DNA of 64,000 nt from Erysipelotrichaceae bacterium (GTDB lineage Bacteria; Bacillota_I; Bacilli_A; Erysipelotrichales; Erysipelotrichaceae): positions 10,137-74,136 of the forward strand of contig JAUNQE010000001.1 of NCBI GenBank assembly GCA_030536365.1. The letters are read 5' to 3'. Positions 1 through 64,000 of the stretch are shown in pieces; within the stretch, counting starts at the first letter, position 1; every line of letters begins with the position of its first letter. Below the pieces are notes generated by a model. The model worked only from the letters and a program-made list of their open reading frames with translations, did no database searches and was not told the origin of the DNA. Both the position numbers and the translations under genes were made by a program.

Positions 1-452
1 TGGACGAAAAGGCTGTTAACTACCTGATCAAGACACCGGGCGGAAACATCTACCATTCCGGTGACTCCCACTTCTCCATCGGCTTCGCGAAGCACGGTAA
101 GGAACACGATATCGATGTTGCTTTCGGCGCATTCGGTGAAAACCCGATCGGTATCCAGGATAAGATGACATCCGTCGATATCTTAAGAATGGCGGAATCC
201 CTGCGCTGCAAGGTCGTCATCCCGATCCATCACGATATCTGGAGCAACTTCCAGGCAGATACCGAAGAGATCCGTCTCGTTTACGATTTCAAGAAACCGC
301 GCAACAACTACCAGTTCCATCCGTTCTTCTGGCAGGTCGGCGGTCAGTACACCTATCCGCAGGATAAGGACATCATGTACTACCACCATCCGCGTGGATT
401 CGAAGACTGCTTCGAGAACCCGAGAAACGTACCATTCGACTCTGTCTTATAA
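1..452 (+). CDS. ulaG: L-ascorbate-6-phosphate lactonase UlaG-type metallo-beta-lactamase, C-terminal ~150 codons (5' end outside window)
   Basis: Frame 3 is open from the window edge to TAA 450-452. The translation ([38 protein letters not shown]...HHDIWSNFQ...FWQVGG...HPRGFEDCF) is colinear with my recollection of the E. coli UlaG C-terminus. Confidence 0.85.
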
Positions 453-464
453 GGAGCTTCTCCT

Positions 465-1268
465 ATGGCATTGATCGATGTAAAGTTATTCTCGACAACG
501 TTATTTACCAATACGGACATCCGGGTCGTCTTACCGACCCCGGATGAGCCGTTCAAACCGGACGCAAAACCTTACTATAAGGGAAAGAAATACCAGGTCC
601 TCTATCTTCTTCACGGTATGCACGGAGACTGCACCGTGTGGACCAGAAACACCGGTATCGAGCGCTATGCGCAGGAAAAATCCCTCTGTGTCGTCAGCGC
701 GTCCGTAACCAACAGCTGCTATCTGGATATGGTTCACGGCGGCAAGTTCATGACCTATATGCTCGATGAACTGCCGAAGTTTATCAATTCCACTTTCCCG
801 GTCTCAACCAGAAGAGAGGATACCTTCATCGCCGGTCTTTCGATGGGTGGTTACGGTACCTTCCGTCTGATGGGCGAGAAACCGGAAATGTTCGGCGCAG
901 CAGCCAGCCTCTCCGGCGGTCTTGATCTGACCGCACGCGAGGAAACTGGCACCTTCAAGGGTGGTCCGAGTTCCAGAATGCCGATGGAAGATATCATCGG
1001 CGACAGACAGATCAAAGGCAGTGACGATGATCTCTTCACGCTGCTGCCGCGTCTGCACAAGGAAGGAAGACTCCCGAAACTCTACCAGTGCTGCGGTACC
1101 GAAGACTTCTTATATGAAGTGAACACGCGTTTCCGCGATGCCATGCTTGCTGAAGGCATCGATTTGACCTACGAGGAATCCCCGGGAATTCATAACTGGG
1201 ATTACTGGGATCCGGCGATCCGCCGGGTGCTTGAGTGGCTGCCACTGGCCGGAACGCTTGTTGATTGA
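465..1268 (+). CDS. alpha/beta-hydrolase esterase (esterase D / putative esterase family)
   Basis: 267 aa; AAGGAG RBS at 451-456; GLSMGG nucleophile elbow; LLHG oxyanion-type motif near the N-terminus. Confidence 0.8.
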   Translation: MALIDVKLFSTTLFTNTDIRVVLPTPDEPFKPDAKPYYKGKKYQVLYLLHGMHGDCTVWTRNTGIERYAQEKSLCVVSASVTNSCYLDMVHGGKFMTYMLDELPKFINSTFPVSTRREDTFIAGLSMGGYGTFRLMGEKPEMFGAAASLSGGLDLTAREETGTFKGGPSSRMPMEDIIGDRQIKGSDDDLFTLLPRLHKEGRLPKLYQCCGTEDFLYEVNTRFRDAMLAEGIDLTYEESPGIHNWDYWDPAIRRVLEWLPLAGTLVD

Positions 1269-1276
1269 TCAAGCTC

Positions 1277-1298
1277 AGGCCGCGGTAGACCGCGGCCT
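1277..1298 (+). other. GC-rich intergenic stem-loop (9-bp stem, no U-tract)
   Basis: AGGCCGCGG-taga-CCGCGGCCT lies between the esterase stop and the aldolase-family start. It could be a transcript boundary, a stabiliser or a weak terminator. Confidence 0.4.
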
Positions 1299-1318
1299 TC
1301 GTAATGAAATAAGGAACT

Positions 1319-1930
1319 ATGAACAGTATTGAATTTATTAAAGCAAAGAACGACTTCCTCGCCGCTGCGCAAAGAACTTATGAAAGCGGCATCCAGACCG
1401 GTACCGGCGGAAACCTGAGCACCAGGATCCCGGGAACGGAACTGATGATCGTAAAGCCGAGCGGCTTCACCTACGGCAGCTGCACGGAAGACAATCTCTG
1501 CATCACGGATTTTGACGGCAATCTCGTTGAAGGAAAGTTCAAACCGACCAGAGAATGCACATTGCACGGAAATCTGTATAAACGCTATCCGGAGATCGGC
1601 GGTATCGTCCATACCCACAGTGTCTATTCGATCCTCGTCTCCATGTATTTCGAACAGCTCGACCTGGTCACGCTGCACACCGAACTGAAGTTCAAGGTAC
1701 CGATGCCGGTCGTTGATGTCACAACACAGTCTGTTACACCGGAAGAACTTCCGAAAGTCTTCGCCGCGATCGATGCCAACCCGGGCATCATGGGCTTCCT
1801 GCTCAAACGTCACGGACTCGTCGCTATGGACAAAACAGCTGTCAAAGCCGGTCAGACCGCGGAGCTGATCGAAGAAACTGCTCAGATCCTCTGGGAAAAG
1901 CGTAAAATGGATCTGCTGCTTGGGAAATAA
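1319..1930 (+). CDS. class II aldolase/adducin-family protein (copy 1)
   Basis: 203 aa with GGNLS, PTRE..LH, VHTHS (metal His pair) and KRHGLVAM (third His). This is the family of FucA/AraD/UlaF/OtnC. Confidence 0.85.
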   Translation: MNSIEFIKAKNDFLAAAQRTYESGIQTGTGGNLSTRIPGTELMIVKPSGFTYGSCTEDNLCITDFDGNLVEGKFKPTRECTLHGNLYKRYPEIGGIVHTHSVYSILVSMYFEQLDLVTLHTELKFKVPMPVVDVTTQSVTPEELPKVFAAIDANPGIMGFLLKRHGLVAMDKTAVKAGQTAELIEETAQILWEKRKMDLLLGK

Positions 1931-1948
1931 TGCAGGAGGAAATCTATC

Positions 1949-2761
1949 ATGCAGGAATACACAATCACCACTCTGAACACAGGTATCGTTACTGCCAGTA
2001 AGAAAAACTATCTCTATCACAACACAACCCATAAGTACTATTTACAGCCTGGCGAAGACGACACTGCTTATCTGCCGGTAGCCTGCTTCTACATCGAAGG
2101 CAACGGCAAGAAAATCATGGTCGATACGGGCATGTCTTCCACCGAGATCGCTAACAAATACCATCATCCGGGTTCCACCCAGAGCGAAGATCAGATCGTT
2201 ACCAACCAGCTGAAGGCGATCGGTGTTGATCCTTCCGAGATCACCGATATCATCTTCACCCATCTTCACTGGGACCATGTCTACTATCTGAGCGAATTCC
2301 CGAACGCAAAACTGTATGTTCAGCGCAAGGAATACGAATACGCCAAGAACCCGATCCCGCTCTACTACAAGAGCTATGAAGATCCGCGTCTGAATATCGA
2401 ACCGCGTATCCATCCGCAGTGGGAAGGCCGCGAATTCGTCCTGCTCGATGGCGAAGCTGAGATCTTTGACGGCATCAGCGTTTATCCGACACCGGGTCAT
2501 TCCGTAGGCCATCAGAACGTTGTCGTTCATACCAAGAAGGGTGACTACCATTTAGCCGGCGACCTGATCTTCACACTGGATAACCTCAAGTCCGTTCCGG
2601 AGATCGGTTACGAGATCACACCGCCGTCCCGTTTCGTCAACATCAACGAGACCTGGAACAGTATCGTTGAACTGAAGCACCGCGCTGCCGGTCCGGAATT
2701 TGTCCTCTGTGCCCATGCACCGGAGATGCTCGAACTCGTAGGCAAGAAACTCGGCGAATAA
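1949..2761 (+). CDS. MBL-fold hydrolase, N-acyl-homoserine-lactonase (AiiA)-like lactonase family (copy 1)
   Basis: 270 aa; AGGAGG RBS; HLHWDH (HxHxDH) motif and a downstream TPGHSVGH. Confidence 0.85.
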   Translation: MQEYTITTLNTGIVTASKKNYLYHNTTHKYYLQPGEDDTAYLPVACFYIEGNGKKIMVDTGMSSTEIANKYHHPGSTQSEDQIVTNQLKAIGVDPSEITDIIFTHLHWDHVYYLSEFPNAKLYVQRKEYEYAKNPIPLYYKSYEDPRLNIEPRIHPQWEGREFVLLDGEAEIFDGISVYPTPGHSVGHQNVVVHTKKGDYHLAGDLIFTLDNLKSVPEIGYEITPPSRFVNINETWNSIVELKHRAAGPEFVLCAHAPEMLELVGKKLGE

Positions 2762-2763
2762 AA

Positions 2764-4002
2764 ATGAAAACAGTTGCGATTTTAGAATCTCTGGACACCA
2801 AGCTGGAAGAATCTCTTTTCGCAGCGGAAATGATCAATAAGCAGGGTCTCAACACCCTGCTTATTGATAACAGCACCTGGAACCTGGATGTGGGGAAGGG
2901 TGACATCCAACCGCTCGAAGTCTTGCGATATGCTTCCCTGGACCGGGATTCCTTCTCAAAGCTGAATAAACCGGAAAAGATCGCGGCCATGACTTCCGGT
3001 CTTGTGAAGCTCGTCGGTGAGCTTTATAAAGAAGGAAAGATCGATGGCATCATGTCTGTCGGCGGCGGCCAGAACGGTGCGATGGCGGCTCCGGTCATGA
3101 AGGCTCTGCCATTCGGTTTCCCGAAAGTCCTCTCTTCCGCGCTTGCCTGCGGAAGCCGTGAGATGGAGCAGTTTGTCGGCGAAAAGGATATCTTTGTCGT
3201 ACCGACGGTCGCGGATATCGCCGGACTCAACCCGATCACCAAGACGCTGATCCGTTCTGTCTGCGCAGCGATCACCGGACTTGTTAAATATGGCGAAGTC
3301 TATCATCAGACCGGCGATCATAAGATCATCGCGGCGACGATGCTTGGTGAAACCACAAAAGGTACGACAGAATCCCTGCGTCTGATCACCGAAGGCACCG
3401 ATTACGAAACCGTCGTTTTCCATGCCAATGGTGTCGGCGGACGCTGTATGGAATCTTTGATCGAAGAGGGACAGATCAACGCGGTCCTCGATTACACGAC
3501 CCATGAGATCGTCTGCGAACTCTTCGGCGGCTATTGTTCCGGCGCCAAGAACCGTCTTCTGAAATCTCTCGAATACGAGCTCCCGACCCTGGTCGTCCCG
3601 GGCGGTCTCGATATGAACGATTATTATAATGAAGAGACCGGCGCTTTCCTGCCGGCGGACTTCAAAGAACGCAAGTCGATCCTGCATAACCAGAACATCT
3701 GGCATTCCAAGATCGTTCCTGCGGAAGCGGAAAAACTCGTCGATACCGTCTGTGAAAGACTGGCGACCGCGAAAAAACCGGTCACGCTCGTCGTGCCGAC
3801 AAAAGGCGCCTGCCAGACGACTTCCTGGGGTGGACCGATCGCCGATCCCGCGATCGATGCGCTGATGGTCGAAAGATTCAGGGAAAAAGTCGCTCCCAAC
3901 ACGAAGCTCGTCGTTGTTGACGCGACAGTCAATGATCCGGAATTTGCCAAAGTCGTGGCGAATGAGTTTAAATTATTATTGGAAGCCTACGGCTGGAAAT
4001 AG
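2764..4002 (+). CDS. UPF0261 / Tm-1-like ATP-binding domain protein (copy 1)
   Basis: 412 aa. The N-terminal MKTVAILESLDTK.. and the motifs GFPKV, VGEKD and FHANGVGG are as I recall for PF06792-type proteins. The start lies 2 nt after the upstream stop. Confidence 0.8.
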   Translation: MKTVAILESLDTKLEESLFAAEMINKQGLNTLLIDNSTWNLDVGKGDIQPLEVLRYASLDRDSFSKLNKPEKIAAMTSGLVKLVGELYKEGKIDGIMSVGGGQNGAMAAPVMKALPFGFPKVLSSALACGSREMEQFVGEKDIFVVPTVADIAGLNPITKTLIRSVCAAITGLVKYGEVYHQTGDHKIIAATMLGETTKGTTESLRLITEGTDYETVVFHANGVGGRCMESLIEEGQINAVLDYTTHEIVCELFGGYCSGAKNRLLKSLEYELPTLVVPGGLDMNDYYNEETGAFLPADFKERKSILHNQNIWHSKIVPAEAEKLVDTVCERLATAKKPVTLVVPTKGACQTTSWGGPIADPAIDALMVERFREKVAPNTKLVVVDATVNDPEFAKVVANEFKLLLEAYGWK

Positions 4003-4013
4003 AGGTAAGAATT

Positions 4014-5285
4014 ATGGATGAAAAAGGATTCATGCTGCCGGAGACCGCACATAAGAAAGATGTGGTCGTAGCGACATACTATATCGAACTTCCGGTGGAA
4101 GTTGACATCATCAAGAAAGCGGAATCGCTGGCTGTCGGCCAGACGATCGGCACCTGGGTCCCGATTCCGGGCATCACCGAAGAGATTCGCGAGAAATACA
4201 TGGGAAAAGTCGTCAATATCTTCGAGGTACCGCCGACAGAACTCTCTGTATACGAAGGTGAGAAGATGGCGTATCTGATCCAGATCGCTTATCCGACCGC
4301 GAACTTCGGCAGTGATTTCCCGCTGATGATCACTTCACTTCTTGGAAACGACGCTTCCACGAGCGCGCAGGTCAAGCTGATGGACATCGAATTCAGCGAT
4401 GCCTTCCTGAGCCGTTTCAAGGGCCCGCGCTACGGTGTTGAAGGCGTGCAGAAACTCTTTGGTGTGAAGGAAAGACCGCTGCTTCTCAATATGGTCAAAC
4501 CCTGCACCGGTATCTCTCCGGAAGCCGGCGCCAATATCTTCTACGAAGCCGCTTTAGGCGGAGTCGATATCATCAAGGATGACGAGCTCTTCGGCAACCC
4601 GGTCTATTCCAAGCCGGAAGACCGTGTAAAAGCCTACAAGGCCGCAGCCCGCAAGGCAGCCGAAAAGACCGGTAAGGAAACGAAATACTTCGTCAATATC
4701 ACCGGCGGCGTATCCGAACTGAAAAAGAACATCCGCAAGGTCGAGGAAGCCGGAGCAGACGGTCTGATGGTCAACTTCGCGGTCCTGGGTTACAGCACCC
4801 TGAAGTACATCGCCGAGAATACCAGACTGCCGATCCTCGGTCACTCTGCCGGTGCCGGCATGGTCACCGAAGGTCCGCTGAACGGCATGGCAACACCGCT
4901 TGCGGTAGGCAAGCTCGCCCGTATCGCCGGCGCGGATATCGTCATGATGAATACGCCTTACGGCGGTTACCCGCTGCGCAAGCAGAAATATCTGCAGATC
5001 ATCCAGCAGCTGACACTCCCCTTAGGAAAGATCAAAGCCACGATGCCCAGCATCGGCGGCGGCGTCCATCCGGGAATCGTCAAACGCTACATCAATGAAG
5101 CCGGAAAGAATATCGTCCTGGCGGCAGGCGGCTCAATCCAGGGTCACCCGTTAGGAACGACAGCCGGCGCCAAAGCGATGCAGCAGGCGATCGACCTGGC
5201 TCTGCAGGATGTTGATTTCTGCGAAGCAGCCAAGGCATATCCGGAGCTGAGCGCCTCGCTCGACAAATGGGGCTACGTGAAATAG
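4014..5285 (+). CDS. RuBisCO large-subunit-like protein (form IV RLP)
   Basis: 423 aa. Motifs seen: IGTW, LLGN, VKPCTG, GGVDIIKDDE (K-D-D-E at nt 4575-4586), GHSAG, VGKL, SIGGGVH, AAGGSIQGHP. Confidence 0.9.
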   Translation: MDEKGFMLPETAHKKDVVVATYYIELPVEVDIIKKAESLAVGQTIGTWVPIPGITEEIREKYMGKVVNIFEVPPTELSVYEGEKMAYLIQIAYPTANFGSDFPLMITSLLGNDASTSAQVKLMDIEFSDAFLSRFKGPRYGVEGVQKLFGVKERPLLLNMVKPCTGISPEAGANIFYEAALGGVDIIKDDELFGNPVYSKPEDRVKAYKAAARKAAEKTGKETKYFVNITGGVSELKKNIRKVEEAGADGLMVNFAVLGYSTLKYIAENTRLPILGHSAGAGMVTEGPLNGMATPLAVGKLARIAGADIVMMNTPYGGYPLRKQKYLQIIQQLTLPLGKIKATMPSIGGGVHPGIVKRYINEAGKNIVLAAGGSIQGHPLGTTAGAKAMQQAIDLALQDVDFCEAAKAYPELSASLDKWGYVK

Positions 5286-5316
5286 ACCTATTCTTTGTAC
5301 AATTGCCTGATGAACA

Positions 5317-5359
5317 AAACCTGACAACGCGCCATAATAGCATTGTCAGGTTTTTATTT
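5317..5359 (+). terminator. rho-independent terminator after the RLP gene
   Basis: AAACCTGACAA - 15-nt loop - TTGTCAGGTTT, followed by TTTTATTT. Confidence 0.7.
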
Positions 5360-5370
5360 GGGGGAAGAAT

Positions 5371-6681
5371 ATGAAAAACAAAATGAATATGAGTGATCTG
5401 ATCCGGCGCAGCCTCTTACTGATAACAGGACTGTTCATCCTTTCCTGCGGTATCGCGCTGTCCGCCCGTTCGGGACTCGGTGTTTCACCATCCGCCTCGC
5501 TTGCCTATGTACTGAGCCAGATCTTCCCGCTTTCCATGGGCAACTTCAACACACTGATCAATGTAGTATTCGTGGTCATTCAGATCATTTTGCTGGGAAA
5601 AGCCTTCAAGCCGACCCGCTTTCTGCAGCTTCTGGCAGTCGTGATCTTTGGTTTCTTCATCGACTTCGCGAACACACTGTTCGCTTCGGTAACGCCCGCA
5701 AACTACGCCATGGCAGTTATCATGGCAGTCGTTGCCTGCGCGCTAGACGGCATCGGCGTCTTCTTCGAGGTCAAGGCAAACCTGCTGACGATGGCTTCGG
5801 AAGGCGCGATCTCGGTCATCTCCCAGAAGATCAATCAGGAATTCGGCAAGGTCAAGATCATGGTCGATTTCATTATGATCGCGATGACCACAGTGATCTC
5901 CCTGGTCGTTTTCCATAAACTGGAAGCCGTCCGTGAAGGAACGATATTGGCCGCGGTGCTCGTCGGTTTCTTTGTCGGCGTCTTCTCCCGTATCCTGAAC
6001 AAACCGGTCGATGCCTTCTTAGGCATCCGCACAAGGAAGACCACAGTTCCGGCAGAAGAGATCCCGTCCATGCCGCACGTTATCACGATCGAGCGCGAGC
6101 TTGGTTCCGGCGGTCATCGTATCGGCGAGATCCTGGCCGAAAAGCTCGGCTATGCTTTCTATGATTACGCTCTGCTTACCGAAACAGCCGCCAAGATGGG
6201 GCTGACAGTCGACGAAGTCAGCAAGGTCGAGGAGCGTAACTCCAACTCACTGCTTTATTCCTTATACCAGCAGTCCTACGTCTATTCCCAGAACCCGTCA
6301 CGGCAGCAGAAAGTCTTCGACGCGCAGTCGCAGATCATCCGCGAGATCGCCGCGAAGGAGAACTGTGTCATCGTCGGCCGTCTGGGCGCCTATGTCCTGA
6401 AGGACCGTCCGCATACCTTTGACCTTTTCGTCAGCGCCAAGCTGGAAGAAAGGGCAAAACGCTTTGCGCAGCAGAACAGCATGGATGAGAAGGAAGCGAT
6501 CGAATATGTCCGCCGCGAGGACGAATTCCGCAAGAACTACTCTTTGCAGATCACCGGCGAGACCTGGGGCATGGCCCAGCATTATGACCTCTGCGTCCGT
6601 ACCGACGAGATCGGTATCGAAGAATCTGCCGAGATGGCATTAAAGATGATCCGCGACGTTCTCGACAAGCGCGCGGCCTGA
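5371..6681 (+). CDS. fusion protein: N-terminal polytopic membrane domain (YczE/YitT-like) plus C-terminal cytidylate-kinase-like (AAA_33-type) domain
   Basis: 436 aa. The first ~215 residues are hydrophobic helices. The C-terminal half starts ITIERELGSGGHRIGEILAEKLGYAFYD, a P-loop-like GSGG that matches the 'cytidylate kinase-like family' as I recall it. Confidence 0.7.
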   Translation: MKNKMNMSDLIRRSLLLITGLFILSCGIALSARSGLGVSPSASLAYVLSQIFPLSMGNFNTLINVVFVVIQIILLGKAFKPTRFLQLLAVVIFGFFIDFANTLFASVTPANYAMAVIMAVVACALDGIGVFFEVKANLLTMASEGAISVISQKINQEFGKVKIMVDFIMIAMTTVISLVVFHKLEAVREGTILAAVLVGFFVGVFSRILNKPVDAFLGIRTRKTTVPAEEIPSMPHVITIERELGSGGHRIGEILAEKLGYAFYDYALLTETAAKMGLTVDEVSKVEERNSNSLLYSLYQQSYVYSQNPSRQQKVFDAQSQIIREIAAKENCVIVGRLGAYVLKDRPHTFDLFVSAKLEERAKRFAQQNSMDEKEAIEYVRREDEFRKNYSLQITGETWGMAQHYDLCVRTDEIGIEESAEMALKMIRDVLDKRAA

Positions 6682-6707
6682 TCTGACTACAGACAAACAC
6701 AATTCGA

Positions 6708-6730
6708 GCCCCTGAAAAAGGGGCTTTTTT
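6708..6730 (+). terminator. rho-independent terminator
   Basis: GCCCCT-gaaaa-AGGGGC followed by TTTTTT. Confidence 0.8.
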
Positions 6731-6782
6731 GTGCTTTGCAACAATGTCAAAGAATGGACAATACTATATTATAGTGTTGAAG

Positions 6783-6792
6783 TTGTCGACAA
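6783..6792. promoter_or_regulatory. perfect 10-bp palindrome TTGTCGACAA, candidate GntR/FadR-type operator upstream of the acyl-CoA dehydrogenase operon
   Basis: It lies 34 nt upstream of ATG 6826 and is followed by a related half-site GTTGACAA (6793-6800). It fits the generic GntR-family pattern T.GT..AC.A. Confidence 0.35.
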
Positions 6793-6825
6793 GTTGACAA
6801 AGTAGAAAACGGAGGCTAAAGAAAC

Positions 6826-7968
6826 ATGATTCTCCCGGAGAAATATCAATTGCTGCGAAAGAATTTCCGTAATTTTGCCGAGACCGAATTCACCGACGAG
6901 CTGCAGAAAAAGCTCGATACGGAAGGCGGCTATGAAGCGGAAATGTACCACAAGATGGCCCGTTACGGATTTACGGGGATCAAGATCCCGGTCGAGTACG
7001 GCGGCCAGGGAGGGGACTCCCTCGCCTATGTGCTGATGATCGAGGAATTTGCCCGTGTATGTCCGGTACTGGCGATCTATGCCAATACCCCGAACTCGCT
7101 GGGCGGTGGACCGCTCGTCATGTGCGGGAACGAGGAACAGAAAAAGAAATACCTGCCGGATATCGCGTCCGGCAAGAAGCACATCGTCTTTGCCCTGACC
7201 GAACCGGGCGCCGGTTCCGATGCCGGCGGCACCTTAACGACGGCTGTCGCGGACGGAGACGATTTCATCCTGAACGGAAGAAAGTGCTTTGTATCCGGCG
7301 CGCCGATCGCCGATTATGCGATCATCTATGCCAAGACCGATCTGTCCGCCAAGGGCAGCCGCGGGATCTCGATGTTCATCGTTGATCTCAAACTGCCGGG
7401 GGTCACGATCGGTAAAGCGGAAGCGAAGATGGGTATCAACGGTTACCCGACTTCCGATATCACTCTGGACAATGTCCGTGTCTCCAAGACGGACCTTCTC
7501 GGTCCGCTGAATGACGGTTTCCGGATGGCGATGAAAACACTGGACGGCGGACGTCTGGGGATCTCGGCGCAGGCTCTGGGCCTGGCGCAGGGATGTCTCG
7601 AGGAAGCGATCCGCTACGCCAAGGAACGCAAACAGTTCGGAAAACCGATCGCTGCCAACCAGGGCGTCAGTTTCATGATCGCCGACATGGCGACAGAGAT
7701 CGAAGCAGCCAGAGAGCTGATCTATCAGACAGCGATCGCCAAGGATGCCAATTCCCCGGATTCCTCGATGAAATGCGCGATGTCCAAATACTTCGCGTCC
7801 GAGATGGCAAACCGGGTCGCCTACAAAGCCGTGCAGATCTTCGGCGGCTACGGCTATATCAAAGACTACAAAGTTGAACGTTTCTACCGCGATGCGCGGA
7901 TCATGAGCATCTACGAGGGCACTTCCCAGATCCAGCAGCTGGTCATCGCCAATACGCTCTTGCGCTAG
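6826..7968 (+). CDS. acyl-CoA dehydrogenase (butyryl-CoA dehydrogenase-like, Etf-dependent)
   Basis: 380 aa; GGAGG RBS; motifs LTEPGAGSD, YEGTSQIQ and GGYGY are typical of the ACAD family. Confidence 0.9.
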   Translation: MILPEKYQLLRKNFRNFAETEFTDELQKKLDTEGGYEAEMYHKMARYGFTGIKIPVEYGGQGGDSLAYVLMIEEFARVCPVLAIYANTPNSLGGGPLVMCGNEEQKKKYLPDIASGKKHIVFALTEPGAGSDAGGTLTTAVADGDDFILNGRKCFVSGAPIADYAIIYAKTDLSAKGSRGISMFIVDLKLPGVTIGKAEAKMGINGYPTSDITLDNVRVSKTDLLGPLNDGFRMAMKTLDGGRLGISAQALGLAQGCLEEAIRYAKERKQFGKPIAANQGVSFMIADMATEIEAARELIYQTAIAKDANSPDSSMKCAMSKYFASEMANRVAYKAVQIFGGYGYIKDYKVERFYRDARIMSIYEGTSQIQQLVIANTLLR

Positions 7969-7977
7969 GAGGACGAT

Positions 7978-8778
7978 ATGAAGATCTATGTTTGTGTAAA
8001 ACAGGTCCCGGATACTTCCGGGAGAGTCGCGGTAAAGGACAACGGCGTTCTTGACCGCGCCTCCATGAAAACGATCATTAACCCCGATGACCTGAACGCG
8101 GTCGAAGCCGCGCTGCAGATCAAAGACCAGGAAGGCTGCGAGGTCATCGCGGTCACCATGGGCCCGCCGGCTGCCGAAAGCATGCTGCGGGAACTCTATG
8201 CCATGGGTGTCGATAAAGCAGTCCTGATCTCCGGACGTGAATTCGGCGGTTCCGATACCTTCGCGACCTCCCAGGTCCTGGCCGGAGGCATCCATCATCT
8301 CGGCCTGGAGAAAGAGGATATCGTATTCTGCGGCCGCCAGGCGATCGACGGCGATACCGCCCAGGTCGGTCCCCAGATCGCGGAAAAGCTGAATATCCCG
8401 CAGATCACCTACGCCGGGGAAGTCCGCTATGAAAACGGGAAAGTCTTCGTCAAACGGATGATGGAAGACGGCTATATGGAAGTGGAAGCGCAGACACCTG
8501 TCCTGATCACCTGCATCAAGGAACTCAATACGCCCCGCTACATGACGGTACGGGGGATCCTCGACTGCTTCGACAAGGAGATCACCGTACTCGATTACCC
8601 GACACTGGAGAACGAACCGCTGATCGATAAGACAACGATCGGTCTCTCCGGTTCGCCGACAACGATCTTCCAGTCCTTCACCCCGCCGGTCGCCAAGGGC
8701 GGCGAGATGCTGGAAGGAACGACACAGGAAAAATGCGATGCGCTGGCGGCAAGACTCGCCAGGAAGCAGCTGATCTAA
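7978..8778 (+). CDS. etfB: electron transfer flavoprotein beta subunit
   Basis: 266 aa. MKIYVCVKQVPDT... is a typical EtfB N-terminus. AGGAGG RBS. Confidence 0.9.
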   Translation: MKIYVCVKQVPDTSGRVAVKDNGVLDRASMKTIINPDDLNAVEAALQIKDQEGCEVIAVTMGPPAAESMLRELYAMGVDKAVLISGREFGGSDTFATSQVLAGGIHHLGLEKEDIVFCGRQAIDGDTAQVGPQIAEKLNIPQITYAGEVRYENGKVFVKRMMEDGYMEVEAQTPVLITCIKELNTPRYMTVRGILDCFDKEITVLDYPTLENEPLIDKTTIGLSGSPTTIFQSFTPPVAKGGEMLEGTTQEKCDALAARLARKQLI

Positions 8779-8787
8779 GGAGGCCAT

Positions 8788-9888
8788 ATGGAATACAACA
8801 GTGCAAAGATCGAAGACTTTCACGATATCTGGGTCTTCTGTGAACAGCGTTCCGGCAAACTGATGGAGACGGACTTCGAGCTCGTTTCCGAAGGCCGCAA
8901 ACTGGCGGATGAACGCAATGCGCAGCTCGTCGGTGTCCTCCTCGGCGCGAATGTCAAAGAGCTTGCGAAAGAGATCGGCGGCTACGGCGCCGACAAGGTC
9001 TATGTGATCGAGGATCCGGCGTTAAAAGAGTACTCTTCCGAGACCTACGCGGACGCGCTCTGCCAGATCGTCATGGACAAGAAACCGGAAGTTCTGCTGA
9101 TCGGGGCATCCACGATCGGCCGTGACCTGGCGCCGCGCTGCGCCGCCAGACTGCATACCGGTCTGACCGCGGACTGCACGCATCTTGATATCGATATGAA
9201 CAAATATCTCGACTTCCTGAAGGAAGCTTCCTCGATCGATCTTTCGACCAGGAAATTCAAGATGGAGGATACCAATCTGAAAATGACCCGTCCGGCTTTC
9301 GGCGGTCATATGATGGCAACGATCACCTGCCCGCGTTTCCGTCCCTGCATGTCGACGGTCCGTCCGGGCGTCATGAAAAAAGGCGAATACGATCCGGCGA
9401 AGGCGGAAAAACTCGTTGTTGAAGAATATCACGCGACCCTTTCTGATCCGCTGGTAAAAGTCGTGAAGATCGTTACCGAAGAAAAGAAGGGCGTTGACCT
9501 GACCGGCGCTGAGATCGTCGTCGCGGTCGGTGCCGGCATCTCCAAAGATGTGGAAAAAGGTATGGCTTTAGCCAATGAGCTTGCGGAAGTTCTGGGCGGC
9601 GGCGTCGTTGCCGGTTCCCGTCCGGCGGTCGAAGCAGGCTGGCTGGACCATGAACTGCAGATCGGGCAGACCGGTAAAACAGTCCGTCCGAAGATCTATG
9701 TCGCGCTGGGCATCTCCGGTGCGATCCAGCACAAAGCGGGAATGCAGGACTCGGAGACAGTCATCGCCGTGAACACCAATCCTTCCGCGCCGATCTTTGA
9801 AGCGGCGACCTACGGCATTGCCGGCGACCTGTTCGAAGTCGTGCCGAAGCTGATCGCTTCGATCAGAGCGGCCAAAGCAGCAAAATGA
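8788..9888 (+). CDS. etfA: electron transfer flavoprotein alpha subunit
   Basis: 366 aa; VWVFCEQR..., TRPAFGG and a C-terminal FAD-binding region (PKIYVALGISGAIQH). Confidence 0.9.
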   Translation: MEYNSAKIEDFHDIWVFCEQRSGKLMETDFELVSEGRKLADERNAQLVGVLLGANVKELAKEIGGYGADKVYVIEDPALKEYSSETYADALCQIVMDKKPEVLLIGASTIGRDLAPRCAARLHTGLTADCTHLDIDMNKYLDFLKEASSIDLSTRKFKMEDTNLKMTRPAFGGHMMATITCPRFRPCMSTVRPGVMKKGEYDPAKAEKLVVEEYHATLSDPLVKVVKIVTEEKKGVDLTGAEIVVAVGAGISKDVEKGMALANELAEVLGGGVVAGSRPAVEAGWLDHELQIGQTGKTVRPKIYVALGISGAIQHKAGMQDSETVIAVNTNPSAPIFEAATYGIAGDLFEVVPKLIASIRAAKAAK

Positions 9889-10682
9889 GCTGCTATGTGA
9901 TGGGGATCGATATCGGTTCCACGACCTCCAAAGGCGTCGTCTTAAAAGACGGCGGCGAGATCGTTTCGACCTATCTGATCCATGCCGGGACCGGCACCAA
10001 GGGTCCCGCGACCGTCAAGGAGGAGCTCTTAAAGAGTTCCGGCCTGAAGGAAGAGGAGATCGCCTATACGGTCGTTACCGGTTACGGAAGAAAGACCTAT
10101 GCCGAGGCGGACGCGCAGCTCTCCGAACTCAGCTGTCACGCCAAAGGCGCGCATTATCTCTTCCCCGAAGCCCGCACGGTCATCGATATCGGCGGACAGG
10201 ACGCCAAGGTCATGAAACTGGACGGGGAAGGAAGGATGACGGCCTTTCTGATGAATGATAAATGCGCTGCCGGCACCGGACGCTTTCTCGAGGTCATGGC
10301 AGCGATCCTGCAGCTCGATGTCTCACAGCTCGAGGAAGAGGCTGCCAAAGCAGGGGAGGCGCTCAAGATCTCAAGCACCTGCACGGTGTTTGCGGAATCG
10401 GAGGTCATCTCCCAGCTTTCCAACGGCGCCGAGATCCCGGCGCTCGTCAAAGGCATCTGCAAGTCTGTCGCCAGCCGCGTGGGCGCGCTGGCCAAACGGA
10501 TCGGCATCGAGGAAAAAGTCTGCATGAGCGGCGGCGTCGCCAACAACGGCGGCGTAAGAGACGCGCTTGCGGAAGAACTAGGAAAAGAGATCGGATACTC
10601 GCCTCTGGCGCAGCTGACAGGCGCGCTCGGGGCAGCGATCTACGCATATGAACGTGCAACGAAGGAGAGGAAAGATGGCTGA
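9885..10682 (+). CDS. 2-hydroxyacyl-CoA dehydratase activase (HgdC/HadI/FldI-type BcrAD_BadFG ATPase)
   Basis: 265 aa; GIDIGSTTSKGV, DIGGQD and CAAGTGRFLE (cluster Cys). ATGA overlap with the etfA stop. ATG 9900 is an alternative start. Confidence 0.85.
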   Translation: MSCYVMGIDIGSTTSKGVVLKDGGEIVSTYLIHAGTGTKGPATVKEELLKSSGLKEEEIAYTVVTGYGRKTYAEADAQLSELSCHAKGAHYLFPEARTVIDIGGQDAKVMKLDGEGRMTAFLMNDKCAAGTGRFLEVMAAILQLDVSQLEEEAAKAGEALKISSTCTVFAESEVISQLSNGAEIPALVKGICKSVASRVGALAKRIGIEEKVCMSGGVANNGGVRDALAEELGKEIGYSPLAQLTGALGAAIYAYERATKERKDG

Positions 10683-11916
10683 AGAAATCAAGAAACAAAG
10701 ACCGGCCCCGGATCCCAATTCTGCGAAATATAAGCTGAACATGATCGCCAAGAAGGCGTACGATGACGCGTTTGCCGCCAAGGAGCGCGGCGAGCTCGTC
10801 GGCTGGTGTTCCAGCAATTTCCCGGTCGAGATCCCGGAAACACTGGGCCTCTATGTCTGCTACCCGGAAAACCAGGCCGCCGGCATTGCTGCCCGCGGCG
10901 GCGGTGAGAGAATGTGCTCGATCGCCGAGGGACAGGGTTATTCCAACGACATCTGCGCTTATGCGCGTGTCTCGCTGGCTTACGCTTCCGGCGCTCCGGC
11001 AGAGGAGCAGCCGATGCCGCTGCCGGACTATGTCCTATGCTGCAACAATATCTGCAACTGCATGATCAAATGGTATGAGAACCTTTCAAGAGAGCTTCAT
11101 ATCCCGATGATCATGATCGATATCCCGTTCAATCCGGATTACGATGTTCCGGACGCGGAAGTTGCCTATATCAAGAACCAGTTCCTGGACGCGATCAGGC
11201 AGCTTGAAGAGATCACCGGGAAGAAGTGGAGCTGGGACCGTTACCGTGAGGTCATGGAGATCTCCGGACGCACCAGCCGCGCCTGGCTCGAGGCGACAGC
11301 TACCGCGAAATACGTGCCTTCTCCGTTCAACGGTTTCGATCTGCTGAACCACATGGCGGTCATGGTCACTGCCAGAGGCAAGCTCGAAGCGGCGGAAGCG
11401 ATGGAGACCTTATTAAAGGAATATAAGGAAAACCACGAGAAGGGCGTCAGCACCTACCGCGGCGAGGAAAAGCACCGCATCATGTTTGAAGGCATCGCCT
11501 GCTGGCCGTGGCTGCGGGTCACCGCGCACGGACTGCGCGACCGCGGCATCAACATGGTCACCACGATCTATGCCGACGCTTTCGGCTTCATCTACAAGGA
11601 CTTCGATGATATGTGCCGTGTTTACGCCAAGGTGCCGAACGCGATCAATCTCGAATACGCCAGAGACAAACGTATCAAGCTCTGCAAGGACAACCATGTG
11701 GAAGGACTGCTCGTCCATACCAACCGTTCCTGCAAGCTCTGGAGCGGCTTCATGTATGAGATGAGCCGCCAGATCGGCGAGGAATGCGATATCCCGGTCG
11801 TCAGTTTTGACGGCGACCAGGCGGATCCGCGCAACTTCTCCGAAGCGCAGTATGATACCCGTGTACAGGGACTGACAGAGATCATGCAGTCCAGAAAGGA
11901 GACTCAGAATGCTTGA
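10675..11916 (+). CDS. 2-hydroxyacyl-CoA dehydratase, large (alpha; HgdA/HadB/FldB-like) subunit
   Basis: 413 aa from the ATG preceded by AGGAGAGG; 8-nt overlap with the activase. The size and Cys-containing motifs fit the HgdA/HadB family. Confidence 0.8.
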   Translation: MAEEIKKQRPAPDPNSAKYKLNMIAKKAYDDAFAAKERGELVGWCSSNFPVEIPETLGLYVCYPENQAAGIAARGGGERMCSIAEGQGYSNDICAYARVSLAYASGAPAEEQPMPLPDYVLCCNNICNCMIKWYENLSRELHIPMIMIDIPFNPDYDVPDAEVAYIKNQFLDAIRQLEEITGKKWSWDRYREVMEISGRTSRAWLEATATAKYVPSPFNGFDLLNHMAVMVTARGKLEAAEAMETLLKEYKENHEKGVSTYRGEEKHRIMFEGIACWPWLRVTAHGLRDRGINMVTTIYADAFGFIYKDFDDMCRVYAKVPNAINLEYARDKRIKLCKDNHVEGLLVHTNRSCKLWSGFMYEMSRQIGEECDIPVVSFDGDQADPRNFSEAQYDTRVQGLTEIMQSRKETQNA

Positions 11917-13030
11917 CGATATCCTGAAGAAATTCGAAGAAGCCGCCAGACATCCGGAGCTTTTGAAGGAACGCTATCTTTCCGAAGGCAAGCAGATCGT
12001 ACTGGTCGCGCCGGTCTATACACCGGAAGAGATCGTCCATTCGATGGGATTAGTACCGATGGGCGCCTGGGGCGGCGATCTGCAGCTGCAGGAATCCAAA
12101 CGTTATTTCCCGGCCTTCATCTGCTCGATCGTGCAGTCGATCGTTGAGCTGGGCATGAAAGGCGCTTACGAAGGCGTCAGCGCCCTGATCGTTCCCTCGC
12201 TCTGCGACTCCTTAAAGGTCCTGGGTGAGAACTGGAAATACGCTGTTCCCTCGATCCCCTTTATCCCGATGACTTACCCGCAGAACCGCAAGCCGGAATA
12301 TGCCCTGGACTACACGCTCCATGGCTATGAGCGGGTCATCAGCGACCTGCAGAAAGCGACCGGCAAGGTCTTCTCCGAGAAACTGCTGCGCGTTTCCCTG
12401 CAGATCTATAACGAACACAATGAACTGATGCGCGAGACCGTTAAAGAACTCGCCGCTCATCCGGAGATCACTGCCGGGCAGCGTTCCTGGATCTTCAAGA
12501 GCGCGACCTTCTTACGCAAAGAGGAACATTCCGCGCTGCTGCGCCAGTTCCTAAAAGAACTGAAGGAACAGGAAGCAGGCGAAAGAAAACTGCGCATCGT
12601 CACCACCGGCATCCTCGCGGACGCGCCGTCACTTCTGAAGATCCTCGATGAGAACGGTCTGCAGATCGTGGCGGACGATATCGCCGCGGAAAGCCGCCAG
12701 TACAAGACGGACTGTGAGATCGGAAACGACGGACTCGTCTCCCTGGCAAAGAAATACGCTGCCAGAGACAACTGTTCAGTCCTCTATGATCCGTATAAGC
12801 GCCGTGTCGAAGCACTGGTCGAGACCGCCAAGGCTGTTGAGGCCGACGGCGTATTGATGGTCCTGACGAAGTTCTGTGATCCGGAGGAATTCGATTATCC
12901 TCTGATCCGCAATGCCTGCAACGCGGCCGGACTGCCGATCGTTGAGGTCGAAGTCGACCGCCAGATGGAGAATTACGAACAGGCGGCAACGATCATCGAA
13001 TCGTTCAAGGAAATGATGGAGAGTAAATAA
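11909..13030 (+). CDS. 2-hydroxyacyl-CoA dehydratase, small (beta; HgdB/HadC/FldC-like) subunit
   Basis: 373 aa. The start overlaps the alpha-subunit stop, with an AAGGAG RBS. It pairs with the alpha subunit as in the hgdAB/hadBC/fldBC operons. Confidence 0.8.
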   Translation: MLDDILKKFEEAARHPELLKERYLSEGKQIVLVAPVYTPEEIVHSMGLVPMGAWGGDLQLQESKRYFPAFICSIVQSIVELGMKGAYEGVSALIVPSLCDSLKVLGENWKYAVPSIPFIPMTYPQNRKPEYALDYTLHGYERVISDLQKATGKVFSEKLLRVSLQIYNEHNELMRETVKELAAHPEITAGQRSWIFKSATFLRKEEHSALLRQFLKELKEQEAGERKLRIVTTGILADAPSLLKILDENGLQIVADDIAAESRQYKTDCEIGNDGLVSLAKKYAARDNCSVLYDPYKRRVEALVETAKAVEADGVLMVLTKFCDPEEFDYPLIRNACNAAGLPIVEVEVDRQMENYEQAATIIESFKEMMESK

Positions 13031-14278
13031 ATGAGTGAATACAATACACGCCCGTTAGAGGGCATCAAGATCGTTGAACTGGCTACATTCATTGCCGCGC
13101 CCTGCTGCGCCCGCTATCTTGCGGACCTGGGCGCCGATGTCATCAAGGTCGAACGTCCCAAAGGCGACGATCTGCGTTTTACCGCGGTCAACGAAGGACG
13201 TCCCTTCGGCGATAAGGAGGATACGAGCTTCACTCTGGAAAATACCGGCAAGCGCTGCGTCACCCTCGACACCAAGAGCGCGGCCGGCCGTGAGGCTCTT
13301 GAAAAGCTCATCGCCAACGCCGATATCTTTTTGACCAACTGGCGTCAGCCGGCTCTTGAAAGAGCGGGTCTGGATTACGATACATTAAAAGTCAAATACC
13401 CCAAACTCGTCTATGGCATCGTTTCCGGTTACGGCGAGAAGGGACCGGACAAGGATCTGCCGGGCTTTGACTTCACCGCTTACTTCGCCCATTCCGGTGT
13501 CATGGGAACCCTCTATGACAAAGGCAGCGAGCCGATGATGCCGCTGGCCGGCTTCGGTGACCATCAGGTCGCGATGAGCCTGGCTTCCGGTGTTCTGGCT
13601 GCTCTCTACCGCGCGGAAAAGACCGGCCGCGGCGATAAGGTCGTCGTCAGCCTGTACCACAGCGGTGTATGGGATGTCTCCTTATATCTGATCGCCAGCC
13701 AGTATGGCGACAAATCCACCCAGTATCCGATCCGCAAGGCGGAACTGACTAACCCCCTGAACTCTGCCAGAAGAACGTCCGATGACCGCTGGTTCATGTT
13801 CTCGGTACCGGCATATGACAAACTCTTCAATAAGTTTGTCGCGGAAGCACTGAACCGTCCGGACCTTGTCAACGATCCGCGTTTCTATCCGCAGACGAAT
13901 CTCGTCAACGGCCATCTCGATGAATGGGACGCGCTGTTCAACGCGGAAGTCGCCAAGCACGATGTCAATTACTGGATCGCCCAGATGAAGAAGGCCGACC
14001 TGCCGTTTGCCGTCTGCCAGACCTGGGATGAGATCCTGAAGGATGAGCAGGCGTTCGCCAGCGATATCTTAACGGAAGTCACCTTCCCCAACGGCAACAA
14101 ACGGACGATGGTTCGCACCCCGGTCATGTTCCAGGATACGGAACTGCCGGAATACAAACCGGCGCATTTCCTGGGCCAGGATACCCGCGAAGTCCTCGCG
14201 GAACTGGGTTACAGCGAAGCGCAGATCGACGCGATGATCGCGGCCGGTGAAGCAACAGACACTGTCCGCATCGGTTAA
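13031..14278 (+). CDS. family III CoA-transferase (CaiB/BaiF; HadA/FldA-like)
   Basis: 415 aa. PLEGIKIVELATFIAAPCCARYLADLGADVIKVE is the typical family III N-terminus. Confidence 0.85.
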   Translation: MSEYNTRPLEGIKIVELATFIAAPCCARYLADLGADVIKVERPKGDDLRFTAVNEGRPFGDKEDTSFTLENTGKRCVTLDTKSAAGREALEKLIANADIFLTNWRQPALERAGLDYDTLKVKYPKLVYGIVSGYGEKGPDKDLPGFDFTAYFAHSGVMGTLYDKGSEPMMPLAGFGDHQVAMSLASGVLAALYRAEKTGRGDKVVVSLYHSGVWDVSLYLIASQYGDKSTQYPIRKAELTNPLNSARRTSDDRWFMFSVPAYDKLFNKFVAEALNRPDLVNDPRFYPQTNLVNGHLDEWDALFNAEVAKHDVNYWIAQMKKADLPFAVCQTWDEILKDEQAFASDILTEVTFPNGNKRTMVRTPVMFQDTELPEYKPAHFLGQDTREVLAELGYSEAQIDAMIAAGEATDTVRIG

Positions 14279-14288
14279 TAGAAAAATT

Positions 14289-15887
14289 ATGGAACTGCAA
14301 AGACGCACCTTACTGGAATACCTGCATGACACGGTCCGAAGAGACCCGCAGAAGACCGCCGTGATCTTTCACGGAGAGTCTTTTTCGTGGTCGGAAGTCG
14401 ACCGCTGCAGCGACTGTTTCGCGGTGCGTCTTTTGCGTTCCGGTCTTAAATGCGGTGACCACGTGGGGATCTGGTGCGCCAATTCCTACAACTGGATCAT
14501 TGCTTTTCTCGCAGCCGTCAAGCTTGACTGCCTGCCGGTCGCGGTAAATACCTCTTTCAAATATCCGGAAGTCCGCGGGATCGTTGAATACGCGGAATTG
14601 GGGATGCTGCTGTTCGGTGACGGACATAAGGATGTGGATTTCCATCCGATCATCGCCGAACTGCAGAAGGAATTCCCAAGTCTGCTGGCGCTGCCGATCG
14701 GCGGCAGTGTCGGTGATCTCAGGGAAGAGATGTTTACCGGAACTGAAAAAGAAACAAAGCTCCCTGCCTCAGAGGCAAAGCCGGACGATATCCTGGCGAT
14801 GCTGCTGACTTCCGGTACGACCGGAAAGGCAAAAGGCGTGATGCTGAGCCATTACAATCTGACCAATACCGCCCGCAGCACGATCGAGGCGATGGGCTGG
14901 ACCGCGGAAGACCGTATGTTTATCGGGGTCTCGCTGTTCCATTGTTTCGGACTGACTTCAAGTCTCATCTCATCGATCATCCTGGGCTGCACGATGTGTC
15001 CGGTGACTTCCTTCCGCACGAAGCAAACGCTCGACTGTGTAGAAAAGAATCACTGTACGATCTTGAACGGGGTGCCGACGATGTTTCTGGCGATGCTGCG
15101 CAACCCGTCCTTCAAAGACTATGATCTCTCGTCCCTGCGCTGCGGCATCATCGCCGGAAGCGCGATCTCGCCGAGCGAATATATGGATGTCTGCAAGGCT
15201 TTCCCGAGCATGAAGTTCGTTCCTTCCTACGGACAGACCGAGACTTCCCCGGCTGTATCCTTCTCGCTGCTCAGCGATCCGGATGAGAAGAACGCGTATA
15301 CCGCGGGCAAGATCCTCCCTCGTGTCGAAGCGCGGATCGTCTCCTTAAAGGACAGAAGACCGCTTCCCTGCGGTGAGACCGGCGAACTTGAGATCCGCGG
15401 CTATAACGTGATGCAGGGCTATTACCGGATGCCGGAGCTGACCGCCGCCACGATCAGTGAGGACGGCTGGCTGAAGACCGGCGATCTGGCAGTGCTCGAT
15501 GAAGACAACTATCTGTATATGAAAGGCCGCTGCAAGGATCTGATCATCCGCGGCGGTGAGAATATCTCCCCGCAGGAGATCGAAAATGTCCTGCTGGAAA
15601 AATGCCCGTGGCTGGCGGAGGTCTGTGTCGTGGCGCTGCCGGCAGAGGTGATCCAGGAAAGGATCGCCGCCTGTGTCATCCTGAAAGAAGGGAAGGAACT
15701 GCAGGAAGAGGAGATCCGCAGCCGCCTGAAGAAAGAACTGGCGGACTACAAGATCCCGGACACCTTTATTCTCTTTGATCATTTCCCGGTCACGGCCAGC
15801 GGCAAGGTCCGCCGTCCGGAACTGGTAGAACAGCTGACTGCCGGAAAAGACGGTAGGATCACCCGGAAGGAGCAGCAACATGAATAA
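14289..15887 (+). CDS. AMP-forming acyl-CoA ligase
   Basis: 532 aa from ATG 14289; the upstream in-frame start at 14247 would overlap the CoA-transferase. Motifs LLTSGTTGKAKG, YGQTE, GDL..D..GY and the C-terminal GKV.R. Confidence 0.85.
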   Translation: MELQRRTLLEYLHDTVRRDPQKTAVIFHGESFSWSEVDRCSDCFAVRLLRSGLKCGDHVGIWCANSYNWIIAFLAAVKLDCLPVAVNTSFKYPEVRGIVEYAELGMLLFGDGHKDVDFHPIIAELQKEFPSLLALPIGGSVGDLREEMFTGTEKETKLPASEAKPDDILAMLLTSGTTGKAKGVMLSHYNLTNTARSTIEAMGWTAEDRMFIGVSLFHCFGLTSSLISSIILGCTMCPVTSFRTKQTLDCVEKNHCTILNGVPTMFLAMLRNPSFKDYDLSSLRCGIIAGSAISPSEYMDVCKAFPSMKFVPSYGQTETSPAVSFSLLSDPDEKNAYTAGKILPRVEARIVSLKDRRPLPCGETGELEIRGYNVMQGYYRMPELTAATISEDGWLKTGDLAVLDEDNYLYMKGRCKDLIIRGGENISPQEIENVLLEKCPWLAEVCVVALPAEVIQERIAACVILKEGKELQEEEIRSRLKKELADYKIPDTFILFDHFPVTASGKVRRPELVEQLTAGKDGRITRKEQQHE

Positions 15888-16569
15888 GCTTCAGGAACGT
15901 TCTCTGATCAGCAGCGAGGAGATCTATCAGGATCTTCTGAAAAAGATCATCGACACCGAATACCTGCCGGGCGACGCGCTCAGTGAGAATGAGCTGTGCG
16001 CCATCTACAACTGTTCCCGGCATATGGTGCGCGGAGCTTTCGCGACCCTGAAGGAAAAGGGACTGCTGGAGGTCTATCCCCAGCGGGGAAGCTTCGTTTC
16101 TCTGATCGACCTCAAAAAGATCGCGGATATCCTGTTTCTGCGTGAGGCGGCAGAGACGACGGCCGCCATGCAGATCATTGAGAAGGATGATGATATCGAA
16201 GAACTGGTCGTTCTCCTGGAGAAGACGATCAGTGAGCAGAAGAAGGCCTATGCCAAAGGCGGCAGCCATCTTCAGGAATACTTTCACGCAGATGACCTGT
16301 TCCACCAGGTACTGCTCGATAAAGCCGGCCGCGGCGGGATCGAAACGATCCTGGGTGATGCCTATATGCATCTGCGCCGCTGGCGGAATCTCGAGATCAA
16401 GACGACAGGCCGCGTTCCCGGCCTGATCGAGGAACATCAGGCGATCGCCGAGGCGATCGCGAAAAGAGATGTCCCGAAGACCGTGAAACTGCTGCACGCG
16501 CATTTTGACACGGTCAAATATGCCGCGTCGGTCGACGAGGGACGGGACAACTCCTATTTTTACCGCTAA
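15880..16569 (+). CDS. GntR-family transcriptional regulator (FadR/FCD-type)
   Basis: 229 aa. The N-terminal wHTH (LSENELCAIYNCSRHMVRGAFATLKEKGLL) precedes a helical FCD-like C-terminal domain. AAGGAG RBS; 8-nt overlap with the ligase. Confidence 0.85.
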   Translation: MNKLQERSLISSEEIYQDLLKKIIDTEYLPGDALSENELCAIYNCSRHMVRGAFATLKEKGLLEVYPQRGSFVSLIDLKKIADILFLREAAETTAAMQIIEKDDDIEELVVLLEKTISEQKKAYAKGGSHLQEYFHADDLFHQVLLDKAGRGGIETILGDAYMHLRRWRNLEIKTTGRVPGLIEEHQAIAEAIAKRDVPKTVKLLHAHFDTVKYAASVDEGRDNSYFYR

Positions 16570-16610
16570 AGGAAATAACGTTCTGCTATTCGGAAGGGAG
16601 GATTTATATA

Positions 16611-18389
16611 ATGTCTGAAAAGAAAGAACGGGAAAACATTTACATCAAGCGGACTTTTGACGGCGTTGAGTATGAGGTGCCCTTCATTAAGGGCAACCCG
16701 GGCAAGACCCGTGAGGAGATGGATGCCATGCGGGCAGCCGGTATCCCGACGGGCATGGGTTTCAGCTACTGCGCCAAACTCAATCCACGCACGTACGAAG
16801 CCGGTCCGGGCGTCAAATGCATGCAGGATCAGAGCATCTACATGCGTGACGGCACCAGGATCTATGCCGACGTCTATCTGCCGAGTGACAGCACTGCCAA
16901 AGTGCCGGCGATCCTCTGCTGGGGACCTTTCGGCAAACGTCCGGCCGAAGGCATGGATGACTGGAAACTGATGGGTGTTCCGCCGAAGACCGTCTCCGAA
17001 ATGGCGAAATTCGAAGCGGCTGACCCGGGCTACTGGTGCCGCAACGGCTACGCGATCGTCAACGCTGACCCGCCGGGCATCGGCAACTCCGAAGGCAACG
17101 TCAACCTCTGGGGAACAGATGACGCCAAGAACGGCTACGATACCGTTGAATGGATCGCCAAACAGGAATGGTGCAACGGCAAGGTCACCTTATTCGGCAA
17201 CTCCGGCGTCTGTATGTCCCACTGGAAGATCGCGGCTGAACAGCCGCCGCATCTGGCCTGTATCGCTGCCTGGGAAGGTATCGGCGACCTGTACCGCGAA
17301 TCGTTCTTCTGCGGCGGTGTTCCGAACCCGGACTACGAAGAGGGCATCATCAACACCTGTGCCAACAAGACCTATATGGAAAACACCATCGCGATGATCC
17401 ACAAGTATCCGCTGATGAACGAATACTGGGAAGACAAGATCGTCAAATGGGAGAAGATCCGCATACCGGCTTATGTCACCTGCGGCTGGGTCCACCATCA
17501 TTTAAGAGGCTCCGTCGAAGGCTTCCGCCGTATCCGTTCGCCGAAGAAATGGCTGCGCGCGCACCGCGAATTCGAATGGCCGGACAGCTACAATCCGGAG
17601 AACCTGGAAGACCTCAAGCGTTTCTATGACCGCTACTGCAAAGACGTCAACAACGGCTGGGAATTCACCCCGAAAGTCCGTCTGCAGGTCATGGACGCCT
17701 ATGACTATGACTACACCGGTTACGGTTACCGCCGCGAGAACGAATTCCCGCTGAAGCGTACCGAATACCGTAAGATCTATCTCGACGCCGCGACGATGGG
17801 CTGCTCCTATGAACCCTACAACAACGAAGCGGAAGTCACTTACGACCCGAAGACCGAGACGACGGAATTCAAATTCCTCGTTCCGGAAGAGACCGAGATC
17901 ACCGGTTTCATGAAGTTGCATCTGAATATCGAATGCCGCGGCCATGACAATATGGACCTCTTCCCGTGGGTGCTGAAATACGGCGAAGACGGAGAATATG
18001 TCCCGCTCCGCTGCATGGGCGCGGAATACCGCGGCGCCTGGGGCTTTGCGAGAGGTTCCCACCGTGAACTCGATCCGAAATATTCCTCTGACTTCCAGCC
18101 GGTCGCAGCGCACAGAAAGAACGAACCGATGGAACAGGGCAAAGTCTATCCGATCGATATCGAAATGTATCCGCACAGCCGTGTATGGCATAAGGGCGAA
18201 TACATCGTTGTCCGTCTGGCCGGCCGCTTCATCAAGACCGAATGGTTCCACGATAATAATATGAATCACCAGGTCGATAACGGGGACGGCATCCATGTCA
18301 TCCATACCGGCGGCAAATATGACTCCTATCTGCAGATCCCGGTCATCCCGCCGAAATGGAAGACCAGCACCTATACCTATCCTTACTGA
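16611..18389 (+). CDS. CocE/NonD-family (S15 X-Pro dipeptidyl-peptidase-like) serine hydrolase / acyl esterase
   Basis: 592 aa; YMRDGTRIYADVYLP...ILCWGPFGK and FGNSGVCMSHW (nucleophile region), plus a large C-terminal beta domain. GGGAGG RBS. It is only 41 nt from the GntR stop with no terminator between. Confidence 0.75.
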   Translation: MSEKKERENIYIKRTFDGVEYEVPFIKGNPGKTREEMDAMRAAGIPTGMGFSYCAKLNPRTYEAGPGVKCMQDQSIYMRDGTRIYADVYLPSDSTAKVPAILCWGPFGKRPAEGMDDWKLMGVPPKTVSEMAKFEAADPGYWCRNGYAIVNADPPGIGNSEGNVNLWGTDDAKNGYDTVEWIAKQEWCNGKVTLFGNSGVCMSHWKIAAEQPPHLACIAAWEGIGDLYRESFFCGGVPNPDYEEGIINTCANKTYMENTIAMIHKYPLMNEYWEDKIVKWEKIRIPAYVTCGWVHHHLRGSVEGFRRIRSPKKWLRAHREFEWPDSYNPENLEDLKRFYDRYCKDVNNGWEFTPKVRLQVMDAYDYDYTGYGYRRENEFPLKRTEYRKIYLDAATMGCSYEPYNNEAEVTYDPKTETTEFKFLVPEETEITGFMKLHLNIECRGHDNMDLFPWVLKYGEDGEYVPLRCMGAEYRGAWGFARGSHRELDPKYSSDFQPVAAHRKNEPMEQGKVYPIDIEMYPHSRVWHKGEYIVVRLAGRFIKTEWFHDNNMNHQVDNGDGIHVIHTGGKYDSYLQIPVIPPKWKTSTYTYPY

Positions 18390-18405
18390 TCCATCTGAAA
18401 GACGT

Positions 18406-18442
18406 AAAAAGACTGTTGCTGAAGGTGACAGTCTATTCTTTC
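18406..18442 (+). terminator. probable terminator after the hydrolase gene
   Basis: GACTGT..ACAGTC hairpin followed by TATTCTTTC. A second hairpin, CCGGTTTTT-N14-AAAAACCGG, lies at 18444-18475. Confidence 0.5.
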
Positions 18443-18542
18443 GCCGGTTTTTAAGGAAAAGAGGGGAAAAACCGGAAAATCGGAGAGGGATTTCAGAAAA
18501 TCACCCGTTTAAAGCTGTTACAGAATGCATTAATACGTAAAA

Positions 18543-18568
18543 GATATTGAATATTGGATACAATATCC
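18543..18568. promoter_or_regulatory. cluster of dyad symmetries abutting the -35 of the ABC-transporter promoter (candidate operator)
   Basis: GATATTG (18543-49) and CAATATC (18561-67) form an inverted repeat. An ATATTG direct repeat lies at 18551-56. A GGATA-caa-TATCC dyad spans 18556-68. Confidence 0.3.
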
Positions 18569-18597
18569 TTGACATGTGAATTGGAAGGGGTTACATT
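18569..18597 (+). promoter_or_regulatory. sigma-70-type promoter for the sugar ABC transporter operon
   Basis: TTGACA (18569-74), a 17-nt spacer, then TACATT (18592-97). It lies about 55 nt upstream of ATG 18652. A TGTACA palindrome sits at the expected transcription start site (18597-18602). Confidence 0.5.
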
Positions 18598-18651
18598 GTA
18601 CATGACGATGGAAGCGCTTCCAAATGGAAGTCATCGTGAAAGGAGAAGAGA

Positions 18652-19791
18652 ATGAAAAAAATCTCAACGCTTATCTTTGCATTACTTCTCGTTGCATGCT
18701 TAGGTCTGACTGCCTGCAACAGCGGCACCACACCGGCTCCGTCTGCAACTCCAGAAGCATCTACCGAAACTACTGCACCGGCTGAAACCAAAGAGCCCGA
18801 ACAGAAGAGCTCCGGTTTATCCAAGGCAACTGTTCTCGACGCAAGCGAACTTCCGATCACAGGTATCGGCACAACTGTCGCAACAGAAGTCAAGGCTTCC
18901 GGCGACTACAAGATCGGCTACATCGCTAAAAACACAACAAACCCGTACATGAACGCGCAGTCCGCTGGTGTTGCCAAGGCTGGTGAAGACATGGGCTTCG
19001 AAGCGATCTGCCAGGCTCCGTCCACAGCTGACTCTGTTGAAGAACAGGTGCGTATCATGGAAAACATGATCGAACAGGGCTGCAACGCCATCATCGTTCA
19101 CTGTGCTGACTCCAACGGTATCATGCCGGGTGTCCGCGCTGCGGAAGACGCTGGTGTCATCGTTCTGACGATCGGTACTCCGGCTGCGGAAGACACATTC
19201 CTCCGTACAGGTGTTGACTACTACGAAACAGGTTACACCATCGCTACTGAAATGGCTGAAGCATTAAACGGCGAAGGCAACATCATCATCCTCGAAGGCC
19301 CGCCGGGAGCTGCTAACGCTATCGAACGTCTGAATGGTATCAACGACGCGTTCGCAAAATATCCGAACATCAAGATCGTTGCTTCCCAGACTGCTAACTT
19401 CAAGAGAACCGAAGGTATGTCCGTTACTGAAAACCTGCTCCAGGGCAACAGTGACATCCAGGGTATCATCGGTGCTAACGATGAAAGTGCTTTAGGTGCT
19501 GTTCAGGCTCTTAAGGGCGCTGGTATCGAAGGCGTTCTCGTCTCCGGTTTCGACGGCTCCGTCGACGCTTCCAACGCTGTCTTAAACGGCGATATGTTCG
19601 AAACATACAACACTGACCCGTACGGTTCCGGTTACATCGCAGCTGCTTACGCTGTCCAGTACCTGAACGACGGTACAGAGCCGGTCGGACGCTTCATCCC
19701 GTTCCCGACAGCTAACAACGACCCGCTGATCAATGCCGAAACAGTTGACGGCTACATCAACGGAAACGCTTGGTTCAACGCATTACAGTAA
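18652..19791 (+). CDS. sugar ABC transporter substrate-binding lipoprotein (PBP1 / RbsB-like, CUT2)
   Basis: 379 aa. Signal peptide with LTAC lipobox, a T/P/A/E-rich linker, then YKIGYIAKNTTNPY... typical of ribose-type binding proteins. Confidence 0.85.
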   Translation: MKKISTLIFALLLVACLGLTACNSGTTPAPSATPEASTETTAPAETKEPEQKSSGLSKATVLDASELPITGIGTTVATEVKASGDYKIGYIAKNTTNPYMNAQSAGVAKAGEDMGFEAICQAPSTADSVEEQVRIMENMIEQGCNAIIVHCADSNGIMPGVRAAEDAGVIVLTIGTPAAEDTFLRTGVDYYETGYTIATEMAEALNGEGNIIILEGPPGAANAIERLNGINDAFAKYPNIKIVASQTANFKRTEGMSVTENLLQGNSDIQGIIGANDESALGAVQALKGAGIEGVLVSGFDGSVDASNAVLNGDMFETYNTDPYGSGYIAAAYAVQYLNDGTEPVGRFIPFPTANNDPLINAETVDGYINGNAWFNALQ

Positions 19792-19813
19792 ATCAATACT
19801 GACTAGTTCTGAC

Positions 19814-19849
19814 GTAGAATGCCCTCTTCCTGCGAAGCGGGCATTCTAC
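19814..19849 (+). other. strong intra-operon stem-loop after the binding-protein gene
   Basis: GTAGAATGCCC...GGGCATTCTAC (11 bp) with an inner CTTC/GAAG extension and no U-tract. Confidence 0.6.
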
Positions 19850-19869
19850 ACATTAATATGGAGTGATAT

Positions 19870-21378
19870 ATGGGAAAAACAATTTTAGAAGCGAAACATA
19901 TCACAAAACTATTCCCGGGAATGAAAGCCTTAGACGATGTCGACTTTGACCTCCAGGAAGGAGAAGTCCATATTCTCGTAGGCGAAAACGGCGCCGGCAA
20001 GAGCACGCTTTCCAAAGTCCTTCTGGGTGCTTACAAACCGGAAGGGGGAGAGATCTTTCTTGACGGACAGCCGCTGAAACTGACCGGCACCAAAGACGCA
20101 ATTGAAAAAGGCATCGTTGCTGTATATCAGGAGAACTCACTGGTTCCTTACCTGAATTCAGCTCAGAATATATTCCTGAACCGCGAACCGAAGACAAAGC
20201 TCGGACTGCTCGATCTGAAGAAGATGAACGATGACGCGCGGGAACTGCTCAAGATCCTGAACTGCGAATACATCGATGTGACGAAAGTCGTCAGCAGCCT
20301 CAGTGTTGCCGAGCAGCAGATGGTCGAGATCGCGAAGGCTCTGTCCTTTTCGCCCCGTATCATCGTATTCGATGAGCCGACTTCCACACTTTCCGAGCGT
20401 GAAGTCGAATCGCTGTTCAAACAGATCCGCAAGCTGAAAGCGGAAGGTCTGGGCATCATCTATGTCTCGCACCGTATGCAGGAATTCCCGCTGATCGGCG
20501 ACCGTATCACCGTCCTGCGTGACGGCAAGAAGATCGGCTGTGTCGGCATCAATGAATGTTCCGACGCGGAGCTCGTCAAGATGATGGTCGGCCGTGATGT
20601 TTCCCAGGTCTATGTCCGCAACAAGACAGACTTCAGTGAGGAAGCGCTCAAAGTCGAGAACTTCTGCGACCAGGACGGCCGCGTAAAGAATGTCAGCTTC
20701 AACGTCCGCAAGGGCGAGATCGTCGGTCTGGCCGGCCTTGTCGGCGCCGGACGTACCGAGACTGCGGAAATGATCTACGGAATCCGCCCGATCGCTTCCG
20801 GCAAGATGACGGTCTTCGGCAAGGAACAGCTGCCTAAGACTCCGACCAGCGCGGTCAAGATGGGCATCGGCCTGATCTCGGAAGACCGCAAGCGTCAGGG
20901 TCTGGCACTGAACGAATCGATCGCGCAGAACAACGTCGCTGTCTCACTGCTGAAAGTCTTCCCGAACTTCTTCGTCAACAACAGTAAGATCAACCAGATC
21001 GCTGAGGAGTTCAAGGAAAAGCTGCGCATCATGACGACGAGCGTCGGCAAGAAGACGCGTTTCCTCTCCGGCGGCAACCAGCAGAAAGTCGTCCTCGCGA
21101 AATGGCTCTCCCAGGATCCGGAGATCCTGATCTTCGATGAGCCGACCCGCGGTATCGACGTTGGCGCCAAGATGGAGATCTACAATCTGATGGACCGTAT
21201 GGCTTCCGAAGGCAAGGCGATCATCATGATCTCCTCCGAACTTCCGGAGATCATCGGTATGAGCGACCGTATCTATATCATGAAGGAAGGCGAGATCACC
21301 GGTGAGCTGAAACGGGAAGACCCCGATTTCAACCAGGAAAAGATCGGTGAGCTGATGATGCTGGGAGGTGCTGAGTAA
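19870..21378 (+). CDS. sugar ABC transporter ATP-binding protein (two fused ABC domains, RbsA/MglA-like)
   Basis: 502 aa. Walker A motifs GENGAGKST and GLVGAGRTE; signature motifs LSVAEQQ and LSGGNQQK. Confidence 0.9.
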   Translation: MGKTILEAKHITKLFPGMKALDDVDFDLQEGEVHILVGENGAGKSTLSKVLLGAYKPEGGEIFLDGQPLKLTGTKDAIEKGIVAVYQENSLVPYLNSAQNIFLNREPKTKLGLLDLKKMNDDARELLKILNCEYIDVTKVVSSLSVAEQQMVEIAKALSFSPRIIVFDEPTSTLSEREVESLFKQIRKLKAEGLGIIYVSHRMQEFPLIGDRITVLRDGKKIGCVGINECSDAELVKMMVGRDVSQVYVRNKTDFSEEALKVENFCDQDGRVKNVSFNVRKGEIVGLAGLVGAGRTETAEMIYGIRPIASGKMTVFGKEQLPKTPTSAVKMGIGLISEDRKRQGLALNESIAQNNVAVSLLKVFPNFFVNNSKINQIAEEFKEKLRIMTTSVGKKTRFLSGGNQQKVVLAKWLSQDPEILIFDEPTRGIDVGAKMEIYNLMDRMASEGKAIIMISSELPEIIGMSDRIYIMKEGEITGELKREDPDFNQEKIGELMMLGGAE

Positions 21379-22328
21379 TGAAGGGCAAGTCATTCAAGGA
21401 TATTATCAGAAGCATCCCGCCGGTCGTATTCATGCTGGTGGCAATGATCGTGATCTTCGCGATCATCGAACCCCGTTATCTGTCCGCTAGAAACTTCCGG
21501 AACATCCTGCTGCAGTGTGTTCCGCTGATGATCATGGCATTCGCCCAGACGATCGTTATCCTTACCGAAGGTATCGATATGTCATTGAATGCGGTGGTCA
21601 ATATCGTAACTGTCCTGACTGTCTGGCTCGCGCTCAAGGGCGTACCGCTTCCGGTCGGCATGCTGATCAGCGTGCTGGTCGCGATCGTGATCGGCGTCGT
21701 CAAGGGCTTCTTCGTATCGAAGTTCTCCTTACCGCCGTTCATCGTCTCCTATGGTATGCAGAACATCGTCAACTCGATCGCTCTCCTGCTTACCGGCGGC
21801 GCTTCGATCTACTTCGCGAGCGAGCTCTACCGGGCTTTCACCAAGACGGTCTTCATCGTTCCCAATAACGTCTGGGTCGCGGCCCTGATGTTCGTGCTCA
21901 CCTATCTGATGCTGAAACGGACCAAGCTCGGCGCCAATATCCGCGCCCTGGGCGGCAACCCGGAATCCCTGACTTTAGCCGGTGTCAATCCCGGAAGATC
22001 CCTGATCAAGGCCTATGCCTTTGCCGGCTTCCTGACCGGTGTCGCCGGTCTGATGATGCTCTGCCGTGTCGAATCCGGACAGCCGATCGTCGCCAACGGC
22101 CTCGAATTCCAGTCTGTCGCGGCAACAGTTCTCGGCGGAACTTCCTTAAGACATGGTAAAGGCAATGTGACCGGTACGATCTTAGGCGTTCTGCTGATCC
22201 AGGTCATTCAGAACGGTCTGAATATCTGCGGTGTTCCGGCGATCTACCAGAGCGTATCCACAGGCGGTATCGTTCTGGCAGCGATCATCGTCAACGCGCT
22301 GATCACCAGCCGCAAGGCGAAAGCATAG
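21378..22328 (+). CDS. sugar ABC transporter permease (RbsC/AraH family)
   Basis: 316 aa polytopic membrane protein. The start overlaps the ATPase stop. Confidence 0.85.
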   Translation: MKGKSFKDIIRSIPPVVFMLVAMIVIFAIIEPRYLSARNFRNILLQCVPLMIMAFAQTIVILTEGIDMSLNAVVNIVTVLTVWLALKGVPLPVGMLISVLVAIVIGVVKGFFVSKFSLPPFIVSYGMQNIVNSIALLLTGGASIYFASELYRAFTKTVFIVPNNVWVAALMFVLTYLMLKRTKLGANIRALGGNPESLTLAGVNPGRSLIKAYAFAGFLTGVAGLMMLCRVESGQPIVANGLEFQSVAATVLGGTSLRHGKGNVTGTILGVLLIQVIQNGLNICGVPAIYQSVSTGGIVLAAIIVNALITSRKAKA

Positions 22329-22342
22329 AAAGGGGAAAGATC

Positions 22343-23296
22343 ATGGAAAAATTCAAACAGGCAATCAAAGAATCGACCGCATTTTACAGCCTGATCGGAC
22401 TTGTCGTCCTGGTCATCCTGTCCTCGATCATCGCCCCGAACTTCCGTACCATCAACAATATGATCACGATCTTCCGTCAGGCTTCGCTGCTGCTGATCCT
22501 CTCATCGGGTCTTACAGCGGTACTGCTGACAGGCACGATGGACCTTTCCGTCGGCGCGACAGCAGGTCTTGTCGGTTGCGTCGTTGCCCAGCTCATCAAG
22601 AGCAGCATCTCCGTTCCGGTCGCGGCTCTGATCGGTATCCTGATCGGTGTCGTCATCGGTCTGATCAACGGTACGCTGGCCGGTATCCTGCCGGGCTTCA
22701 TCGCGACCTACGGCACCAACTGGGTCATTGCCGGTCTTGGTATCGCGATCATGCGCGGACAGGTCATTTATGATCTGCCGCCGTCCTTCACCTTCCTGGG
22801 TGTAGGCTATGTCGGTCCGATCCCGATCCTGGTCATCTTCGCTTTGATCGTCGTGGCGATCCTGTATGTCCTGCTGACAAAGACAACGCTGGGACGCAGG
22901 ATCTACCAGTACGGTTCGAACCCGGTCGCGGCGGAATACTCCGCTGTTCCGACAAGACGCATCGTATTATCCGCATTCGTTATCTGCTCCGTCTGCGCGG
23001 CTTTCGCCGGCATGCTGATGACAGCACGTCTGAATGCGGCGGATGCGGCAATGGGTGACACCTACGGTCTGCAGACGGTTGCGGCTGCTGTTATCGGCGG
23101 CACATCCCAGAAAGGCGGCGAAGGCGGCGTCTTAGGTACGATCGCCGGCGCGCTGATCCTGACGATCGTCGTCAACGTCATGAACCTTACGGGAATTCCG
23201 GCACAGGCACAGGGCCTGATCATCGGTTCCGTCATCGTTATCATGGTCCTGATCGATACTGTTACCAGAAAACGTCAGGAAAACAAAATCGATTAA
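22343..23296 (+). CDS. sugar ABC transporter permease (RbsC/AraH family), second subunit
   Basis: 317 aa polytopic membrane protein, paralogous to the preceding permease. Confidence 0.85.
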   Translation: MEKFKQAIKESTAFYSLIGLVVLVILSSIIAPNFRTINNMITIFRQASLLLILSSGLTAVLLTGTMDLSVGATAGLVGCVVAQLIKSSISVPVAALIGILIGVVIGLINGTLAGILPGFIATYGTNWVIAGLGIAIMRGQVIYDLPPSFTFLGVGYVGPIPILVIFALIVVAILYVLLTKTTLGRRIYQYGSNPVAAEYSAVPTRRIVLSAFVICSVCAAFAGMLMTARLNAADAAMGDTYGLQTVAAAVIGGTSQKGGEGGVLGTIAGALILTIVVNVMNLTGIPAQAQGLIIGSVIVIMVLIDTVTRKRQENKID

Positions 23297-23325
23297 CAAA
23301 GAGTTAATAAAGGAGGAAAAAACTC

Positions 23326-24207
23326 ATGAACTATAAGATCACACCACTGAACACAGGCTTCATCCCGACAAAACCGCTCGAGTACCACTACCATTTCTCC
23401 TGCAAACCTTACTTAAAGGATGTCAAAGATGAACCGGTACCGCTTCCGGACTTCACATTCCTGCTCGAAGGCGAAGACGGAACTCTGATCATGGTCGATA
23501 CAGGTATGGCCTGGACAGACCGCGCCAATAAATACCATCACAAGGGATCCTGGCAGAGAGAAGGTATCGATGATATCGAATCCAAGCTGAAATCCGTAGG
23601 CCATACACCGGCTGAGATCGATATCGTCCTCTTCACACATCTGCACTGGGACCATGTCTTCTATCTTGAAAAATTCACCAAGGCCCGTTTCATCGTCAAC
23701 AAGAAGGAATGGGAATACGCTCACAATCCGGTTCCGCTCCACTTCAAGAGCTATGAACGTCCGATCATCGCCAAAGACGGCGACGTCGTCGTTGCACCGT
23801 TCGATCAGGAAGGCGTTAAGGAACGCTTCGAGTTCGTTGAAGGCGAATGCGAGATCGTCCCCGGCATCAGCGTATACGAAAGCTTCGGTCACTGCCCGGG
23901 TCATCAGACCATCGTTGTTCAGACAAAGAACGGCCCGTACTACTGCGTGGGCGACTCCGTCTTCGTAATGGGCAACATCGATACCACTCCGGAGGTTGAA
24001 GCGAACCTGCATTACGATATCCTTCCTCCGGGACGTTACGTTGATATCGTCGCTTCCTGGCTGACGATCCGTGACACACTGCGCCGCTGCAAAGAAGCAG
24101 GCGTTGATCCGCATAAGCACCTGCTGCTCGCGCATGACTACGGACTTTCCGATTACTGCGACGAGTACGAAAAGGAAAACGGCAAACTGCCGGTCTTCGG
24201 AGAATAA
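23326..24207 (+). CDS. MBL-fold hydrolase, AiiA-like lactonase family (copy 2)
   Basis: 293 aa; AGGAGG RBS. HLHWDH motif, MVDTGM, ANKYHH and WEYA.NP.PL..KSYE are shared with copy 1 (1949-2761). Confidence 0.85.
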   Translation: MNYKITPLNTGFIPTKPLEYHYHFSCKPYLKDVKDEPVPLPDFTFLLEGEDGTLIMVDTGMAWTDRANKYHHKGSWQREGIDDIESKLKSVGHTPAEIDIVLFTHLHWDHVFYLEKFTKARFIVNKKEWEYAHNPVPLHFKSYERPIIAKDGDVVVAPFDQEGVKERFEFVEGECEIVPGISVYESFGHCPGHQTIVVQTKNGPYYCVGDSVFVMGNIDTTPEVEANLHYDILPPGRYVDIVASWLTIRDTLRRCKEAGVDPHKHLLLAHDYGLSDYCDEYEKENGKLPVFGE

Positions 24208-24220
24208 AATCAATACTGTG

Positions 24221-24255
24221 GTATCATGAAGACCTGTGAATGGTCTTCATGATAC
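24221..24255 (+). other. perfect 14-bp stem-loop between MBL copy 2 and UPF0261 copy 2
   Basis: GTATCATGAAGACC-tgtgaat-GGTCTTCATGATAC followed only by TTT. It could be a partial terminator or a processing/stability element. Confidence 0.6.
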
Positions 24256-24273
24256 TTTATAATGGAGTTTAAT

Positions 24274-25536
24274 ATGAAAACGATAGCGATCATTGAAAGC
24301 TGTGATACGAAATACAGAGAAGCGCAGTACATTAAGGAGCTGGTGGAAAAAGAGGGGATGACGGGTCTTGTCATCGACGTCGCCACCGGTCCTTATCCTT
24401 CCTACAATTTTGATGTATCGCGCGAAGAGATCGTCCGGGTGAAGGGCAAGGAATGGAAGGAGCTCGAACCCAGAAGCAAAGGCGAAAAGATCGAGTTCAT
24501 GCGCGAAGCCGTTACCGCCTATGTCCGCAAGCTCTATGACGAAGGCAGGATCGACGGTGTCGTCTCGATCGGCGGCCTCCAGAATACGGTCATGGCGACT
24601 TCCGCCATGCGCAGCCTGCCGATCGGTTTCCCGAAAGTCATGGCTACAACGATCGCCTGCGGCAGAAAGACCTTTGATCCCGTCGTCGGCGAAAAGGATG
24701 TTGTCGTGATCCCGGCGATCTGCGATTTCACCGGCCTTAACCTCGTCACGAGACAGGTCATTGCCAACGCGACTGCCTGCTGTATCGGCATGGTCAAGAC
24801 TGCCGGACATGTCCTGAAAAAGGGAGACAGACCGGTCGTCGGCGTCACCCTGATGGGGATCACCAATACCGGCGCCTGCGCCGCGATCGATGAACTGGAA
24901 CGCTGCGGTATCGAAGCCCTGGGTTTCCACGCCACCGGTGTCGGCGGACCGACGATGGAGCAGATGGCGGAAGACGGACTGATCGACGGTATCCTGGATC
25001 TGACGGTCCATGAGATCACCGAGGAACATTTCGGAGGCGGTTTCTCCTATGGCGAGAACGCCAAGATCCGCATCCGCAAGAGCGTAGCTGCCAAAGTCCC
25101 GCTGGTGGTCAGTGTCGGCGGCATCGATTTCATTGATTTCGCGCCGTCGGAATTCCCACCGCGCATGGAAGAACGCAAATACATGATGCATAACGCCACG
25201 ATGGCCCACATCAAACTGCTGCCGGATGAAGTTGAGGAAGCTACCCGCAGCTACCGTGAACGTCTGGCGGCGATCGATTATCCGGTCAAAGTACTATTAC
25301 CGACAGACGGTATGCGTCATAATACCCGTAAAGGCGAGGAACTCTACTGGCCGGAAGTGGATGAAGCCATCCTCTCCGGCATCCGCAGCATCGAGAATCC
25401 CAATCTTGAGTTCATCACGATCGAAGGAAATCTCGATACCAGGGAGTGGGGGATCCAGGCCGCTCACTATATGATCGATGAATTAGTGGAAAAAGGCGTG
25501 ATCCGCAAGGAAGATCACAACTACGAGGAGGAATAA
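24274..25536 (+). CDS. UPF0261 / Tm-1-like ATP-binding domain protein (copy 2)
   Basis: 420 aa from ATG 24274 (GGAG 7 nt upstream); ATG 24262 is an alternative start. MKTIAIIESCDTK.., GFPKV, VGEKD and FHATGVGG parallel copy 1. Confidence 0.8.
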   Translation: MKTIAIIESCDTKYREAQYIKELVEKEGMTGLVIDVATGPYPSYNFDVSREEIVRVKGKEWKELEPRSKGEKIEFMREAVTAYVRKLYDEGRIDGVVSIGGLQNTVMATSAMRSLPIGFPKVMATTIACGRKTFDPVVGEKDVVVIPAICDFTGLNLVTRQVIANATACCIGMVKTAGHVLKKGDRPVVGVTLMGITNTGACAAIDELERCGIEALGFHATGVGGPTMEQMAEDGLIDGILDLTVHEITEEHFGGGFSYGENAKIRIRKSVAAKVPLVVSVGGIDFIDFAPSEFPPRMEERKYMMHNATMAHIKLLPDEVEEATRSYRERLAAIDYPVKVLLPTDGMRHNTRKGEELYWPEVDEAILSGIRSIENPNLEFITIEGNLDTREWGIQAAHYMIDELVEKGVIRKEDHNYEEE

Positions 25537-25538
25537 AC

Positions 25539-26144
25539 ATGGAAGAAAGACTTATCCCGATCTGCGAACAGCTGGTCGAAGCCTGCAAAAGAGCGTATGC
25601 CCGCGGCATTCAGATGAACAGCGGCGGCAACGTCAGCGCCCGTGTTCCCGGTGAGGAACTGATGATCGTCAAGGCCAGCGGCAGCTCGTTTGCCGACAGC
25701 ACCGTTGACGGTTTCGTCATTACCGATTTTGACGGCAACAAGGTCGCCGGCGAAGGCAAGCCGACCAGAGAAGCATTACTGCACGGTCTGATCTACCGCT
25801 TATGCCCGAATGTCAACGCGGTCGTTCATACACACGCACCCTACAGCATCGCCTATTCTGTAGCGAAGAAGCCGCTTGTCCGTGTCACCTGGCATTCCCA
25901 GCTGAAGATGAACGCGGACCTGCCGACACTGGATGTACCGGCACCGATGGTCCGTCCGGAATACTTCTACATGGTCGAGGAAGTTCTCAAGGAAAATCCG
26001 GAATTACCGGGATTCCTGCTCGTCGATCACGGACTGGTCGCCATGGGAAAAGATCCGATCAATGCGGAACATACAGCTGAGCTGATCGAAGAGACAGCGA
26101 TGGTCACCATCCTGCGCGCAGCTGTCACCAAGATGGGTTTATAA
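25539..26144 (+). CDS. class II aldolase/adducin-family protein (copy 2)
   Basis: 201 aa; GGNVS, PTREALLH, VHTHA, DHGLVAM and AELIEETA are shared with copy 1. Confidence 0.85.
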   Translation: MEERLIPICEQLVEACKRAYARGIQMNSGGNVSARVPGEELMIVKASGSSFADSTVDGFVITDFDGNKVAGEGKPTREALLHGLIYRLCPNVNAVVHTHAPYSIAYSVAKKPLVRVTWHSQLKMNADLPTLDVPAPMVRPEYFYMVEEVLKENPELPGFLLVDHGLVAMGKDPINAEHTAELIEETAMVTILRAAVTKMGL

Positions 26145-26182
26145 GGCTTATAAATAAGGAACAAATATAGTAAAATTAATAT

Positions 26183-26947
26183 ATGCGTATCACAATGCAG
26201 GAAAACCCGGAAGGACTGTTCCAGAAGAACGCTCTTTCCGAACAAGTTATCGATATCCTGATGGGATGGATCATGGAGGGGAAGCTTCAGATGGGCGACC
26301 GTCTGAACGCCAATGACCTCGCCAAGACCCTCGGTGTCAGCCGTATGCCGGTAAGAGAAGCTCTGCTCGACCTTGAAAAACGGGGTCTCGCGGAGTCGAT
26401 CCCGTATGTAGGCATGCGCCTGGTCAAGCTTTCCGAAGAGGATATCCGGCAGATCTACATGGTAAGAAGGGCGTTGGAACCGATCGCGGCCCGTTTCGCC
26501 TGCCATAATGTGACGGATAAGGATATCGCGGAGCTTGAGGACATACACCAGGAATACGAACGTCTGATATGGGATCCTGCATCCAGTCCGATCGACACAT
26601 ATCAGCAGAACCGCCGTTTCCATTTTGCCATCTACAAGCTTGGCAAGCTGGACCGCGTGAACGCTCTGATCGAACAGGTCTGGGACAACCTGGCTTTCTT
26701 CAAACTCATCTTCGGGCACAGCCTGCTCGATACCGATGAGTCAAAACGCAGGATCGTCCAGGTGCACCGCAATTACCTTGATGCCCTGATCGCCAGGGAC
26801 GAAGACAGGATCTTTGATCTGTTCGCGGACAATCTGAGCCGCCGTCTTTCCGACCTGCCGTATTATGTCGATGCCTATACGCACGATCAGAAAAAACCAA
26901 GATCAGCCGGCGAGCCTGCCGGTCTGACCTTGCAGGAAAAGATGTAA
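26183..26947 (+). CDS. GntR-family transcriptional regulator (FadR/FCD-type)
   Basis: 254 aa; wHTH (LNANDLAKTLGVSRMPVREALLDLEKRGL) plus an FCD-like domain. No SD; the AT-rich upstream region has TATAGT at 26166-71. Confidence 0.8.
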   Translation: MRITMQENPEGLFQKNALSEQVIDILMGWIMEGKLQMGDRLNANDLAKTLGVSRMPVREALLDLEKRGLAESIPYVGMRLVKLSEEDIRQIYMVRRALEPIAARFACHNVTDKDIAELEDIHQEYERLIWDPASSPIDTYQQNRRFHFAIYKLGKLDRVNALIEQVWDNLAFFKLIFGHSLLDTDESKRRIVQVHRNYLDALIARDEDRIFDLFADNLSRRLSDLPYYVDAYTHDQKKPRSAGEPAGLTLQEKM

Positions 26948-27013
26948 ACGGTCATTGCGAAACATGACCATTCTTCGTAGGAGCAGTCTTTTATAGACCA
27001 GGAGGGAAAAACC

Positions 27014-27457
27014 ATGAAGATCGCTATCGGATGTGATCCAAACGCCGAAGAGGCAAAACAGCAGCTCATCGAATTCATCAACAAGAAGAATCTTGGCGAC
27101 GTTACCGATTTTGGTTCCGAAGATGTTATCTATCAGCATACCGCTGCAGCTGTAGCGGAAGCAGTCGCCAGAGGCGAATATGACCGCGGTGTCTTATTAT
27201 GCGGTACCGGCATCGGTGTCTCGATCGCTGCCAATAAGGTCAAGGGCGCATACGCCGCTCTGATCTCCGACGTATACTCCGCAAAAAGAGCACGTCTCAG
27301 CAACGACGCCAACATCGCCTGCTTAGGCGCTTTCACGACCGGCAACAAGCTCAGAGAAGAGCTCATCGAAGCCTTCCTGACCAACGAGTTCGTTCCGGGC
27401 TGCGCTTCCCAGCCGAAAGTTGATGCTTACCACGAATACGACGAAAACCGCAAATAA
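27014..27457 (+). CDS. rpiB: RpiB/LacA/LacB-family sugar-phosphate isomerase
   Basis: 147 aa. MKIAIGCD.., LLCGTGIGVSIAANK (catalytic Cys region). AGGAGGG RBS. Confidence 0.85.
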   Translation: MKIAIGCDPNAEEAKQQLIEFINKKNLGDVTDFGSEDVIYQHTAAAVAEAVARGEYDRGVLLCGTGIGVSIAANKVKGAYAALISDVYSAKRARLSNDANIACLGAFTTGNKLREELIEAFLTNEFVPGCASQPKVDAYHEYDENRK

Positions 27458-27458
27458 G

Positions 27459-28238
27459 ATGGCAAAGAAACTTTACTTCGGCAGCAATCTCAAGATGTAT
27501 AAGAACACTGCCGATACAGTCGCTTATCTCAAGGCGCTCGAAGAGAAGACGAAGGATATCCCGAACATCCAGATGTTCATCATTCCTTCCTATACGACTC
27601 TTGAAAGAGCCAGCGAAGCAGTCGACCACAACAACATCCTGATCGGTGCCCAGAACATGTGCTGGGAGGATCAGGGACAGTTCACCGGCGAGATCTCCCC
27701 GCTGATGTTGAAGGAACTGGGTCTTGACCTCGTCATGATCGGCCATTCCGAAAGAAGACATGTCTTCGGAGAGACCGATGTCGAGGAGAATAAAAAAGTC
27801 CTCGCTTCCCTGAAGCACGGATTCAAGACGCTGTTATGCATCGGCGAGACAGCGGAAGAGAAGAACTTCGGGATCAGTGCCGAGGTCCTGCGCACACAGC
27901 TGAAAGTCGGTCTCCACGGCGTCGAGGAGAAAGACCTCGACAAGGTCTGGGTCGCCTATGAACCGGTCTGGTCGATCGGTGTCAACGGCACACCGGCCAA
28001 AGCCGACTATGCGGAAGAGATGCATAAGGAGATCAAGAAGTGCCTGAATGAGCTCTTCGGCAAAGCTTCGAAGAACATTCCGGTCCTTTACGGCGGCAGC
28101 GTCAATCCGACCAACGCGGATGAGCTGATCGTTCAGAAGCATATTGACGGTCTGTTCACCGGCAGAGCTGCCTGGGATGCAGAGAAATTCGATCTTCTGA
28201 TCCGTCAGGCGCTGAAAGCCTACGCCAAGAAAGATTAA
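27459..28238 (+). CDS. triose-phosphate-isomerase-family protein (non-canonical paralog)
   Basis: 259 aa from ATG 27459, 1 nt after the rpiB stop. Motifs SNLKMY (canonical GNWKMN), IGHSERR, AYEPVWSIGVNGTPA (canonical AYEPVWAIGTGKTA) and LYGGSV. Confidence 0.75.
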   Translation: MAKKLYFGSNLKMYKNTADTVAYLKALEEKTKDIPNIQMFIIPSYTTLERASEAVDHNNILIGAQNMCWEDQGQFTGEISPLMLKELGLDLVMIGHSERRHVFGETDVEENKKVLASLKHGFKTLLCIGETAEEKNFGISAEVLRTQLKVGLHGVEEKDLDKVWVAYEPVWSIGVNGTPAKADYAEEMHKEIKKCLNELFGKASKNIPVLYGGSVNPTNADELIVQKHIDGLFTGRAAWDAEKFDLLIRQALKAYAKKD

Positions 28239-28251
28239 AGAAAAAAGGCAG

Positions 28252-28298
28252 AACCGGGGAAAAGGTGACGTGAAAACGTTTCCTTACCCCGGTTTTTT
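28252..28298 (+). terminator. rho-independent terminator
   Basis: AACCGGGGAAAAGG...CCTTACCCCGGTT followed by TTTTTT. Confidence 0.75.
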
Positions 28299-28343
28299 CT
28301 ATGCAGGGAAAGCCGCTGTTTTTTCGAAAAATTCATAATAATA

Positions 28344-30344
28344 ATGCGTGACCGCTTCCGAAGTTTTGTATATACTAATGACATGTCTGATTATAAACTG
28401 GGTTTCGGGCTGTTTATTGGCCTGTATTTTATTGATTACATCTTCGGCATGGTGTCTTTCGGGCAGATCGAGCTGATCGCGGTCGCCCGCATGCTGGCAA
28501 TCTCTTTTTCGGTAGCGATGATCTTTTCTTTCCTGATCCGGAAGCTTCCGGAAAAGGCCAAGCTGCTGCTGAGCTTCGTACTGCTTCTGCTGTTTGCCTT
28601 CTACGCATTCCTGGAGATGCAGTTCAATAATTTCCTGAACGGTTACTACAGCTTCCAGAACGTCGCTGACGGCGGATTCCGGGTCGGTGTCTTTGCCTGG
28701 TATTTCATCAAGACGGCAAAGCCGCAGTATTTCCTGACCTTCCTGGTCCCGCTGCTGTTCCTTCTGTTCAACTTTAAAAACAAAGGCGCTGGCAAAGTGT
28801 CACTGAAGACCTTCGTCTTCTCGCTGATCGTCTTCGCCGTCGTGATCTTCACGCTGCCTTTTGGCTCACATAATTATGAAAATGCTGTCCGCAACCAGGA
28901 TAACTTTGATTTCATCGTGCGTGAGACCGGTGTGAACACCTTCTTCTTTGAAGATCTGCGCGCTGTGTTTGTCGGCAAGGATGAGACACTCGTGATCGAG
29001 GAAAGCACGGATCCTGAAGAGACTGCGGAAGCAACCCCGGAAACGACCGCGACACCGGAGACCGTCATTGAGAAGGATCCGCTGATCCGTGACTTCGATG
29101 ACAGCCGCTGGAAAGCGGATATGGAAAAGGAGACCGATGAGACCGTCAAGTCGATCGACCAGTATCTGCTGAGCCGCAAGATCGAGGAACGCAACGAGAA
29201 GACCGGGATCTACGAGGGCTATAACTTCATCTACTTCCTGGTCGAATCGATGGACTATGTCGGCATCGATCCGGTGCTGACACCGACGATCTATAAGATG
29301 ATGACCGAAGGCTACCGGTTCCCCAACCATTACACGCCTGTCTTCAGCTGCGGCACCGGCGATTCAGAGCTCGTCTCCATGACTTCCATGATGCCGTACG
29401 GTTCTGCCTGCACGGTCTACAGCGCGACACCGAACGATCTGAACAACTCGATGGCCGCCTTATTCAAGCGCGCCGGTTACGATACCTTCTCCTTCCACAA
29501 CTGGGACGACCAGTTCTATAACCGCACCGAACTGCATGAATCCTACGGCATCGATGTCTATAAGGATATCGAAGACCTCGACATCCCGATCGTACAGGGC
29601 TGGCAGTCTGACAATGTTTTAATGGAACAGGCGATCCCGGATTTCATCCATTCGGATAAATTCTTCACCTTCATCGTCACCTCGACCATGCACTGGCCGT
29701 ATGACGAAGGTTCCTATTACGGTAACTACTATCTGGAAGAGATCAATAAGGTCCATCCGGATTACCCGATCGAACTGAAGCGTTTCATCAGCAAGACCAT
29801 GGAATTCGACAAGTCGCTGGCGACTCTGCTGGCAGCGCTCGAGGAAGAGGGCAAGCTCGACAATACCGTGATCTGCTTCTGGCCGGATCATCACCCCTTC
29901 AATCTCGATTACGGCGTGATCCGTTCCTATACCCAGAACGTCGACCGTTACGGGACCCACGGTTTCTATAAATCCCCGCTGATCCTCTACAATGCCGCCA
30001 CCCCGAGCGAGACGGTGGAGGATGTCTGCTCGACCTTCGACCATGTGCCGACGATCGCCAATCTCTTCGGTCTGAATTATGATCCGCGTCTTTATATGGG
30101 ATCCGATATCTTCGGCGGAAACACGCGTGTCATGTTTGCCAACGGTGACTGGATCAGCGACGAAGGCATCTATACGGTCTCCGACGGCACGTTCAACGCC
30201 TTTGAGGGAAAGAGCCTGAGCGAGGGCGAGATCGAAAAGAATTCGACGGAAGTCCGCAACCTGATCCGTGTCGGCCGGGCGATCGTGGATACCGACTATT
30301 TCCATCTGCGCAACTACATCACCGATCCGGTCGAAAAAGAATAA
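28344..30344 (+). CDS. LTA synthase / phosphoglycerol-transferase-family sulfatase (LtaS-like), polytopic N-terminus
   Basis: 666 aa. N-terminal TM helices, an acidic T/P/E linker, then a sulfatase-type domain (SMDYVG..., WPDHHP). The start is uncertain: ATG 28344 (no SD) or ATG 28383 (a TATACT box lies 6 nt upstream). Confidence 0.75.
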   Translation: MRDRFRSFVYTNDMSDYKLGFGLFIGLYFIDYIFGMVSFGQIELIAVARMLAISFSVAMIFSFLIRKLPEKAKLLLSFVLLLLFAFYAFLEMQFNNFLNGYYSFQNVADGGFRVGVFAWYFIKTAKPQYFLTFLVPLLFLLFNFKNKGAGKVSLKTFVFSLIVFAVVIFTLPFGSHNYENAVRNQDNFDFIVRETGVNTFFFEDLRAVFVGKDETLVIEESTDPEETAEATPETTATPETVIEKDPLIRDFDDSRWKADMEKETDETVKSIDQYLLSRKIEERNEKTGIYEGYNFIYFLVESMDYVGIDPVLTPTIYKMMTEGYRFPNHYTPVFSCGTGDSELVSMTSMMPYGSACTVYSATPNDLNNSMAALFKRAGYDTFSFHNWDDQFYNRTELHESYGIDVYKDIEDLDIPIVQGWQSDNVLMEQAIPDFIHSDKFFTFIVTSTMHWPYDEGSYYGNYYLEEINKVHPDYPIELKRFISKTMEFDKSLATLLAALEEEGKLDNTVICFWPDHHPFNLDYGVIRSYTQNVDRYGTHGFYKSPLILYNAATPSETVEDVCSTFDHVPTIANLFGLNYDPRLYMGSDIFGGNTRVMFANGDWISDEGIYTVSDGTFNAFEGKSLSEGEIEKNSTEVRNLIRVGRAIVDTDYFHLRNYITDPVEKE

Positions 30345-30354
30345 AAGAGAACAC

Positions 30355-30405
30355 TAAAAAAACCGTCTGTCCTGCAGAACTTCCGCAAAACAGACGGTTT
30401 TATTA
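30355..30405. terminator. bidirectional terminator between convergent genes
   Basis: AAAAAAACCGTCTGT - loop - ACAGACGGTTTTATTATT. Confidence 0.75.
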
Positions 30406-31518
30406 TTAGTCGGGTCGTTTTCCCATCCGGCGGTATTTGCCGGGGTCATAAAGCGGAACGAGAGACAGTGCTGCGTCGTATTCGGCACCGCCGCTTGCGA
30501 TCGTGTAATGCGAGCCGGTGATCGCGTATTCCGGACGGACATACCCCAGTGCCGTGCTGTGATCTGTTCCGGGAGTGAGCGAGCCGCTGGTGACGTAACC
30601 GATCTCTTTACCGTCGCTGAAGATCGGGTCGCCTGTTTTCATTTCAACGATCCCGTCGACCCTGAACCAGACCAGGGTCTTGGTGACACCGTTCCGGATC
30701 ACTTCCTTAAGCGCCTGCTGTCCGTTGAAGTCATTGGTCTTATTGAGCTTGACGGTCCAGCCGATACCGGCTTCAAACGGGTTTATGGTCTTGTTGTGTT
30801 CATTTCCGACAAGGATCATTCCGGCTTCCTGCCGCAGGCTTTCAAGCGCGAGCTGTCCGCAGGGCACGATCCCTTCTTCTTTTCCCGCTTCCATCAAGGT
30901 CTCCCACATTCTCTTCCCGAATCCGGAATCGAAATGCAGCTCGTAGCCGAATTCTCCGGTAAAGCCGATCCGCGCGATCGTGCAGTCGATCCCGCCGACC
31001 ACGCCTTTTTTGAAGGTATAGAATTTGAATCCGAGATCGACATTCGTCAGTTTCTCCAGGATCTTTCGCGAAAGCGGCCCCTGCAGCGCGAGCGTTGTCC
31101 ACTGATCGGTGATGTTTTGCAGTTCAATTTCGAATGCCGCCGCATTCTTTTCAAGCCAGGCATAATCGGATTCATCTCCGCTGATGAACATATATTCGTT
31201 CTCGCCGGTGTGCCAGACGGTACCGTCATCGATCATATTGCCTTTTTCGTCCGGGATCGCCGTGTAACGGATCCCGCCGATACCGAGAGAGGTGAAGTCG
31301 TTCGTGAAAACTTTCTGGATGAAAGCGAATGCGCCCGGTCCTTTGATCGTAGCCACTGCCATGTAATCGAGGTCACACAGGCTCGCTCTGGTTCTGGTGC
31401 CAATATACTCTTCTGCGTGTCCGGTCGCGTACTCTGTGGGAAGCCAGTAGCCGAATAATTCCGCCATCCTGGCTCCATAGCTGATTCCGACATCATAAAA
31501 TGGTGTCTTTTTTGACAT
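30406..31518 (-). CDS. aminomethyltransferase (GcvT)-family folate-binding protein, stand-alone
   Basis: 370 aa from the ATG preceded by GGAGG (8-nt spacing). The ORF-track start at 31548 is 10 codons further upstream. MSKKTPFYD..., GPLSRKILEKL and FTGE.GYE are typical of the GcvT family. Confidence 0.75.
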   Translation of the reverse strand: MSKKTPFYDVGISYGARMAELFGYWLPTEYATGHAEEYIGTRTRASLCDLDYMAVATIKGPGAFAFIQKVFTNDFTSLGIGGIRYTAIPDEKGNMIDDGTVWHTGENEYMFISGDESDYAWLEKNAAAFEIELQNITDQWTTLALQGPLSRKILEKLTNVDLGFKFYTFKKGVVGGIDCTIARIGFTGEFGYELHFDSGFGKRMWETLMEAGKEEGIVPCGQLALESLRQEAGMILVGNEHNKTINPFEAGIGWTVKLNKTNDFNGQQALKEVIRNGVTKTLVWFRVDGIVEMKTGDPIFSDGKEIGYVTSGSLTPGTDHSTALGYVRPEYAITGSHYTIASGGAEYDAALSLVPLYDPGKYRRMGKRPD

Positions 31519-31706
31519 GGTAAGATCCTCCGTTTCCATTATGTTCACTGCATGGATGAACTGATCTCATTTTTGTATCGGCCGGCTGGAAAACAATTGA
31601 CGAATGCGGGGAAATCATAAACTATTTTACGCATCCGCCCCTTTTGTGCAGTACGGTTTTTCTTTGCGTCTTTCTGCTGAATAAGAAACAGCATTATAAT
31701 GTAAGT

Positions 31707-32690
31707 ATGAGAAACAGTTTGAAGAGCGCGGCCGTCCTCTGGGTGGAATCCGGGCTGACAGGAGACTATGAAGTATGGTCCTTCGGGGACGCTCCCGATG
31801 AGCTGGCTTATTTAGTGCTTTCCGGAAAGAAGACGGCGACGAGCTCCGCCTATGAGTGTTATCTCGCGGAAGGCGAGAAGATCCCGCAGGAAGGAGAATA
31901 CAGTGTGATCACCGATTCTTCCGATGAAGCTGTATGCATCATCCGGGATACCCGGATACGGATCGTGCCTTATAAAGACATCGACGCGGAGCATGCGTAT
32001 AAAGAAGGTGAGGACGACCGTTCGCTCGCCAGTTATCGCTCGGTCCATGCGCCTTTCTTTGAGCAGGAGCTTGCGCTGTGCAAGAAGGATTTCAGTGAAG
32101 ACAGTCTGATCGTGCTGGAGGAGTTCGAACTGGTCCGGCCGAAACTGTATATGCGGGCTTTAAATATCAGAGACGCGGAAGCGGAACACAGGGCTTTCAA
32201 CAACATTCCTACCGAGAACGGCTTTAAGAATCCTTTCTATGGGCAGGATCTTGAGACATTCCGCAATGTCACGATCCCGCAGCTGATCAACGAGTCCGAA
32301 GGAATCAATCTAAAGAAGGACCATGTTCCGCAGACTTACTTCATGTTGTGGCGGGAGCAGGAGATCGTCGGGATCTTTAAGGTCCGTCACTATCTGAATG
32401 AGATCACCCGCACCGGTTCCGGTCATATCGGCTATGCGATCGTTCCGGCATACCGCAACCGCGGTTATGCGAGATACGGACTGGAACTGGCGATAAAAGA
32501 GCTGAAGAAGATGCCGGACTTCCCGGAAAAGGAAGTCTATCTCAGCTGCTACAAAAGCAACCCGGCATCGCTGAAAGTCATGTTGAAGAACGGAGCGTAT
32601 ATCGCTCATGAAGATCAGTGGCGCTATTTCGCGCGTATTCCGGTCAGGATGAAGGAGAAAGAAGATGGAATTCAGAGAGATCGTTCGTAA
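31707..32690 (+). CDS. ASCH-domain / GNAT N-acetyltransferase fusion protein
   Basis: 327 aa from ATG 31707. The N-terminal half has VWSFGD..DELA.LVLSGKKTATSS...EHAYKEGE (ASCH/PUA-like). The C-terminal half has GHIGYAIVPAYRNRGYARYGLELA (GNAT motif A). Confidence 0.7.
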   Translation: MRNSLKSAAVLWVESGLTGDYEVWSFGDAPDELAYLVLSGKKTATSSAYECYLAEGEKIPQEGEYSVITDSSDEAVCIIRDTRIRIVPYKDIDAEHAYKEGEDDRSLASYRSVHAPFFEQELALCKKDFSEDSLIVLEEFELVRPKLYMRALNIRDAEAEHRAFNNIPTENGFKNPFYGQDLETFRNVTIPQLINESEGINLKKDHVPQTYFMLWREQEIVGIFKVRHYLNEITRTGSGHIGYAIVPAYRNRGYARYGLELAIKELKKMPDFPEKEVYLSCYKSNPASLKVMLKNGAYIAHEDQWRYFARIPVRMKEKEDGIQRDRS

Positions 32691-33144
32691 AAAACAGATA
32701 TTGAGCAAAGAGGAGTGTATCGCGATCCTGAAAGAGGAACCGCGCGGTGTGCTTTCTGTCTATGGTCTTGAAGGCTATCCTTACGGTATGCCGATCAACC
32801 ACTACTATGACGAGGAAAGCGGGAATATCTATTTCCACGGCGGAAAGAGCGGTCATAAGATCGACGCCATGCGAAAAGATGATCGTGTGTCCTTCTGTGT
32901 CTATGATCAGGGTTACCGCCGGGAAGGCGAATGGGCTTTGAATATCCGGAGCGTGATCGTTTTCGGTCACATCGAATTCGTTGAAAGTCTCGAGGAGACC
33001 GAAAGGATCTCAAGAGCTCTTTGTTACAAGTTCACGGATGACGAGGAATATATCCGCACGGAGATCGAGAAGTCACTGAAAGGAACTCTGTGCTTCAAAC
33101 TCGTTCCGGAGCATATCTCCGGCAAGATCGTCAACGAGTCCTGA
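32665..33144 (+). CDS. pyridoxamine-5'-phosphate-oxidase-family FMN-binding protein (NimA-like split barrel)
   Basis: 159 aa; AAGGAG RBS; the CIAILKEEPRGVLS...GYPYGMPINHYYDEESGNIYFHG pattern. It overlaps the upstream gene by 26 nt. Confidence 0.7.
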   Translation: MEFREIVRKKQILSKEECIAILKEEPRGVLSVYGLEGYPYGMPINHYYDEESGNIYFHGGKSGHKIDAMRKDDRVSFCVYDQGYRREGEWALNIRSVIVFGHIEFVESLEETERISRALCYKFTDDEEYIRTEIEKSLKGTLCFKLVPEHISGKIVNES

Positions 33145-33162
33145 TCTGATCAAAGGGGAACC

Positions 33163-33735
33163 ATGCAGAAAAGAGCCGGTCTTCGCCGAAGCCTCATTAT
33201 TCTGATCATTCTGCTGATCCCTGTGCTGTGGAAGGGGACAGTCGATTTCGTCTGCCGGAACAACTATAAAGATCCTTTTGATGTCGCGGAATTCGACCGT
33301 GAACATCATACGTCCTTTGCCGCAAAGGAGCCTTTCTGTTCCCGGAACATCGACTACGCGTTCCCGTTCTTTTTCAGGGAATACCGCTACCTCCAGTTCC
33401 AGGATCTTGCGGAATATCCTTTCACCTCGCTGCGCGTTTACGAGCAGGAGATGACGATCCCGAAGGATGAGCGGCCGCACTGGCGGGTCGCGGAAACCGA
33501 GATCGATGTGGAAGGTCTGAATGTCCATGTCGGACTTTACCGTGCCGGGATCGGTGATTCCGGACCGGACGGGAACGAATACAATCCCGCTTTCAAATAC
33601 TGGTTCAGCAGGGACGGATACTTCTATGTGGGATTCATCGACTATAACGAAGCGATGCGCCGGATCCCGCATGAGCTGAGCGCGGAAGATCTCGCGTATG
33701 TCCGCAAGAATATCGAACTGCTGTTCTTCTCCTAA
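33163..33735 (+). CDS. hypothetical membrane-anchored protein
   Basis: 190 aa; AAGGGGA RBS; one N-terminal TM helix (LIILIILLIPVLW). I recognise no family. Confidence 0.5.
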   Translation: MQKRAGLRRSLIILIILLIPVLWKGTVDFVCRNNYKDPFDVAEFDREHHTSFAAKEPFCSRNIDYAFPFFFREYRYLQFQDLAEYPFTSLRVYEQEMTIPKDERPHWRVAETEIDVEGLNVHVGLYRAGIGDSGPDGNEYNPAFKYWFSRDGYFYVGFIDYNEAMRRIPHELSAEDLAYVRKNIELLFFS

Positions 33736-33748
33736 ATATACAATGCAT

Positions 33749-33782
33749 AAAAAAGAGGCTGTCACATGACAGCCTCTTTCGA
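33749..33782. terminator. bidirectional terminator
   Basis: AAAAAAGAGGCTGTC-acat-GACAGCCTCTTTC. The strong T-run is on the minus strand, so it terminates the permease gene. Confidence 0.75.
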
Positions 33783-33791
33783 TAGCGTTGA

Positions 33792-35261
33792 TTACTGTTT
33801 CTTGTTGGAATCTTCGAAGGGCGCTTCCTCGACCTTGTCGACCGATGCGGTAAGCGGATCGAGATCATCCGGTCCGGTCATCTTGCCGCCGTTGACGGTG
33901 AGGTTCGTCAGGATGCCGGCGATCAGAGCGGTTGCTAAAGCGGTGATGGTGAGCAGAGGTCCGCCGGTCGCCGGGTTCGTACCGAAGGTCAGGGACAGTC
34001 CGCCGATGCCGACGACTAAGATCGCGGAGACAACGAAGAGGTTCTTGTTGTTGCCGAGGTCAACATGCTTGATCATCTGCAGACCGGAGACAGCGATGAA
34101 ACCGTACAGAGCGACACAGGCGCCGCCCATAACGCATTTCGGGATCGTGTTGATGACTGCGACGAACGGTGTGAAGAAGCTCAGCAGCATGCAGCCGATG
34201 GCGGCTGTGAAGATCGTGGAAGTGGATGCGTTGCCGGTGATGGCGACACAGCCGATGGATTCACCGTAAGTGGTATTCGCGGCACCGCCGAAGAAACCGC
34301 CGACGATGGAGCCGAGACCATCACCCATTAAAGTGTTGCCGAGACCCGGATCATTGATCAGGTCGCGGTTGATGATGTTGCCGAGGTTCTTATGGTCAGC
34401 GATGTGCTGAGCCAGTTCGACGACAGCGATCGGGACGAAGGTCAGAGCGATGTTGCCAAGCGCTGCGCCGTCGATCGGAAGGACGTTGGCTGGTGTTTCG
34501 GTCAGCGCCTTAACGAAGACGAACTTCGGAAGATCAACGATCGAGGTGAGGCCGAAAGGTACGAACGCGTCGACGAAGGGCTGGAAGCTCATGACCTGCA
34601 GTCCTTCGATACCGGCAGCTTTGCCGATCAGGGTCAGGACGAGAGAGACGATGTAGCCGATGCCGACACCGACGATAAAGGGGATCAGTTTGATGTTCTT
34701 GCTGCCGTGAACGGAAGCGTAAACGATCGCCAGGAAGGTCAGGAAACCGATCAGGATGGTCAGCAGGCTGTAGGTCGCGCCGCCGTTGGTGGACATCCAG
34801 CCGGTAGCCGTACCGGAAAGGGAAAGACCGATGAGAGTGACGATCGGGCCGATGATGACAGTGGGCATGAGTTTGTTGACCCAGTCAGCACCGACAGCCT
34901 TGATAACGAAGGCGATGACAACATAGACGAGACCGGCGAACAGGATGCCGAGGATGACGCCCCAGTAACCGTAGTTCATGCCGATGATCGCCGCGTAGGC
35001 ACCTAAGAAGGTGAAGGATGAACCTAAGAAGACCGGGCTCTTTTTCTTGGAACAGAAGAGATAGACGATCGTTCCGATACCGGCGCCGAACAGAGCTGCC
35101 GCCGGATCGAAGCTCAGAGTGGAACCGTCGCTCATTGCGTAGCTGCTCATCAGCATCGGCACGAGCAGAGTAGCGGCCATGATGGCGATCATCTGCTGGA
35201 AGGCGAAGATCAGGTTCTGCGTAAATGAAGGTTTGTCGTTGACGTCGTAGATCAGTTTCAT
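33792..35261 (-). CDS. pyrP: uracil/xanthine permease (NCS2 family; PyrP-like)
   Basis: 489 aa from the ATG preceded by AGGAGG; the ORF-track start at 35372 lies inside the leader. Polytopic, with NCS2-type motifs (GLSLSG, NTTYGESIG). It sits downstream of pyrR. Confidence 0.8.
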   Translation of the reverse strand: MKLIYDVNDKPSFTQNLIFAFQQMIAIMAATLLVPMLMSSYAMSDGSTLSFDPAAALFGAGIGTIVYLFCSKKKSPVFLGSSFTFLGAYAAIIGMNYGYWGVILGILFAGLVYVVIAFVIKAVGADWVNKLMPTVIIGPIVTLIGLSLSGTATGWMSTNGGATYSLLTILIGFLTFLAIVYASVHGSKNIKLIPFIVGVGIGYIVSLVLTLIGKAAGIEGLQVMSFQPFVDAFVPFGLTSIVDLPKFVFVKALTETPANVLPIDGAALGNIALTFVPIAVVELAQHIADHKNLGNIINRDLINDPGLGNTLMGDGLGSIVGGFFGGAANTTYGESIGCVAITGNASTSTIFTAAIGCMLLSFFTPFVAVINTIPKCVMGGACVALYGFIAVSGLQMIKHVDLGNNKNLFVVSAILVVGIGGLSLTFGTNPATGGPLLTITALATALIAGILTNLTVNGGKMTGPDDLDPLTASVDKVEEAPFEDSNKKQ

Positions 35262-35290
35262 ACGTGTTTCCTCCTGTTTGCCCCGGTTAT

Positions 35291-35320
35291 AATAAAAAAC
35301 CTTGTCCGGAGACAAGGCAA
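35291..35320 (-). terminator. leader terminator (attenuator) upstream of the permease gene
   Basis: Minus-strand RNA: CCUUGUC-uccg-GACAAGG followed by UUUUUUAUU, about 30 nt upstream of the RBS. Confidence 0.6.
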
Positions 35321-35362
35321 GCATGCGAAGTAGCGACTGAATCCAGCCTATGACCGCCGCGC

Positions 35363-35395
35363 ATCTTACCAATATCTCGTATTGGCCTTAAAGAT
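35363..35395 (-). promoter_or_regulatory. candidate PyrR-binding (anti-antiterminator) hairpin
   Basis: Minus-strand RNA: AUCUU-UAAGG-CCAAUA-cgaga-UAUUGG-U-AAGAU. The architecture resembles the PyrR site (outer stem, UUUAA internal loop, purine-rich GAGA loop), but the loop differs from the UCCAGAGAGG consensus. Confidence 0.4.
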
Positions 35396-35416
35396 AGCCG
35401 TGCAACTATAAAAAGT

Positions 35417-35881
35417 CTATCGGTTAGATCCGTCTTTGTCAATAAGGGTGGCTTCCAAAAGGTCGATTTCCTCCTCGTTGAAGACCGGGTATCCGTTCTT
35501 CAGGAAGAGCGAAGCCGCTGTCCCGTTTCCGGGGATCAGGGTGCCGCTGAAAGTGCCGTCATAGATCCTGCCTTTGCCGCAGGAAGGGCTTTTGGCTTTT
35601 AAAAGCACCGCATCCGCCTGATTGATCTCAGCGACATGCAGAGCGATCTCCGCGCCGCGCAGATACTGCTCGCTGACGTCGGCCCCGACCTTATTGATCA
35701 CTTTTCCGTCGATGATCTCGGCCGGCGGACGGGGCGTGGAAAGGCCGCCGTTCTGTTCCGGGCAGACGGGGATCAGGGTGTGCTTCTCCGCGAGCTTCAG
35801 GACTCTTTCGTTGGGACAGGACTTGCCGTCGTAACGGCAGGGGATGCCCAGCAGACAGCCGCTGACAATGATCCTGCTCAT
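35417..35881 (-). CDS. DUF523-family protein (TudS-like thiouracil desulfidase family)
   Basis: 154 aa with SGCLLGIPCRYDG, VCPE and a later SPSCG. These are the Cys residues expected for the DUF523 [4Fe-4S] site. ATGA overlap with the pyrR stop. Confidence 0.75.
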   Translation of the reverse strand: MSRIIVSGCLLGIPCRYDGKSCPNERVLKLAEKHTLIPVCPEQNGGLSTPRPPAEIIDGKVINKVGADVSEQYLRGAEIALHVAEINQADAVLLKAKSPSCGKGRIYDGTFSGTLIPGNGTAASLFLKNGYPVFNEEEIDLLEATLIDKDGSNR

Positions 35882-36438
35882 GAAAGCTTCTCCTGGATCT
35901 CGACGTTGGTGAGACCGTCAGCGGTATTGAAATGGACATTGATCACTTCGTTGTTGGAAGTCGGGACATTTTTGCCGACATAGTCCGGACGGATCGGCAG
36001 TTCACGGTGACCGCGGTCAACGAGCACAGCCAAAGAGACCTTTGCCGGGCGTCCGAGGTCGAATAAGGCTTCGATCGCGGCTCTGACTGTCCGGCCGGTA
36101 TAAAGGACATCGTCGGCCAGGATGATATGCATGCCGTCCACGGAAAAAGGCAGGTCTGCTTTCTGCAGCTGCGGATTGTCCGCGATCTTTTCGAGATCGT
36201 CACGGTAATACTTGATATTGATGGAGCCTAACGGCAGTTCGATGCCGGTGTTCCTGCGGATATTGTTGCGCAGGATCTCCGCCATCGGGACCCCGCGGGT
36301 TTCGATACCGACCAGCGCAAGTCTGCTGGTATCCGGGTTCTTTTCGATGATCTCATAGGATAAACGCATCAGCGTCCTTTGCACGGTCGCTTCATCCATC
36401 AGCTGGACTTTCGTCTTTAAAGTGATCTTGTCTGTCAT
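35878..36438 (-). CDS. pyrR: bifunctional pyrimidine operon regulator / uracil phosphoribosyltransferase PyrR
   Basis: 186 aa; a LMDEATVQRTLMRLSYEIIEKN start and the PRPP motif ILADDVLYTGRT. Confidence 0.9.
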   Translation of the reverse strand: MTDKITLKTKVQLMDEATVQRTLMRLSYEIIEKNPDTSRLALVGIETRGVPMAEILRNNIRRNTGIELPLGSINIKYYRDDLEKIADNPQLQKADLPFSVDGMHIILADDVLYTGRTVRAAIEALFDLGRPAKVSLAVLVDRGHRELPIRPDYVGKNVPTSNNEVINVHFNTADGLTNVEIQEKLS

Positions 36439-36518
36439 GCCTTCATTTTACAAGAAAGTGCGTTACCGTCAACGAAAAGAAACGTGTTAAGATTAAAAAA
36501 AGAAAAGAGGCCATGATT

Positions 36519-37193
36519 ATGGAAGACTTTGCGAAAAATGTAATCAGTTTTGAAGATCATCCCTTAGTTGCACACAAGATCACCAAACTCCGTGACATCA
36601 ACACAGGATCCAAGGAATTCAGTGAGATCATCACCGAACTGACGATCCTGATGGGCTATGAAGCTCTCAAGGATCTTAAGACCAGAGAGATCGAAGTGGA
36701 AGCTCCGCTGACGACAATGAAATCCCCTGTTCTGGCAGAGACCTTTACGATCGTTCCGATCCTGCGCGCAGGTCTTGGCATGGTCGATGGTCTGAAGACC
36801 CTGCTTCCGACCGCAAGAGTCGGTTATGTCGGACTCTACCGTGATCAGGAGACCCTGCAGCCGGTCACCTATTACTTCAAGATGCCGGTCGATGCGGAGA
36901 ATGATCCGGCGATCATCGTCGATCCGGCGCTGGCTACCGGAGGCAGTATCGCCACAACGATCAAATATCTCAAGGAAACCGGCTACAACAAGATCAAGGT
37001 CATGTCGATCTTCGCTTCCGATGTCGGTGTTAAGCTGATCTATGACCAGTATCCGGATGTTAAGATCTATACCGCGATGTATATCCCCGGCGGCCTCAAT
37101 GAAGACGGCTTTATCGTTACCGCGGCCGGCGATATCGGCGACCGTCTGAACGGTACCTACGGCTACAAGAACGCCAGACCGGCGAAACCGTGA
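36519..37193 (+). CDS. upp: uracil phosphoribosyltransferase
   Basis: 224 aa; HPLVAHKITKLRD, VPILRAGLGM and VDPALATGGS. ATG 36519 has better RBS spacing than ATG 36513. Confidence 0.9.
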   Translation: MEDFAKNVISFEDHPLVAHKITKLRDINTGSKEFSEIITELTILMGYEALKDLKTREIEVEAPLTTMKSPVLAETFTIVPILRAGLGMVDGLKTLLPTARVGYVGLYRDQETLQPVTYYFKMPVDAENDPAIIVDPALATGGSIATTIKYLKETGYNKIKVMSIFASDVGVKLIYDQYPDVKIYTAMYIPGGLNEDGFIVTAAGDIGDRLNGTYGYKNARPAKP

Positions 37194-37273
37194 TGAAGCT
37201 CTGGCTGAAACGGATCGCTGTTCTGCTCGTTGTGCTTTTCATGTTTCTGATGATGATCCCCTGGAGGAGGTAA
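37193..37273 (+). CDS. candidate 26-aa hydrophobic small protein (MKLWLKRIAVLLVVLFMFLMMIPWRR)
   Basis: The ATG overlaps the upp stop (TGATG). The TAA ends 1 nt before the next gene's ATG. It predicts a single TM helix flanked by basic residues. It is below the ORF-track length cutoff. Confidence 0.3.
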   Translation: MKLWLKRIAVLLVVLFMFLMMIPWRR

Positions 37274-37274
37274 G

Positions 37275-37625
37275 ATGCAGATCCTTTGTTATGAAAAATG
37301 CGGAACCTGTAAAAAGGCTTTGAAATGGCTGAAAGACAACGGGATCGGTATCCCGGTCCGTCCGATCAAGGAAGAAAATCCCTCGAAGGAAGAGCTGCGC
37401 GAATGGCAGAAGCGCAGCGGTCTGCCGCTGAATAAATTCTTCAATACCAGCGGTAAGCTATACCGCGAATATGAGCTCAGCAAAAAGCTGCCGCAGATGA
37501 GTGAAGAGGAGATGCTCGATCTGCTTGCCTCGGACGGCATGCTGGTGAAGCGGCCTATTCTTGTCAGTGAAGAGAAAGTCCTTGTCGGATTCAGGGAAAG
37601 CGAGTACGCGGAAACGCTGCTCTAA
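37275..37625 (+). CDS. ArsC/Spx/MgsR-family thioredoxin-fold protein
   Basis: 116 aa; a CGTC motif at the N-terminus and LVKRPIL near the C-terminus; GGAGGAGG RBS. Confidence 0.8.
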   Translation: MQILCYEKCGTCKKALKWLKDNGIGIPVRPIKEENPSKEELREWQKRSGLPLNKFFNTSGKLYREYELSKKLPQMSEEEMLDLLASDGMLVKRPILVSEEKVLVGFRESEYAETLL

Positions 37626-37648
37626 AGCACGCATATAGAAAGAACCAG

Positions 37649-37688
37649 AGAAGAGGAAATATGGTTTTTCCTCTTCTTTTCTTTTTCT
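37649..37688 (+). terminator. rho-independent terminator
   Basis: AGAAGAGGAAA-tatggtt-TTTCCTCTTCT followed by a T-rich tract. Confidence 0.8.
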
Positions 37689-37818
37689 TCACAGCGGGGA
37701 AAAAAGGTGATCCTGTACCATATAGTTGACACTGGAAGAGATTATGAGACCCTCGTCAAATAGATCGTTTATCAGAGAGCCTCGTCTTTTTCAATGTTTT
37801 CCTGTACAATAATGTGCG

Positions 37819-38745
37819 ATGAAAAAGAACACAAATGAACCAAAACCGATCGCCTATACCCACCAGTGGAAGGTCGCGAGAAGCGCGGCCCTTTTGGAGT
37901 ACCTTCTGGCGAAGCTCGATCTGTCACGCAACAGCGTAAAGAATCTTCTGGGCGGCCATAAGGTCCTGGTAAACGGATCGGTCGTAACCAAATTCGATTA
38001 TCCTCTGGCAAAGGACGATGAAGTCAAGATCGCCAAGAATCCGGTCCGCGATGACCTGCAGAAGACCAAGGCGGGACCAAAGGCGGAAAACCGCTCCCCG
38101 TTTAAGAAATGGATCATCTATGAAGATGACGAATTCCTCGCCATCAACAAGCCTTCCGGACTGCTTTCGGTGGAATCCGACAAGAACCGTGAATCGGCTT
38201 ACAGCTATGCTTCCGCTTATCTGAAGGCAAAAGATCCCAAGGCCAGACCGTATATCCTGCATCGTATCGATAAAGACACTTCCGGTGTCCTGGTCTTCGC
38301 GAAGGATATCAAACTGCATTCCATGCTGAAGATGCACTGGAACGAGGATATCAAGCTGCGCAAATACATCGCTGTCGTCTCCGGCAGGATGCCGCAGAAG
38401 GAAGACAGGATCATCTCCTATCTGAAAGAGAACGTCAACAATCTCGTCTATGTCTCTGAAGACAGAGGCGGAAAGAAGGCGGTCACCAATTACAAGGTGC
38501 TGAAAGAGAATGCCCGCTACTCGATGCTGGATGTCGCGATCGAGACGGGAAGAAAGAACCAGATCCGTGTTCAGCTTGAAAGTCTCGGTCATCCGGTGAT
38601 CGGAGATGAGAAATACGGTGAAGGGGAAAACCCGATCGGACGCCTCGGTCTGCACGCTTCCGAACTGATCTTCATTCACCCGGTGACGAAACAGAAGATC
38701 TCACTGATCGCGCCGGTCCCGAAAGAATTTAACAAACTGTTCTGA
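37819..38745 (+). CDS. RluA-family pseudouridine synthase with N-terminal S4 domain
   Basis: 308 aa; HRIDKDTSGVLVFAK catalytic motif and KNQIRVQ. There is no SD; a TACAAT box lies at 37805-10. Confidence 0.85.
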   Translation: MKKNTNEPKPIAYTHQWKVARSAALLEYLLAKLDLSRNSVKNLLGGHKVLVNGSVVTKFDYPLAKDDEVKIAKNPVRDDLQKTKAGPKAENRSPFKKWIIYEDDEFLAINKPSGLLSVESDKNRESAYSYASAYLKAKDPKARPYILHRIDKDTSGVLVFAKDIKLHSMLKMHWNEDIKLRKYIAVVSGRMPQKEDRIISYLKENVNNLVYVSEDRGGKKAVTNYKVLKENARYSMLDVAIETGRKNQIRVQLESLGHPVIGDEKYGEGENPIGRLGLHASELIFIHPVTKQKISLIAPVPKEFNKLF

Positions 38746-38769
38746 CCGCTCAAAAGCGGTCTTTCTTTC
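38744..38769 (+). terminator. rho-independent terminator
   Basis: GACCGC-tcaaaa-GCGGTC followed by TTTCTTTC. Confidence 0.65.
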
Positions 38770-38834
38770 GGTCATTCCGCTTGCAAAGAAGCACCTGATA
38801 AGTATTATTGAAAGAGTACAAAAAGGAGAAAAGA

Positions 38835-39509
38835 ATGATCTCAAGCGATACCTGGACATTACTGGCAGAATCCTTCTGGAAGATCCTGCTGCCCGGCTTA
38901 AAAATGACGATCCCGCTGACCGTCCTTTCTTTCGGCCTGGCTCTGGTGATCTCGATCCTGGTGGCTCTGATCCAGTTTGCGAATGTTCCTGTGCTGAAGC
39001 AGATATCGCGTTTCTATATCTGGATCATTCGCGGCACACCGCTGCTCGTACAGCTCTATGTCGTCTTCTTCGGCCTCCCGAGTGTCGGGGTCATGATCGA
39101 AGCTTTTCCGGCAGCCGTTCTGGTGCTTGGTATCAATGAAGGCGCCTATTGCGCGGAGACGATGCGTTCCGCCCTGGAAGCCGTTCCCTCAGGACAGATG
39201 GAAGCAGGTTACTGTTCCGGACTGAACTATGTTCAGATCATGCGTCACGTCGTGCTGCCGCAGGCATTCCGCACCGCGGTACCGCCGCTTTTCAACTCCC
39301 TGATCTCAATGGTCAAGAATACTTCCTTGGCAGCGAACATCACCGTCGTTGAGATGTTCATGGCGACCCAGCGTATCGTCGGCCGCACCTACCGGGCGAT
39401 GCCTCTTTACCTTGAAGTTGCCTTCATCTATCTGATCTTCTCAACGGTCCTGACCTGGCTACAGCGCTACTTTGAAAAACGTTTGAACGCGTACGGAGGG
39501 CTCCGCTAA
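38835..39509 (+). CDS. amino-acid ABC transporter permease (HisM/GlnP type)
   Basis: 224 aa from the ATG with an AAGGAG RBS; the ORF-track start at 38808 is a TTG. EAA-like loop [23 protein letters not shown]. Confidence 0.85.
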
Positions 39510-40258
39510 TGGCAATGCTGGAGATCAAAGGGATCCGCAAGACATTCGGGGATCTCGAAGTCCTGAAAGATATCAGTTTTAAAGTCGAAAAGGGAGATGT
39601 CATCTCTGTTCTCGGTCCGAGCGGTTCCGGCAAGACAACGCTTTTGCGCTGTATGAACTTCCTGGAAACAGCTGACGAAGGCACCATGATCTTCGACGGG
39701 GAAGAGTTCAAACTGAACGGCATATCCAAAGCCGACCAGGCGCGTATCCGCCGCAAGACCGGCTTTGTATTCCAGAACTACAACCTGTTCCTGAATAAGA
39801 CAGCTCTGGAGAACGTGACGCTCGGCCTGACAGCGGGCAGAAAGATCCCGAAAGAGCAGGCAGAGAAGAAGGGTCTCGAAATGCTGGAAAGAGTCGGCAT
39901 GTTAGATCGTGCAGGCTATTATCCCAATCAGCTTTCCGGCGGCCAGCAGCAGCGTGTGGCGATCGCCCGCGCCCTGGCAGCGGATCCCGAGATCATCTAT
40001 TTCGACGAACCGACTTCCGCGCTCGATCCGGAACTGATCGGCGAGGTGCTGAATGTCATGCGCGATCTGGCGAACGAAGGCATGACGATGGTCGTCGTTA
40101 CACATGAAATGGGCTTTGCCCGCAATGTATCCTCACGCGTTGTCCTGATGGAGAACGGCGTGATCGTAGAAGAAAACAGCGCGAAAGAATTCTTTGAGAA
40201 TCCGAAAGAGGAAAGGACAAAGGAATTCCTTCGTTTGAAGAAAGAAGAAAGGGAATAG
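39509..40258 (+). CDS. amino-acid ABC transporter ATP-binding protein
   Basis: 249 aa; [24 protein letters not shown] and [11 protein letters not shown]. Confidence 0.9.
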
Positions 40259-40270
40259 GAGGACAAGAAA

Positions 40271-41083
40271 ATGAAAAAGTTATTACCCTTACTGCTGGCT
40301 CTGCTGATGATCGTAACCTTCGCAGGCTGTTCATCCAATGCTCCAAACAACGCAGACGCAGCAAACAAAGATCATCTTGCCCGTATTCAGGAAGCCGGTA
40401 AACTGGTCGTTGCCATGGAAGGCAACTGGAGTCCATGGACATACCATGATGAAAAGACCAACGAACTGGTTGGCTTTGATGTTGAGCTCGCTGCCGCGAT
40501 CGCCGAGAAGATCGGTGTTGATGTCGAATATGTTGAAGGTCCCTGGGACGGTCTGTTCATGGGTCTTTCCAACGGCCGTTATGACCTCGTCGTCAACGGT
40601 GTCGGTATCACCGAATCCCGTAAGGAGACTTACGATTTCTCCAATCCGTACGTCTACAACACGACTGTTCTGATCACCCGTACCGACAACGAAGAGATCA
40701 AGACGCTCAGCGATCTGCAGGGAAAGGTCACCGCAAACTCCCTCGGCTCCACATTTGAGAGCATCGCTATTGAAGCCGGCGTCGATCACGTCGAGACAGT
40801 TGATTCCCTGGAAGAAACACTCAACCTGGTCATCAACGGCAGAGTTGACGCAACACTGAACGCGAAGGGTTCCTTCGATGACTATATGCGCGCGCATCCG
40901 GATGATCCGCTCCAGGCCGTTGAAGAAGTTTCGATCGAGCGCGTTGGTATCCCGTTCGTCAAGGGTGAGGACAACGCTACACTGCTGGCGTTAGTCAACG
41001 AAGTGATCGCTGAAAAGCAGGCAGACGGTTCGCTTGCCGAACTCAGCATAAAGCATTTCGGCTTTGACATGTCCCACGAATAA
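40271..41083 (+). CDS. amino-acid ABC transporter substrate-binding lipoprotein
   Basis: 270 aa; signal peptide with FAGC lipobox; type 2 PBP motifs (GFDVELA, DLVVNGV). Confidence 0.85.
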   Translation: MKKLLPLLLALLMIVTFAGCSSNAPNNADAANKDHLARIQEAGKLVVAMEGNWSPWTYHDEKTNELVGFDVELAAAIAEKIGVDVEYVEGPWDGLFMGLSNGRYDLVVNGVGITESRKETYDFSNPYVYNTTVLITRTDNEEIKTLSDLQGKVTANSLGSTFESIAIEAGVDHVETVDSLEETLNLVINGRVDATLNAKGSFDDYMRAHPDDPLQAVEEVSIERVGIPFVKGEDNATLLALVNEVIAEKQADGSLAELSIKHFGFDMSHE

Positions 41084-41103
41084 TACGTTTATCGGAGGAG
41101 ACC

Positions 41104-41415
41104 ATGATCAAGATCTATGGCATGCCGACATGTCCCTACTGCGATTATCTCAATGAGCAGATCAAGGGACGTGAAGACGAGTTCGAATACATCAATATCG
41201 GCGCGAACATCTCAAATCTGAGCGCATTCATGCATCTGCGTGATACGAACCCTGTCTTTGATCATCTTAAGGAGATCGGAGACGTCGGCGTTCCCGCTTT
41301 CGTGTTCGAGGACGGCAGAGTATCGGTCGATCCCGCAGACGCCGGTCTGATCAGCTACAGCAAGCGCAACGCCTGCTCGCTCGCGGATCATAAAAGCGGC
41401 AGACAGGGCTGCTGA
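41104..41415 (+). CDS. glutaredoxin-like protein
   Basis: 103 aa with a CPYC active-site motif at residues 10-13 and GVPAFVF. The C-terminal tail has two more Cys. Confidence 0.7.
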   Translation: MIKIYGMPTCPYCDYLNEQIKGREDEFEYINIGANISNLSAFMHLRDTNPVFDHLKEIGDVGVPAFVFEDGRVSVDPADAGLISYSKRNACSLADHKSGRQGC

Positions 41416-41435
41416 ATCATCAGACGAAAAAACGG

Positions 41436-41460
41436 AAGGAGGCTTAAAACCTCCTTTTTG
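41436..41460 (+). terminator. rho-independent terminator
   Basis: AAGGAGG-cttaaaa-CCTCCTT followed by TTT. Confidence 0.7.
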
Positions 41461-41469
41461 CATCTCCGC

Positions 41470-41500
41470 AAAAGAAAAACCGATAATCGCTTATCGGTTT
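41470..41500 (-). terminator. rho-independent terminator of the minus-strand ligase operon
   Basis: AAACCGATAA-gcga-TTATCGGTTT followed by a T-run on the minus strand. Confidence 0.7.
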
Positions 41501-41504
41501 GAAT

Positions 41505-42032
41505 TCATTCTTTCGCCAGCCCTTTGACAACAGTGAATCCCGGGAGCTTCTTCAGCAGAGCGACAGGGATCTCAATCTTTGAGCAGACTTTTCCGCCACC
41601 GATGATCACTGTCTCCTGCTCAAGGATCGTTTCTTCGGCCAGGATCTTCCAGCCTTCCGGCAGACCAACAGGAGTGATGCTGCCGTATTCCATCCCGGTT
41701 TCCCGGATAACATAGTCAAGATCCGCGAAGACGACTTTCTTGGCGTTGAGCGGTGTGCGGACGACGGAGTTCATACTGGCTCTTTTGCCGTAGGGGACAA
41801 GTAGCGCGGCGTAAGTTGTTTCTTCTCCGCGGCTGCCGGCAACGACCAGGCAGTTCAGCTCCTTTTCATAAGGAACACCGTAGACCTGATGCAGGGATTC
41901 CCCGTCTGCGCAGGCGGGATCGATCTCGGCGACTTTTGTCTCGCCTTCAGGATCGATCATTTTCAGACAGCTGTAGACGCTTTCCGGAAGCAGTTCCTTC
42001 GCTTCCTCGTAATGGTTAAAAGCTAAATTCAT
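41505..42032 (-). CDS. YbaK/ProX/EbsC-family aminoacyl-tRNA deacylase-like protein
   Basis: 175 aa from ATG 42032, 7 nt after the upstream stop. The TTG start at 42080 would overlap that gene by 41 nt. C-terminal ...GSITPVGLPEGWKIL..E.....TVIIGGG is typical of the YbaK domain. Confidence 0.65.
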   Translation of the reverse strand: MNLAFNHYEEAKELLPESVYSCLKMIDPEGETKVAEIDPACADGESLHQVYGVPYEKELNCLVVAGSRGEETTYAALLVPYGKRASMNSVVRTPLNAKKVVFADLDYVIRETGMEYGSITPVGLPEGWKILAEETILEQETVIIGGGKVCSKIEIPVALLKKLPGFTVVKGLAKE

Positions 42033-42039
42033 TTTCGGA

Positions 42040-42897
42040 TCAGTACTCAAATCCGCTGTTCTCGCCGATCGGCTTTTCAAGAACTTCCGGATTCGCGAAG
42101 ATATGCTTCATTAAGCGCAGGCTTTTCGCGAAATAGAAACCGTCAGCGATGCGTTCGTCCAGAGTCGCGCCGATGTCGATGACATCGCGTACTTCCTTAT
42201 GACCGTCCTCCATGACCATTTCTTCCTTATGCAAGGTGCCGATCGTGATCATGATGCTGTTGGTGCCGTAGTTGTTCAGGTGATGGTAGACGGCAGGGCA
42301 CTTGATCGAGCCGAGGTTGCTGGCGAGGATCGTCGTGTAGTTCGGGTCCCCGTCTGTCAGCACTTTCGGGTTGATGCCCCAGAAATCCAGCCAGCGGATG
42401 ATGCGGATCACAAAGACCAGCACGATACGCGGCAGAGCGGCGAATTTATCCAGCAGTTCATCGATACCGCCGGTCGAATGTTCGCTTTTTCTAGTCTCTT
42501 TCACGTCACCGACGATCTTCCTGGAGATCGTTTCCAGGTTATCTTCATCCTTTGGCATCAGGACCATCAGGGATTCTTCCGCGTTATCCGCAAAACGGCG
42601 CTTTACGACGAAGCTCAGGCTGATCTCGTCGCGTTCGTAAAGAACATAGCCCTGAAAGTAGCGGTTGAGAAGGGGACGTTCCTTGACCATTCTTGCCATT
42701 GCGGTGATCGCGCAATGGAATACGGTCGTCTTGTAATCCGGGTGCTCTGCGTTTTTCTTTTCGAGATATTTGATCAGTTCAGTGGCGTCGATCTGATCGT
42801 TCAGGTAGACTTCGCAGTCCGTTCTTTTCGGGAGCAGATATCCCATGACGGTCTGCAGTCCCGGTGCTTTTACTCTGTGTTTACCGGCTTTTCCCAT
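42040..42897 (-). CDS. 2-oxoacid-dehydrogenase E2-type (CAT-fold) acyltransferase catalytic-domain protein, no lipoyl domain
   Basis: 285 aa from the ATG with an AAGGAG RBS 8 nt upstream. The C-terminal motif is LDERIADG where E2 enzymes have DHRxxDG. Confidence 0.65.
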   Translation of the reverse strand: MGKAGKHRVKAPGLQTVMGYLLPKRTDCEVYLNDQIDATELIKYLEKKNAEHPDYKTTVFHCAITAMARMVKERPLLNRYFQGYVLYERDEISLSFVVKRRFADNAEESLMVLMPKDEDNLETISRKIVGDVKETRKSEHSTGGIDELLDKFAALPRIVLVFVIRIIRWLDFWGINPKVLTDGDPNYTTILASNLGSIKCPAVYHHLNNYGTNSIMITIGTLHKEEMVMEDGHKEVRDVIDIGATLDERIADGFYFAKSLRLMKHIFANPEVLEKPIGENSGFEY

Positions 42898-42917
42898 TTC
42901 CAAATCTCCTTCTATGG

Positions 42918-44600
42918 TCAGGCTTTCTGTTCTTCGGCTTCCGCTTCTTCTTCGAGTTTGCGGAAAGCGACTTTTCCGACGAGCGTTTTCGGCAGTTCCT
43001 TACGGAAGACGATCTCTTTCGGAAGGGCATAGCCGGCGACGCTGCGTTTTACTTTTTCCATGATCTTTGTTTTGGTCTCTTCAGAAGGCTCATAGCCGTC
43101 CTTGAGAACGATGTAGGCTCTGACACGTTTCATGCGGCGCGGATCTTTCACGCCGATAACGCAGCTGTAGGAGACTTCCTCACAGCTGTCGATCGCGTTC
43201 TCGACTCTGCCCGGATAGATGTTGTATCCGTTTGAGATGATCATACGCTTAATGCGCTGACTGAAATAGACATATCCGTCCTCGTCGATCTTTCCCAGAT
43301 CGCCGGTATAGAGCCAGATGTTTCCGTCCGCCAGTTTACGCAGTGTGGCCGCTGTTTCCGCTTCGTGGTCGAGATAGCCTTTCATGACGGTCGGACCGCG
43401 CAGGATGATCTCGCCTTCCTGACCATAGGGAAGCTCTTCATCGGTGCCCGGCTGGACGATGCAGTAATAGGTATCCGGGAAGGGGATGCCGATGCTGCCG
43501 GGCTTATAGGTATCTCTCGGTGTCAGACAGCTGGCGGTGACGCATTCTGTCAGGCCGTAGCCTTCACGCACCTGAATCGTCGCGTTATGTTCCTTCAGGA
43601 AGGTATCGATCTTTTTCTTCAGTTCCACCGACAGGGAATCGCCGCCGCAGAACATGCCTTTCATGAAACTCAGATCAACGCCGTTGAGCTGCGGCATATG
43701 CAGAAGAGCCTCGAAGATCGTCGGGACACCGGCGATATAGTTCGGCTTTTTCTTCTTGATCATATCCGCGTAGGTCTTGGGATTGAAGGTCGGCATCAGG
43801 ATGCAGCAGGCGCCGTTGACCAGGATCGTATGGATATTGATCCCGAGACCAAACCCGTGGAACATCGGCATGCAGCTGAGCATCTTCAGACCGATGCCGA
43901 GATCTTCCTCGATCGCCGTTTTTGCCTGCAGCGCCAGCGCGTTGAAGTTCATGTCTGTCAGGCAGATGCCTTTCGGGACACCGGTCGTACCGCCGCTGTA
44001 AAGAATGACAGCTGTGCGGTCTTTTTCGTAGTGAATTTCCGGCAGGGTCTGGCTCTGTCCGGTCTTTATGAATTCCGTCCAGAGAACGCCCTGGCCTTTC
44101 AGCGGGTACTTCATGTACTGCTTTCCGGCTTTGACGGTATAGATGAGTTTCAGATGCAACGGAAGCTCATCCTGGATACGGGCAACGATCACCTTGACTT
44201 CATGATCGACGCTCTTGAGGGCTTCGATCACCTTTTCATAGAACATGTCCGGAACGAGGATCGCCTTGCTTTTGGAGTAGTTCAGGTAGAAAGTGATCTC
44301 TTCAAGCGCGGACTGCGGGTGGATCATGTTGGCGACCGCGCCGATGCGGTTCAGCGCGTAGAAGCAGTCCAGGGACTGCGGGATGTTCGGCATGCAGATG
44401 GTTACGGCATCGTCCTTTCCGATGCCGATATTCATCAGGGCCTTGCCGGCCGTTTCGATCTTCTTTACGAAATCCGCGTAGCTCGTCTTATTGCCGTAGA
44501 GCTCATAAGCGGGCTCTTTCGGATATTGCTTTGCGATCTGTTCGATCATCTGGAACATCGTTTTTTCCGGGTAATCGAGATGGATTTGAGATGTGTTCAT
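42918..44600 (-). CDS. AMP-forming acyl-adenylate/acyl-CoA ligase (FadD-like)
   Basis: 560 aa; ILYSGGTTGVPKG, EGYGLTE, TGDLG..DEDGY and the C-terminal GKV. Confidence 0.85.
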   Translation of the reverse strand: MNTSQIHLDYPEKTMFQMIEQIAKQYPKEPAYELYGNKTSYADFVKKIETAGKALMNIGIGKDDAVTICMPNIPQSLDCFYALNRIGAVANMIHPQSALEEITFYLNYSKSKAILVPDMFYEKVIEALKSVDHEVKVIVARIQDELPLHLKLIYTVKAGKQYMKYPLKGQGVLWTEFIKTGQSQTLPEIHYEKDRTAVILYSGGTTGVPKGICLTDMNFNALALQAKTAIEEDLGIGLKMLSCMPMFHGFGLGINIHTILVNGACCILMPTFNPKTYADMIKKKKPNYIAGVPTIFEALLHMPQLNGVDLSFMKGMFCGGDSLSVELKKKIDTFLKEHNATIQVREGYGLTECVTASCLTPRDTYKPGSIGIPFPDTYYCIVQPGTDEELPYGQEGEIILRGPTVMKGYLDHEAETAATLRKLADGNIWLYTGDLGKIDEDGYVYFSQRIKRMIISNGYNIYPGRVENAIDSCEEVSYSCVIGVKDPRRMKRVRAYIVLKDGYEPSEETKTKIMEKVKRSVAGYALPKEIVFRKELPKTLVGKVAFRKLEEEAEAEEQKA

Positions 44601-44780
44601 ATTTTATAGTCCTTTTATACAATTCCTTTTGATTGATCTGTTTTGATACTCTGCTTTTCATTATAACGAAAAAAGCACATATCTTTGTATTAATAGCACA
44701 AATAGGGAAAATGTGCATATTCCGATATTACTATATTGCAATACAGAATAGTATGTGATAAATTATAGCCGGGAGGAGAT

Positions 44781-45086
44781 ATGAATACACAGTTTAAAAA
44801 AGGTGTTCTGGATCTCTGTGTCCTGAATCAGCTGGTCAGGGAAGACCGTTACGGCTACGAGCTGACGGAGCTGATCTCAAGGGAACTGGAAGTTACCGCC
44901 GGAACTCTCTATCTGATCCTGAAAAGGATCAAGGATGACGGCTATGTAACGACTTACCTCAGAGAATCGGACAGCGGTCCGGCCAGAAAGTACTATCATC
45001 TGACGGAAAAGGGCAGAGACTATCTGCAGAAACAAAAAGCCGAATGGCTGGAATTCCTGGAAAAGGCAGGTAAATTATTGGCATGA
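44781..45086 (+). CDS. PadR-family transcriptional regulator
   Basis: 101 aa; the pattern LDLCVLNQL....YGYEL......E......GTLY.ILKR...DGY. Confidence 0.85.
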   Translation: MNTQFKKGVLDLCVLNQLVREDRYGYELTELISRELEVTAGTLYLILKRIKDDGYVTTYLRESDSGPARKYYHLTEKGRDYLQKQKAEWLEFLEKAGKLLA

Positions 45087-46312
45087 CAAAACAAGAATAT
45101 TTTGACGAACTGAAGCGAAAACTCCGTGATTATCCGGAAGAATACGCGGAACTGAAGGAAGCGTTCGAAGAACACTTCGCGGAAGGGGAGAGAAACGGCC
45201 AGAGTGAAGAGGAGATCGTCAGGGAACTCGGCCCAGTCGACGATATGATCGAAAGTCTCGGTCTGCCGAAACACAGTTCCGATATCCGCGAGGATTTCAA
45301 AGACCTCGGCAATGCGTTCGGTTCTTTCCTGAACGGTCTCGGGGATACGATCGAGGAAGGCGTCCGCAATCTCGATCTGGATACGAAAGTGAGAGAATTC
45401 TCGGAGCGGATCACGGAAGCTGCGGGATCTGCTGTAAACGAAGCTGTCCGTCCGCAAAACGGAAGTATCGGCGCACCGGTCAGCCGCATCGAAGTTTGGG
45501 GTGACTCAATGGATCTGAGACTGTCGGCTTCCCAGGATGACGGTGTTTATTATGAATACACGCCCGGCCTGACGGTCTTTGTTAAAGGGATCAACGAGCT
45601 GAAGATCGAAAACGATGCGGGTTACGTCGTTTTCCGTGAAAACTCTCCGCTCGGTATGGGCCTGATCCGCTCAAGCAGTCTGCTGGAGCTGAAAGTTCCG
45701 GAAGGGGTCACAGTCGAATTCCATTCCAAATCCGGTGATCTGCGTGCGGAAGATCTCGCCCTCGAACAGCTTGCGGTCAAAACACTGAGCGGCGATCACG
45801 AGCTCACGAACATCCGCTGCACATCGATCCGCATCGACAGCGTTTCGGGCGATCTGGATATGCAGAAAAGCACGTATAAGGAATTCCGCGCGAAGACGGT
45901 CAGCGGCGATTATGAACTGGATGCCTGCAGCGGAAACGTTTCGATCGAGACCGTTTCCGGGGATATCGGGATCGATTCCCTGCAGGGAGACAGCATTTAT
46001 CTGAAGACCATCTCCGGGGATACCTCTGTATCCTGCGTCTGCGAACAGCTCAAGTCCTCAACGACCTCCGGTGATCAGAAGATCCGTTTCATCGATTGCG
46101 GCGAGGAAGCGCTGATCAGCACCCAGAGCGGAGATGTGGATATCGAGGTCGATCTTACCGACTGCCGGATCGATATGAAAGCCCTGTCCGGTGATATCCG
46201 TTTCCCGAACGCGGAAGAAGCGGTCAGATACGATGATCATCACTACCAGATCGGTAGCGGAAGCAGCAGGATCTCTGTCAGCACGTCTTCCGGTGATATC
46301 CGTATCCGTTAA
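45083..46312 (+). CDS. DUF1700-like N-terminal domain fused to DUF4097 (LiaG-like beta-helix repeat) protein
   Basis: 409 aa; ATGA overlap with padR. The C-terminal half carries at least 9 roughly 19-20-aa repeats containing SGD(I/L/Y/H). Confidence 0.7.
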   Translation: MTKQEYFDELKRKLRDYPEEYAELKEAFEEHFAEGERNGQSEEEIVRELGPVDDMIESLGLPKHSSDIREDFKDLGNAFGSFLNGLGDTIEEGVRNLDLDTKVREFSERITEAAGSAVNEAVRPQNGSIGAPVSRIEVWGDSMDLRLSASQDDGVYYEYTPGLTVFVKGINELKIENDAGYVVFRENSPLGMGLIRSSSLLELKVPEGVTVEFHSKSGDLRAEDLALEQLAVKTLSGDHELTNIRCTSIRIDSVSGDLDMQKSTYKEFRAKTVSGDYELDACSGNVSIETVSGDIGIDSLQGDSIYLKTISGDTSVSCVCEQLKSSTTSGDQKIRFIDCGEEALISTQSGDVDIEVDLTDCRIDMKALSGDIRFPNAEEAVRYDDHHYQIGSGSSRISVSTSSGDIRIR

Positions 46313-46340
46313 TAGAAAAACGGTCTGTATCGCAAAGTAA

Positions 46341-46391
46341 AAAAAAGCCGTCCGGCACTCACTTATCCGGTGAGTCCGGAACGGCTTTTTG
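46341..46391. terminator. bidirectional terminator between convergent genes
   Basis: A long interrupted hairpin AAAAAGCCGTCCGG-CACTCAC...GTGAGT-CCGGAACGGCTTTTT. Confidence 0.75.
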
Positions 46392-46412
46392 TTTCTGCAG
46401 GATTCCTGAGAC

Positions 46413-47906
<1,494 letters not shown>

Positions 47907-48761
47907 TTAATCCTCCTGCTGTTTATGGAAATTGAAGTAGAGATTGGTATCGACGAGCTCTTCGATGCCGTCGATCTCTGCATGATCACTGTACTGCCAG
48001 ACGACGAATTCATAATCGAGTCCGGGAAGATTATTGTACTGGGCGAACCAGAGCGGGTAATTCATGATCCGGTATAAGTCATAATAGGTCTCCGACCAGG
48101 AGAGATTGGTATAGATCATCGGCGTGCGGCCGTTTTCCTCGATCTTCTGACAGAACGCCAGCGCGTTGTTGGTACGCTGTTCCGCGTCGATCGCGTCGAT
48201 CCGGCTTTCCGCGTAATCGACATCCTCGAGGTCATAGACGATCGGCAGATCGATCTGTTTGCCACGGATATGCTCGAGAACGTAATAGGCTTCTTCCATC
48301 GCTTCCCGCTCATCGATCGCCTGCGAGAAGAAATAGACGCCGACCGGCAGGCCGACTTCACGGGCGCCGTTATAGTATTCCTCGAACGCGGTATCCGCGT
48401 TCAGAAGTCCCTGCTCATAGCCGCGGTAACCGATCCGCAGGAAGACGAATTCCACACCGCTGTCCTTGACCTTCTGCCAGTCGATCTCCCCCTGATGGGA
48501 GGAGACGTCGATGCCGTAGGCGGCACCGGGATAGGTATAATGTCCGTTTTCCTCTTTCAGCAGCGAGAAATCGTAGGCGTGTTCGGTCAGCTGCTCCAGA
48601 GGTTCCTCCGGGTCAAAATCAAAATTGTAATAGATCCTGTTGAAAGCGTTCTGAATAAAAAAGAACAGCAGTATTAAGAGAAGGCCGCCCAGCAGCAGAT
48701 AAACGACGGCGCCTTCCTTGCCTAACCAGCGTTTCAGGTTGAAACGATTCTTTTTTCTCAT
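47907..48761 (-). CDS. GH25-family lysozyme (muramidase) with N-terminal membrane anchor
   Basis: 284 aa; one TM helix followed by YGIDVSSHQGEIDWQKVK..GVEFVFLRIGYRG. Confidence 0.85.
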   Translation of the reverse strand: MRKKNRFNLKRWLGKEGAVVYLLLGGLLLILLFFFIQNAFNRIYYNFDFDPEEPLEQLTEHAYDFSLLKEENGHYTYPGAAYGIDVSSHQGEIDWQKVKDSGVEFVFLRIGYRGYEQGLLNADTAFEEYYNGAREVGLPVGVYFFSQAIDEREAMEEAYYVLEHIRGKQIDLPIVYDLEDVDYAESRIDAIDAEQRTNNALAFCQKIEENGRTPMIYTNLSWSETYYDLYRIMNYPLWFAQYNNLPGLDYEFVVWQYSDHAEIDGIEELVDTNLYFNFHKQQED

Positions 48762-49192
48762 GCCTCTTTGATCTCTTCGGCGTTCACCACGCCGTCCAGA
48801 ACACTGAGGCGGATCATGCGGTTGTCAAAGGAGTACAGATCCATGACGATATCCGCTTCGGCGCTGTAAGCCTGCAGGATCTCCAGGATATCCTCGGAAG
48901 TCAGCTGCAGGGTCTCCTTGCTGTAGAGCTCGAAAATGGTGATGAACTTGTGGGAATTCTTTATTTCCCGGGCATCAAAATCATAAAAAAGCGTCTTTGC
49001 CGGGTCCTTGAAGACTTCCGCGCAAAGATCGTGCGAAAAAAGATGACGGATGAATCCGATATTGCCTTCTCTGTCTTTGGAGATTACGGTTGCTTTTATA
49101 TATACGGTGACGTCAAGAGGCAGTAAAGCCATGTCTTCGTCACCCGGCCTGAAATCGATCATCTGTCTCAGGGTCATGTTACTAACCAGCAT
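48758..49192 (-). CDS. hypothetical protein
   Basis: 144 aa from the ATG with an AAGAGGA RBS; the ORF-track start at 49225 would leave only 21 nt to the divergent gene. ATGA overlap with the GH25 start. I recognise no family. Confidence 0.5.
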   Translation of the reverse strand: MLVSNMTLRQMIDFRPGDEDMALLPLDVTVYIKATVISKDREGNIGFIRHLFSHDLCAEVFKDPAKTLFYDFDAREIKNSHKFITIFELYSKETLQLTSEDILEILQAYSAEADIVMDLYSFDNRMIRLSVLDGVVNAEEIKEA

Positions 49193-49246
49193 TATTATTC
49201 CTCTTTTCCTGCTCTTATTGTACAATATCTAAGATGAGGTGAGAAA

Positions 49247-51097
49247 ATGAAAAAGTTATTAATCCTGCTTCTTACTGTTCTGCTTCTGGCAGGCTGCCAG
49301 GGCAAGACGAAGACACCGGAAGAGCCGGAAGACGGGCAGACTTACCTTACGGCGCTGAAAGAATGGGCACCGCGCGATAAGAACCCCGAGAATACCGAGA
49401 ACGATCCGGAATTCGAAGCTTTCCTGGATCAATACTTCAAGGATTCGATCGAGAAAGACTACATGAACATGCACTTCAATGTCGTCGACTACAAGGCTCT
49501 GGGACTGACCAAGCCGGAGGTGACACTGGGCACGATCGAATACGGCACAGAAGGGGAAGACTACAAGAAAAACTACCAGGAATGCCTGGATACTCTCGAC
49601 AAGCTGAAAACATTCGATTTCAGCAAGCTTTCCTACCGTCAGCAGTATGACTATGAAGTCATCGAATACAGTATGTATGAAGGTCTGATCGACATGATCT
49701 ACGGCAAGTACTCGCTGCTGTTCCCGGAAAACGAACTGCCGAGCAATCTCGTAACGAACTTTACGGAATACTATTTCTATGACCAGGAATCCCTGGATGA
49801 CTATCTCGTCCTCCTGGAGGATGTCGGCCGTTATATGGATGAGGCGATCGCCTACACCCAGGAACAGGCGAAGGAAGGTATCGCCATGTCCGATACCCAG
49901 CTCGCCGACTCCCTGGAATACATCAAGCGTTTCACATCCAAAGTGGATGATAACGAACTGATCAGTGTCTTCAACAACCGTATGGATAACGAAGTCACTT
50001 TCCTGGATGACGCGCAGAAAGCCGAATACAAGGAAAAGAACGCGCAGATCGTTAAGAATACGGTCATCCCGGCATACCAGAAAGCTGCTCAGGAAGTTGA
50101 GAAGCTGAAGGGCAAGGCCCGCGTCAGCGGCGACCAGCGCGGTATGGTCCATTATTCCAAGGGTTACGCGGAAGCGCAGTTCTTCTTACGCAACAGCGAT
50201 AACCGCGACCTTGATGAAGTAATGGCAGTCATGGAGAAGGAACTGGAGTACATCCTGAGCGACGAATTCATGATGTCCGCATTAGTCAACACGACAGCGC
50301 TTGCGGAAGTTCAGACCGTTTATATGGATGCCGCTTCAAATGAAGTACTGGCTCTGGATACCGACGGTAAACTGAATTACCTGCAGGAACATCTGACAGC
50401 GATGTATCCGGCAAGCGAGAAAATGAGCTTCACCGCTTCTCCGCTTGATCCGTCCGTCGCTTCCGATTCGATCCTTGCCTACTATCTGACAGCACCGATC
50501 GATAACCTTGACCGCAACGTCGTCCGCACCAATCCGAATACACTGGGTGACGATCCGAGCGGCAGCTATACAACGCTTTCCCACGAGGCTTTCCCGGGAC
50601 ACCTGTACCAGAATGTCTACTACTGGCGTACGAACCCGCATAAATTCCGCAGCAATATCGGCTTCACCGGTTATACCGAAGGATGGGCGATGCAGTCTGA
50701 ATTGGATGCCTGGAACTGGGTCGGCTTCGAGACCGAAGAAGCAGCCAAGTATATGGGTGGCGACGCTGTATACGGTTATCTCCTGCAGAGTCTGATCGAT
50801 ATCGGTGTCAACTATAAGGGCTGGAACGTCAAAGAACTGAAGGAATATGTCAACGCGCTCGATCTCGGCATCACTCTGGATGACGCCGGAGCGCAGAGCC
50901 TCTATGACGCAGTAGCGGATATGCCGGCAACGATCTGTTCCTACGGCTACGGTCTCGCTGCATTCATGGAGATCCGTCAGCAGACACAGGAACGTCTGGG
51001 CGACAGCTTCGATATCATTGCGTATAACGAAAAAGCAATGCAGAACGGACCGGTATGCTTCCCGATGCTCCGCAAAGCAATGGAAGAATACAAGTAA
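49247..51097 (+). CDS. DUF885-family lipoprotein (putative metallopeptidase-like)
   Basis: 616 aa; signal peptide with LAGC lipobox and an HEAFPGH motif. Confidence 0.75.
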   Translation: MKKLLILLLTVLLLAGCQGKTKTPEEPEDGQTYLTALKEWAPRDKNPENTENDPEFEAFLDQYFKDSIEKDYMNMHFNVVDYKALGLTKPEVTLGTIEYGTEGEDYKKNYQECLDTLDKLKTFDFSKLSYRQQYDYEVIEYSMYEGLIDMIYGKYSLLFPENELPSNLVTNFTEYYFYDQESLDDYLVLLEDVGRYMDEAIAYTQEQAKEGIAMSDTQLADSLEYIKRFTSKVDDNELISVFNNRMDNEVTFLDDAQKAEYKEKNAQIVKNTVIPAYQKAAQEVEKLKGKARVSGDQRGMVHYSKGYAEAQFFLRNSDNRDLDEVMAVMEKELEYILSDEFMMSALVNTTALAEVQTVYMDAASNEVLALDTDGKLNYLQEHLTAMYPASEKMSFTASPLDPSVASDSILAYYLTAPIDNLDRNVVRTNPNTLGDDPSGSYTTLSHEAFPGHLYQNVYYWRTNPHKFRSNIGFTGYTEGWAMQSELDAWNWVGFETEEAAKYMGGDAVYGYLLQSLIDIGVNYKGWNVKELKEYVNALDLGITLDDAGAQSLYDAVADMPATICSYGYGLAAFMEIRQQTQERLGDSFDIIAYNEKAMQNGPVCFPMLRKAMEEYK

Positions 51098-51128
51098 ATA
51101 AACTTTATAAAATTCAAAACGATGTATG

Positions 51129-51157
51129 AAATGGCCGGATCCTCCGGCCATTTTCTT
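51129..51157 (+). terminator. rho-independent terminator
   Basis: AAATGGCCGGA-tcc-TCCGGCCATTT followed by TCTT. Confidence 0.7.
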
Positions 51158-51179
51158 ATCTCCGAAGAAAAAAATATAA

Positions 51180-51191
51180 TTTGGTACCGAA
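51180..51191. promoter_or_regulatory. near-palindromic candidate MarR operator, site 1 (TTTGGTACCGAA)
   Basis: It is 11/12 symmetric and ends 6 nt upstream of the -35. The same GGTACCGAAATA 12-mer recurs at 51231-42. Confidence 0.45.
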
Positions 51192-51196
51192 ATATA

Positions 51197-51225
51197 TTGA
51201 CAAGTAGTTACGGATCTCGTATATT
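51197..51225 (+). promoter_or_regulatory. sigma-70-type promoter of the marR-family gene
   Basis: TTGACA (51197-202), a 17-nt spacer, then TATATT (51220-25). Confidence 0.6.
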
Positions 51226-51228
51226 AAC

Positions 51229-51240
51229 TTCGGTACCGAA
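51229..51240. promoter_or_regulatory. perfect 12-bp palindrome TTCGGTACCGAA, candidate MarR operator, site 2
   Basis: It starts 4 nt downstream of the -10, so it covers the expected transcription start. Confidence 0.45.
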
Positions 51241-51268
51241 ATAAATGATTCAAAGGAGGTAGACAATA

Positions 51269-51808
51269 ATGGAAAAGACATTAGATGAACTTTTATTCGA
51301 CAAACTTGTCCAGACCGTCCGCCCGCGTCACCGCGGAGTCCATATGATGAGAAAGATGCACCGCCCTGAAGGATTCCGTCCCGAAGGTCCCGGCAGAGGC
51401 TGCCGCGGGCTTGCAGAGGGCATGCAGGGAAATCCCGAAGGCATGAAGATGCATCGTCCGCATCACTTCCAGCGCGAAAGGATCCTCGGGATCATTCTGG
51501 AAGCCGATGAAAAGGGCATGAGCCAGAAAGAGATCCTGGAACAGATCCATGTGAATCCGTCCTCTCTGTCAGAGCTGATCGATAAACTGGAGGCTGACCG
51601 CTATGTTGAACGTATCGTCAATCCGGAAGACAAGCGTTCGACCCTGATCGTCCTTACCGAAAAAGGGAAGGCGAGAGCCTACGAGGTGAAAGATGAGCAC
51701 CGTCAGCGCTGCGTGAAGATCTTTGCTGCTCTTGATGAAGAGGAAAAGAAGCAGCTCCTGCAGCTTCTGAGCAAGCTGGACCTCACCGAAAAACCGGAAA
51801 ACGAGTAG
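51269..51808 (+). CDS. MarR-family transcriptional regulator with a His/Arg/Pro/Gly-rich N-terminal extension
   Basis: 179 aa. The wHTH core (MSQKEILEQIHVNPSSLSELIDKLEADRYVER..NPEDKRS) is preceded by about 70 residues containing two KMHRP repeats. Confidence 0.8.
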   Translation: MEKTLDELLFDKLVQTVRPRHRGVHMMRKMHRPEGFRPEGPGRGCRGLAEGMQGNPEGMKMHRPHHFQRERILGIILEADEKGMSQKEILEQIHVNPSSLSELIDKLEADRYVERIVNPEDKRSTLIVLTEKGKARAYEVKDEHRQRCVKIFAALDEEEKKQLLQLLSKLDLTEKPENE

Positions 51809-51842
51809 TTTTACCGAATTGTATTGAATTCGTTTCCACCCG

Positions 51843-51876
51843 GAAAGAGAGATCGCGAGATCTCTCTTTCTTTCTG
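51843..51876 (+). terminator. rho-independent terminator after marR
   Basis: GAAAGAGAGATC-gcga-GATCTCTCTTTC (12 bp) followed by TTTCT. Confidence 0.75.
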
Positions 51877-51928
51877 ACAGGGCGTTTGGGATTGCCCCGG
51901 AAAGATGATTCGTATAGAATACTAATCT

Positions 51929-51983
51929 GTGGGCAGTTCCCACCGTCAGTGGCAGCAACCTGACGTAAAACAAAATAAGGAGG
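51929..51983 (+). promoter_or_regulatory. preQ1-I riboswitch (translational; SD in the 3' tail)
   Basis: P1 is CGUCAG/CUGACG (51944-49 / 51960-65). The 10-nt loop UGGCAGCAAC matches 8/10 of the T. tengcongensis preQ1-I loop UCGCAGUAAC as I recall it. The A-rich tail UAAAACAAAAUAAGGAGG (51966-83) runs into the SD. An upstream P0-like hairpin GUGGG-caguu-CCCAC spans 51929-43. The downstream gene is queT. Confidence 0.75.
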
Positions 51984-51991
51984 AAACAATT

Positions 51992-52498
51992 ATGAACACT
52001 AAGACTCTGACCAGAGTCGCTCTCATTGCGGCAGTTTATACTGTCGTGTCGCTCGCTCTTGCCCCGTTCTCTTTCGGAAATATCCAGGTAAGGATCTCGG
52101 AAGCACTTACGCTTCTGCCGCTGATCTACCAGCCGGCGATCGCCGGAGTTACCCTGGGATGCTTCCTGACGAACCTGATCGGAGCGATGATGGGAGTCAA
52201 TCCGACTGGATTGCTGGATGCAGTGATCGGTACCGCGGCGACATTGATCGCAGCGATGATCACATGGCATTTCCGCAATAAAAAGGTCGCCGGACTGCCT
52301 TTGATCTCGATCCTGGCTCCGGTCGTCCTGAACTTCTTCTTCATCGGCGCAGAACTCGCTGTACTGCTGATGCCGGAAAACGTGATCATGGGAACGCTGA
52401 TCTTTGGTGCGGAAGTTGCCGTCGGCGAACTGATCTCCGTTGTGATCGGTTACTTCCTGATCAAACTCCTGTCCGGAACGAAATTATTTGCGGACTAA
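51992..52498 (+). CDS. queT: queuosine-precursor transporter QueT (ECF S-component-like)
   Basis: 168 aa from the ATG with an AAGGAGG RBS. MNTKTLTRVALIAAVYTVVSLALAPFSFGNIQVRISEALTLLP matches the QueT family as I recall it. Confidence 0.8.
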   Translation: MNTKTLTRVALIAAVYTVVSLALAPFSFGNIQVRISEALTLLPLIYQPAIAGVTLGCFLTNLIGAMMGVNPTGLLDAVIGTAATLIAAMITWHFRNKKVAGLPLISILAPVVLNFFFIGAELAVLLMPENVIMGTLIFGAEVAVGELISVVIGYFLIKLLSGTKLFAD

Positions 52499-52541
52499 AA
52501 AAGATCAGTGATGTGGCACGCCATGTCGCTGATCTTTTTTT
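52497..52541. terminator. bidirectional terminator
   Basis: AAAAAAGATCAGTGA...TCGCTGATCTTTTTTT. Confidence 0.8.
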
Positions 52542-52559
52542 GTTTGTTCGGAAATGGTA

Positions 52560-53228
52560 TTAACGGATCTGCCAGTCGATGGGAGTCAGGCCGTTGGCTG
52601 TAAGATACTGATTCGTTTTTGAAAAATGGTGATTGCCGAAGAATCCGTAATGCGCGGAGAGCGGGCTGGGATGCGGGCTTTCCAGGATCAGATGCTTCGG
52701 ATTGCTGAGCAGCTTTTTCTTTTCTCTTGCCGGTCTGCCCCAGAGCAGAAAAACGAGCGGCGCGTCTTTATGATCCAGTTCCCCGATGATGCGGTCTGTC
52801 AGTGTTTCCCAGCCGTGTTTCGCATGGGAGAATGCCTGACCCTCGCGGACAGTAAGGACCGTATTGAGCAGCAGCACGCCCTGATCCGCCCAGTAAGTCA
52901 GATCGCCGTGTGACGGCATCTGGCATCCGCAGTCAGAGGCGAGCTCCTTATAGATATTGATCAGTGAAGGCGGCGCCGGCACGCCTCTCGGGACGGAGAA
53001 GGATAGACCCATCGCCTGTCCTTTTTCGTGGTAGGGATCCTGCCCGAGAATCACGACTTTGGTCGCTGCGTAGGAAGTCCGGCGCAGAGCGTTGTAAAGA
53101 AACTTTGCCGGCGGAAAGACAGTCCGGGTGCGGTATTCCTCATCGAGGAAAGCCCGGAGCTGCTGATAATAGGGGGCTGTGAATTCTGACTGCAGGACCT
53201 CGTCCCAGTCGTTTCCGATGATACGCAT
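52560..53228 (-). CDS. ung: uracil-DNA glycosylase (family 1)
   Basis: 222 aa from ATG 53228; the ORF-track start at 53237 is a TTG. Motifs GQDPYH and HPSPLS. Confidence 0.9.
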   Translation of the reverse strand: MRIIGNDWDEVLQSEFTAPYYQQLRAFLDEEYRTRTVFPPAKFLYNALRRTSYAATKVVILGQDPYHEKGQAMGLSFSVPRGVPAPPSLINIYKELASDCGCQMPSHGDLTYWADQGVLLLNTVLTVREGQAFSHAKHGWETLTDRIIGELDHKDAPLVFLLWGRPAREKKKLLSNPKHLILESPHPSPLSAHYGFFGNHHFSKTNQYLTANGLTPIDWQIR

Positions 53229-53288
53229 ATACCCCAATTATAGGGGATTTTGGGTTATCATAAAAGCAAGAAGAGGAGACCTCGGTTT

Positions 53289-53729
53289 ATGAAGATTTGT
53301 TTCGAAGATGGTTCCAACGGCCTGGTCAGTATCGGTGACCAGAACATACGCATCGGTGTCGACGGAGTAAAACCGTATGATTTTACTTTCGCGGCAGCAG
53401 CCTCCTGTTTCTACTCCACGGTCCTGACCAACGCGCCGAAATTCGGTGTGGAGATCGAAGCGGCGGAGCTGGAGATCAGCGGCGAGAAGCGTACGGTGAT
53501 CCCGACGACCCTCGAACATTTCGCGATCCACGCGAAGATCGTCTCCGACGCATCGGAAGAGGATCTGAAGACCGTTGTCCGGATCGCTGAAAAAGCCTGC
53601 AGCATGCTGGAGACTCTGCGCCAGGTCGCCAAGGTCGAAGTGACTTTCGAAAAGGTGGAGAGACTCAGCAAAGATCCGATCGTTTATATGGAAGGACCCG
53701 CCTGCGATCTTAAGAGCGGTTCCTGTTAA
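53289..53729 (+). CDS. OsmC/Ohr-family protein
   Basis: 146 aa from ATG 53289; the ORF-track start at 53250 is a TTG. The two-Cys pattern (AAASCF... and EKACSM) is typical of the OsmC family. Confidence 0.65.
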   Translation: MKICFEDGSNGLVSIGDQNIRIGVDGVKPYDFTFAAAASCFYSTVLTNAPKFGVEIEAAELEISGEKRTVIPTTLEHFAIHAKIVSDASEEDLKTVVRIAEKACSMLETLRQVAKVEVTFEKVERLSKDPIVYMEGPACDLKSGSC

Positions 53730-53770
53730 AGGCAATCTCAATCAGTGGCATTTTGCGCTATACTTAATAT

Positions 53771-54619
53771 ATGAGCAGCAAGCATATTTTATGCATTGGT
53801 GAAGCATCCGTCGATTTTCTGTCTCAGCAGAAGGGTGTCCCGTTAAGTGAGGTCAAAGAATATAAAAAGCGCCTTGCCGGTGAAGCGGAACTGGCAGTCA
53901 AGATCGCCAGACGCACCGGCAGCTGCGCTCTTTTAAGCAAGGTCGGGAACGACCGTTTCGGCAAGCTGATCCGCACTTATCTGCAGAAAGAGAATGTGGA
54001 TACCCGTTTCCTGTATGTTGATAAGGATAAAGATACGACAGTGTCTTTTACTGCGCTCGATGAGGACGGTAACTATGCCGAGAAACAGTACCTCACCAGA
54101 GGCGCCGACCTGAATCTGCAGAGCCGGGAGATCGGTCTGCGGGTCCTGGAGAATGTCTCGCTCCTGCATTACGATTCCTACAGCATCCTGTCGGATAACT
54201 ACCGGGCACTGTCCGCGATCTTAAGCTGGTCCTATAAGATGGACGCTTTCCGCGCCTTCTCCCTGGCAAACGATCTGGTCCTCAAAAATAAGAAAGACCG
54301 TGATCTGATCCGCTCGGTCCTGAATGTAACGGATCTCTTCTGCCTGAATGAAGATCAGCTGAAGCATCTGACCGGCCTCTGGGCTCCGGATTTTGCCTGC
54401 GAGATGCTGTTTAAAGAGAATAATGAGCTGCGGGAGATCCTCGTTGAAGAGGACGGATATATCCATCTTTACTGCCGCGACGACCGTCATGAGCGGGTTC
54501 CGCTCGTAAAGGGCAGGGAAAGCGACTTTTTGGCGGCATATCTGTCGCTTATCGCCGATGACCGCAAGGCAAACCGCTTCGGATTCCTGAAAGCGGCGGC
54601 TGTACTGATCAATTTCTGA
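53771..54619 (+). CDS. PfkB/ribokinase-family-like protein with degenerate signature motifs
   Basis: 282 aa. CIGEASVDF resembles the fructokinase N-terminus. The GG..N and DTTGAGD motifs are not recognisable. There is no SD; a TATACT box lies 6 nt upstream of the ATG. Confidence 0.6.
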   Translation: MSSKHILCIGEASVDFLSQQKGVPLSEVKEYKKRLAGEAELAVKIARRTGSCALLSKVGNDRFGKLIRTYLQKENVDTRFLYVDKDKDTTVSFTALDEDGNYAEKQYLTRGADLNLQSREIGLRVLENVSLLHYDSYSILSDNYRALSAILSWSYKMDAFRAFSLANDLVLKNKKDRDLIRSVLNVTDLFCLNEDQLKHLTGLWAPDFACEMLFKENNELREILVEEDGYIHLYCRDDRHERVPLVKGRESDFLAAYLSLIADDRKANRFGFLKAAAVLINF

Positions 54620-54643
54620 TCAAAATTACATTTCTTGGGAAAT

Positions 54644-54676
54644 AAAACAGCGGGTTTTCCCGCTGTTTTTCGTTTT
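54644..54676 (+). terminator. rho-independent terminator
   Basis: AAAACAGCGGG-tttt-CCCGCTGTTTT followed by TCGTTTTT. Confidence 0.85.
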
Positions 54677-54786
54677 TCGGGAAGAAAAAGATGCTTTTTC
54701 AGGATAAAAAAAGAAACGCCGATGTACGTTGTTCTAACGACATTTAAAAAAGTAGCTAAAAAAGCACATTTTCTCGCATTTTATGC

Positions 54787-54815
54787 TTGAAATTAAACAT
54801 TGATTTGCATATAAT
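54787..54815 (+). promoter_or_regulatory. sigma-70-type promoter of the S10 ribosomal protein operon
   Basis: TTGAAA (54787-92), a 17-nt spacer, then TATAAT (54810-15). An A/T-rich UP-like region lies upstream. It predicts a leader of about 125 nt. Confidence 0.7.
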
Positions 54816-54946
54816 AATCAAGCGCTCGCGAAGATATGGGAGGTTGCCGGCACGCCGATACCTGTGTGACTGCGTGATAACCGGGGAATTCACATGGAGT
54901 GAGTTATCGAAGCGATTCGATAGATGAAATGAAGGAGGAAGATTTC

Positions 54947-55258
54947 ATGGCAAAGAATAACGTAAGAATCAAATTAAAAGCTTACGAACATCGTTCTCTT
55001 GATGTTGCGACTGAAAAGATCGTCAGAGCTGCAGAAGACGGTGGCGTTAAAAAAGTCATCGGCCCGATCCCGCTCCCGACAGAAAAGCAGATCGTTACCA
55101 TCTTACGTTCACCGCACAAATACAAAGATTCGCGTGAACAGTTCGAAATTCGTACGCACAAGCGTCTCATCGAGATCATCGGCCCCAGCGCCAAGACAGT
55201 TGATGCCTTAACTCGTCTTGAACTGCCGAGCGGCGTTGATATCGAAATCAAACTTTAA
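54947..55258 (+). CDS. rpsJ: 30S ribosomal protein S10
   Basis: 103 aa. [19 protein letters not shown]...; AAGGAGG RBS. The ORF-track start at 54899 is an upstream in-frame GTG. Confidence 0.95.
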
Positions 55259-55277
55259 AGAGTAGAAAGGTGACATC

Positions 55278-55970
55278 ATGAAAGGAATACTTGGTAGAAA
55301 ACTCGGTATGACTCAGGTGTTCGCTAACAACGGTGCCTTAATTCCGGTTACTGTTATCGAATGCGAACCGAACGTCGTACTGCAGAAAAAAGAAGTAAAG
55401 ACTGATGGCTATGATGCGATCCAGCTCGGTTTCGAAGACATCAAAGAAAACCGTCTGAACAAACCGGTCCTGGGCCACATCAAAAAAGCAGGTGTCAGTC
55501 CGAAACGTTTCATCAAAGAAATCAGAGCTGATGAAATGATGAATCTCGAAGTTGGCCAGGAAGTTAAAGTTGATCTCTTTTCCGCTGGTGACATCGTCGA
55601 TGTAACAGGCGTCAGCAAGGGTCATGGCTACACCGGCACGATCGCCCGCTATAACGCGCAGCGCGGACCGGTCTCCCACGGTGGATCTAAGAACATCCGC
55701 CACATCGGCTCCATGGCTTCAACCGGACGTAACAACGGTCGTATCGAAAAGAACACACCGATGCCGGGTCACGATGGTGTATACACAACCACCAACCAGA
55801 ACCTGGAAGTCATTAAGGTCGATGCTGAACAGAACTACATTCTGGTCAAGGGTAACGTCCCGGGTCCGAAGAAGGGTCTGGTCATGATCAAGACAACCGC
55901 TAAACCTGTTAAACACGTTGCAGCCAAGGAACTGCTCGACAGAACCCCGGCTGAAGAGAAGGAGGCTTAA
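55278..55970 (+). CDS. rplC: 50S ribosomal protein L3
   Basis: 230 aa. [15 protein letters not shown]... Confidence 0.95.
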
Positions 55971-55973
55971 TTC

Positions 55974-56603
55974 ATGGCAAAATTTGATGTTTTTGATCTC
56001 GCAGCCAAAAAGGTTGGAGAAGTTGAATTAGCCGACAGTGTATTCGGAATCGAACCGAATAATCAGGCGATCTTCGATGCTGTTCTGTTACAGCAGGCAT
56101 CCTGGCGTCAGGGTACTCATGACACCAAGAGCAGAAGCGAAGTTTCCGGCGGCGGCAAGAAGCCGTACCGTCAGAAGGGTACAGGCCGCGCTCGTCAGGG
56201 TTCTACGAGAGCTACTCAGTGGAGACACGGTGGCATCCCGTTCGGTCCGACACCGCGCAGCTACACATTCAAGCTCAACCGTAAGGTTCGCAGACTTGCA
56301 TTAAGAAGTGCATTAAGCCTGAAAGCCAAGGAAGAGAACATCACCGTCCTGAACGGATTGACATTCGAAAATGCTAAGACAAAGGAATTCGTCAAGCTGC
56401 TCGATACATTCAATTTCGATCAGAAAGTCCTGTTCGTCATCGACGCTGAAGAAGATTTCGAAAATGCTTATCTGGCATCCCGCAACCTTCCGAAAGTTGA
56501 GATGGTAACCGTCGAAGGCTTAAACATCTTCGATCTGATGAATGCCGCAAAGCTGGTTGTCACAGAGGCAGCTGGTAAGAAATTAGGGGAGGTACTGGCC
56601 TAA
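55974..56603 (+). CDS. rplD: 50S ribosomal protein L4
   Basis: 209 aa; ...KKPYRQKGTGRARQGS... motif. Confidence 0.95.
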   Translation: MAKFDVFDLAAKKVGEVELADSVFGIEPNNQAIFDAVLLQQASWRQGTHDTKSRSEVSGGGKKPYRQKGTGRARQGSTRATQWRHGGIPFGPTPRSYTFKLNRKVRRLALRSALSLKAKEENITVLNGLTFENAKTKEFVKLLDTFNFDQKVLFVIDAEEDFENAYLASRNLPKVEMVTVEGLNIFDLMNAAKLVVTEAAGKKLGEVLA

Positions 56604-56893
56604 TGAGTAACGCAAGAGAATTGATCATTAAGCCTGTTGTTACCGAAAAGAGCTTAAAGATCCAGGAAGAAAACAACACTGTCGTCTTCGAAGTCGAAAA
56701 GAGCATGAACAAGATCCATGTAAAGCAGGCTATCGAAGAGATCTACAAAGTCAAGGTCGAGAGCGTTAACATCGTTAACACAAAGTCCAAGACAAAGAGA
56801 GTCGGACGTTACACCGGTAAGACTCATGCCTTCAAGAAGGCCTACATTAAATTAGCTGAAGGATCCAGCATCACGATCCTCGGCGACAAATAA
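56603..56893 (+). CDS. rplW: 50S ribosomal protein L23
   Basis: 96 aa; IKPVVTEKS... motif and its position in the operon. Confidence 0.95.
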   Translation: MSNARELIIKPVVTEKSLKIQEENNTVVFEVEKSMNKIHVKQAIEEIYKVKVESVNIVNTKSKTKRVGRYTGKTHAFKKAYIKLAEGSSITILGDK

Positions 56894-56966
56894 TCCTTAT
56901 ATATAGATAAGGAAAACTATCGGAAGAAAATGCGAATTCCGGATAATTGCATTAGGAGGAAAAACA

Positions 56967-57800
56967 ATGGCGATTAAAAAGTATAAGCCAACGACTCCGG
57001 GCAGAAGAGGCATGACCGGTTTAACTTTCGAGGAGATCACAAAATCCACTCCTGAGAAAAGCTTAACAGTCAAGTTCTCCAAGACCGGCGGTCGTAACAA
57101 TGCTGGTAAGATCACTGTCCGTCATCATGGCGGCGGTCACAAACAGCGCTATCGTATCGTTGATTTCAAACGTAACAAAGATAACATCCCGGCAAAGGTC
57201 GCTTCTATCGAATACGATCCGAACCGTAACGCTAACATCGCTCTTCTGAACTATGTCGATGGCGAAAAGCGTTATATTCTCGCTCCTCAGGGACTCACAG
57301 TCGGTATGACCGTTGTCTCCGGCGAGAAGACCGATATCAAGATTGGTAATGCCTGCGAACTGCGCAACATGCCTGAAGGTACAATCGTTCACAACGTTGA
57401 ACTGAAGCCGGGCAAGGGCGGTCAGCTGGCTAGAGCTGCTGGCGTCAGCGCTCAGATCCTCGGTATCGAAGACAAGTACGTCACACTGCGTCTGGCAAGC
57501 GGCGAAGTCCGTAAGGTCCTCGCAAACTGCCGTGGTTCCATCGGTACAGTCGGCAATGGCGACTACAACCTGATCAACCTCGGTAAAGCCGGCCGTACAA
57601 GATGGCTCGGCATCCGTCCGACAGTCAGAGGTTCTGTCATGAACCCGGTCGACCACCCGCATGGTGGTGGTGAAGGCCGCGCTCCGGTTGGACGTAAATC
57701 ACCAATGACACCTTGGGGCAAGAAAGCTATGGGTGTTAAGACACGTAAATCCAAGAATGCTTCCGACGCATTAATCGTCAGAAGAAGAAATGGTAAGTAA
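56967..57800 (+). CDS. rplB: 50S ribosomal protein L2
   Basis: 277 aa. [14 protein letters not shown]...; it is preceded by a 73-nt spacer containing the hairpin TCCTTAT-atatag-ATAAGGA. Confidence 0.95.
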
Positions 57801-57818
57801 CGGGAAGGAGAAAGAAAG

Positions 57819-58088
57819 ATGAGTCGTAGTTTAAAGAAGGGCCCGTTCGTCGATGAACATCTGATGAAGAAAGTCGAAGAACTCAACAAGGTCAATAAAA
57901 AAGAAGTTATCAAGACTTGGTCACGTCGTTCAACTATTTTCCCGGCTTTCGTTGAACACACCTTCGCTGTTTACAACGGCAAGGAGCATGTACCGGTATA
58001 TGTAACCGAGGATATGGTCGGCCATAAGCTCGGTGAATTCGTTCCGACACGTCGTTTCGGCGGTCACGGAGCAGATAAGAAGGCATAA
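57819..58088 (+). CDS. rpsS: 30S ribosomal protein S19
   Basis: 89 aa. [12 protein letters not shown]... Confidence 0.95.
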
Positions 58089-58100
58089 GGAGGAAAAAAC

Positions 58101-58433
58101 ATGGAAGTAAAAGCAACCGCTAAAACGGTCCGCATCTCTCCTCGCAGAACCCGCCTTGTGCTGGACCTGATCAGAGGCAAAGATGTCAAGGAAGCATTAG
58201 CTATCCTGAAATTCACACCGAACCGTGCTGCAGAGATCATCACCAAAGTTGTTAAGTCCGCTGCTGCTAACGCAACACACAACTTCCAGCTTGATGAAGA
58301 AAAGCTCTACATTAAAGCATGCTATGCAAACGAAGGAGTTACATTAAAGAGATTCCTTCCGCGCGCAAAAGGTTCTGCATCTGCGCTCAACAAACGCACC
58401 AGCCACATCACTGTTGTGGTTGAAGAAAGATAA
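58101..58433 (+). CDS. rplV: 50S ribosomal protein L22
   Basis: 110 aa; ...[18 protein letters not shown]... Confidence 0.95.
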
Positions 58434-58444
58434 GGAGGGAAACC

Positions 58445-59221
58445 ATGGGTCAGAAAGTTAGTCCGGTAGGATTCAGAGTAGGCGTTATCCGCGACTGGGA
58501 AAGCCGCTGGTATGCTGAAAAAGAATACGGCGATCTGCTTCAGGAAGACATCAAAGTCCGTAAGCTGATCGAAAAGGAATGCAATACCAAAGAATATATG
58601 GTCTCCCGCGTTGAGATCGAACGCAGTAAGAACCGTCTCAATCTCGTCATCCGTACAGCTCGTCCCGGCATGTTCGTCGGTGCAGACGGCGCTAAGCTGG
58701 ATGATCTGAAGAAAAAGGTCGCTAAGATCGCTGGTGAAAAACAGGTTGAAATCAGCGTTGTCGAAGTTGCCAACCCGGATCTCGATGCAACTCTGGTTGC
58801 AAACAAGATCGCTAAGATGCTTGAAGAACGTCAGTCCTTCCGTACAGCTCAGAAGAAGACGATCCAGCAGACAATGCGCAGCGGCGCTAAGGGTATCAAA
58901 ACCAAAGTCAGCGGTCGTTTAGGCGGTGCAGATATCGCCCGTGCTGAAGGCTACTCTGAAGGCGTTGTTCCGCTTCATACACTTCGTTCCGATATCGACT
59001 ATGCATTAGCAGAAGCGATGACAACATACGGTATCCTGGGCGTTAAAGTCTGGATCTGCCGTGGTGAAGTCTTACCGGGCGAAATGGCTAAGGAACCGGA
59101 AAAACCGAAAAACACTCGCGACAATGGCCGTCGTTTCAACCGTCGTCCGCGTCGTGATGCTGCTCCGGCAGAAGCTCCGAAGGCTGCTCCGGCTGCAGCT
59201 GAAAAGAAGGAGGGTGAATAA
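58445..59221 (+). CDS. rpsC: 30S ribosomal protein S3 (with a Lys/Ala/Pro/Arg-rich C-terminal extension)
   Basis: 258 aa. [13 protein letters not shown]...; the C-terminal ~40 residues are low-complexity. Confidence 0.95.
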
Positions 59222-59223
59222 TT

Positions 59224-59640
59224 ATGTTAATGCCAAAGCGTACTAAATATCGCCGTCCTCATCGTTTAAGCTATGAAGGCCTCTCCAAAGGCGGCACAGA
59301 AGTCGCATTCGGAGAATTCGGCCTGAAGGCTATGAGCGGTGCGTACATCTCTAACAACCAGATCGAGGCTGCCCGTGTTGCCATGACACGTTACATGAGC
59401 AGAACCGGTAAAGTCTGGATCAAGATCTTCCCGCATCACGCAATCACCAAGAAGCCTCTGGAAGTCCGTATGGGTTCCGGTAAAGGTGCTCCTGAAGGAT
59501 GGGTTGCTGTTGTTCAGAAGGGCAGAGTCATGTTCGAAATCGCCGGCGTCAGCGAAGAGGTCGCTCGTGAAGCTTTCCGTCTCGCTAGCCACAAGCTGCC
59601 GGTTAAGTGCAAATTTGTCAAGAAAGGAGAGTCGCTGTGA
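59224..59640 (+). CDS. rplP: 50S ribosomal protein L16
   Basis: 138 aa. [11 protein letters not shown]... Confidence 0.95.
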
Positions 59641-59840
59641 ATATAAGAGAAATCCGTGCAACATCTGATGCCGAACTCCTGAAAAAGGTTGAAGAAATGA
59701 AAGCGGAATTATTCGATCTTCGTTTTGAAAGAGCGACTGGTTCCATTGACAACCCAATGCGCATGCGCGAACTGAAGAAGTCTATCGCACGTATCAAGAC
59801 TGTCTTAAAAGAAAGAGAAATGACAGCTAAGGAGGACTAA
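59637..59840 (+). CDS. rpmC: 50S ribosomal protein L29
   Basis: 67 aa from GTG 59637, which overlaps the L16 stop (GTGA). [28 protein letters not shown]... The ORF-track start at 59607 lies inside rplP. Confidence 0.85.
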
Positions 59841-59843
59841 TCG

Positions 59844-60107
59844 ATGGAAAGAGAAACAAGCAGACGCGTATTACGCGGTAAAGTCGTATCCGATAAGATG
59901 GACAAATCCATCGTTGTCGAAGTAAGTACTTCAAAGAGTCATCCTCTCTATAAGAAAAAAGTAAAGGTCTCTCACCGTTACAAAGCACATGATGAAAACA
60001 ATGAAGCCAAGGTCGGCGACATCGTTGTAATCATGGAGACAAGACCTTTAAGTGCCCAGAAGCACTTCCGCCTTGTAGAGATTGTTGAAAAAGCCGTTAT
60101 TCTTTAG
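59844..60107 (+). CDS. rpsQ: 30S ribosomal protein S17
   Basis: 87 aa; ...[16 protein letters not shown]... Confidence 0.95.
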
Positions 60108-60121
60108 TGGAGGTATAAAAC

Positions 60122-60490
60122 ATGATTATCAATGAAACAAGATTAAATGTTGCAGATAATACCGGTGCTAAGGAATTACTGGTCATTCGCTGCTTAGGCG
60201 GATCTCACAGAAAAAGCTCCAATATCGGCGACATCGTCGTCTGTGCAGTTAAAGAAGCTGCTCCAGGCGGAAACGTTAAGAAGAGCCAGGTCGTTAAGGC
60301 TGTTATCGTACGTTCCAAGTATGGTATCAACCGTGCGAATGGTTCCCACATCCGTTTTGATGACAACGCTGCTGTCATCATCAAAGAAGATCTGACACCT
60401 GTCGGAACACGTATTTTCGGACCTGTTGCAAGAGAACTTCGTGATAAAGGCTTCATGAAGATCGTCTCTCTGGCTCCGGAAGTACTTTAA
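60122..60490 (+). CDS. rplN: 50S ribosomal protein L14
   Basis: 122 aa. [17 protein letters not shown]... Confidence 0.95.
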
Positions 60491-60502
60491 GGAGGACAAA
60501 CC

Positions 60503-60823
60503 ATGAAAATCAAAAAAGGCGATAAAGTAAAAGTTATTGCAGGTAATGATAAGGGTACAGTTGCTGAAGTAACTGCTGTCTTCCCGTCAAAGAACAAAGT
60601 CATCGTTGAAGGCGTTAACATCGCCAAGAAAGCTTTAAAGCCCACCCAGGAAAACCCGGATGGCGGTATCGTCAACAAGGAAATGCCGATCGATGCCAGC
60701 AACGTCATGGTATACGACAGCAAGTCCAAGCAGGCTTCCAGAGTCGGTTTCAAAGTTGAAAAAGGCAATAAGGTCCGCATCTACAAGAAGACTGGTGCTG
60801 AGATCAAGGGAGGTAAGAAGTAA
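60503..60823 (+). CDS. rplX: 50S ribosomal protein L24
   Basis: 106 aa. [18 protein letters not shown]... Confidence 0.95.
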
Positions 60824-61365
60824 TGAACCGCTTACAGGAAAGATATAACACCGAGATCAAGGAAAACCTGATCAAACAGTTCAATTACACAACTCCGATG
60901 CAGTGCCCGAGACTCGAGAAGATCGTTATCAACCTCGGCGTCGGTGATGCTATCGCAAACCCGAAAGCTCTGGAAGATGCAGTCACTGAGTTAACAGCTT
61001 TATCCGGTCAGAAACCGGTCATCACAAAGGCTAAGAAGTCCGTCGCGAACTTCAAGCTGCGTGAAGGTATGGAGATCGGCTGTAAGGTCACTCTCCGTAA
61101 GGAAAGAATGTATGAATTCTTCGATAAGCTGGTTTCGATCGCTCTCCCGCGTGTACGTGACTTCCGTGGTGTTTCCACAACCGCTTTTGACGGAAGAGGC
61201 AACTACACATTAGGCGTTAAAGAACAGATCATCTTCCCGGAGATCCAGTATGACAAAGTCAACAAGGTCAGAGGTATGGATGTCGTTATCGTTACAAGCG
61301 CCAACACAAACGAAGAAGCATTTGCCTTATTAAAGGAAATGGGCATGCCGTTCGCTAAGCAGTAA
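60823..61365 (+). CDS. rplE: 50S ribosomal protein L5
   Basis: 180 aa. [13 protein letters not shown]... Confidence 0.95.
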
Positions 61366-61384
61366 GAAGGAGGATTAAGAGACT

Positions 61385-61570
61385 ATGGCAAAGACATCAA
61401 TGAAGATCAAAGCACATCGTCCGCAGAAGTTCTCCGCTCGTGAATACACACGCTGTGAACGCTGCGGCCGTCCGCATTCCGTTTTAAGAAAGTATAAGCT
61501 CTGCCGTATCTGCTTCCGTGAGCTGGCTTACAAGGGCCAGATCCCGGGTGTTAAGAAGGCAAGCTGGTAA
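61385..61570 (+). CDS. rpsZ: 30S ribosomal protein S14 type Z (zinc-ribbon form)
   Basis: 61 aa with CERCGRP...CRIC (four Cys). Confidence 0.95.
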
Positions 61571-61590
61571 GAAGAAGGAGGAAAGCAAAA

Positions 61591-61995
61591 ATGATGAATA
61601 TGACAGATCCGATTGCGGATATGCTGACAAGAGTCCGCAACGCCTTACATGCTGACCTTCCGACAGTTGAAGTACCAGCAAGCAAGGTAAAGTGCGAAAT
61701 CGCACGTATCTTAAAGGAAGAGAATTACATTTCTGACTATTCCGTAGAAGGCGAAACAGCCAAGGACAAGAAGATTGTTATCACATTAAAGTATGCTGAA
61801 AACAATCAGAAGGTCATCTCCGGAATCAAGCGTATCTCCAAGCCGGGCTTACGCGTTTACGCAAAAGCTGATGCAGTACCGCGTGTATTAAACGGTCTGG
61901 GAATCGCTATCATTTCCACATCTCACGGTCTTATGACTGACCGCGATGCTCGTAAGAAACAGTTAGGCGGCGAAGTAGTCGCATACGTCTGGTAA
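61591..61995 (+). CDS. rpsH: 30S ribosomal protein S8
   Basis: 134 aa; ...[15 protein letters not shown]... Confidence 0.95.
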
Positions 61996-62011
61996 TTAAA
62001 AGGAGAAATCA

Positions 62012-62554
62012 ATGTCACGTATCGGTAATAAAACGATTACCATTCCTGCCGGAGTTGAATTCACCATCTCCGACAGAAATGAGGTGACGGTAAAAGGTCC
62101 TAAGGGAACCTTAACGCGTCAGTTCAGCCCTCTGATCGAGATCAAGAATGAGGGTGGCACGATTCAGTGTGTCCGTGCCAATGAAGAAAAACACACAAAA
62201 CAGTTACACGGAACAACACGTGCTCTGTTAAACAACATGATCGTCGGTGTAACTGAAGGTTACTCCAAGGATCTGATCGTTGAAGGTATTGGTTACAACG
62301 TTCAGATGCAGGGTAATAAGCTTGTTATGCGTCTGGGTTTCTCCCATCAGATCGAATACACAGTCGAAGACGGTATCAAAGTTGAATGCCCGAAGCCGAC
62401 TGCAATCAAGGTCTCCGGCATCGACAAGCAGAGAGTCGGTGAAGTAGCAGCTAATATCCGCGCATTCCGTAAGCCGGAACCGTACAAGGGCAAGGGTATT
62501 CGCTATGCTGATGAGATCGTTCGTCGTAAGGAAGGCAAGACTGCCGGTAAATAG
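62012..62554 (+). CDS. rplF: 50S ribosomal protein L6
   Basis: 180 aa. [15 protein letters not shown]... Confidence 0.95.
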
Positions 62555-62571
62555 TGGGAAAGGAGTAAAAC

Positions 62572-62928
62572 ATGTTAAAAAAGATTTCTAAGAATGCAGA
62601 AAGACAAAGAAGACATGCACGTATCCGTAAAAAGATCAGTGGAACAGCATCCTGCCCACGCCTGAATGTCTTCCGTTCCAATAAGCACATCGCCTGCCAG
62701 GTCATCGATGATGTTGCCGGAAAAACGCTGGTTGCATGCTCCTCCAAAGAGCTCGGCCTCGAGATCGGCAGCAACATCAACGCTGCAGTAGAAGTAGGCA
62801 AGAAGATTGCTGAACGCGCTTTAGCAGCAAACATCGACACCGTCGTATTTGACCGTGGCGGTTACATCTATCACGGCAGAGTCAAGGCTCTGGCTGACGC
62901 GGCAAGAGAAGCCGGCTTGAAGTTCTAG
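62572..62928 (+). CDS. rplR: 50S ribosomal protein L18
   Basis: 118 aa; ...[24 protein letters not shown]... Confidence 0.95.
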
Positions 62929-62937
62929 GAGGAAACA

Positions 62938-63573
62938 ATGGACGAGAATAAAGTTGAAGCAGTTGAAGAAAAAACTGTAACTCCGGAAGCTGCAGCCGCT
63001 CCGGAAGCTGCTGAACAGGCACCTCGCGGAAACCGTCGCGATAACCGCAACCGTGGTCCGCGCCGTAACAACCCGCGTTTCGCTCGTGAACAGAAGGAAT
63101 TCGAAGAGAGAGTCGTTAAGATCTCCCGCGTTTCCAAGACTGTTAAGGGTGGACGTAAGATGCGTTTCTCCGCACTGGTCGTTATCGGTGACCGCAAGGG
63201 CAGAGTAGGCTATGGCCTCGGAAAGGCAAACGAAGTACCGGATGCTATCCGTAAAGCTCTGGATGATGCAAGAAAGAATGTTGTAAGAGTTCCGCTCGTA
63301 AACGGAAACCGTACTATCCCGCATACAGTTATCGGCACATATGGTGCAGGTGAAGTCATCCTTCGCCCGGCAACAGAAGGTACCGGTGTCGTTGCCGGCG
63401 GTACAGTCCGTGCAGTCATGGAACTTGCTGGTGTTACCGACGTCTTAGGCAAATGCCTGGGCAGCCGTACACCGATCAACGCAGTCCGCGCTACAATGGA
63501 AGCTGTCAAACAGTTAAAGACAGTCAACAGCGTTGCCAAGCTGCGTGAAAAGAAAGTCGAAGAGATTCGTTAA
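62938..63573 (+). CDS. rpsE: 30S ribosomal protein S5 (with an ~45-aa low-complexity N-terminal extension)
   Basis: 211 aa. The core starts at ...[18 protein letters not shown].. and is preceded by an A/E/R/N-rich extension. Confidence 0.95.
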
Positions 63574-63587
63574 GGGAGGTGCGGACA

Positions 63588-64000
63588 ATGAAATTAGAAG
63601 AATTAAAAGCTAATCCGGGCGCACGTAAAGACGTGAAACGAATCGGCCGCGGTCAGGGTTCCGGTAACGGCAAGACTGCAGGCAAGGGTCAGAAAGGTCA
63701 GCTTTCCCGTTCCGGCGGCGGTAAGGGTCCGGGATTCGAAGGCGGCCAGACTCCGATCTATAAGAGCATCCCGAAGCGCGGTTTCACTAACATCAACCGC
63801 AAAGAATATGCTATCGTCAATCTTTCCGATCTCAACCGTTTCGAGGACGGCGTAACTGTTACTCCGGAACTCTTAAAAGAAAGCGGTCTGGTTAAGAAAG
63901 AGTTAGCTGGTATCAAGATTTTAGGCAACGGCACTCTGGAAAAGAAAGTTTCCGTCGTTTGCCACAAGATCTCTTCCTCTGCCAAAGAGGCAATCGAAAA
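63588..64000 (+). CDS. rplO: 50S ribosomal protein L15 (3' end outside window)
   Basis: My own translation from ATG 63588 (GGGAGG RBS): [38 protein letters not shown]...[18 protein letters not shown]... The frame is open to the window edge and is absent from the ORF track because it has no stop. Confidence 0.9.

Follow-up and report, generated by a model that had tools for sequence, protein, structure and literature searches.

The four genes near the start of the 64-kb window (the whole stretch of DNA analysed), which encode a class II aldolase-family protein, a metallo-beta-lactamase (MBL)-fold hydrolase, a UPF0261 protein and a form IV RuBisCO-like protein (RLP), are the distal part of an operon of about ten genes. 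The cluster, which is conserved in gut and rumen bacteria and includes a representative of UPF0261, a kinase family in which a single enzyme has been characterised, probably encodes an undescribed route for the breakdown of a vitamin-C-like sugar lactone. We read the core four as making up the distal half of an operon for the catabolism of a sugar lactone that is imported with its carbonyl or enediol in place. The lead candidate is L-ascorbate or one of its close analogues or esters, and we give this reading a probability of about 0.45. No paper describing this gene cluster was found in the literature. The observation from which we started, in a first-pass annotation of this DNA, is confirmed, and the interpretation offered there is partly supported.

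ORF calls reproduced the four same-strand genes of that annotation (Table 1), along with the gaps of 18, 2 and 11 nt between them; the four family assignments hold by Pfam and NCBIfam, and sequence comparison finds intact catalytic motifs in all four proteins. The esterase and ulaG sequences noted upstream are present as well, with the esterase gene also flanked by ulaG and the aldolase-like gene in the related loci L002, L087 and L095, but ulaG is not truncated: the start of the window cuts a complete gene. Aligned with the NCBIfam UlaG profile (355 positions), the fragment spans positions 261-355, and it shares 64% identity with E. coli UlaG; the complete gene in a near-identical contig encodes 368 aa, and the full-length UlaG of the sister contig L006 (57% identical to E. 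coli UlaG) scores 592.8 against the NCBIfam equivalog cut-off of 306. The operon of about ten genes, as seen in the near-identical contig, consists of a sugar ABC transporter, full-length ulaG, the esterase and then the core four, and is preceded by a divergent FGGY kinase gene, beyond the window, so that UPF0261 is not the only candidate ATP-using enzyme, as had been claimed. As to the two elements proposed to delimit a four-gene unit, the hairpin (1278-1297) is real and the stem-loop at 5317-5359 is terminator-like, but the core genes are the tail of the longer operon and not a self-contained unit. From its sequence and fold, the stem-loop with its U-tract looks like an intrinsic terminator; a simple scan did not list it.

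Table 1. Features of the two clusters, in window coordinates.
Feature	Position	Strand	Basis or remarks
ulaG, 3' part (L-ascorbate-6-phosphate lactonase orthologue)	1..452	+	open frame from base 3
PF00756 esterase	465..1268	+	Pfam Esterase, E 1.6e-18
GC-rich hairpin GGCCGCGG-TAGA-CCGCGGCC	1278..1297	+	between esterase and aldolase-like genes
Class II aldolase-family enzyme, type 1	1319..1930	+	203 aa; Pfam Aldolase_II, E 1e-34
AiiA-like binuclear MBL-fold hydrolase, type 1 (putative lactonase)	1949..2761	+	270 aa; Pfam Lactamase_B, 6e-26
UPF0261 protein, type 1 (putative ATP-dependent kinase)	2764..4002	+	412 aa; Pfam N and C domains, 2e-45 and 3e-59
Form IV RLP	4014..5285	+	423 aa; Pfam RuBisCO_large N and C, 1e-9 and 3e-43
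Terminator-like stem-loop with U-tract	5317..5359	+	3' of RLP gene; fold z -3.45
GntR/FCD regulator, head of cluster 2	15880..16569	+	Pfam GntR and FCD
CocE/NonD-family (Peptidase_S15) hydrolase or esterase	16611..18389	+	Pfam; NCBIfam CocE_NonD 197.5, cut-off 66.3
CUT2-type sugar ABC transporter, cluster 2	18652..23296	+	Pfam Peripla_BP_4; ORF calls; binding protein 18652-19791, ATPase 19870-21378, permeases 21378-22328 and 22343-23296
MBL-fold hydrolase, type 2	23326..24207	+	Pfam Lactamase_B; paralogue of 1949-2761
UPF0261, type 2	24262..25536	+	both Pfam domains; paralogue of 2764-4002
Class II aldolase-family enzyme, type 2	25539..26144	+	Pfam Aldolase_II
GntR/FCD regulator	26183..26947	+	Pfam; RLP gene next in Roseburia, Bariatricus and Herbinix (synteny)
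RpiB/LacAB-family sugar-phosphate isomerase	27014..27457	+	Pfam; NCBIfam RpiB subfamily 138, cut-off 135
Triose-phosphate-isomerase (TIM) family enzyme	27459..28238	+	Pfam TIM; NCBIfam TpiA 303.1, cut-off 293; ATG at 27459

The leading NCBIfam and PDB matches of the MBL are the lactonases AiiA (the best NCBIfam lactonase match), AttM and 4-pyridoxolactonase, all below cut-off, and the protein conserves the HxHxDH motif along with H184, D205 and H256. The aldolase-like protein reaches no NCBIfam equivalog cut-off; it keeps the zinc ligands, the Glu and the phosphate loop, with E79, H98, H100, H165 and GTGGN invariant across 16 homologues. Its best PDB match is 6BTD, which we take to be the B. 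thuringiensis 5-deoxyribulose-1-phosphate aldolase, and its second-best NCBIfam match, below cut-off, is MtnB. The PDB matches of the UPF0261 protein are Tm-1 (7e-42) and MarK (9MPY, 1e-40), and its D11-T12-K13, G195, H220 and H308 align with D14-T15-K16, G195, H219 and H304 of MarK; each of K13, G195, H220 and H308 is shared by 55 or 56 of the 56 relatives, in contrast to the variable pocket residues. MarK, described in 2025, is a UPF0261 protein with proven ATP-dependent kinase activity (PMC12624787), which makes outdated the statement that Tm-1 is the sole studied relative and strengthens the earlier suggestion of UPF0261 as a candidate kinase, especially as the ATP-site Lys, which had to be evolved in MarK, is native to the window protein.

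The RLP belongs, by sequence, to an uncharacterised form IV clade. Its nearest characterised relatives are the MtnW enzymes (36% identity; PDB 2OEK, 9e-80), and it scores 341.7 against the NCBIfam MtnW model (cut-off 409) and 197.9 against OiaX (cut-off 700). It retains K162, K188, D190, E191, H277, N112 and C164, thus keeping the carbamate/metal triad (K188/D190/E191) as well as K162 and H277; an invariant Cys occupies the position of RuBisCO K177, and Asn112 that of RuBisCO N123, at which 195 of 198 clade members have Asn, whereas MtnW reportedly carries its catalytic Lys there (Imker et al. 2007). With scores below both curated cut-offs, Asn for the MtnW Lys and no mtn or DUF1537 neighbours, identity with MtnW or OiaX was rejected, as the first-pass annotation had anticipated. 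Its remark that the known partner genes are absent also holds: no mtn genes are present in the called neighbourhoods of close relatives, and no DUF1537 kinase in the window or any fetched RLP locus, the OiaX reference locus only possessing one. Of the two phosphate sites, P1 still has its glycines whereas P2 has disappeared, which implies a monophosphate keto substrate.

The kinship with MtnW, the matches of the aldolase-like protein to MtnB and 6BTD, and the resemblance of the CUT2 binding proteins to pentose and polyol binders would fit a route similar to methionine salvage or the DHAP shunt, acting on a neutral (deoxy)pentose. In this scheme, a sugar phosphate would come from UPF0261 and a ketose-1-phosphate from RpiB/TIM-type isomerases. 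The aldolase-like enzyme would work either as an MtnB-like dehydratase or as a DrdA-like aldolase, enolisation or isomerisation of the product would fall to the RLP, in the manner of MtnW or the R. rubrum RLP, and the MBL would hydrolyse at a late stage. We consider such a route highly improbable, as mtnK, mtnA, mtnX and mtnD are absent, all scores fall under the MtnW and MtnB cut-offs, the reported MtnW Lys is replaced by Asn in the clade, the nearest relatives of the MBL are all lactonases, and an acidic lactone is suggested by UlaG, GntP and GntR/FCD.

For the ascorbate-type lactone that we favour, uptake would be by the CUT2 ABC transporter, independent of the PTS, so that no phosphate would be added at entry. 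The esterase would strip an acyl group, if any, ring opening would be the task of the AiiA-like MBL for the free lactone and of UlaG for the phosphorylated lactone, and UPF0261 would carry out ATP-dependent phosphorylation, standing in for the PTS of the classical Ula pathway. The RLP and the short aldolase-family protein would act as two metal-enediolate enzymes converting a 3-keto acid-sugar phosphate, sharing the decarboxylation and epimerisation/isomerisation that are performed in E. coli by UlaD/UlaE(/UlaF), and the ketose phosphate product would enter central metabolism by way of RpiB and TIM, whose genes are linked, and of a transketolase in one relative. We infer the substrate, the order of steps, including the sequence of lactonase, kinase and RLP/aldolase, and the split of decarboxylation versus isomerisation between the last two enzymes. 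No UlaD/UlaE homologues (E<=1e-5) occur in the fetched stretches (the window, and up to 10 kb on either side of each related locus), from which DUF1537 and mtn genes are missing too, and no oxidoreductase is encoded in the compact operons, which means that the substrate must arrive already oxidised.

The four families co-occur, in varied order, in at least eight distinct loci, of Erysipelotrichaceae, Roseburia, Bariatricus, Herbinix and Paenibacillus, a linkage that is more than chance. The order is ABC-UlaG-Est-AldII-MBL-UPF-RLP in Erysipelotrichaceae, with RpiB-TIM next in some, ABC-MBL-UPF-AldII-GntR-RLP in Roseburia hominis and Bariatricus, MBL-UPF-RpiB-TIM-AldII-GntR-RLP, as a single operon, in Herbinix, and UPF-RLP-TIM-AldII-...-MBL in Paenibacillus. 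In Roseburia, Bariatricus and Herbinix, the RLP is attached to a second (type-2) version of the cluster, and thus the linkage survives gene-order shuffling across families. Of 20 loci in which RLP identity reaches 51% or more, about 13 have RpiB and/or TIM next to the RLP gene, and L095 carries a split transketolase.

The RLP is, however, not obligatory for the module of MBL, UPF0261 and aldolase, as type-1 triads without it are found in three lineages (Treponema, Sphaerochaeta and Lachnospiraceae L099), and the type-2 triad of the window has no adjacent RLP. The spirochaete versions include a GntP-type permease and a GntR/FCD regulator, which fit an anionic substrate; the Sphaerochaeta permease matches Pfam GntP_permease, and the Treponema protein, without a Pfam match, was taken for a permease on sequence grounds. 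In keeping with an ascorbate-type route, a true UlaF/AraD orthologue is directly upstream of an 84%-identical RLP in Solobacterium. More distant clade members (41-61% identity) reside in glycerol-type operons or beside PEP-hydrolase/UPF0261/ComB, the clade thus probably not being isofunctional. The same UPF0261 subtype occurs with neither RLP nor PEP-hydrolase in the three lineages above and in the second cluster of the window, and loci of other lineages combine the RLP with UPF0261 as well as PEP-hydrolase, so the idea of the RLP as a TIM-barrel partner replacing PEP-hydrolase is not supported. Could the triad be complete alone, and the RLP be an enzyme of more general use (in ketose-phosphate isomerisation or epimerisation, or in metabolite repair) that joins various sugar-phosphate operons? 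The triads free of RLP, the close RLPs accompanied by AraD only (Solobacterium) or ending a glycerol operon (Tepidanaerobacter), and the very heterogeneous neighbours of the wider clade agree with this, but we think it unlikely, given that, of 10 distinct loci whose RLP shares 60% identity or more, 8 have the triad inside the operon, that the RLP takes the same place after GntR in three Lachnospiraceae genera, that its divergence tracks that of the type-2 genes, and that at least 31 of 80 loci, from different phyla, place UPF0261 no more than about 5 kb from the RLP.

Some of these distributions also speak against ascorbate. UlaG and the esterase accompany the type-1 cluster only, the clusters of Roseburia, Bariatricus and Herbinix, the most consistent RLP carriers, have no UlaG, the RLP is missing from the type-1 triads just listed, and the RLP clade is probably of mixed function. 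Two enzymes would have to cover three Ula steps, the need for a lactonase in GntP importers makes sense only if the anion is a lactone, and the P1 site suggests a phosphate beside the reacting carbonyl, as in MtnW substrates, so that ketose-1-phosphates fit better than 3-keto-L-gulonate-6-phosphate.

The second cluster (15.9-28.2 kb), overlooked earlier along with the RpiB/TIM link, encodes paralogues of the transporter (28-41% by tblastn), MBL, UPF0261 and aldolase-like protein, an esterase, GntR, RpiB and TIM. The type-2 MBL, UPF0261 and aldolase-like protein are 43, 35 and 48% identical to type 1, respectively, and 64-68, 70-74 and 71-74% identical to those of Roseburia and Bariatricus; the RpiB is 93% identical to the one directly 3' of the RLP in L087, and the TIM 73% identical to the one following RLP-RpiB there. 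TIM/RpiB pairs of Brucella and M. smegmatis are established tetrulose-phosphate isomerases, and the same architecture might serve another acid-sugar lactone, such as a C5 keto- or enediol-lactone, with its 3-keto-acid phosphate decarboxylated to a tetrulose phosphate, from which TIM-/RpiB-like enzymes would make erythrose-4-phosphate. For the RLP, the role would be that of the decarboxylase, in a step likened to that of OiaX, which yields L-erythrulose-1-phosphate, or of a tetrulose-phosphate racemase analogous to EryC. P1 retention fits a phosphate alpha to the carbonyl (erythrulose-1-phosphate, 3-oxo-acid-4-phosphates), RpiB and TIM genes are repeatedly found next to the RLP gene and form part of the Herbinix operon, the RpiB of the window matches the D-erythrulose-4-phosphate isomerase model, below cut-off (123.6 versus 240), and the nearest solved structures to the cluster-1 binding protein are 4RS3, 5HKO and 4RSM (E about 1e-29), presumably the M. 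smegmatis xylitol/threitol binders. Nevertheless, a C5 substrate appears improbable: the TIM passes the ordinary TpiA equivalog and RpiB the generic subfamily model, in Tepidanaerobacter the RLP and TIM genes belong to a true glycerol operon (its GlpK scores 752.9, cut-off 498), in which TIM may simply handle DHAP, UlaG points to a C6 ascorbate-type intermediate, and we know of no abundant C5 lactone in the gut.

A further feature of the operon is the hairpin at 1278-1297 (dG -20.6 kcal/mol, z -3.4 by fold calculation), a sequence occurring once in the window and without a U-tract there. It is missing from L087 and L095, in which 8-11 nt separate the esterase gene from the aldolase-like gene; the close relatives L002, L007 and L100 have a hairpin in the corresponding place, where in L002 a single G-C to A-T change affects both arms, and the element may act as an internal attenuator or RNA-stability element.

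The four plus-strand genes noticed in the first-pass annotation are present exactly where they were placed (Table), with Shine-Dalgarno-like sequences preceding three of the four open reading frames, and Pfam assigns their products to Aldolase_II, Lactamase_B, UPF0261 (N and C domains) and RuBisCO_large (N and C domains). In NCBIfam, none of the four proteins reaches a function-specific equivalog cut-off. The original interpretation of these genes, as a candidate pathway for lactones or acid sugars, is partly supported: the observation itself is confirmed, but the substrate and the individual reactions are still matters of prediction. The idea of a self-contained four-gene unit has to be given up. 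The window derives from a member of the Erysipelotrichaceae living in the gut of goats or sheep. In contig JAFRLM010000007, whose RuBisCO-like protein (RLP) is 100% identical to that of the window and whose other proteins are 96-99% identical, the four genes form the tail of a longer array, encoding a CUT2 sugar-binding protein, a permease, a double ATPase, a second permease, UlaG (368 aa), a PF00756 esterase, the aldolase-like protein, the AiiA-like metallo-beta-lactamase-fold hydrolase (MBL), UPF0261, and the RLP, with an FGGY kinase gene located upstream and transcribed divergently. A related FGGY protein from a Lachnospiraceae locus (L099) is XylB-like, scoring below the cut-off, and the binding proteins of the clusters reach no NCBIfam equivalog. 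The ulaG gene, given as ulaG' in the first-pass annotation, is merely cut by the window edge, only its 3' part being inside. The full-length UlaG of a sister contig (L006) matches the L-ascorbate-6-phosphate lactonase equivalog (NCBIfam 592.8 versus a cut-off of 306) and shares 57% identity with E. coli UlaG along its entire length. The window esterase was matched only on a 1.8-kb contig, and the search with the aldolase-like protein yielded short contigs holding representatives of 90% clusters.

As to the borders of the unit, both the upstream hairpin and the terminator-like stem fold much better than shuffled sequence. The hairpin, which occurs once in the window and has no U-tract there, keeps its position in close strains (L002, L007, L100), with one G-C to A-T change, involving both arms, in L002. 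In slightly more distant relatives it is missing, the gap between the esterase and aldolase-like genes being 8-11 nt, and therefore it does not mark the border of a separate operon; its role may be to tune the proximal versus distal halves of the operon, by partial termination or by stabilizing the RNA. Just past the terminator lies a gene whose product unusually joins a YczE/DUF6198 membrane domain to a cytidylate-kinase-like domain; beyond the closest relatives, this gene is no longer seen downstream of the RLP.

Coordinates of the features discussed; cluster 1 is the four-gene set ending in the RLP, cluster 2 its paralogous counterpart
Feature	Locus	Coordinates	Remarks
Hairpin	window	1278-1297	between esterase and aldolase-like genes
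Aldolase-like gene, cluster 1	window	1319-1930	+ strand
MBL gene, cluster 1	window	1949-2761	+ strand; after an 18-nt gap
UPF0261 gene, cluster 1	window	2764-4002	+ strand; starts 2 nt past the MBL stop
RLP gene, cluster 1	window	4014-5285	+ strand; after an 11-nt gap
Terminator-like stem with U-tract	window	5317-5359	
YczE/DUF6198-cytidylate-kinase-like fusion gene	window	5371-6681	436 aa
2-hydroxyacyl-CoA dehydratase module	window	6826-15887	acyl-CoA dehydrogenase, EtfB/EtfA and the next four rows
BcrAD-type activase	window	9885-10682	
HadB-like dehydratase subunits	window	10648-11916, 11909-13030	
CoA transferase	window	13031-14278	
Acyl-CoA ligase	window	14247-15887	
Cluster 2	window	15880-28238	10 kb downstream of cluster 1
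MBL gene, cluster 2	window	23326-24207	
UPF0261 gene, cluster 2	window	24262-25536	
Aldolase-like gene, cluster 2	window	25539-26144	
RpiB gene, cluster 2	window	27014-27457	
TIM gene, cluster 2	window	27459-28238	
Gene for 464-aa protein	Treponema socranskii (L097)	12707-14101	in the place of the Firmicutes RLP
yjfP	E. coli K-12 (L111)	453-1202	adjoins ulaR and ulaG

A second, paralogous set of these genes was detected in the window when the cluster proteins were searched against it with tblastn. This cluster 2 encodes, in order, a GntR/FCD regulator, a CocE/NonD-type hydrolase, a CUT2 ABC transporter, MBL, UPF0261, the aldolase-like protein, a second GntR/FCD regulator, RpiB, and TIM, and it is syntenic with clusters of Roseburia and Bariatricus in which an RLP gene comes last. 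Identity matrices separate the triad of MBL, UPF0261 and aldolase-like proteins into two paralogous types, with 33-50% identity between the types. Type 1 is represented by window cluster 1 and by triads of the Lachnospiraceae locus L099, Treponema socranskii and Sphaerochaeta, and type 2 by window cluster 2 and by triads of Roseburia hominis, Bariatricus massiliensis and Herbinix. The window RLP is 61-66% identical to the Lachnospiraceae RLPs, and the type-2 genes of the window are 62-74% identical to their Lachnospiraceae counterparts; among carriers of type 2, divergence of the RLP runs parallel to divergence of the triad genes. This parallel suggests that the RLP originally belonged with the type-2 module, and that only in Erysipelotrichaceae does it stand at the end of a type-1 operon.

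We now have multiple examples of the linkage being maintained across lineages. In other Erysipelotrichaceae (RLP 76-89% identical to that of the window) the type-1 order is kept, with RpiB and TIM genes directly following or converging, and with a split transketolase in one case. Roseburia hominis and Bariatricus massiliensis (RLP 66% and 63%) possess the order ABC-MBL-UPF0261-aldolase-like-GntR-RLP; Herbinix (61%) possesses a single operon, MBL-UPF0261-RpiB-TIM-aldolase-like-GntR-RLP; and Paenibacillus pasadenensis (56%) possesses UPF0261-RLP-TIM-aldolase-like, with MBL further along. Overall, the triad is present in 8 of the 10 distinct loci with RLPs at least 60% identical. One of the two exceptions is Solobacterium (RLP 84%), in which the RLP gene follows that of a true L-ribulose-5-phosphate 4-epimerase (TIGR00760, 402.6 versus 389.1; 62% identical to E. 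coli UlaF). The other is Tepidanaerobacter (RLP 61%), in which it ends a glycerol operon. Conversely, type-1 triads without an RLP are found in Treponema and Sphaerochaeta, alongside GntR/FCD, an additional aldolase-family gene, and a GntP-type permease (a Pfam match in Sphaerochaeta; in Treponema, predicted from sequence), and in the Lachnospiraceae locus L099, alongside an ABC transporter, FGGY, SorC, UlaG, and an esterase. These loci speak for the view of the RLP as a general ketose-phosphate isomerase or a repair enzyme that is only loosely attached to the triad, a view that, next to the eight loci retaining the triad, we consider quite unlikely. Another reading, of an erythritol-type pathway, in which an FGGY kinase, a GlpD-like dehydrogenase and a SorC regulator would be joined by the RLP as a substitute for EryC, is weakened, as the FGGY protein of Tepidanaerobacter is a true glycerol kinase and another such locus encodes a glycerol facilitator.

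In Treponema socranskii, the place of the Firmicutes RLP is taken by a 464-aa protein that has no Pfam or PDB match; next to come are further copies of the class II aldolase-family and MBL genes, the second of each. We rejected this protein as a divergent RLP, as its sequence looks like that of a hydrophobic multi-pass membrane permease and its Sphaerochaeta counterpart hits Pfam GntP_permease.

In the wider clade, a crude neighborhood analysis of 80 genome loci with RLPs of 41-100% identity recorded UPF0261 near the RLP in at least 31 loci, so that the association of these two proteins is general. Other neighbors were PEP-hydrolase-like proteins (PF09370; 28-30 loci), SorC regulators (20), RpiB, TIM, FGGY and GlpD-like dehydrogenases (11 each), MBL (9), and Aldolase_II, Amidohydro_2 and ComB-like phosphatases (8 each). 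The distant members of the RLP clade clearly belong to other pathways. A metagenome scan by UPF0261 contributed only 9 loci. One further arrangement, with other hydrolases, is seen in Diplocloster spp. (L013-L015), whose lactonase, UPF0261, RLP, RpiB and TIM genes occur in the order RLP-Amidohydro_2-PEP_hydrolase-UPF0261-MBL-RpiB-TIM-ADH, preceded by a CitMHS-type transporter gene and a pair of genes for arylsulfotransferases.

The RLP of the window possesses both RuBisCO large-subunit domains (N, PF02788, 1.4e-9; C, PF00016, 3.2e-43) and retains the metal site composed of the carbamylatable Lys and Asp/Glu (K188, D190, E191), along with K162 and H277. We aligned 198 members of the clade with a form I large subunit, the Priestia MtnW and the Rhizobium OiaX, with the RuBisCO numbering set by familiar motifs. 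In this numbering, the clade retains K175, K201, D203, E204, H294, T65, W66, and the P1-site glycines G381, G403, and G404, while the replacements in the window protein are E60G, K177C (Cys in 196 of the 198 clade members), R295S, H298A, H327M, K334G, and S379G, the P2-site residues R295, H298 and H327 being lost. The RLP is a member of a distinct form IV clade that probably binds a monophosphorylated keto compound with its phosphate in the P1 pocket. A true RuBisCO of forms I-III is rejected, as K177, R295, H298, H327, K334 and S379 are all substituted and the scores with the models of forms III and I stay under their cut-offs.

The nearest characterized relative is MtnW/YkrW, the 2,3-diketo-5-methylthiopentyl-1-phosphate enolase (PDB 2OEK, 9e-80; 36% identity to the Priestia MtnW). 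Among solved structures, too, MtnW enzymes come nearest (about 1e-80), followed by form III RuBisCOs and other RLPs, and NCBIfam ranks MtnW (341.7 versus 409) before form III RuBisCO and then OiaX (197.9 versus 700). Common to both proteins are the fold, the glycines of the P1 phosphate site, the metal site, and K175 and H294. However, an identity with MtnW is rejected, as neither model is satisfied (PRK09549, 341.7 versus 409; TIGR03332, 299.2 versus 513.6) and the window protein has Asn (Asn112) instead of Lys at the N123 position, this Asn being kept in 195 of the 198 clade members, while the Priestia MtnW has Lys and OiaX has Gly. The Lys in question corresponds to Lys98 in the MtnW of G. 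kaustophilus, which Imker et al., in 2007, reportedly identified as the MtnW catalytic base. The window RLP also differs in Cys at K177 (Val in MtnW) and in its hosts being strict anaerobes, and neither the window cluster nor related loci encode mtnX, mtnB, mtnD, mtnK or mtnA, whereas a true MtnW locus has mtnX adjacent. A route resembling methionine salvage or the DHAP shunt, acting on a neutral pentose, would agree with this kinship, but with no mtn neighbors we find it very improbable.

The second comparison is with the D-apionate system (OiaX/OiaC and OiaK), in which an acid sugar derived from a plant lactone is phosphorylated by a DUF1537 kinase and then acted upon by an RLP decarboxylase as a 3-oxo-acid phosphate. 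The pathway logic and the presence of an ABC transporter in the cluster are shared. The window RLP, however, is only about 30% identical to OiaX, which has Gly, Ala and Lys at N123, K177 and K334, where the window clade has Asn, Cys and Gly. Moreover, the putative kinase belongs to UPF0261 rather than DUF1537, and no ApnO-type dehydrogenase is found. The RLP is thus not an OiaX, scoring below the curated cut-off and lacking the adjacent DUF1537 kinase of the reference OiaX locus (L092); in tblastn, OiaK matches only that locus, its own source, whereas the window and all RLP loci fetched are free of matches.

As to the putative kinase, the UPF0261 protein possesses both domains of the family (PF06792, 1.8e-45; PF23189, 2.5e-59) and clears only the model of an uncharacterized "hypothetical protein" subfamily (NCBIfam PRK02399.1-2, 339.1 versus 335). 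UPF0261 proteins are very widespread, and it took until 2025 for a first catalytic activity, acting on lignin aromatics, to be published: MarK of Novosphingobium aromaticivorans (PDB 9MPY) uses ATP to phosphorylate acetovanillone and related phenols, once it carries the substitution E16K at the position where Tm-1 has its ATP-contact residue Lys20 (PMC12624787). The window protein, which aligns with MarK at 1e-40, natively possesses D11-T12-K13, with K13 at the position of Tm-1 K20 and MarK K16, while in MarK this Lys is evolved. Its G195, H220 and H308 correspond to the MarK substrate-contact residues G195, H219 and H304, and K13 and these three are kept in 55-56 of 56 homologs. In contrast, the residues of the MarK aromatic pocket, F283, I285 and H348, are replaced with M284, D286 and T352, in columns that vary among the 56 homologs, and the context is one of sugar catabolism. 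Like MarK, the window protein stands alone, without a PEP-hydrolase partner, none being encoded in the window. An earlier suggestion, that the RLP replaces this TIM-barrel partner, does not hold, as the same UPF0261 subtype occurs without any TIM-barrel partner, and in other lineages the RLP is accompanied by both UPF0261 and PEP-hydrolase. Several TIM-barrel families seem to serve as partners of UPF0261, PEP-hydrolase doing so in about 30 loci. URO-D/MtaA-like TIM-barrel proteins adjoin UPF0261 and the RLP in Chloroflexota (L030, L031) and Acetobacterium (L074, L078), with tandem UPF0261-UROD pairs seen twice.

The two remaining proteins possess intact active sites. In MBL, the binuclear site is complete (H105, H107, D109 and H110 of the HxHxDH motif, H184, D205, H256) and conserved in 24-25 of 25 homologs, and the best NCBIfam matches are all below cut-off (AiiA, 92.4 versus 375; AttM, 82.4 versus 390; 4-pyridoxolactonase, 76 versus 325). 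In the aldolase-like protein, the Zn ligands H98, H100 and H165, the Glu E79, and the phosphate loop GTGGN are invariant in 16 homologs. It scatters over the AraD, MtnB, FucA and OtnC models and reaches no characterized subfamily (best PRK06557, 105.4 versus 251; MtnB, 86.9 versus 137; OtnC, 80.2 versus 250). OtnC is among the better matches of the aldolase-like proteins (80-122 bits, far below the cut-off of 250), and the OtnK/OtnC system likewise combines a kinase with a short class II aldolase-family enzyme acting on a phosphorylated 3-oxo acid, but the window lacks its DUF1537 kinase, OtnI and the LtnD/DenD dehydrogenase.

Taken together, these data are consistent with a scheme in which a lactone or ester would be opened by MBL and UlaG, the resulting acid sugar would be phosphorylated by UPF0261, and the RLP and the aldolase-like enzyme would convert the phosphate into a ketose phosphate via decarboxylation and isomerization or epimerization, with RpiB, TIM and transketolase providing an exit to the pentose-phosphate pathway. 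We assign this scheme a probability of about 0.45. The non-PTS uptake implies a need for a soluble kinase, and, as no compact version of the cluster encodes an oxidoreductase, the imported substrate must already carry the carbonyl or enediol needed for the RLP and aldolase-family chemistry. A narrower version of the scheme, specific for ascorbate and contained in the same estimate, is unlikely on present evidence. An ascorbate-type lactone is suggested by the UlaG ortholog, the non-PTS transporter, the absence of UlaD and UlaE from the fetched stretches, the anion-type permease and GntR/FCD in spirochaetes, the AraD adjoining the RLP in Solobacterium, and the RpiB/TIM/transketolase exit. The E. 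coli Ula system shares the UlaG ortholog, an aldolase-family protein (29% identity to UlaF) and the predicted exit to pentose phosphates, but it employs a PTS (UlaABC) where an ABC transporter is encoded here, and AiiA-like MBL, UPF0261, RLP and esterase are additions of the window; with E. coli UlaD and UlaE as queries, tblastn gave no match in the window or in any fetched locus. A different exit, with a C5 lactone converted into a tetrulose phosphate and then into erythrose-4-phosphate, would be a distinctly less probable alternative.

Beyond the scheme for a lactone or ester, a tentative and somewhat unlikely proposal is that the RLP clade, with its Asn at N123 and Cys at K177, may catalyze a reaction unrecorded in the RuBisCO superfamily, such as decarboxylation/epimerization of an ascorbate-derived 3-keto acid-sugar phosphate, as part of an as yet undescribed route that would break down vitamin-C-type lactones independently of the PTS, UlaD and UlaE, would have UPF0261 for its committed kinase, and would be widespread among Firmicutes of the gut and rumen. 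If true, this would be the first physiological role of UPF0261 in carbohydrate metabolism. The RLP reactions described so far are few, and every addition has brought an unexpected metabolism to light and informed on the evolution of RuBisCO chemistry. We rate as new the putative kinase family (UPF0261) and the uncharacterized RLP clade in an RLP-containing acid-sugar pathway, while the type of pathway is known; in the full-text literature searched, which does not include key subscription papers, a cluster combining an RLP with UPF0261 is not described. Through its conservation, the cluster links both proteins with the catabolism of sugar lactones in anaerobes that abound in gut and rumen. It could show by what route ascorbate-like plant compounds are used by anaerobes that lack PTS uptake, and is a good function-discovery target for two poorly understood families, whose functions are directly testable, as the carriers include the cultivable Roseburia hominis and Bariatricus massiliensis.

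Two minor observations concern the surroundings of these genes. In E. coli K-12, the carboxylesterase gene yjfP adjoins ulaR and ulaG, echoing the esterase gene beside ulaG here, with no homology between the two esterases in tblastn. The 2-hydroxyacyl-CoA dehydratase module of the window, in turn, likely serves fermentation of amino acids or 2-hydroxyacids.

Follow-up and report, generated by a model that had tools for sequence, protein, structure and literature searches.

Two anciently diverged hydrolase, UPF0261 and aldolase-family gene trios in an Erysipelotrichaceae genome as putative catabolic cassettes

The window analysed here, a stretch of 64,000 nt from a gut Erysipelotrichaceae bacterium (GCA_030536365.1, contig JAUNQE010000001.1, positions 10,137-74,136, forward strand), contains two copies of a gene trio encoding an MBL-fold hydrolase, a UPF0261 protein, and a class II aldolase-family protein. 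By analogy with characterised enzymes, we favour the view that these are two anciently diverged catabolic cassettes, in which the hydrolase, a kinase, and a lyase or decarboxylase would act with importers of their own and shared downstream steps. The two loci comprise the following features.

Locus 1
3-452, + strand: 3' end of a UlaG-type (L-ascorbate-6-phosphate lactonase) gene, first visible gene of the locus, cut by the window edge
465-1268, + strand: PF00756 esterase (Pfam), conserved in type-1 loci, where it separates UlaG from the triad
1319-1930, + strand: class II aldolase-family protein, copy 1 (Ald1; Pfam Aldolase_II, 120 bits)
1949-2761, + strand: MBL-fold hydrolase, copy 1 (MBL1; Pfam Lactamase_B)
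2764-4002, + strand: UPF0261 (Tm-1-like ATP-binding) protein, copy 1 (UPF1), predicted kinase (Pfam PF06792 and PF23189)
4014-5285, + strand: RuBisCO-like protein (RLP, form IV), the only one in the window (Pfam RuBisCO_large, RuBisCO_large_N)
5371-6681, + strand: DUF6198/YitT-like membrane domain fused to a cytidylate-kinase-like domain (Pfam)
6706-6726, + strand: terminator-like hairpin and T-run, end of the locus

Locus 2
18569-18597, + strand: promoter-like site, TTGACA-17-TACATT
18652-19791, + strand: CUT2-type ABC solute-binding protein (Pfam Peripla_BP_4)
19870-21378, + strand: ABC ATPase with two ATP-binding domains (Pfam)
21378-23296, + strand: two BPD_transp_2 permeases, 21378-22328 and 22343-23296 (Pfam)
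23326-24207, + strand: MBL-fold hydrolase, copy 2 (MBL2; Pfam Lactamase_B)
24274-25536, + strand: UPF0261 protein, copy 2 (UPF2), predicted kinase (Pfam)
25539-26144, + strand: class II aldolase-family protein, copy 2 (Ald2; Pfam Aldolase_II)
26183-26947, + strand: GntR/FCD regulator (Pfam)
27014-27457, + strand: RpiB-family sugar-phosphate isomerase, DerI-like candidate (Pfam LacAB_rpiB)
27459-28238, + strand: TIM paralog with L-erythrulose-1-phosphate-isomerase-type motifs (PDB match, motifs)
28290-28315, + strand: terminator-like hairpin and T-run, end of the locus

A reading of the sequence alone had proposed that the three genes of 23326-26144 are paralogs of the 1319-4002 set, and the ORFs are present at these coordinates for both triads. 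The members of each pair match the same Pfam families (Lactamase_B, Aldolase_II, and, for 2764-4002 and 24262/24274-25536, both the N- and the C-terminal UPF0261 domain), and BLASTP aligns them with 43 % identity over 254 aa for the MBL pair (E 6e-67), 35 % over 398 aa for the UPF0261 pair (E 1e-85), and 48 % over 178 aa for the aldolase-family pair (E 7e-58), a similarity far beyond chance. The proposed shared motifs were all found in the alignments: HLHWDH, ANKYHH, and KSYE in the MBL pair; SxDTK, GFPKV, VGEKD, and FHA(N/T)GVGG in the UPF0261 pair; PTRE..LH, VHTH, HGLVAM, and AELIEETA in the aldolase-family pair. The estimate that about one third of residues are shared fits UPF0261, but the MBL and aldolase-family values are somewhat higher. 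For UPF2, the start at 24274 is better than that of the longest ORF at 24262, with GGAG 6 nt upstream and the homologue alignment beginning there.

The divergence is indeed old, each copy being closer to orthologues of other genera than to its paralog in the same genome. MBL2 is 76 % identical to its Faecalicatena contorta orthologue and UPF2 61-74 % identical to those of Roseburia hominis, C. scindens, and Faecalicatena fissicatena; triad proteins are 34-49 % identical between types. The three genes co-vary: where the MBL protein is nearer copy 2, so are the UPF0261 and aldolase-family proteins, and likewise for copy 1. Judged by these alignments, type 1 (1319-4002) and type 2 (23326-26144) are separate orthologue lineages.

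The sequence signals suggest one transcription unit per locus. Ahead of the promoter-like site of locus 2 lies a terminator-like hairpin (18410-18434), and no terminator-like site was found in locus 1 before 6706. The gene at 5371-6681 is possibly the last of locus 1: an ORF of similar size (451 aa vs 436 aa) follows the RLP in the same position in locus L041, and a 427-aa ORF without NCBIfam match follows the TIM gene in L037, both of them putative counterparts. At the other end, the UlaG fragment (149 aa) is 99 % identical to the full-length L041 gene and scores 272 bits over positions 207-355 of the NCBIfam model NF008688 (cut-off 306), for which the full-length copy reaches 590; esterase homologues lie in the matching position in L032, L037, and L041. 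The sequence-only reading rightly described locus 2 as having a CUT2-type importer (18652-23296) before the triad and GntR, RpiB, and the TIM paralog after it. Its view of importer linkage as a trait of the second triad stands for locus 2 but does not set it apart, as locus 1 is importer-attached too: in a sister genome SorC, an FGGY kinase, a CUT2 ABC importer, and UlaG precede it, and the window starts inside that UlaG. Similarly, locus 2 lacks an RLP in the window, as had been noted, but orthologous type-2 loci of Faecalicatena, Coprococcus, and Roseburia (e.g. Roseburia hominis) end in an RLP 62-66 % identical to that of the window. Its absence from the type-2 locus is a peculiarity of the source genome.

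To see how tightly the trio is associated in other genomes, 80 loci were fetched by similarity to the MBL protein, so the measure is one-sided. Of the 43 with full flanks, 39 have UPF0261 and 35 the aldolase-family gene no more than 7 kb from the MBL gene; 48 of the 60 loci whose flanks reach 3 kb or more have both. The cassette loci span seven phyla (Bacillota, Spirochaetota, Actinomycetota, Acidobacteriota, Chloroflexota, Desulfobacterota, Alphaproteobacteria) and at least four gene orders (MBL-UPF-Ald, Ald-MBL-UPF, UPF-MBL-Ald, and divergent arrangements). A natural UPF0261-aldolase fusion of 628 aa (P0209) is encoded downstream of KdgT, with an MBL gene on one side and a GntR gene on the other, and at least three further genomes have two cassettes. 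With linkage of 80-90 %, these observations bear out the proposal that the trio is a conserved functional cassette. Within it, MBL and UPF0261 keep closest together, and two loci (L013, L014) have MBL, RpiB, TIM, and the aldolase-family gene without UPF0261. In Roseburia hominis the cassette genes form a compact island between unrelated genes.

The accessory genes are less constant. Over all 80 loci, with no minimum flank, 24 have an RLP no more than 7 kb from the MBL gene, 21 have RpiB, and 18 have TIM; 35 of the 80 have a GntR-type gene within that distance. Since RpiB and TIM are missing from many loci, Roseburia hominis included, and the RLP from many others, the six-enzyme scheme is not obligatory. 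The type-1 triad is accompanied by RLP, RpiB, and TIM in a sister genome; in L037 it is followed by RLP, RpiB (93 %), and TIM (72 %). Transporters vary across loci (CUT2 ABC, KdgT, GntP-like, TRAP), and the regulators are GntR/FCD. Between cassette types the accessory enzymes differ far less than the triad proteins do, and they are split in the source genome, with the RLP at locus 1 and TIM, RpiB, and GntR at locus 2; most likely, therefore, the two triads supply a common downstream route from two related substrates. That the triads serve two different substrates, as had been suggested, receives indirect support only: the binding proteins differ (about 100 bits vs 818 for self), as do the transporter types.

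By analogy at every step, the route would involve 1) import of a sugar-derived lactone or keto-acid; 2) its opening or hydrolysis by the MBL enzyme; 3) phosphorylation by UPF0261 of a hydroxyl adjoining a carbonyl, giving a 1-phospho-2-keto type intermediate; 4) C-C bond cleavage by the aldolase-family enzyme, through beta-keto acid decarboxylation as by 3OtnC, a class II aldolase-family member, or through retro-aldol cleavage; 5) enolisation, isomerisation, or decarboxylation of a mono-phosphorylated keto intermediate by the RLP; and 6) conversion of a tetrulose phosphate to erythrose-4-phosphate by the LerI-like TIM and the RpiB paralog.

The evidence for the individual enzymes is uneven. 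"Lactonase" and "aldolase" are family labels here, the MBL and aldolase-family proteins scoring below curated NCBIfam equivalog cut-offs. In the MBL subfamily alignment the HxHxDH motif and the metal-ligand columns His189, Asp210, and His270 are invariant, and the nearest characterised relatives are lactonases (AiiA, 4-pyridoxolactonase, dihydrocoumarin hydrolase). UlaG is itself a lactonase and sits awkwardly in locus 1 with a second lactonase-like enzyme, MBL1. Both UPF0261 copies are predicted to be ATP-dependent kinases, UPF1 scoring 339 with NCBIfam NF002674 (cut-off 335). The sole demonstrated activity of this two-domain fold family is the phosphoryl transfer from ATP, yielding ADP, of the multiple aromatic kinase MarK (Saro_1862), whose position 16 has been equated with Tm-1 Lys20, an ATP contact (PMC12624787). 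The Lys of DTK in UPF2 aligns with MarK K16, so that the residue that renders MarK E16K active occurs naturally in UPF2. However, the match is just 125 bits, and MarK, encoded in an acetovanillone carboxylase operon, acts on aromatics, whereas the window proteins have a carbohydrate-type context. Ald1 is below all NCBIfam equivalog cut-offs; Ald2 keeps the Zn-ligand pattern E/H/H/H but not the catalytic residues of AraD, FucA, or MtnB, and the OtnC model gives the aldolase-family proteins 78-80 bits against a cut-off of 250. The tetronate (L-threonate/D-erythronate) pathway likewise has a keto-sugar-acid kinase followed by an aldolase-family decarboxylase yielding a ketose phosphate, but its kinase 3OtnK is a DUF1537 protein unrelated to UPF0261, and the window cassette has a hydrolase in place of a dehydrogenase or OtnI isomerase. 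3OtnK and the decarboxylase 3OtnC convert D-gluconate, once oxidised by Ltn3D, to Ru5P in vitro (PMC12994016).

The 80 loci share no conserved oxidoreductase, which limits the substrates to those already at the keto-acid or aci-reductone level. Tentatively, we put first among the candidate classes the ascorbate family (L-ascorbate, dehydroascorbate/2,3-diketogulonate, erythroascorbate) or 3-keto-aldonate lactones related to it. Immediately before locus 1 the window has a UlaG equivalog, and in L032 (Solobacterium) and L052 (a deltaproteobacterium) UlaG and epimerases of the UlaE and UlaF/AraD types, the epimerases above their cut-offs, lie beside the MBL-UPF pair. The enterobacterial Ula/Sgb-Yia L-ascorbate pathway (UlaG lactonase, UlaD decarboxylase, UlaE and UlaF epimerases, LyxK kinase) resembles the proposed route in its MBL-fold lactonase, decarboxylation of a phosphorylated 3-keto-acid, and class II aldolase-family member, and the TRAP transporters of some loci recall YiaMNO. 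It differs in using a PTS rather than ABC, KdgT, GntP-like, or TRAP importers; UlaD (OMP-decarboxylase family) was not seen in cassette loci; the cassette kinase is UPF0261 and not FGGY, its MBL protein is AiiA-like and not UlaG-like, and the cassettes add the RLP and LerI-like/RpiB isomerases.

The downstream enzymes raise an alternative that we regard as unlikely, namely a variant form of the oxidative D-apiose/D-apionate pathway. In this reading UPF0261 would stand in for OiaK, the 3-oxo-isoapionate kinase; decarboxylation of 3-oxo-isoapionate-4-phosphate to L-erythrulose-1-phosphate would fall to the RLP or to the aldolase-family protein, and LerI-like and DerI-like enzymes would then yield erythrose-4-phosphate. 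The outline of that route, reportedly set out by Carter and colleagues in 2018, is matched by the RLP, LerI-like TIM, RpiB, kinase, lactonase-like enzyme, and ABC importer. The pathway (OiaK, OiaX/OiaT, LerI, DerI) also has an RLP whose substrate is a mono-phosphorylated keto acid, with isomerases for L-erythrulose-1-P and D-erythrulose-4-P after it. The best PDB match of the TIM paralog is LerI (11ef, 218 bits vs 199 for T. maritima TIM), and in alignment it shares two derived motifs with this L-erythrulose-1-phosphate isomerase, IGxNG and GR(A/S)AW, where TIM has IGTG and GGASL, which speaks for step 6 of the favoured route as well; its start is more likely ATG 27459 than TTG 27420. The best PDB relatives of the binding protein 18652-19791 are ribose-type and furanose-type binding proteins, including Rhizobium etli 5ibq (114 bits), which we take to bind apiose. 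Group-B RLPs, one of the two distinct RLP clades that cassettes recruit, score best with the OiaX model; ApnO-OiaK-OiaX are named in PMC12994016. However, this model gives the RLPs 198-237 bits against a cut-off of 700, and the window RLP (198 bits) is nearer MtnW. The pathway needs two oxidations, and neither an apiose dehydrogenase, an apionate oxidoisomerase, nor another conserved oxidoreductase was found in the 80 loci. The UlaG, UlaE, and UlaF neighbours would be left unexplained. The favoured route has a weak point here too: the TIM paralog passes the canonical TPI equivalog model (303 vs 293) and RpiB the generic NCBIfam RpiB subfamily (138 vs 135; D-erythrulose-4-P isomerase model, 124 against a cut-off of 240), so that both could be ordinary isomerases acting on DHAP and Ru5P.

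Still less probable is a methionine-salvage-like route in which the aldolase-family protein and RLP would be a paralogous MtnB/MtnW pair (dehydratase and enolase) acting on a 5-substituted pentose and UPF0261 would be the sugar kinase. Their closest solved structures point that way, MtnW 2oek for the RLP (272 bits) and the Aquifex class 2 aldolase protein aq_1979 (2irp, presumably MtnB-like) for Ald2 (83 bits), and the MtnW and MtnB models are among the best NCBIfam matches. Yet scores fall short of the cut-offs (342 vs 409 for MtnW, 76-87 vs 137 for MtnB), the MtnW general base Lys98 is replaced by Asn in the window RLP and all group-A RLPs, and in the alignment with MtnB a Ser stands where that enzyme has its catalytic Glu. 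Relatives of MtnK, MtnA, MtnX, and MtnD were not recognised among the neighbour families examined, and acid-sugar transporters, GntR/FCD regulators, and a LerI-like TIM do not fit sulfur salvage. The RLP was thus assigned neither to MtnW nor to OiaX. It keeps the equivalents of Lys175, Lys201/Asp203/Glu204 (IKDDE), and His294, and residue 295 is not Arg. By eye, against RuBisCO motifs, the P1 phosphate-site glycine motifs appear kept and the H327 and K334 equivalents absent, which suggests a monophosphate keto compound as substrate, in line with step 5 of the favoured route.

Of similarly low probability is an activation/de-activation pair, phosphatase and kinase, like AcvF and MarK in acetovanillone catabolism: an otherwise unfavourable C-C step would be driven by phosphorylating an enolic hydroxyl, and the MBL protein would remove the phosphate, opening no lactone. 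MBL-fold enzymes include phosphoesterases, and the close adjacency of MBL and UPF0261 suits such a pair. The one characterised member of UPF0261 acts on an acidic hydroxyl, in a series of kinase, carboxylase, and phosphatase (PMC12624787). Against this, the nearest characterised MBL relatives are lactonases, carboxylase subunits were not recognised among the neighbour families examined, and downstream sugar-phosphate isomerases imply a retained phosphate. Finally, that the trio are uncoupled neighbours and the second trio a coincidence, MBL and class II aldolase being large, common families, is barely credible, as it is already contradicted by linkage over seven phyla despite shuffled order, co-variation, the fusion, and the Roseburia hominis island.

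No description of the cassette route was found in the literature searched. The two cassettes, with a hydrolase, a predicted kinase, and a lyase or decarboxylase, probably encode an undescribed breakdown route for a sugar-derived lactone or keto-acid. The UPF0261 family is barely studied, and the cassette joins it in many bacteria to importers, RLPs, and four-carbon sugar-phosphate isomerases.

The cassette under study, made of an MBL-fold hydrolase, a UPF0261 protein, and a class II aldolase-family protein (Ald), is present twice in the window. The sequence-only reading had paired its genes by shared motifs, and this pairing was borne out: the open reading frames (ORFs) are present, the partners belong to the same Pfam families, and every quoted motif recurs in the BLASTP alignments of MBL1 with MBL2 (43 % identity, E 6e-67), UPF1 with UPF2 (35 %, E 1e-85), and Ald1 with Ald2 (48 %, E 7e-58). 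A GGAG 6 nt upstream and the alignment of homologues both back the start of UPF2 at 24274; for the TIM paralog of locus 2, the likeliest start is the ATG at 27459, one base past the RpiB stop. The main features are as follows.

1319-1930 and 25539-26144: Ald1 (locus 1) and Ald2 (locus 2), Pfam Aldolase_II
1949-2761 and 23326-24207: MBL1 and MBL2, Pfam Lactamase_B
2764-4002 and 24274-25536: UPF1 and UPF2, Pfam UPF0261 N and C domains
4014-5285: RuBisCO-like protein (RLP) of locus 1
18410-18434: terminator-like hairpin, setting locus 2 apart from the upstream peptidase gene
18569-18597: promoter-like site at the start of locus 2
28290-28315: hairpin and T-run at the end of locus 2

Between these last two sites, locus 2 encodes a binding protein, an ATPase, two permeases, MBL2, UPF2, Ald2, a GntR/FCD regulator, an RpiB paralog, and the TIM paralog. 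The visible part of locus 1 consists of an esterase, Ald1, MBL1, UPF1, the RLP, and a DUF6198/cytidylate-kinase-like membrane protein, with no terminator-like site on the + strand ahead of 6706-6726. The window opens within a gene (3-452) for a UlaG-type L-ascorbate-6-phosphate lactonase, with the final 149 residues encoded in the first 449 bases of the window. This fragment is 99 % identical to the full-length gene of L041 (L numbers are genomic loci fetched around relatives of the MBL protein), which scores 590 bits against the NCBIfam equivalog NF008688 (cut-off 306), the fragment itself giving 272 on model positions 207-355. L041 belongs to a sister metagenome-assembled genome (MAG) from sheep ileum in which both loci lie on a single contig (JAFWII010000029.1; L002 and L041), and the window has 99 % protein-level identity with contig JAFRLM010000007.1 of an Erysipelotrichaceae MAG from goat jejunum (L001). 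In L041, and in L037 of another Erysipelotrichaceae MAG, the UlaG gene is preceded by a CUT2 ABC importer, plus a divergent SorC-type regulator and an FGGY kinase, which indicates that locus 1 is likewise importer-linked, just beyond the edge of the window.

Some elements of the window were observed beside these operons. After the RLP, with no terminator between, a DUF6198/YitT-like membrane domain is fused to a cytidylate-kinase-like domain (5371-6681); compared by position only, candidate counterparts are an ORF of 451 aa after the RLP in L041 and one of 427 aa after the TIM gene in L037, the latter with no NCBIfam hit. A 15-bp hairpin at 24220-24256 (GGTATCATGAAGACC, a 7-nt loop, GGTCTTCATGATACT), perfect except for one G-U pair, takes up the greater part of the 66 nt that separate MBL2 from UPF2. 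RNA of this intergenic stretch folds at -24.2 kcal/mol (z = -5.5) with no T-run behind the hairpin, and no further good match to the palindrome, as a recurring operator would give, occurs elsewhere in the window; the hairpin may serve processing, stability, or attenuation within the operon, or be the palindrome of a regulator. The two loci are separated by a 2-hydroxyacyl-CoA dehydratase system (6826-15887: acyl-CoA dehydrogenase, ETF beta and alpha, activator ATPase, two HGD-D subunits, family III CoA-transferase, and AMP-forming ligase), followed by a GntR/FCD regulator and an S15 peptidase. It is an amino-acid or 2-hydroxy-acid fermentation cluster, apparently with no link to the cassette. 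Directly past the locus-2 terminator come a sulfatase-family (LTA-synthase-like) membrane protein of 666 aa (28344-30344) and, on the opposite strand, a glycine-cleavage T protein (30406-31548); no further pathway genes were found in the rest of the window (28-64 kb).

The association of the three genes extends far beyond this genome. Diverse relatives of MBL2 were aligned, 80 loci with 10-kb flanks were fetched from one-genome-per-species contigs, and all their ORFs were scored against the window proteins; since loci were picked via the MBL protein, linkage is measured from the MBL side only. Of the 43 loci with full flanks, 39 have a UPF0261 gene and 35 an aldolase-family gene no more than 7 kb from the MBL gene; of the 60 loci whose flanks reach at least 3 kb, 48 have both. 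These loci span Bacillota, Spirochaetota, Actinomycetota, Acidobacteriota, Chloroflexota, Desulfobacterota, and Alphaproteobacteria, and their gene orders include MBL-UPF-Ald, Ald-MBL-UPF, UPF-MBL-Ald, and divergent arrangements. Linkage kept through so much reshuffling argues for functional coupling of the three proteins. A natural UPF0261-aldolase fusion (P0209) is encoded by a single 628-aa ORF (L084, 2407-4293) in the order KdgT, MBL, fusion, GntR; its aldolase part is 63 % identical to Ald2, and its 90 % cluster has 12 member sequences. Two cassettes per genome were also seen in three others, namely the sister MAG, one from Sphaerochaeta (L029, L038), and one from Desulfobacterales (L049, L050). 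The view that a conserved cassette is used twice, the core of the sequence-only reading, is thus supported by the linkage in the 80 loci, the shuffled orders, and the fusion. Its further proposal, that the copies would serve two different substrates, is plausible.

The two copies represent distinct lineages. Identities to the window copies co-vary across all three genes: type-2 loci (L001-L018, L022, L035) are 49-99 %, 53-99 %, and 46-100 % identical to MBL2, UPF2, and Ald2, and merely 38-49 %, 30-39 %, and 45-50 % identical to their locus-1 counterparts, and type-1 loci (L032, L037-L043) show the opposite pattern. This co-variation implies that the window copies stem from an old duplication or from separate acquisitions. 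The pair had been judged not to be a recent repeat, and rightly so, as each copy groups with its own cross-genome lineage. Type-2 orthologues with 61-74 % identity occur in the cultured gut Lachnospiraceae Roseburia hominis, Clostridium scindens, and Faecalicatena fissicatena; the UPF0261 homologues among the matches listed are all type-2 orthologues, with at least 61 % identity.

Accessory genes follow a different distribution. Within 7 kb of the MBL gene, with no minimum flank imposed, an RLP is found in 24 of the 80 loci, RpiB in 21, the TIM paralog in 18, and a GntR regulator in 35. The type-2 loci of Faecalicatena contorta (L003), Coprococcus (L008), and R. hominis (L081) read binding protein, ABC, permease, permease, MBL, UPF, Ald, GntR, RLP, the R. 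hominis island being bordered by unrelated genes; RpiB and TIM are added in other type-2 loci (L010-L012, L015-L018, L021, L022, L035). In L037, a type-1 triad is followed by an RLP, an RpiB (93 % identical to that of the window), and a TIM paralog (72 %). The initial description of the second copy as one without an RLP and fused to an importer therefore stands for locus 2 of this window, which lacks an RLP, but not as a general contrast: orthologous type-2 loci end in an RLP, an importer precedes the type-1 loci L041 and L037, and the difference is due to the arrangement of this genome, which divides its accessory set between the two loci, and to the window edge. The window RLP, though in a type-1 locus, is 62-66 % identical to type-2 RLPs, and triad proteins are only 34-49 % identical between types. 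We infer from these sequence comparisons that the accessory enzymes would act on a common downstream intermediate, and that the triads would be the diverged, substrate-specific part.

Other variants of the neighbourhood were seen. Three Chloroflexota loci (L051, L055, L056) have two UPF0261 genes each, which in L051 and L056 flank a DeoC/LacD-type aldolase and a URO-D-like gene; a UTRA-domain regulator occurs in L051, L055, L057, and L059, and a group-A RLP (defined below) in L051 and L056. The arrangement of L051, L055, and L056 is a different elaboration of the same cassette core. An MtaA/CmuA-like URO-D family protein lies in or beside the cassette in L010 and L016, and a tungsten-type aldehyde:ferredoxin oxidoreductase in L014, L018, L031, L045, L048, L064, and L068, the latter hinting that an aldehyde is made in some variants. 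In Paracoccaceae and relatives (L062-L080), genes for a HAD-IIA hydrolase and a RhaD-N-terminal-like aldolase-family protein come after the MBL gene, with an FGGY kinase added in L070, L075, and L076, and the UPF0261-aldolase pair lies a few kb off the MBL gene, past an ABC importer. The top-scoring UPF0261 hit, P0121 (670 aa), is not a UPF0261-MBL fusion: it has no MBL part, and about 250 residues are duplicated in tandem within the protein (repeats near 181-353 and 431-603), probably as an assembly or gene-calling artefact.

The enzymes were examined by family membership and by residues. No triad protein or RLP has an equivalog-level NCBIfam assignment, and sequence searches of the PDB gave only distant relatives for them. 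In the MBL proteins, the ligands H105, H107, D109, H110, H189, D210, and H270 (HxHxDH plus distal His/Asp/His) are invariant in 22 diverse subfamily members. The nearest characterised relatives are lactonases, at scores far under equivalog cut-offs; a quorum-quenching AHL lactonase reading was rejected on the AiiA model (92 bits for MBL1 and 71 for MBL2 against a cut-off of 375, with AttM and YtnP models lower still) and on context. UPF1 scores 155 and 201 bits, and UPF2 178 and 180 bits, for the N- and C-terminal Pfam domains PF06792 and PF23189 (cut-off 27). The family has one demonstrated activity, the phosphorylation with conversion of ATP to ADP by the aromatic kinase MarK, reported in 2025 and described as the family's first (PMC12624787). 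The DTK of UPF2 aligns with D14-T15-K16 of MarK E16K, and UPF1 shares the ESLDTK motif with UPF2; residue 16 of MarK is the equivalent of Tm-1 Lys20, which contacts the ATP alpha-phosphate (PMC12624787).

Ald belongs to the class II aldolase/adducin superfamily (PF00596, 120 bits) and keeps the Glu/His/His/His metal site: the Glu of PTRE corresponds to AraD D76, HTH to H95/H97, and the His of DHG to H171. It has Gln or Ser at the positions of AraD Asp120, FucA Tyr113, and the MtnB-type Glu, and, at 201 aa, stops short of the AraD Tyr229 region. An AraD/UlaF-type L-ribulose-5-phosphate 4-epimerase was rejected (TIGR00760, 70-80 bits against 389; Asp120 is Gln), as was FucA (under the NCBIfam cut-off).

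The cassette RLPs fall into two groups. Group A (LxGND..ST, KPC) includes all those of Bacillota and Acidobacteriota and some of Chloroflexota, and group B (GEGAF, VKPNIG) those of Desulfobacterota, other Chloroflexota, and one Acetobacteraceae locus, so two RLP clades were recruited to one neighbourhood. The window RLP keeps the equivalents of Lys175, carbamylated Lys201, Asp203, Glu204, and His294. It is not a carboxylating RuBisCO: residue 295 is Ser, and Arg in no cassette RLP; compared by eye with what we take to be the RuBisCO motifs, the P1 phosphate-site glycine motifs are kept, and the equivalents of His327 and Lys334 (loop 6) are absent. The residue pattern, common to group A, excludes both the carboxylase and the MtnW assignments, and would suit a mono-phosphorylated 2-keto substrate.

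Downstream of the GntR gene, the TIM paralog has as its best PDB match the L-erythrulose-1-phosphate isomerase LerI (11ef, 218 bits, against 199 for the Thermotoga maritima TIM), with which it shares IGxNG and GR(A/S)AW where canonical TIM has IGTG and GGASL. We know of no curated LerI model. By these matches the TIM paralog is probably a LerI; the assignment is less than certain because it also passes the canonical TPI equivalog NF000722 (303, cut-off 293). The RpiB paralog passes only the generic RpiB subfamily (138 against 135) and is rejected as the D-erythrulose-4-phosphate isomerase DerI/EryI (NF051858, 124 bits against 240).

We classify the cassette loci as a lactone or acid-sugar catabolic operon. 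Their context gives clues to the substrate. First, their transporters include CUT2 ABC, KdgT (L004-L007, L084), GntP-like permease (L038-L043), and TRAP (L024-L031) systems, of which the last three types usually carry carboxylates, and their regulators are GntR/FCD; relatives of the binding protein in the PDB reach no more than 153 bits and belong to generic ribose-type and furanose-type proteins, which is not diagnostic of the substrate. Second, cassette loci have no conserved oxidoreductase (an MDR-type dehydrogenase, an aldehyde:ferredoxin oxidoreductase, and URO-D-like genes are each found in few loci), so the substrate should already sit at the keto-acid or aci-reductone level. Third, locus 1 of the window has a UlaG equivalog ahead of it, as have L032, L037, and L041, while L052 and L065 contain UlaG-like ORFs from the same BLAST cluster. 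A UlaE-type 3-epimerase adjoins the MBL-UPF pair in L032 (Solobacterium; 353 bits against 200), with a cluster-mate in L052 (a deltaproteobacterium), and AraD/UlaF-type 4-epimerases lie beside MBL-UPF in both (395 against 389 and 375 against 257). Ascorbate is the clearest lead to the substrate.

The enzyme 3OtnC is a class II aldolase-family protein. Together, the kinase 3OtnK and the decarboxylase 3OtnC provide a recent precedent for converting a C4-C6 keto sugar acid into a ketose phosphate (PMC12994016). In the route that we propose, a lactone or keto-acid would be taken up, the MBL enzyme would open the ring, UPF0261 would phosphorylate the product, and the aldolase-family enzyme would cleave a C-C bond by decarboxylation or retro-aldol reaction; the RLP would then enolise, isomerise, or decarboxylate, and the LerI-like and RpiB enzymes would turn a tetrulose phosphate into erythrose-4-phosphate.

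In its logic the system is akin to the Ula, Otn, and apionate pathways (the apionate enzymes ApnO, OiaK, and OiaX being named in PMC12994016), but in none of the curated tests does it qualify for their enzymes; Ald, for one, is not the 3-oxo-tetronate-4-phosphate decarboxylase OtnC (NF043034, 80 and 78 bits against 250). Four other readings were weighed, and there is specific evidence against each. Against an apionate-type route, the RLP is not the 3-oxo-isoapionate-4-phosphate decarboxylase OiaX (NF042437, 198 bits for the window and 237 for L052, against 700), the model on which group B scores best (again 237). A methionine-salvage-like MtnB/MtnW pair would fit the nearest structure to the window RLP, MtnW 2oek (272 bits), but the RLP stays under the model for this DK-MTP-1-P enolase (NF007095, 342 against 409), and the MtnW general base Lys98 (RuBisCO position 123) is Asn here and in all group-A cassette RLPs; Ald in turn is not MtnB (TIGR03328, 87 and 76 against 137), the Glu of the MtnB-like 2irp aligning with Ser. 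A kinase/phosphatase activation cycle would draw on the kinase activity of MarK, but the MarK-type aromatic operon is rejected here, since acvCDEF-type carboxylase/phosphatase genes are in neither window locus, nor was any recognised in those neighbour families of the 80 loci that were examined. Chance adjacency, finally, is at odds with the linkage retained across phyla.

The literature was searched for earlier accounts of the system. Full-text searches on the UPF0261/Tm-1-like family returned MarK, plant Tm-1 work, and incidental mentions only, and found no paper tying UPF0261, the MBL subfamily of the cassette, or its RLPs to a carbohydrate pathway. Searches on RLPs, including work since 2021, and on ascorbate with RLP and gut gave no description of the cluster, and a methionine-salvage review held nothing relevant to it.

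The most far-reaching reading is a tentative one, given as a whole rather less than even confidence: 1) prominent gut commensals (Roseburia hominis, Clostridium scindens, Faecalicatena, Blautia, Extibacter) would possess an undescribed carbohydrate pathway; 2) UPF0261 would be its kinase, the first sugar-related function of the family; 3) the Asn-123 RLP clade would catalyse a new reaction on a mono-phosphorylated keto intermediate; 4) an ascorbate-family lactone or keto-acid would be converted to erythrose-4-phosphate without any oxidoreductase; and 5) two substrate-specific front ends would feed one common back end of RLP and isomerases. To our knowledge, RLPs have no more than a handful of assigned reactions. 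UPF0261 is widespread and has a single demonstrated activity, and the cassette offers a concrete way to new functions for both families. Its presence in cultured human-gut commensals makes it directly testable, and the split of the accessory genes over two loci yields the testable prediction that the loci are interdependent. If the substrate is related to ascorbate, the cassette would explain how gut anaerobes lacking the PTS route use vitamin C or its breakdown products.
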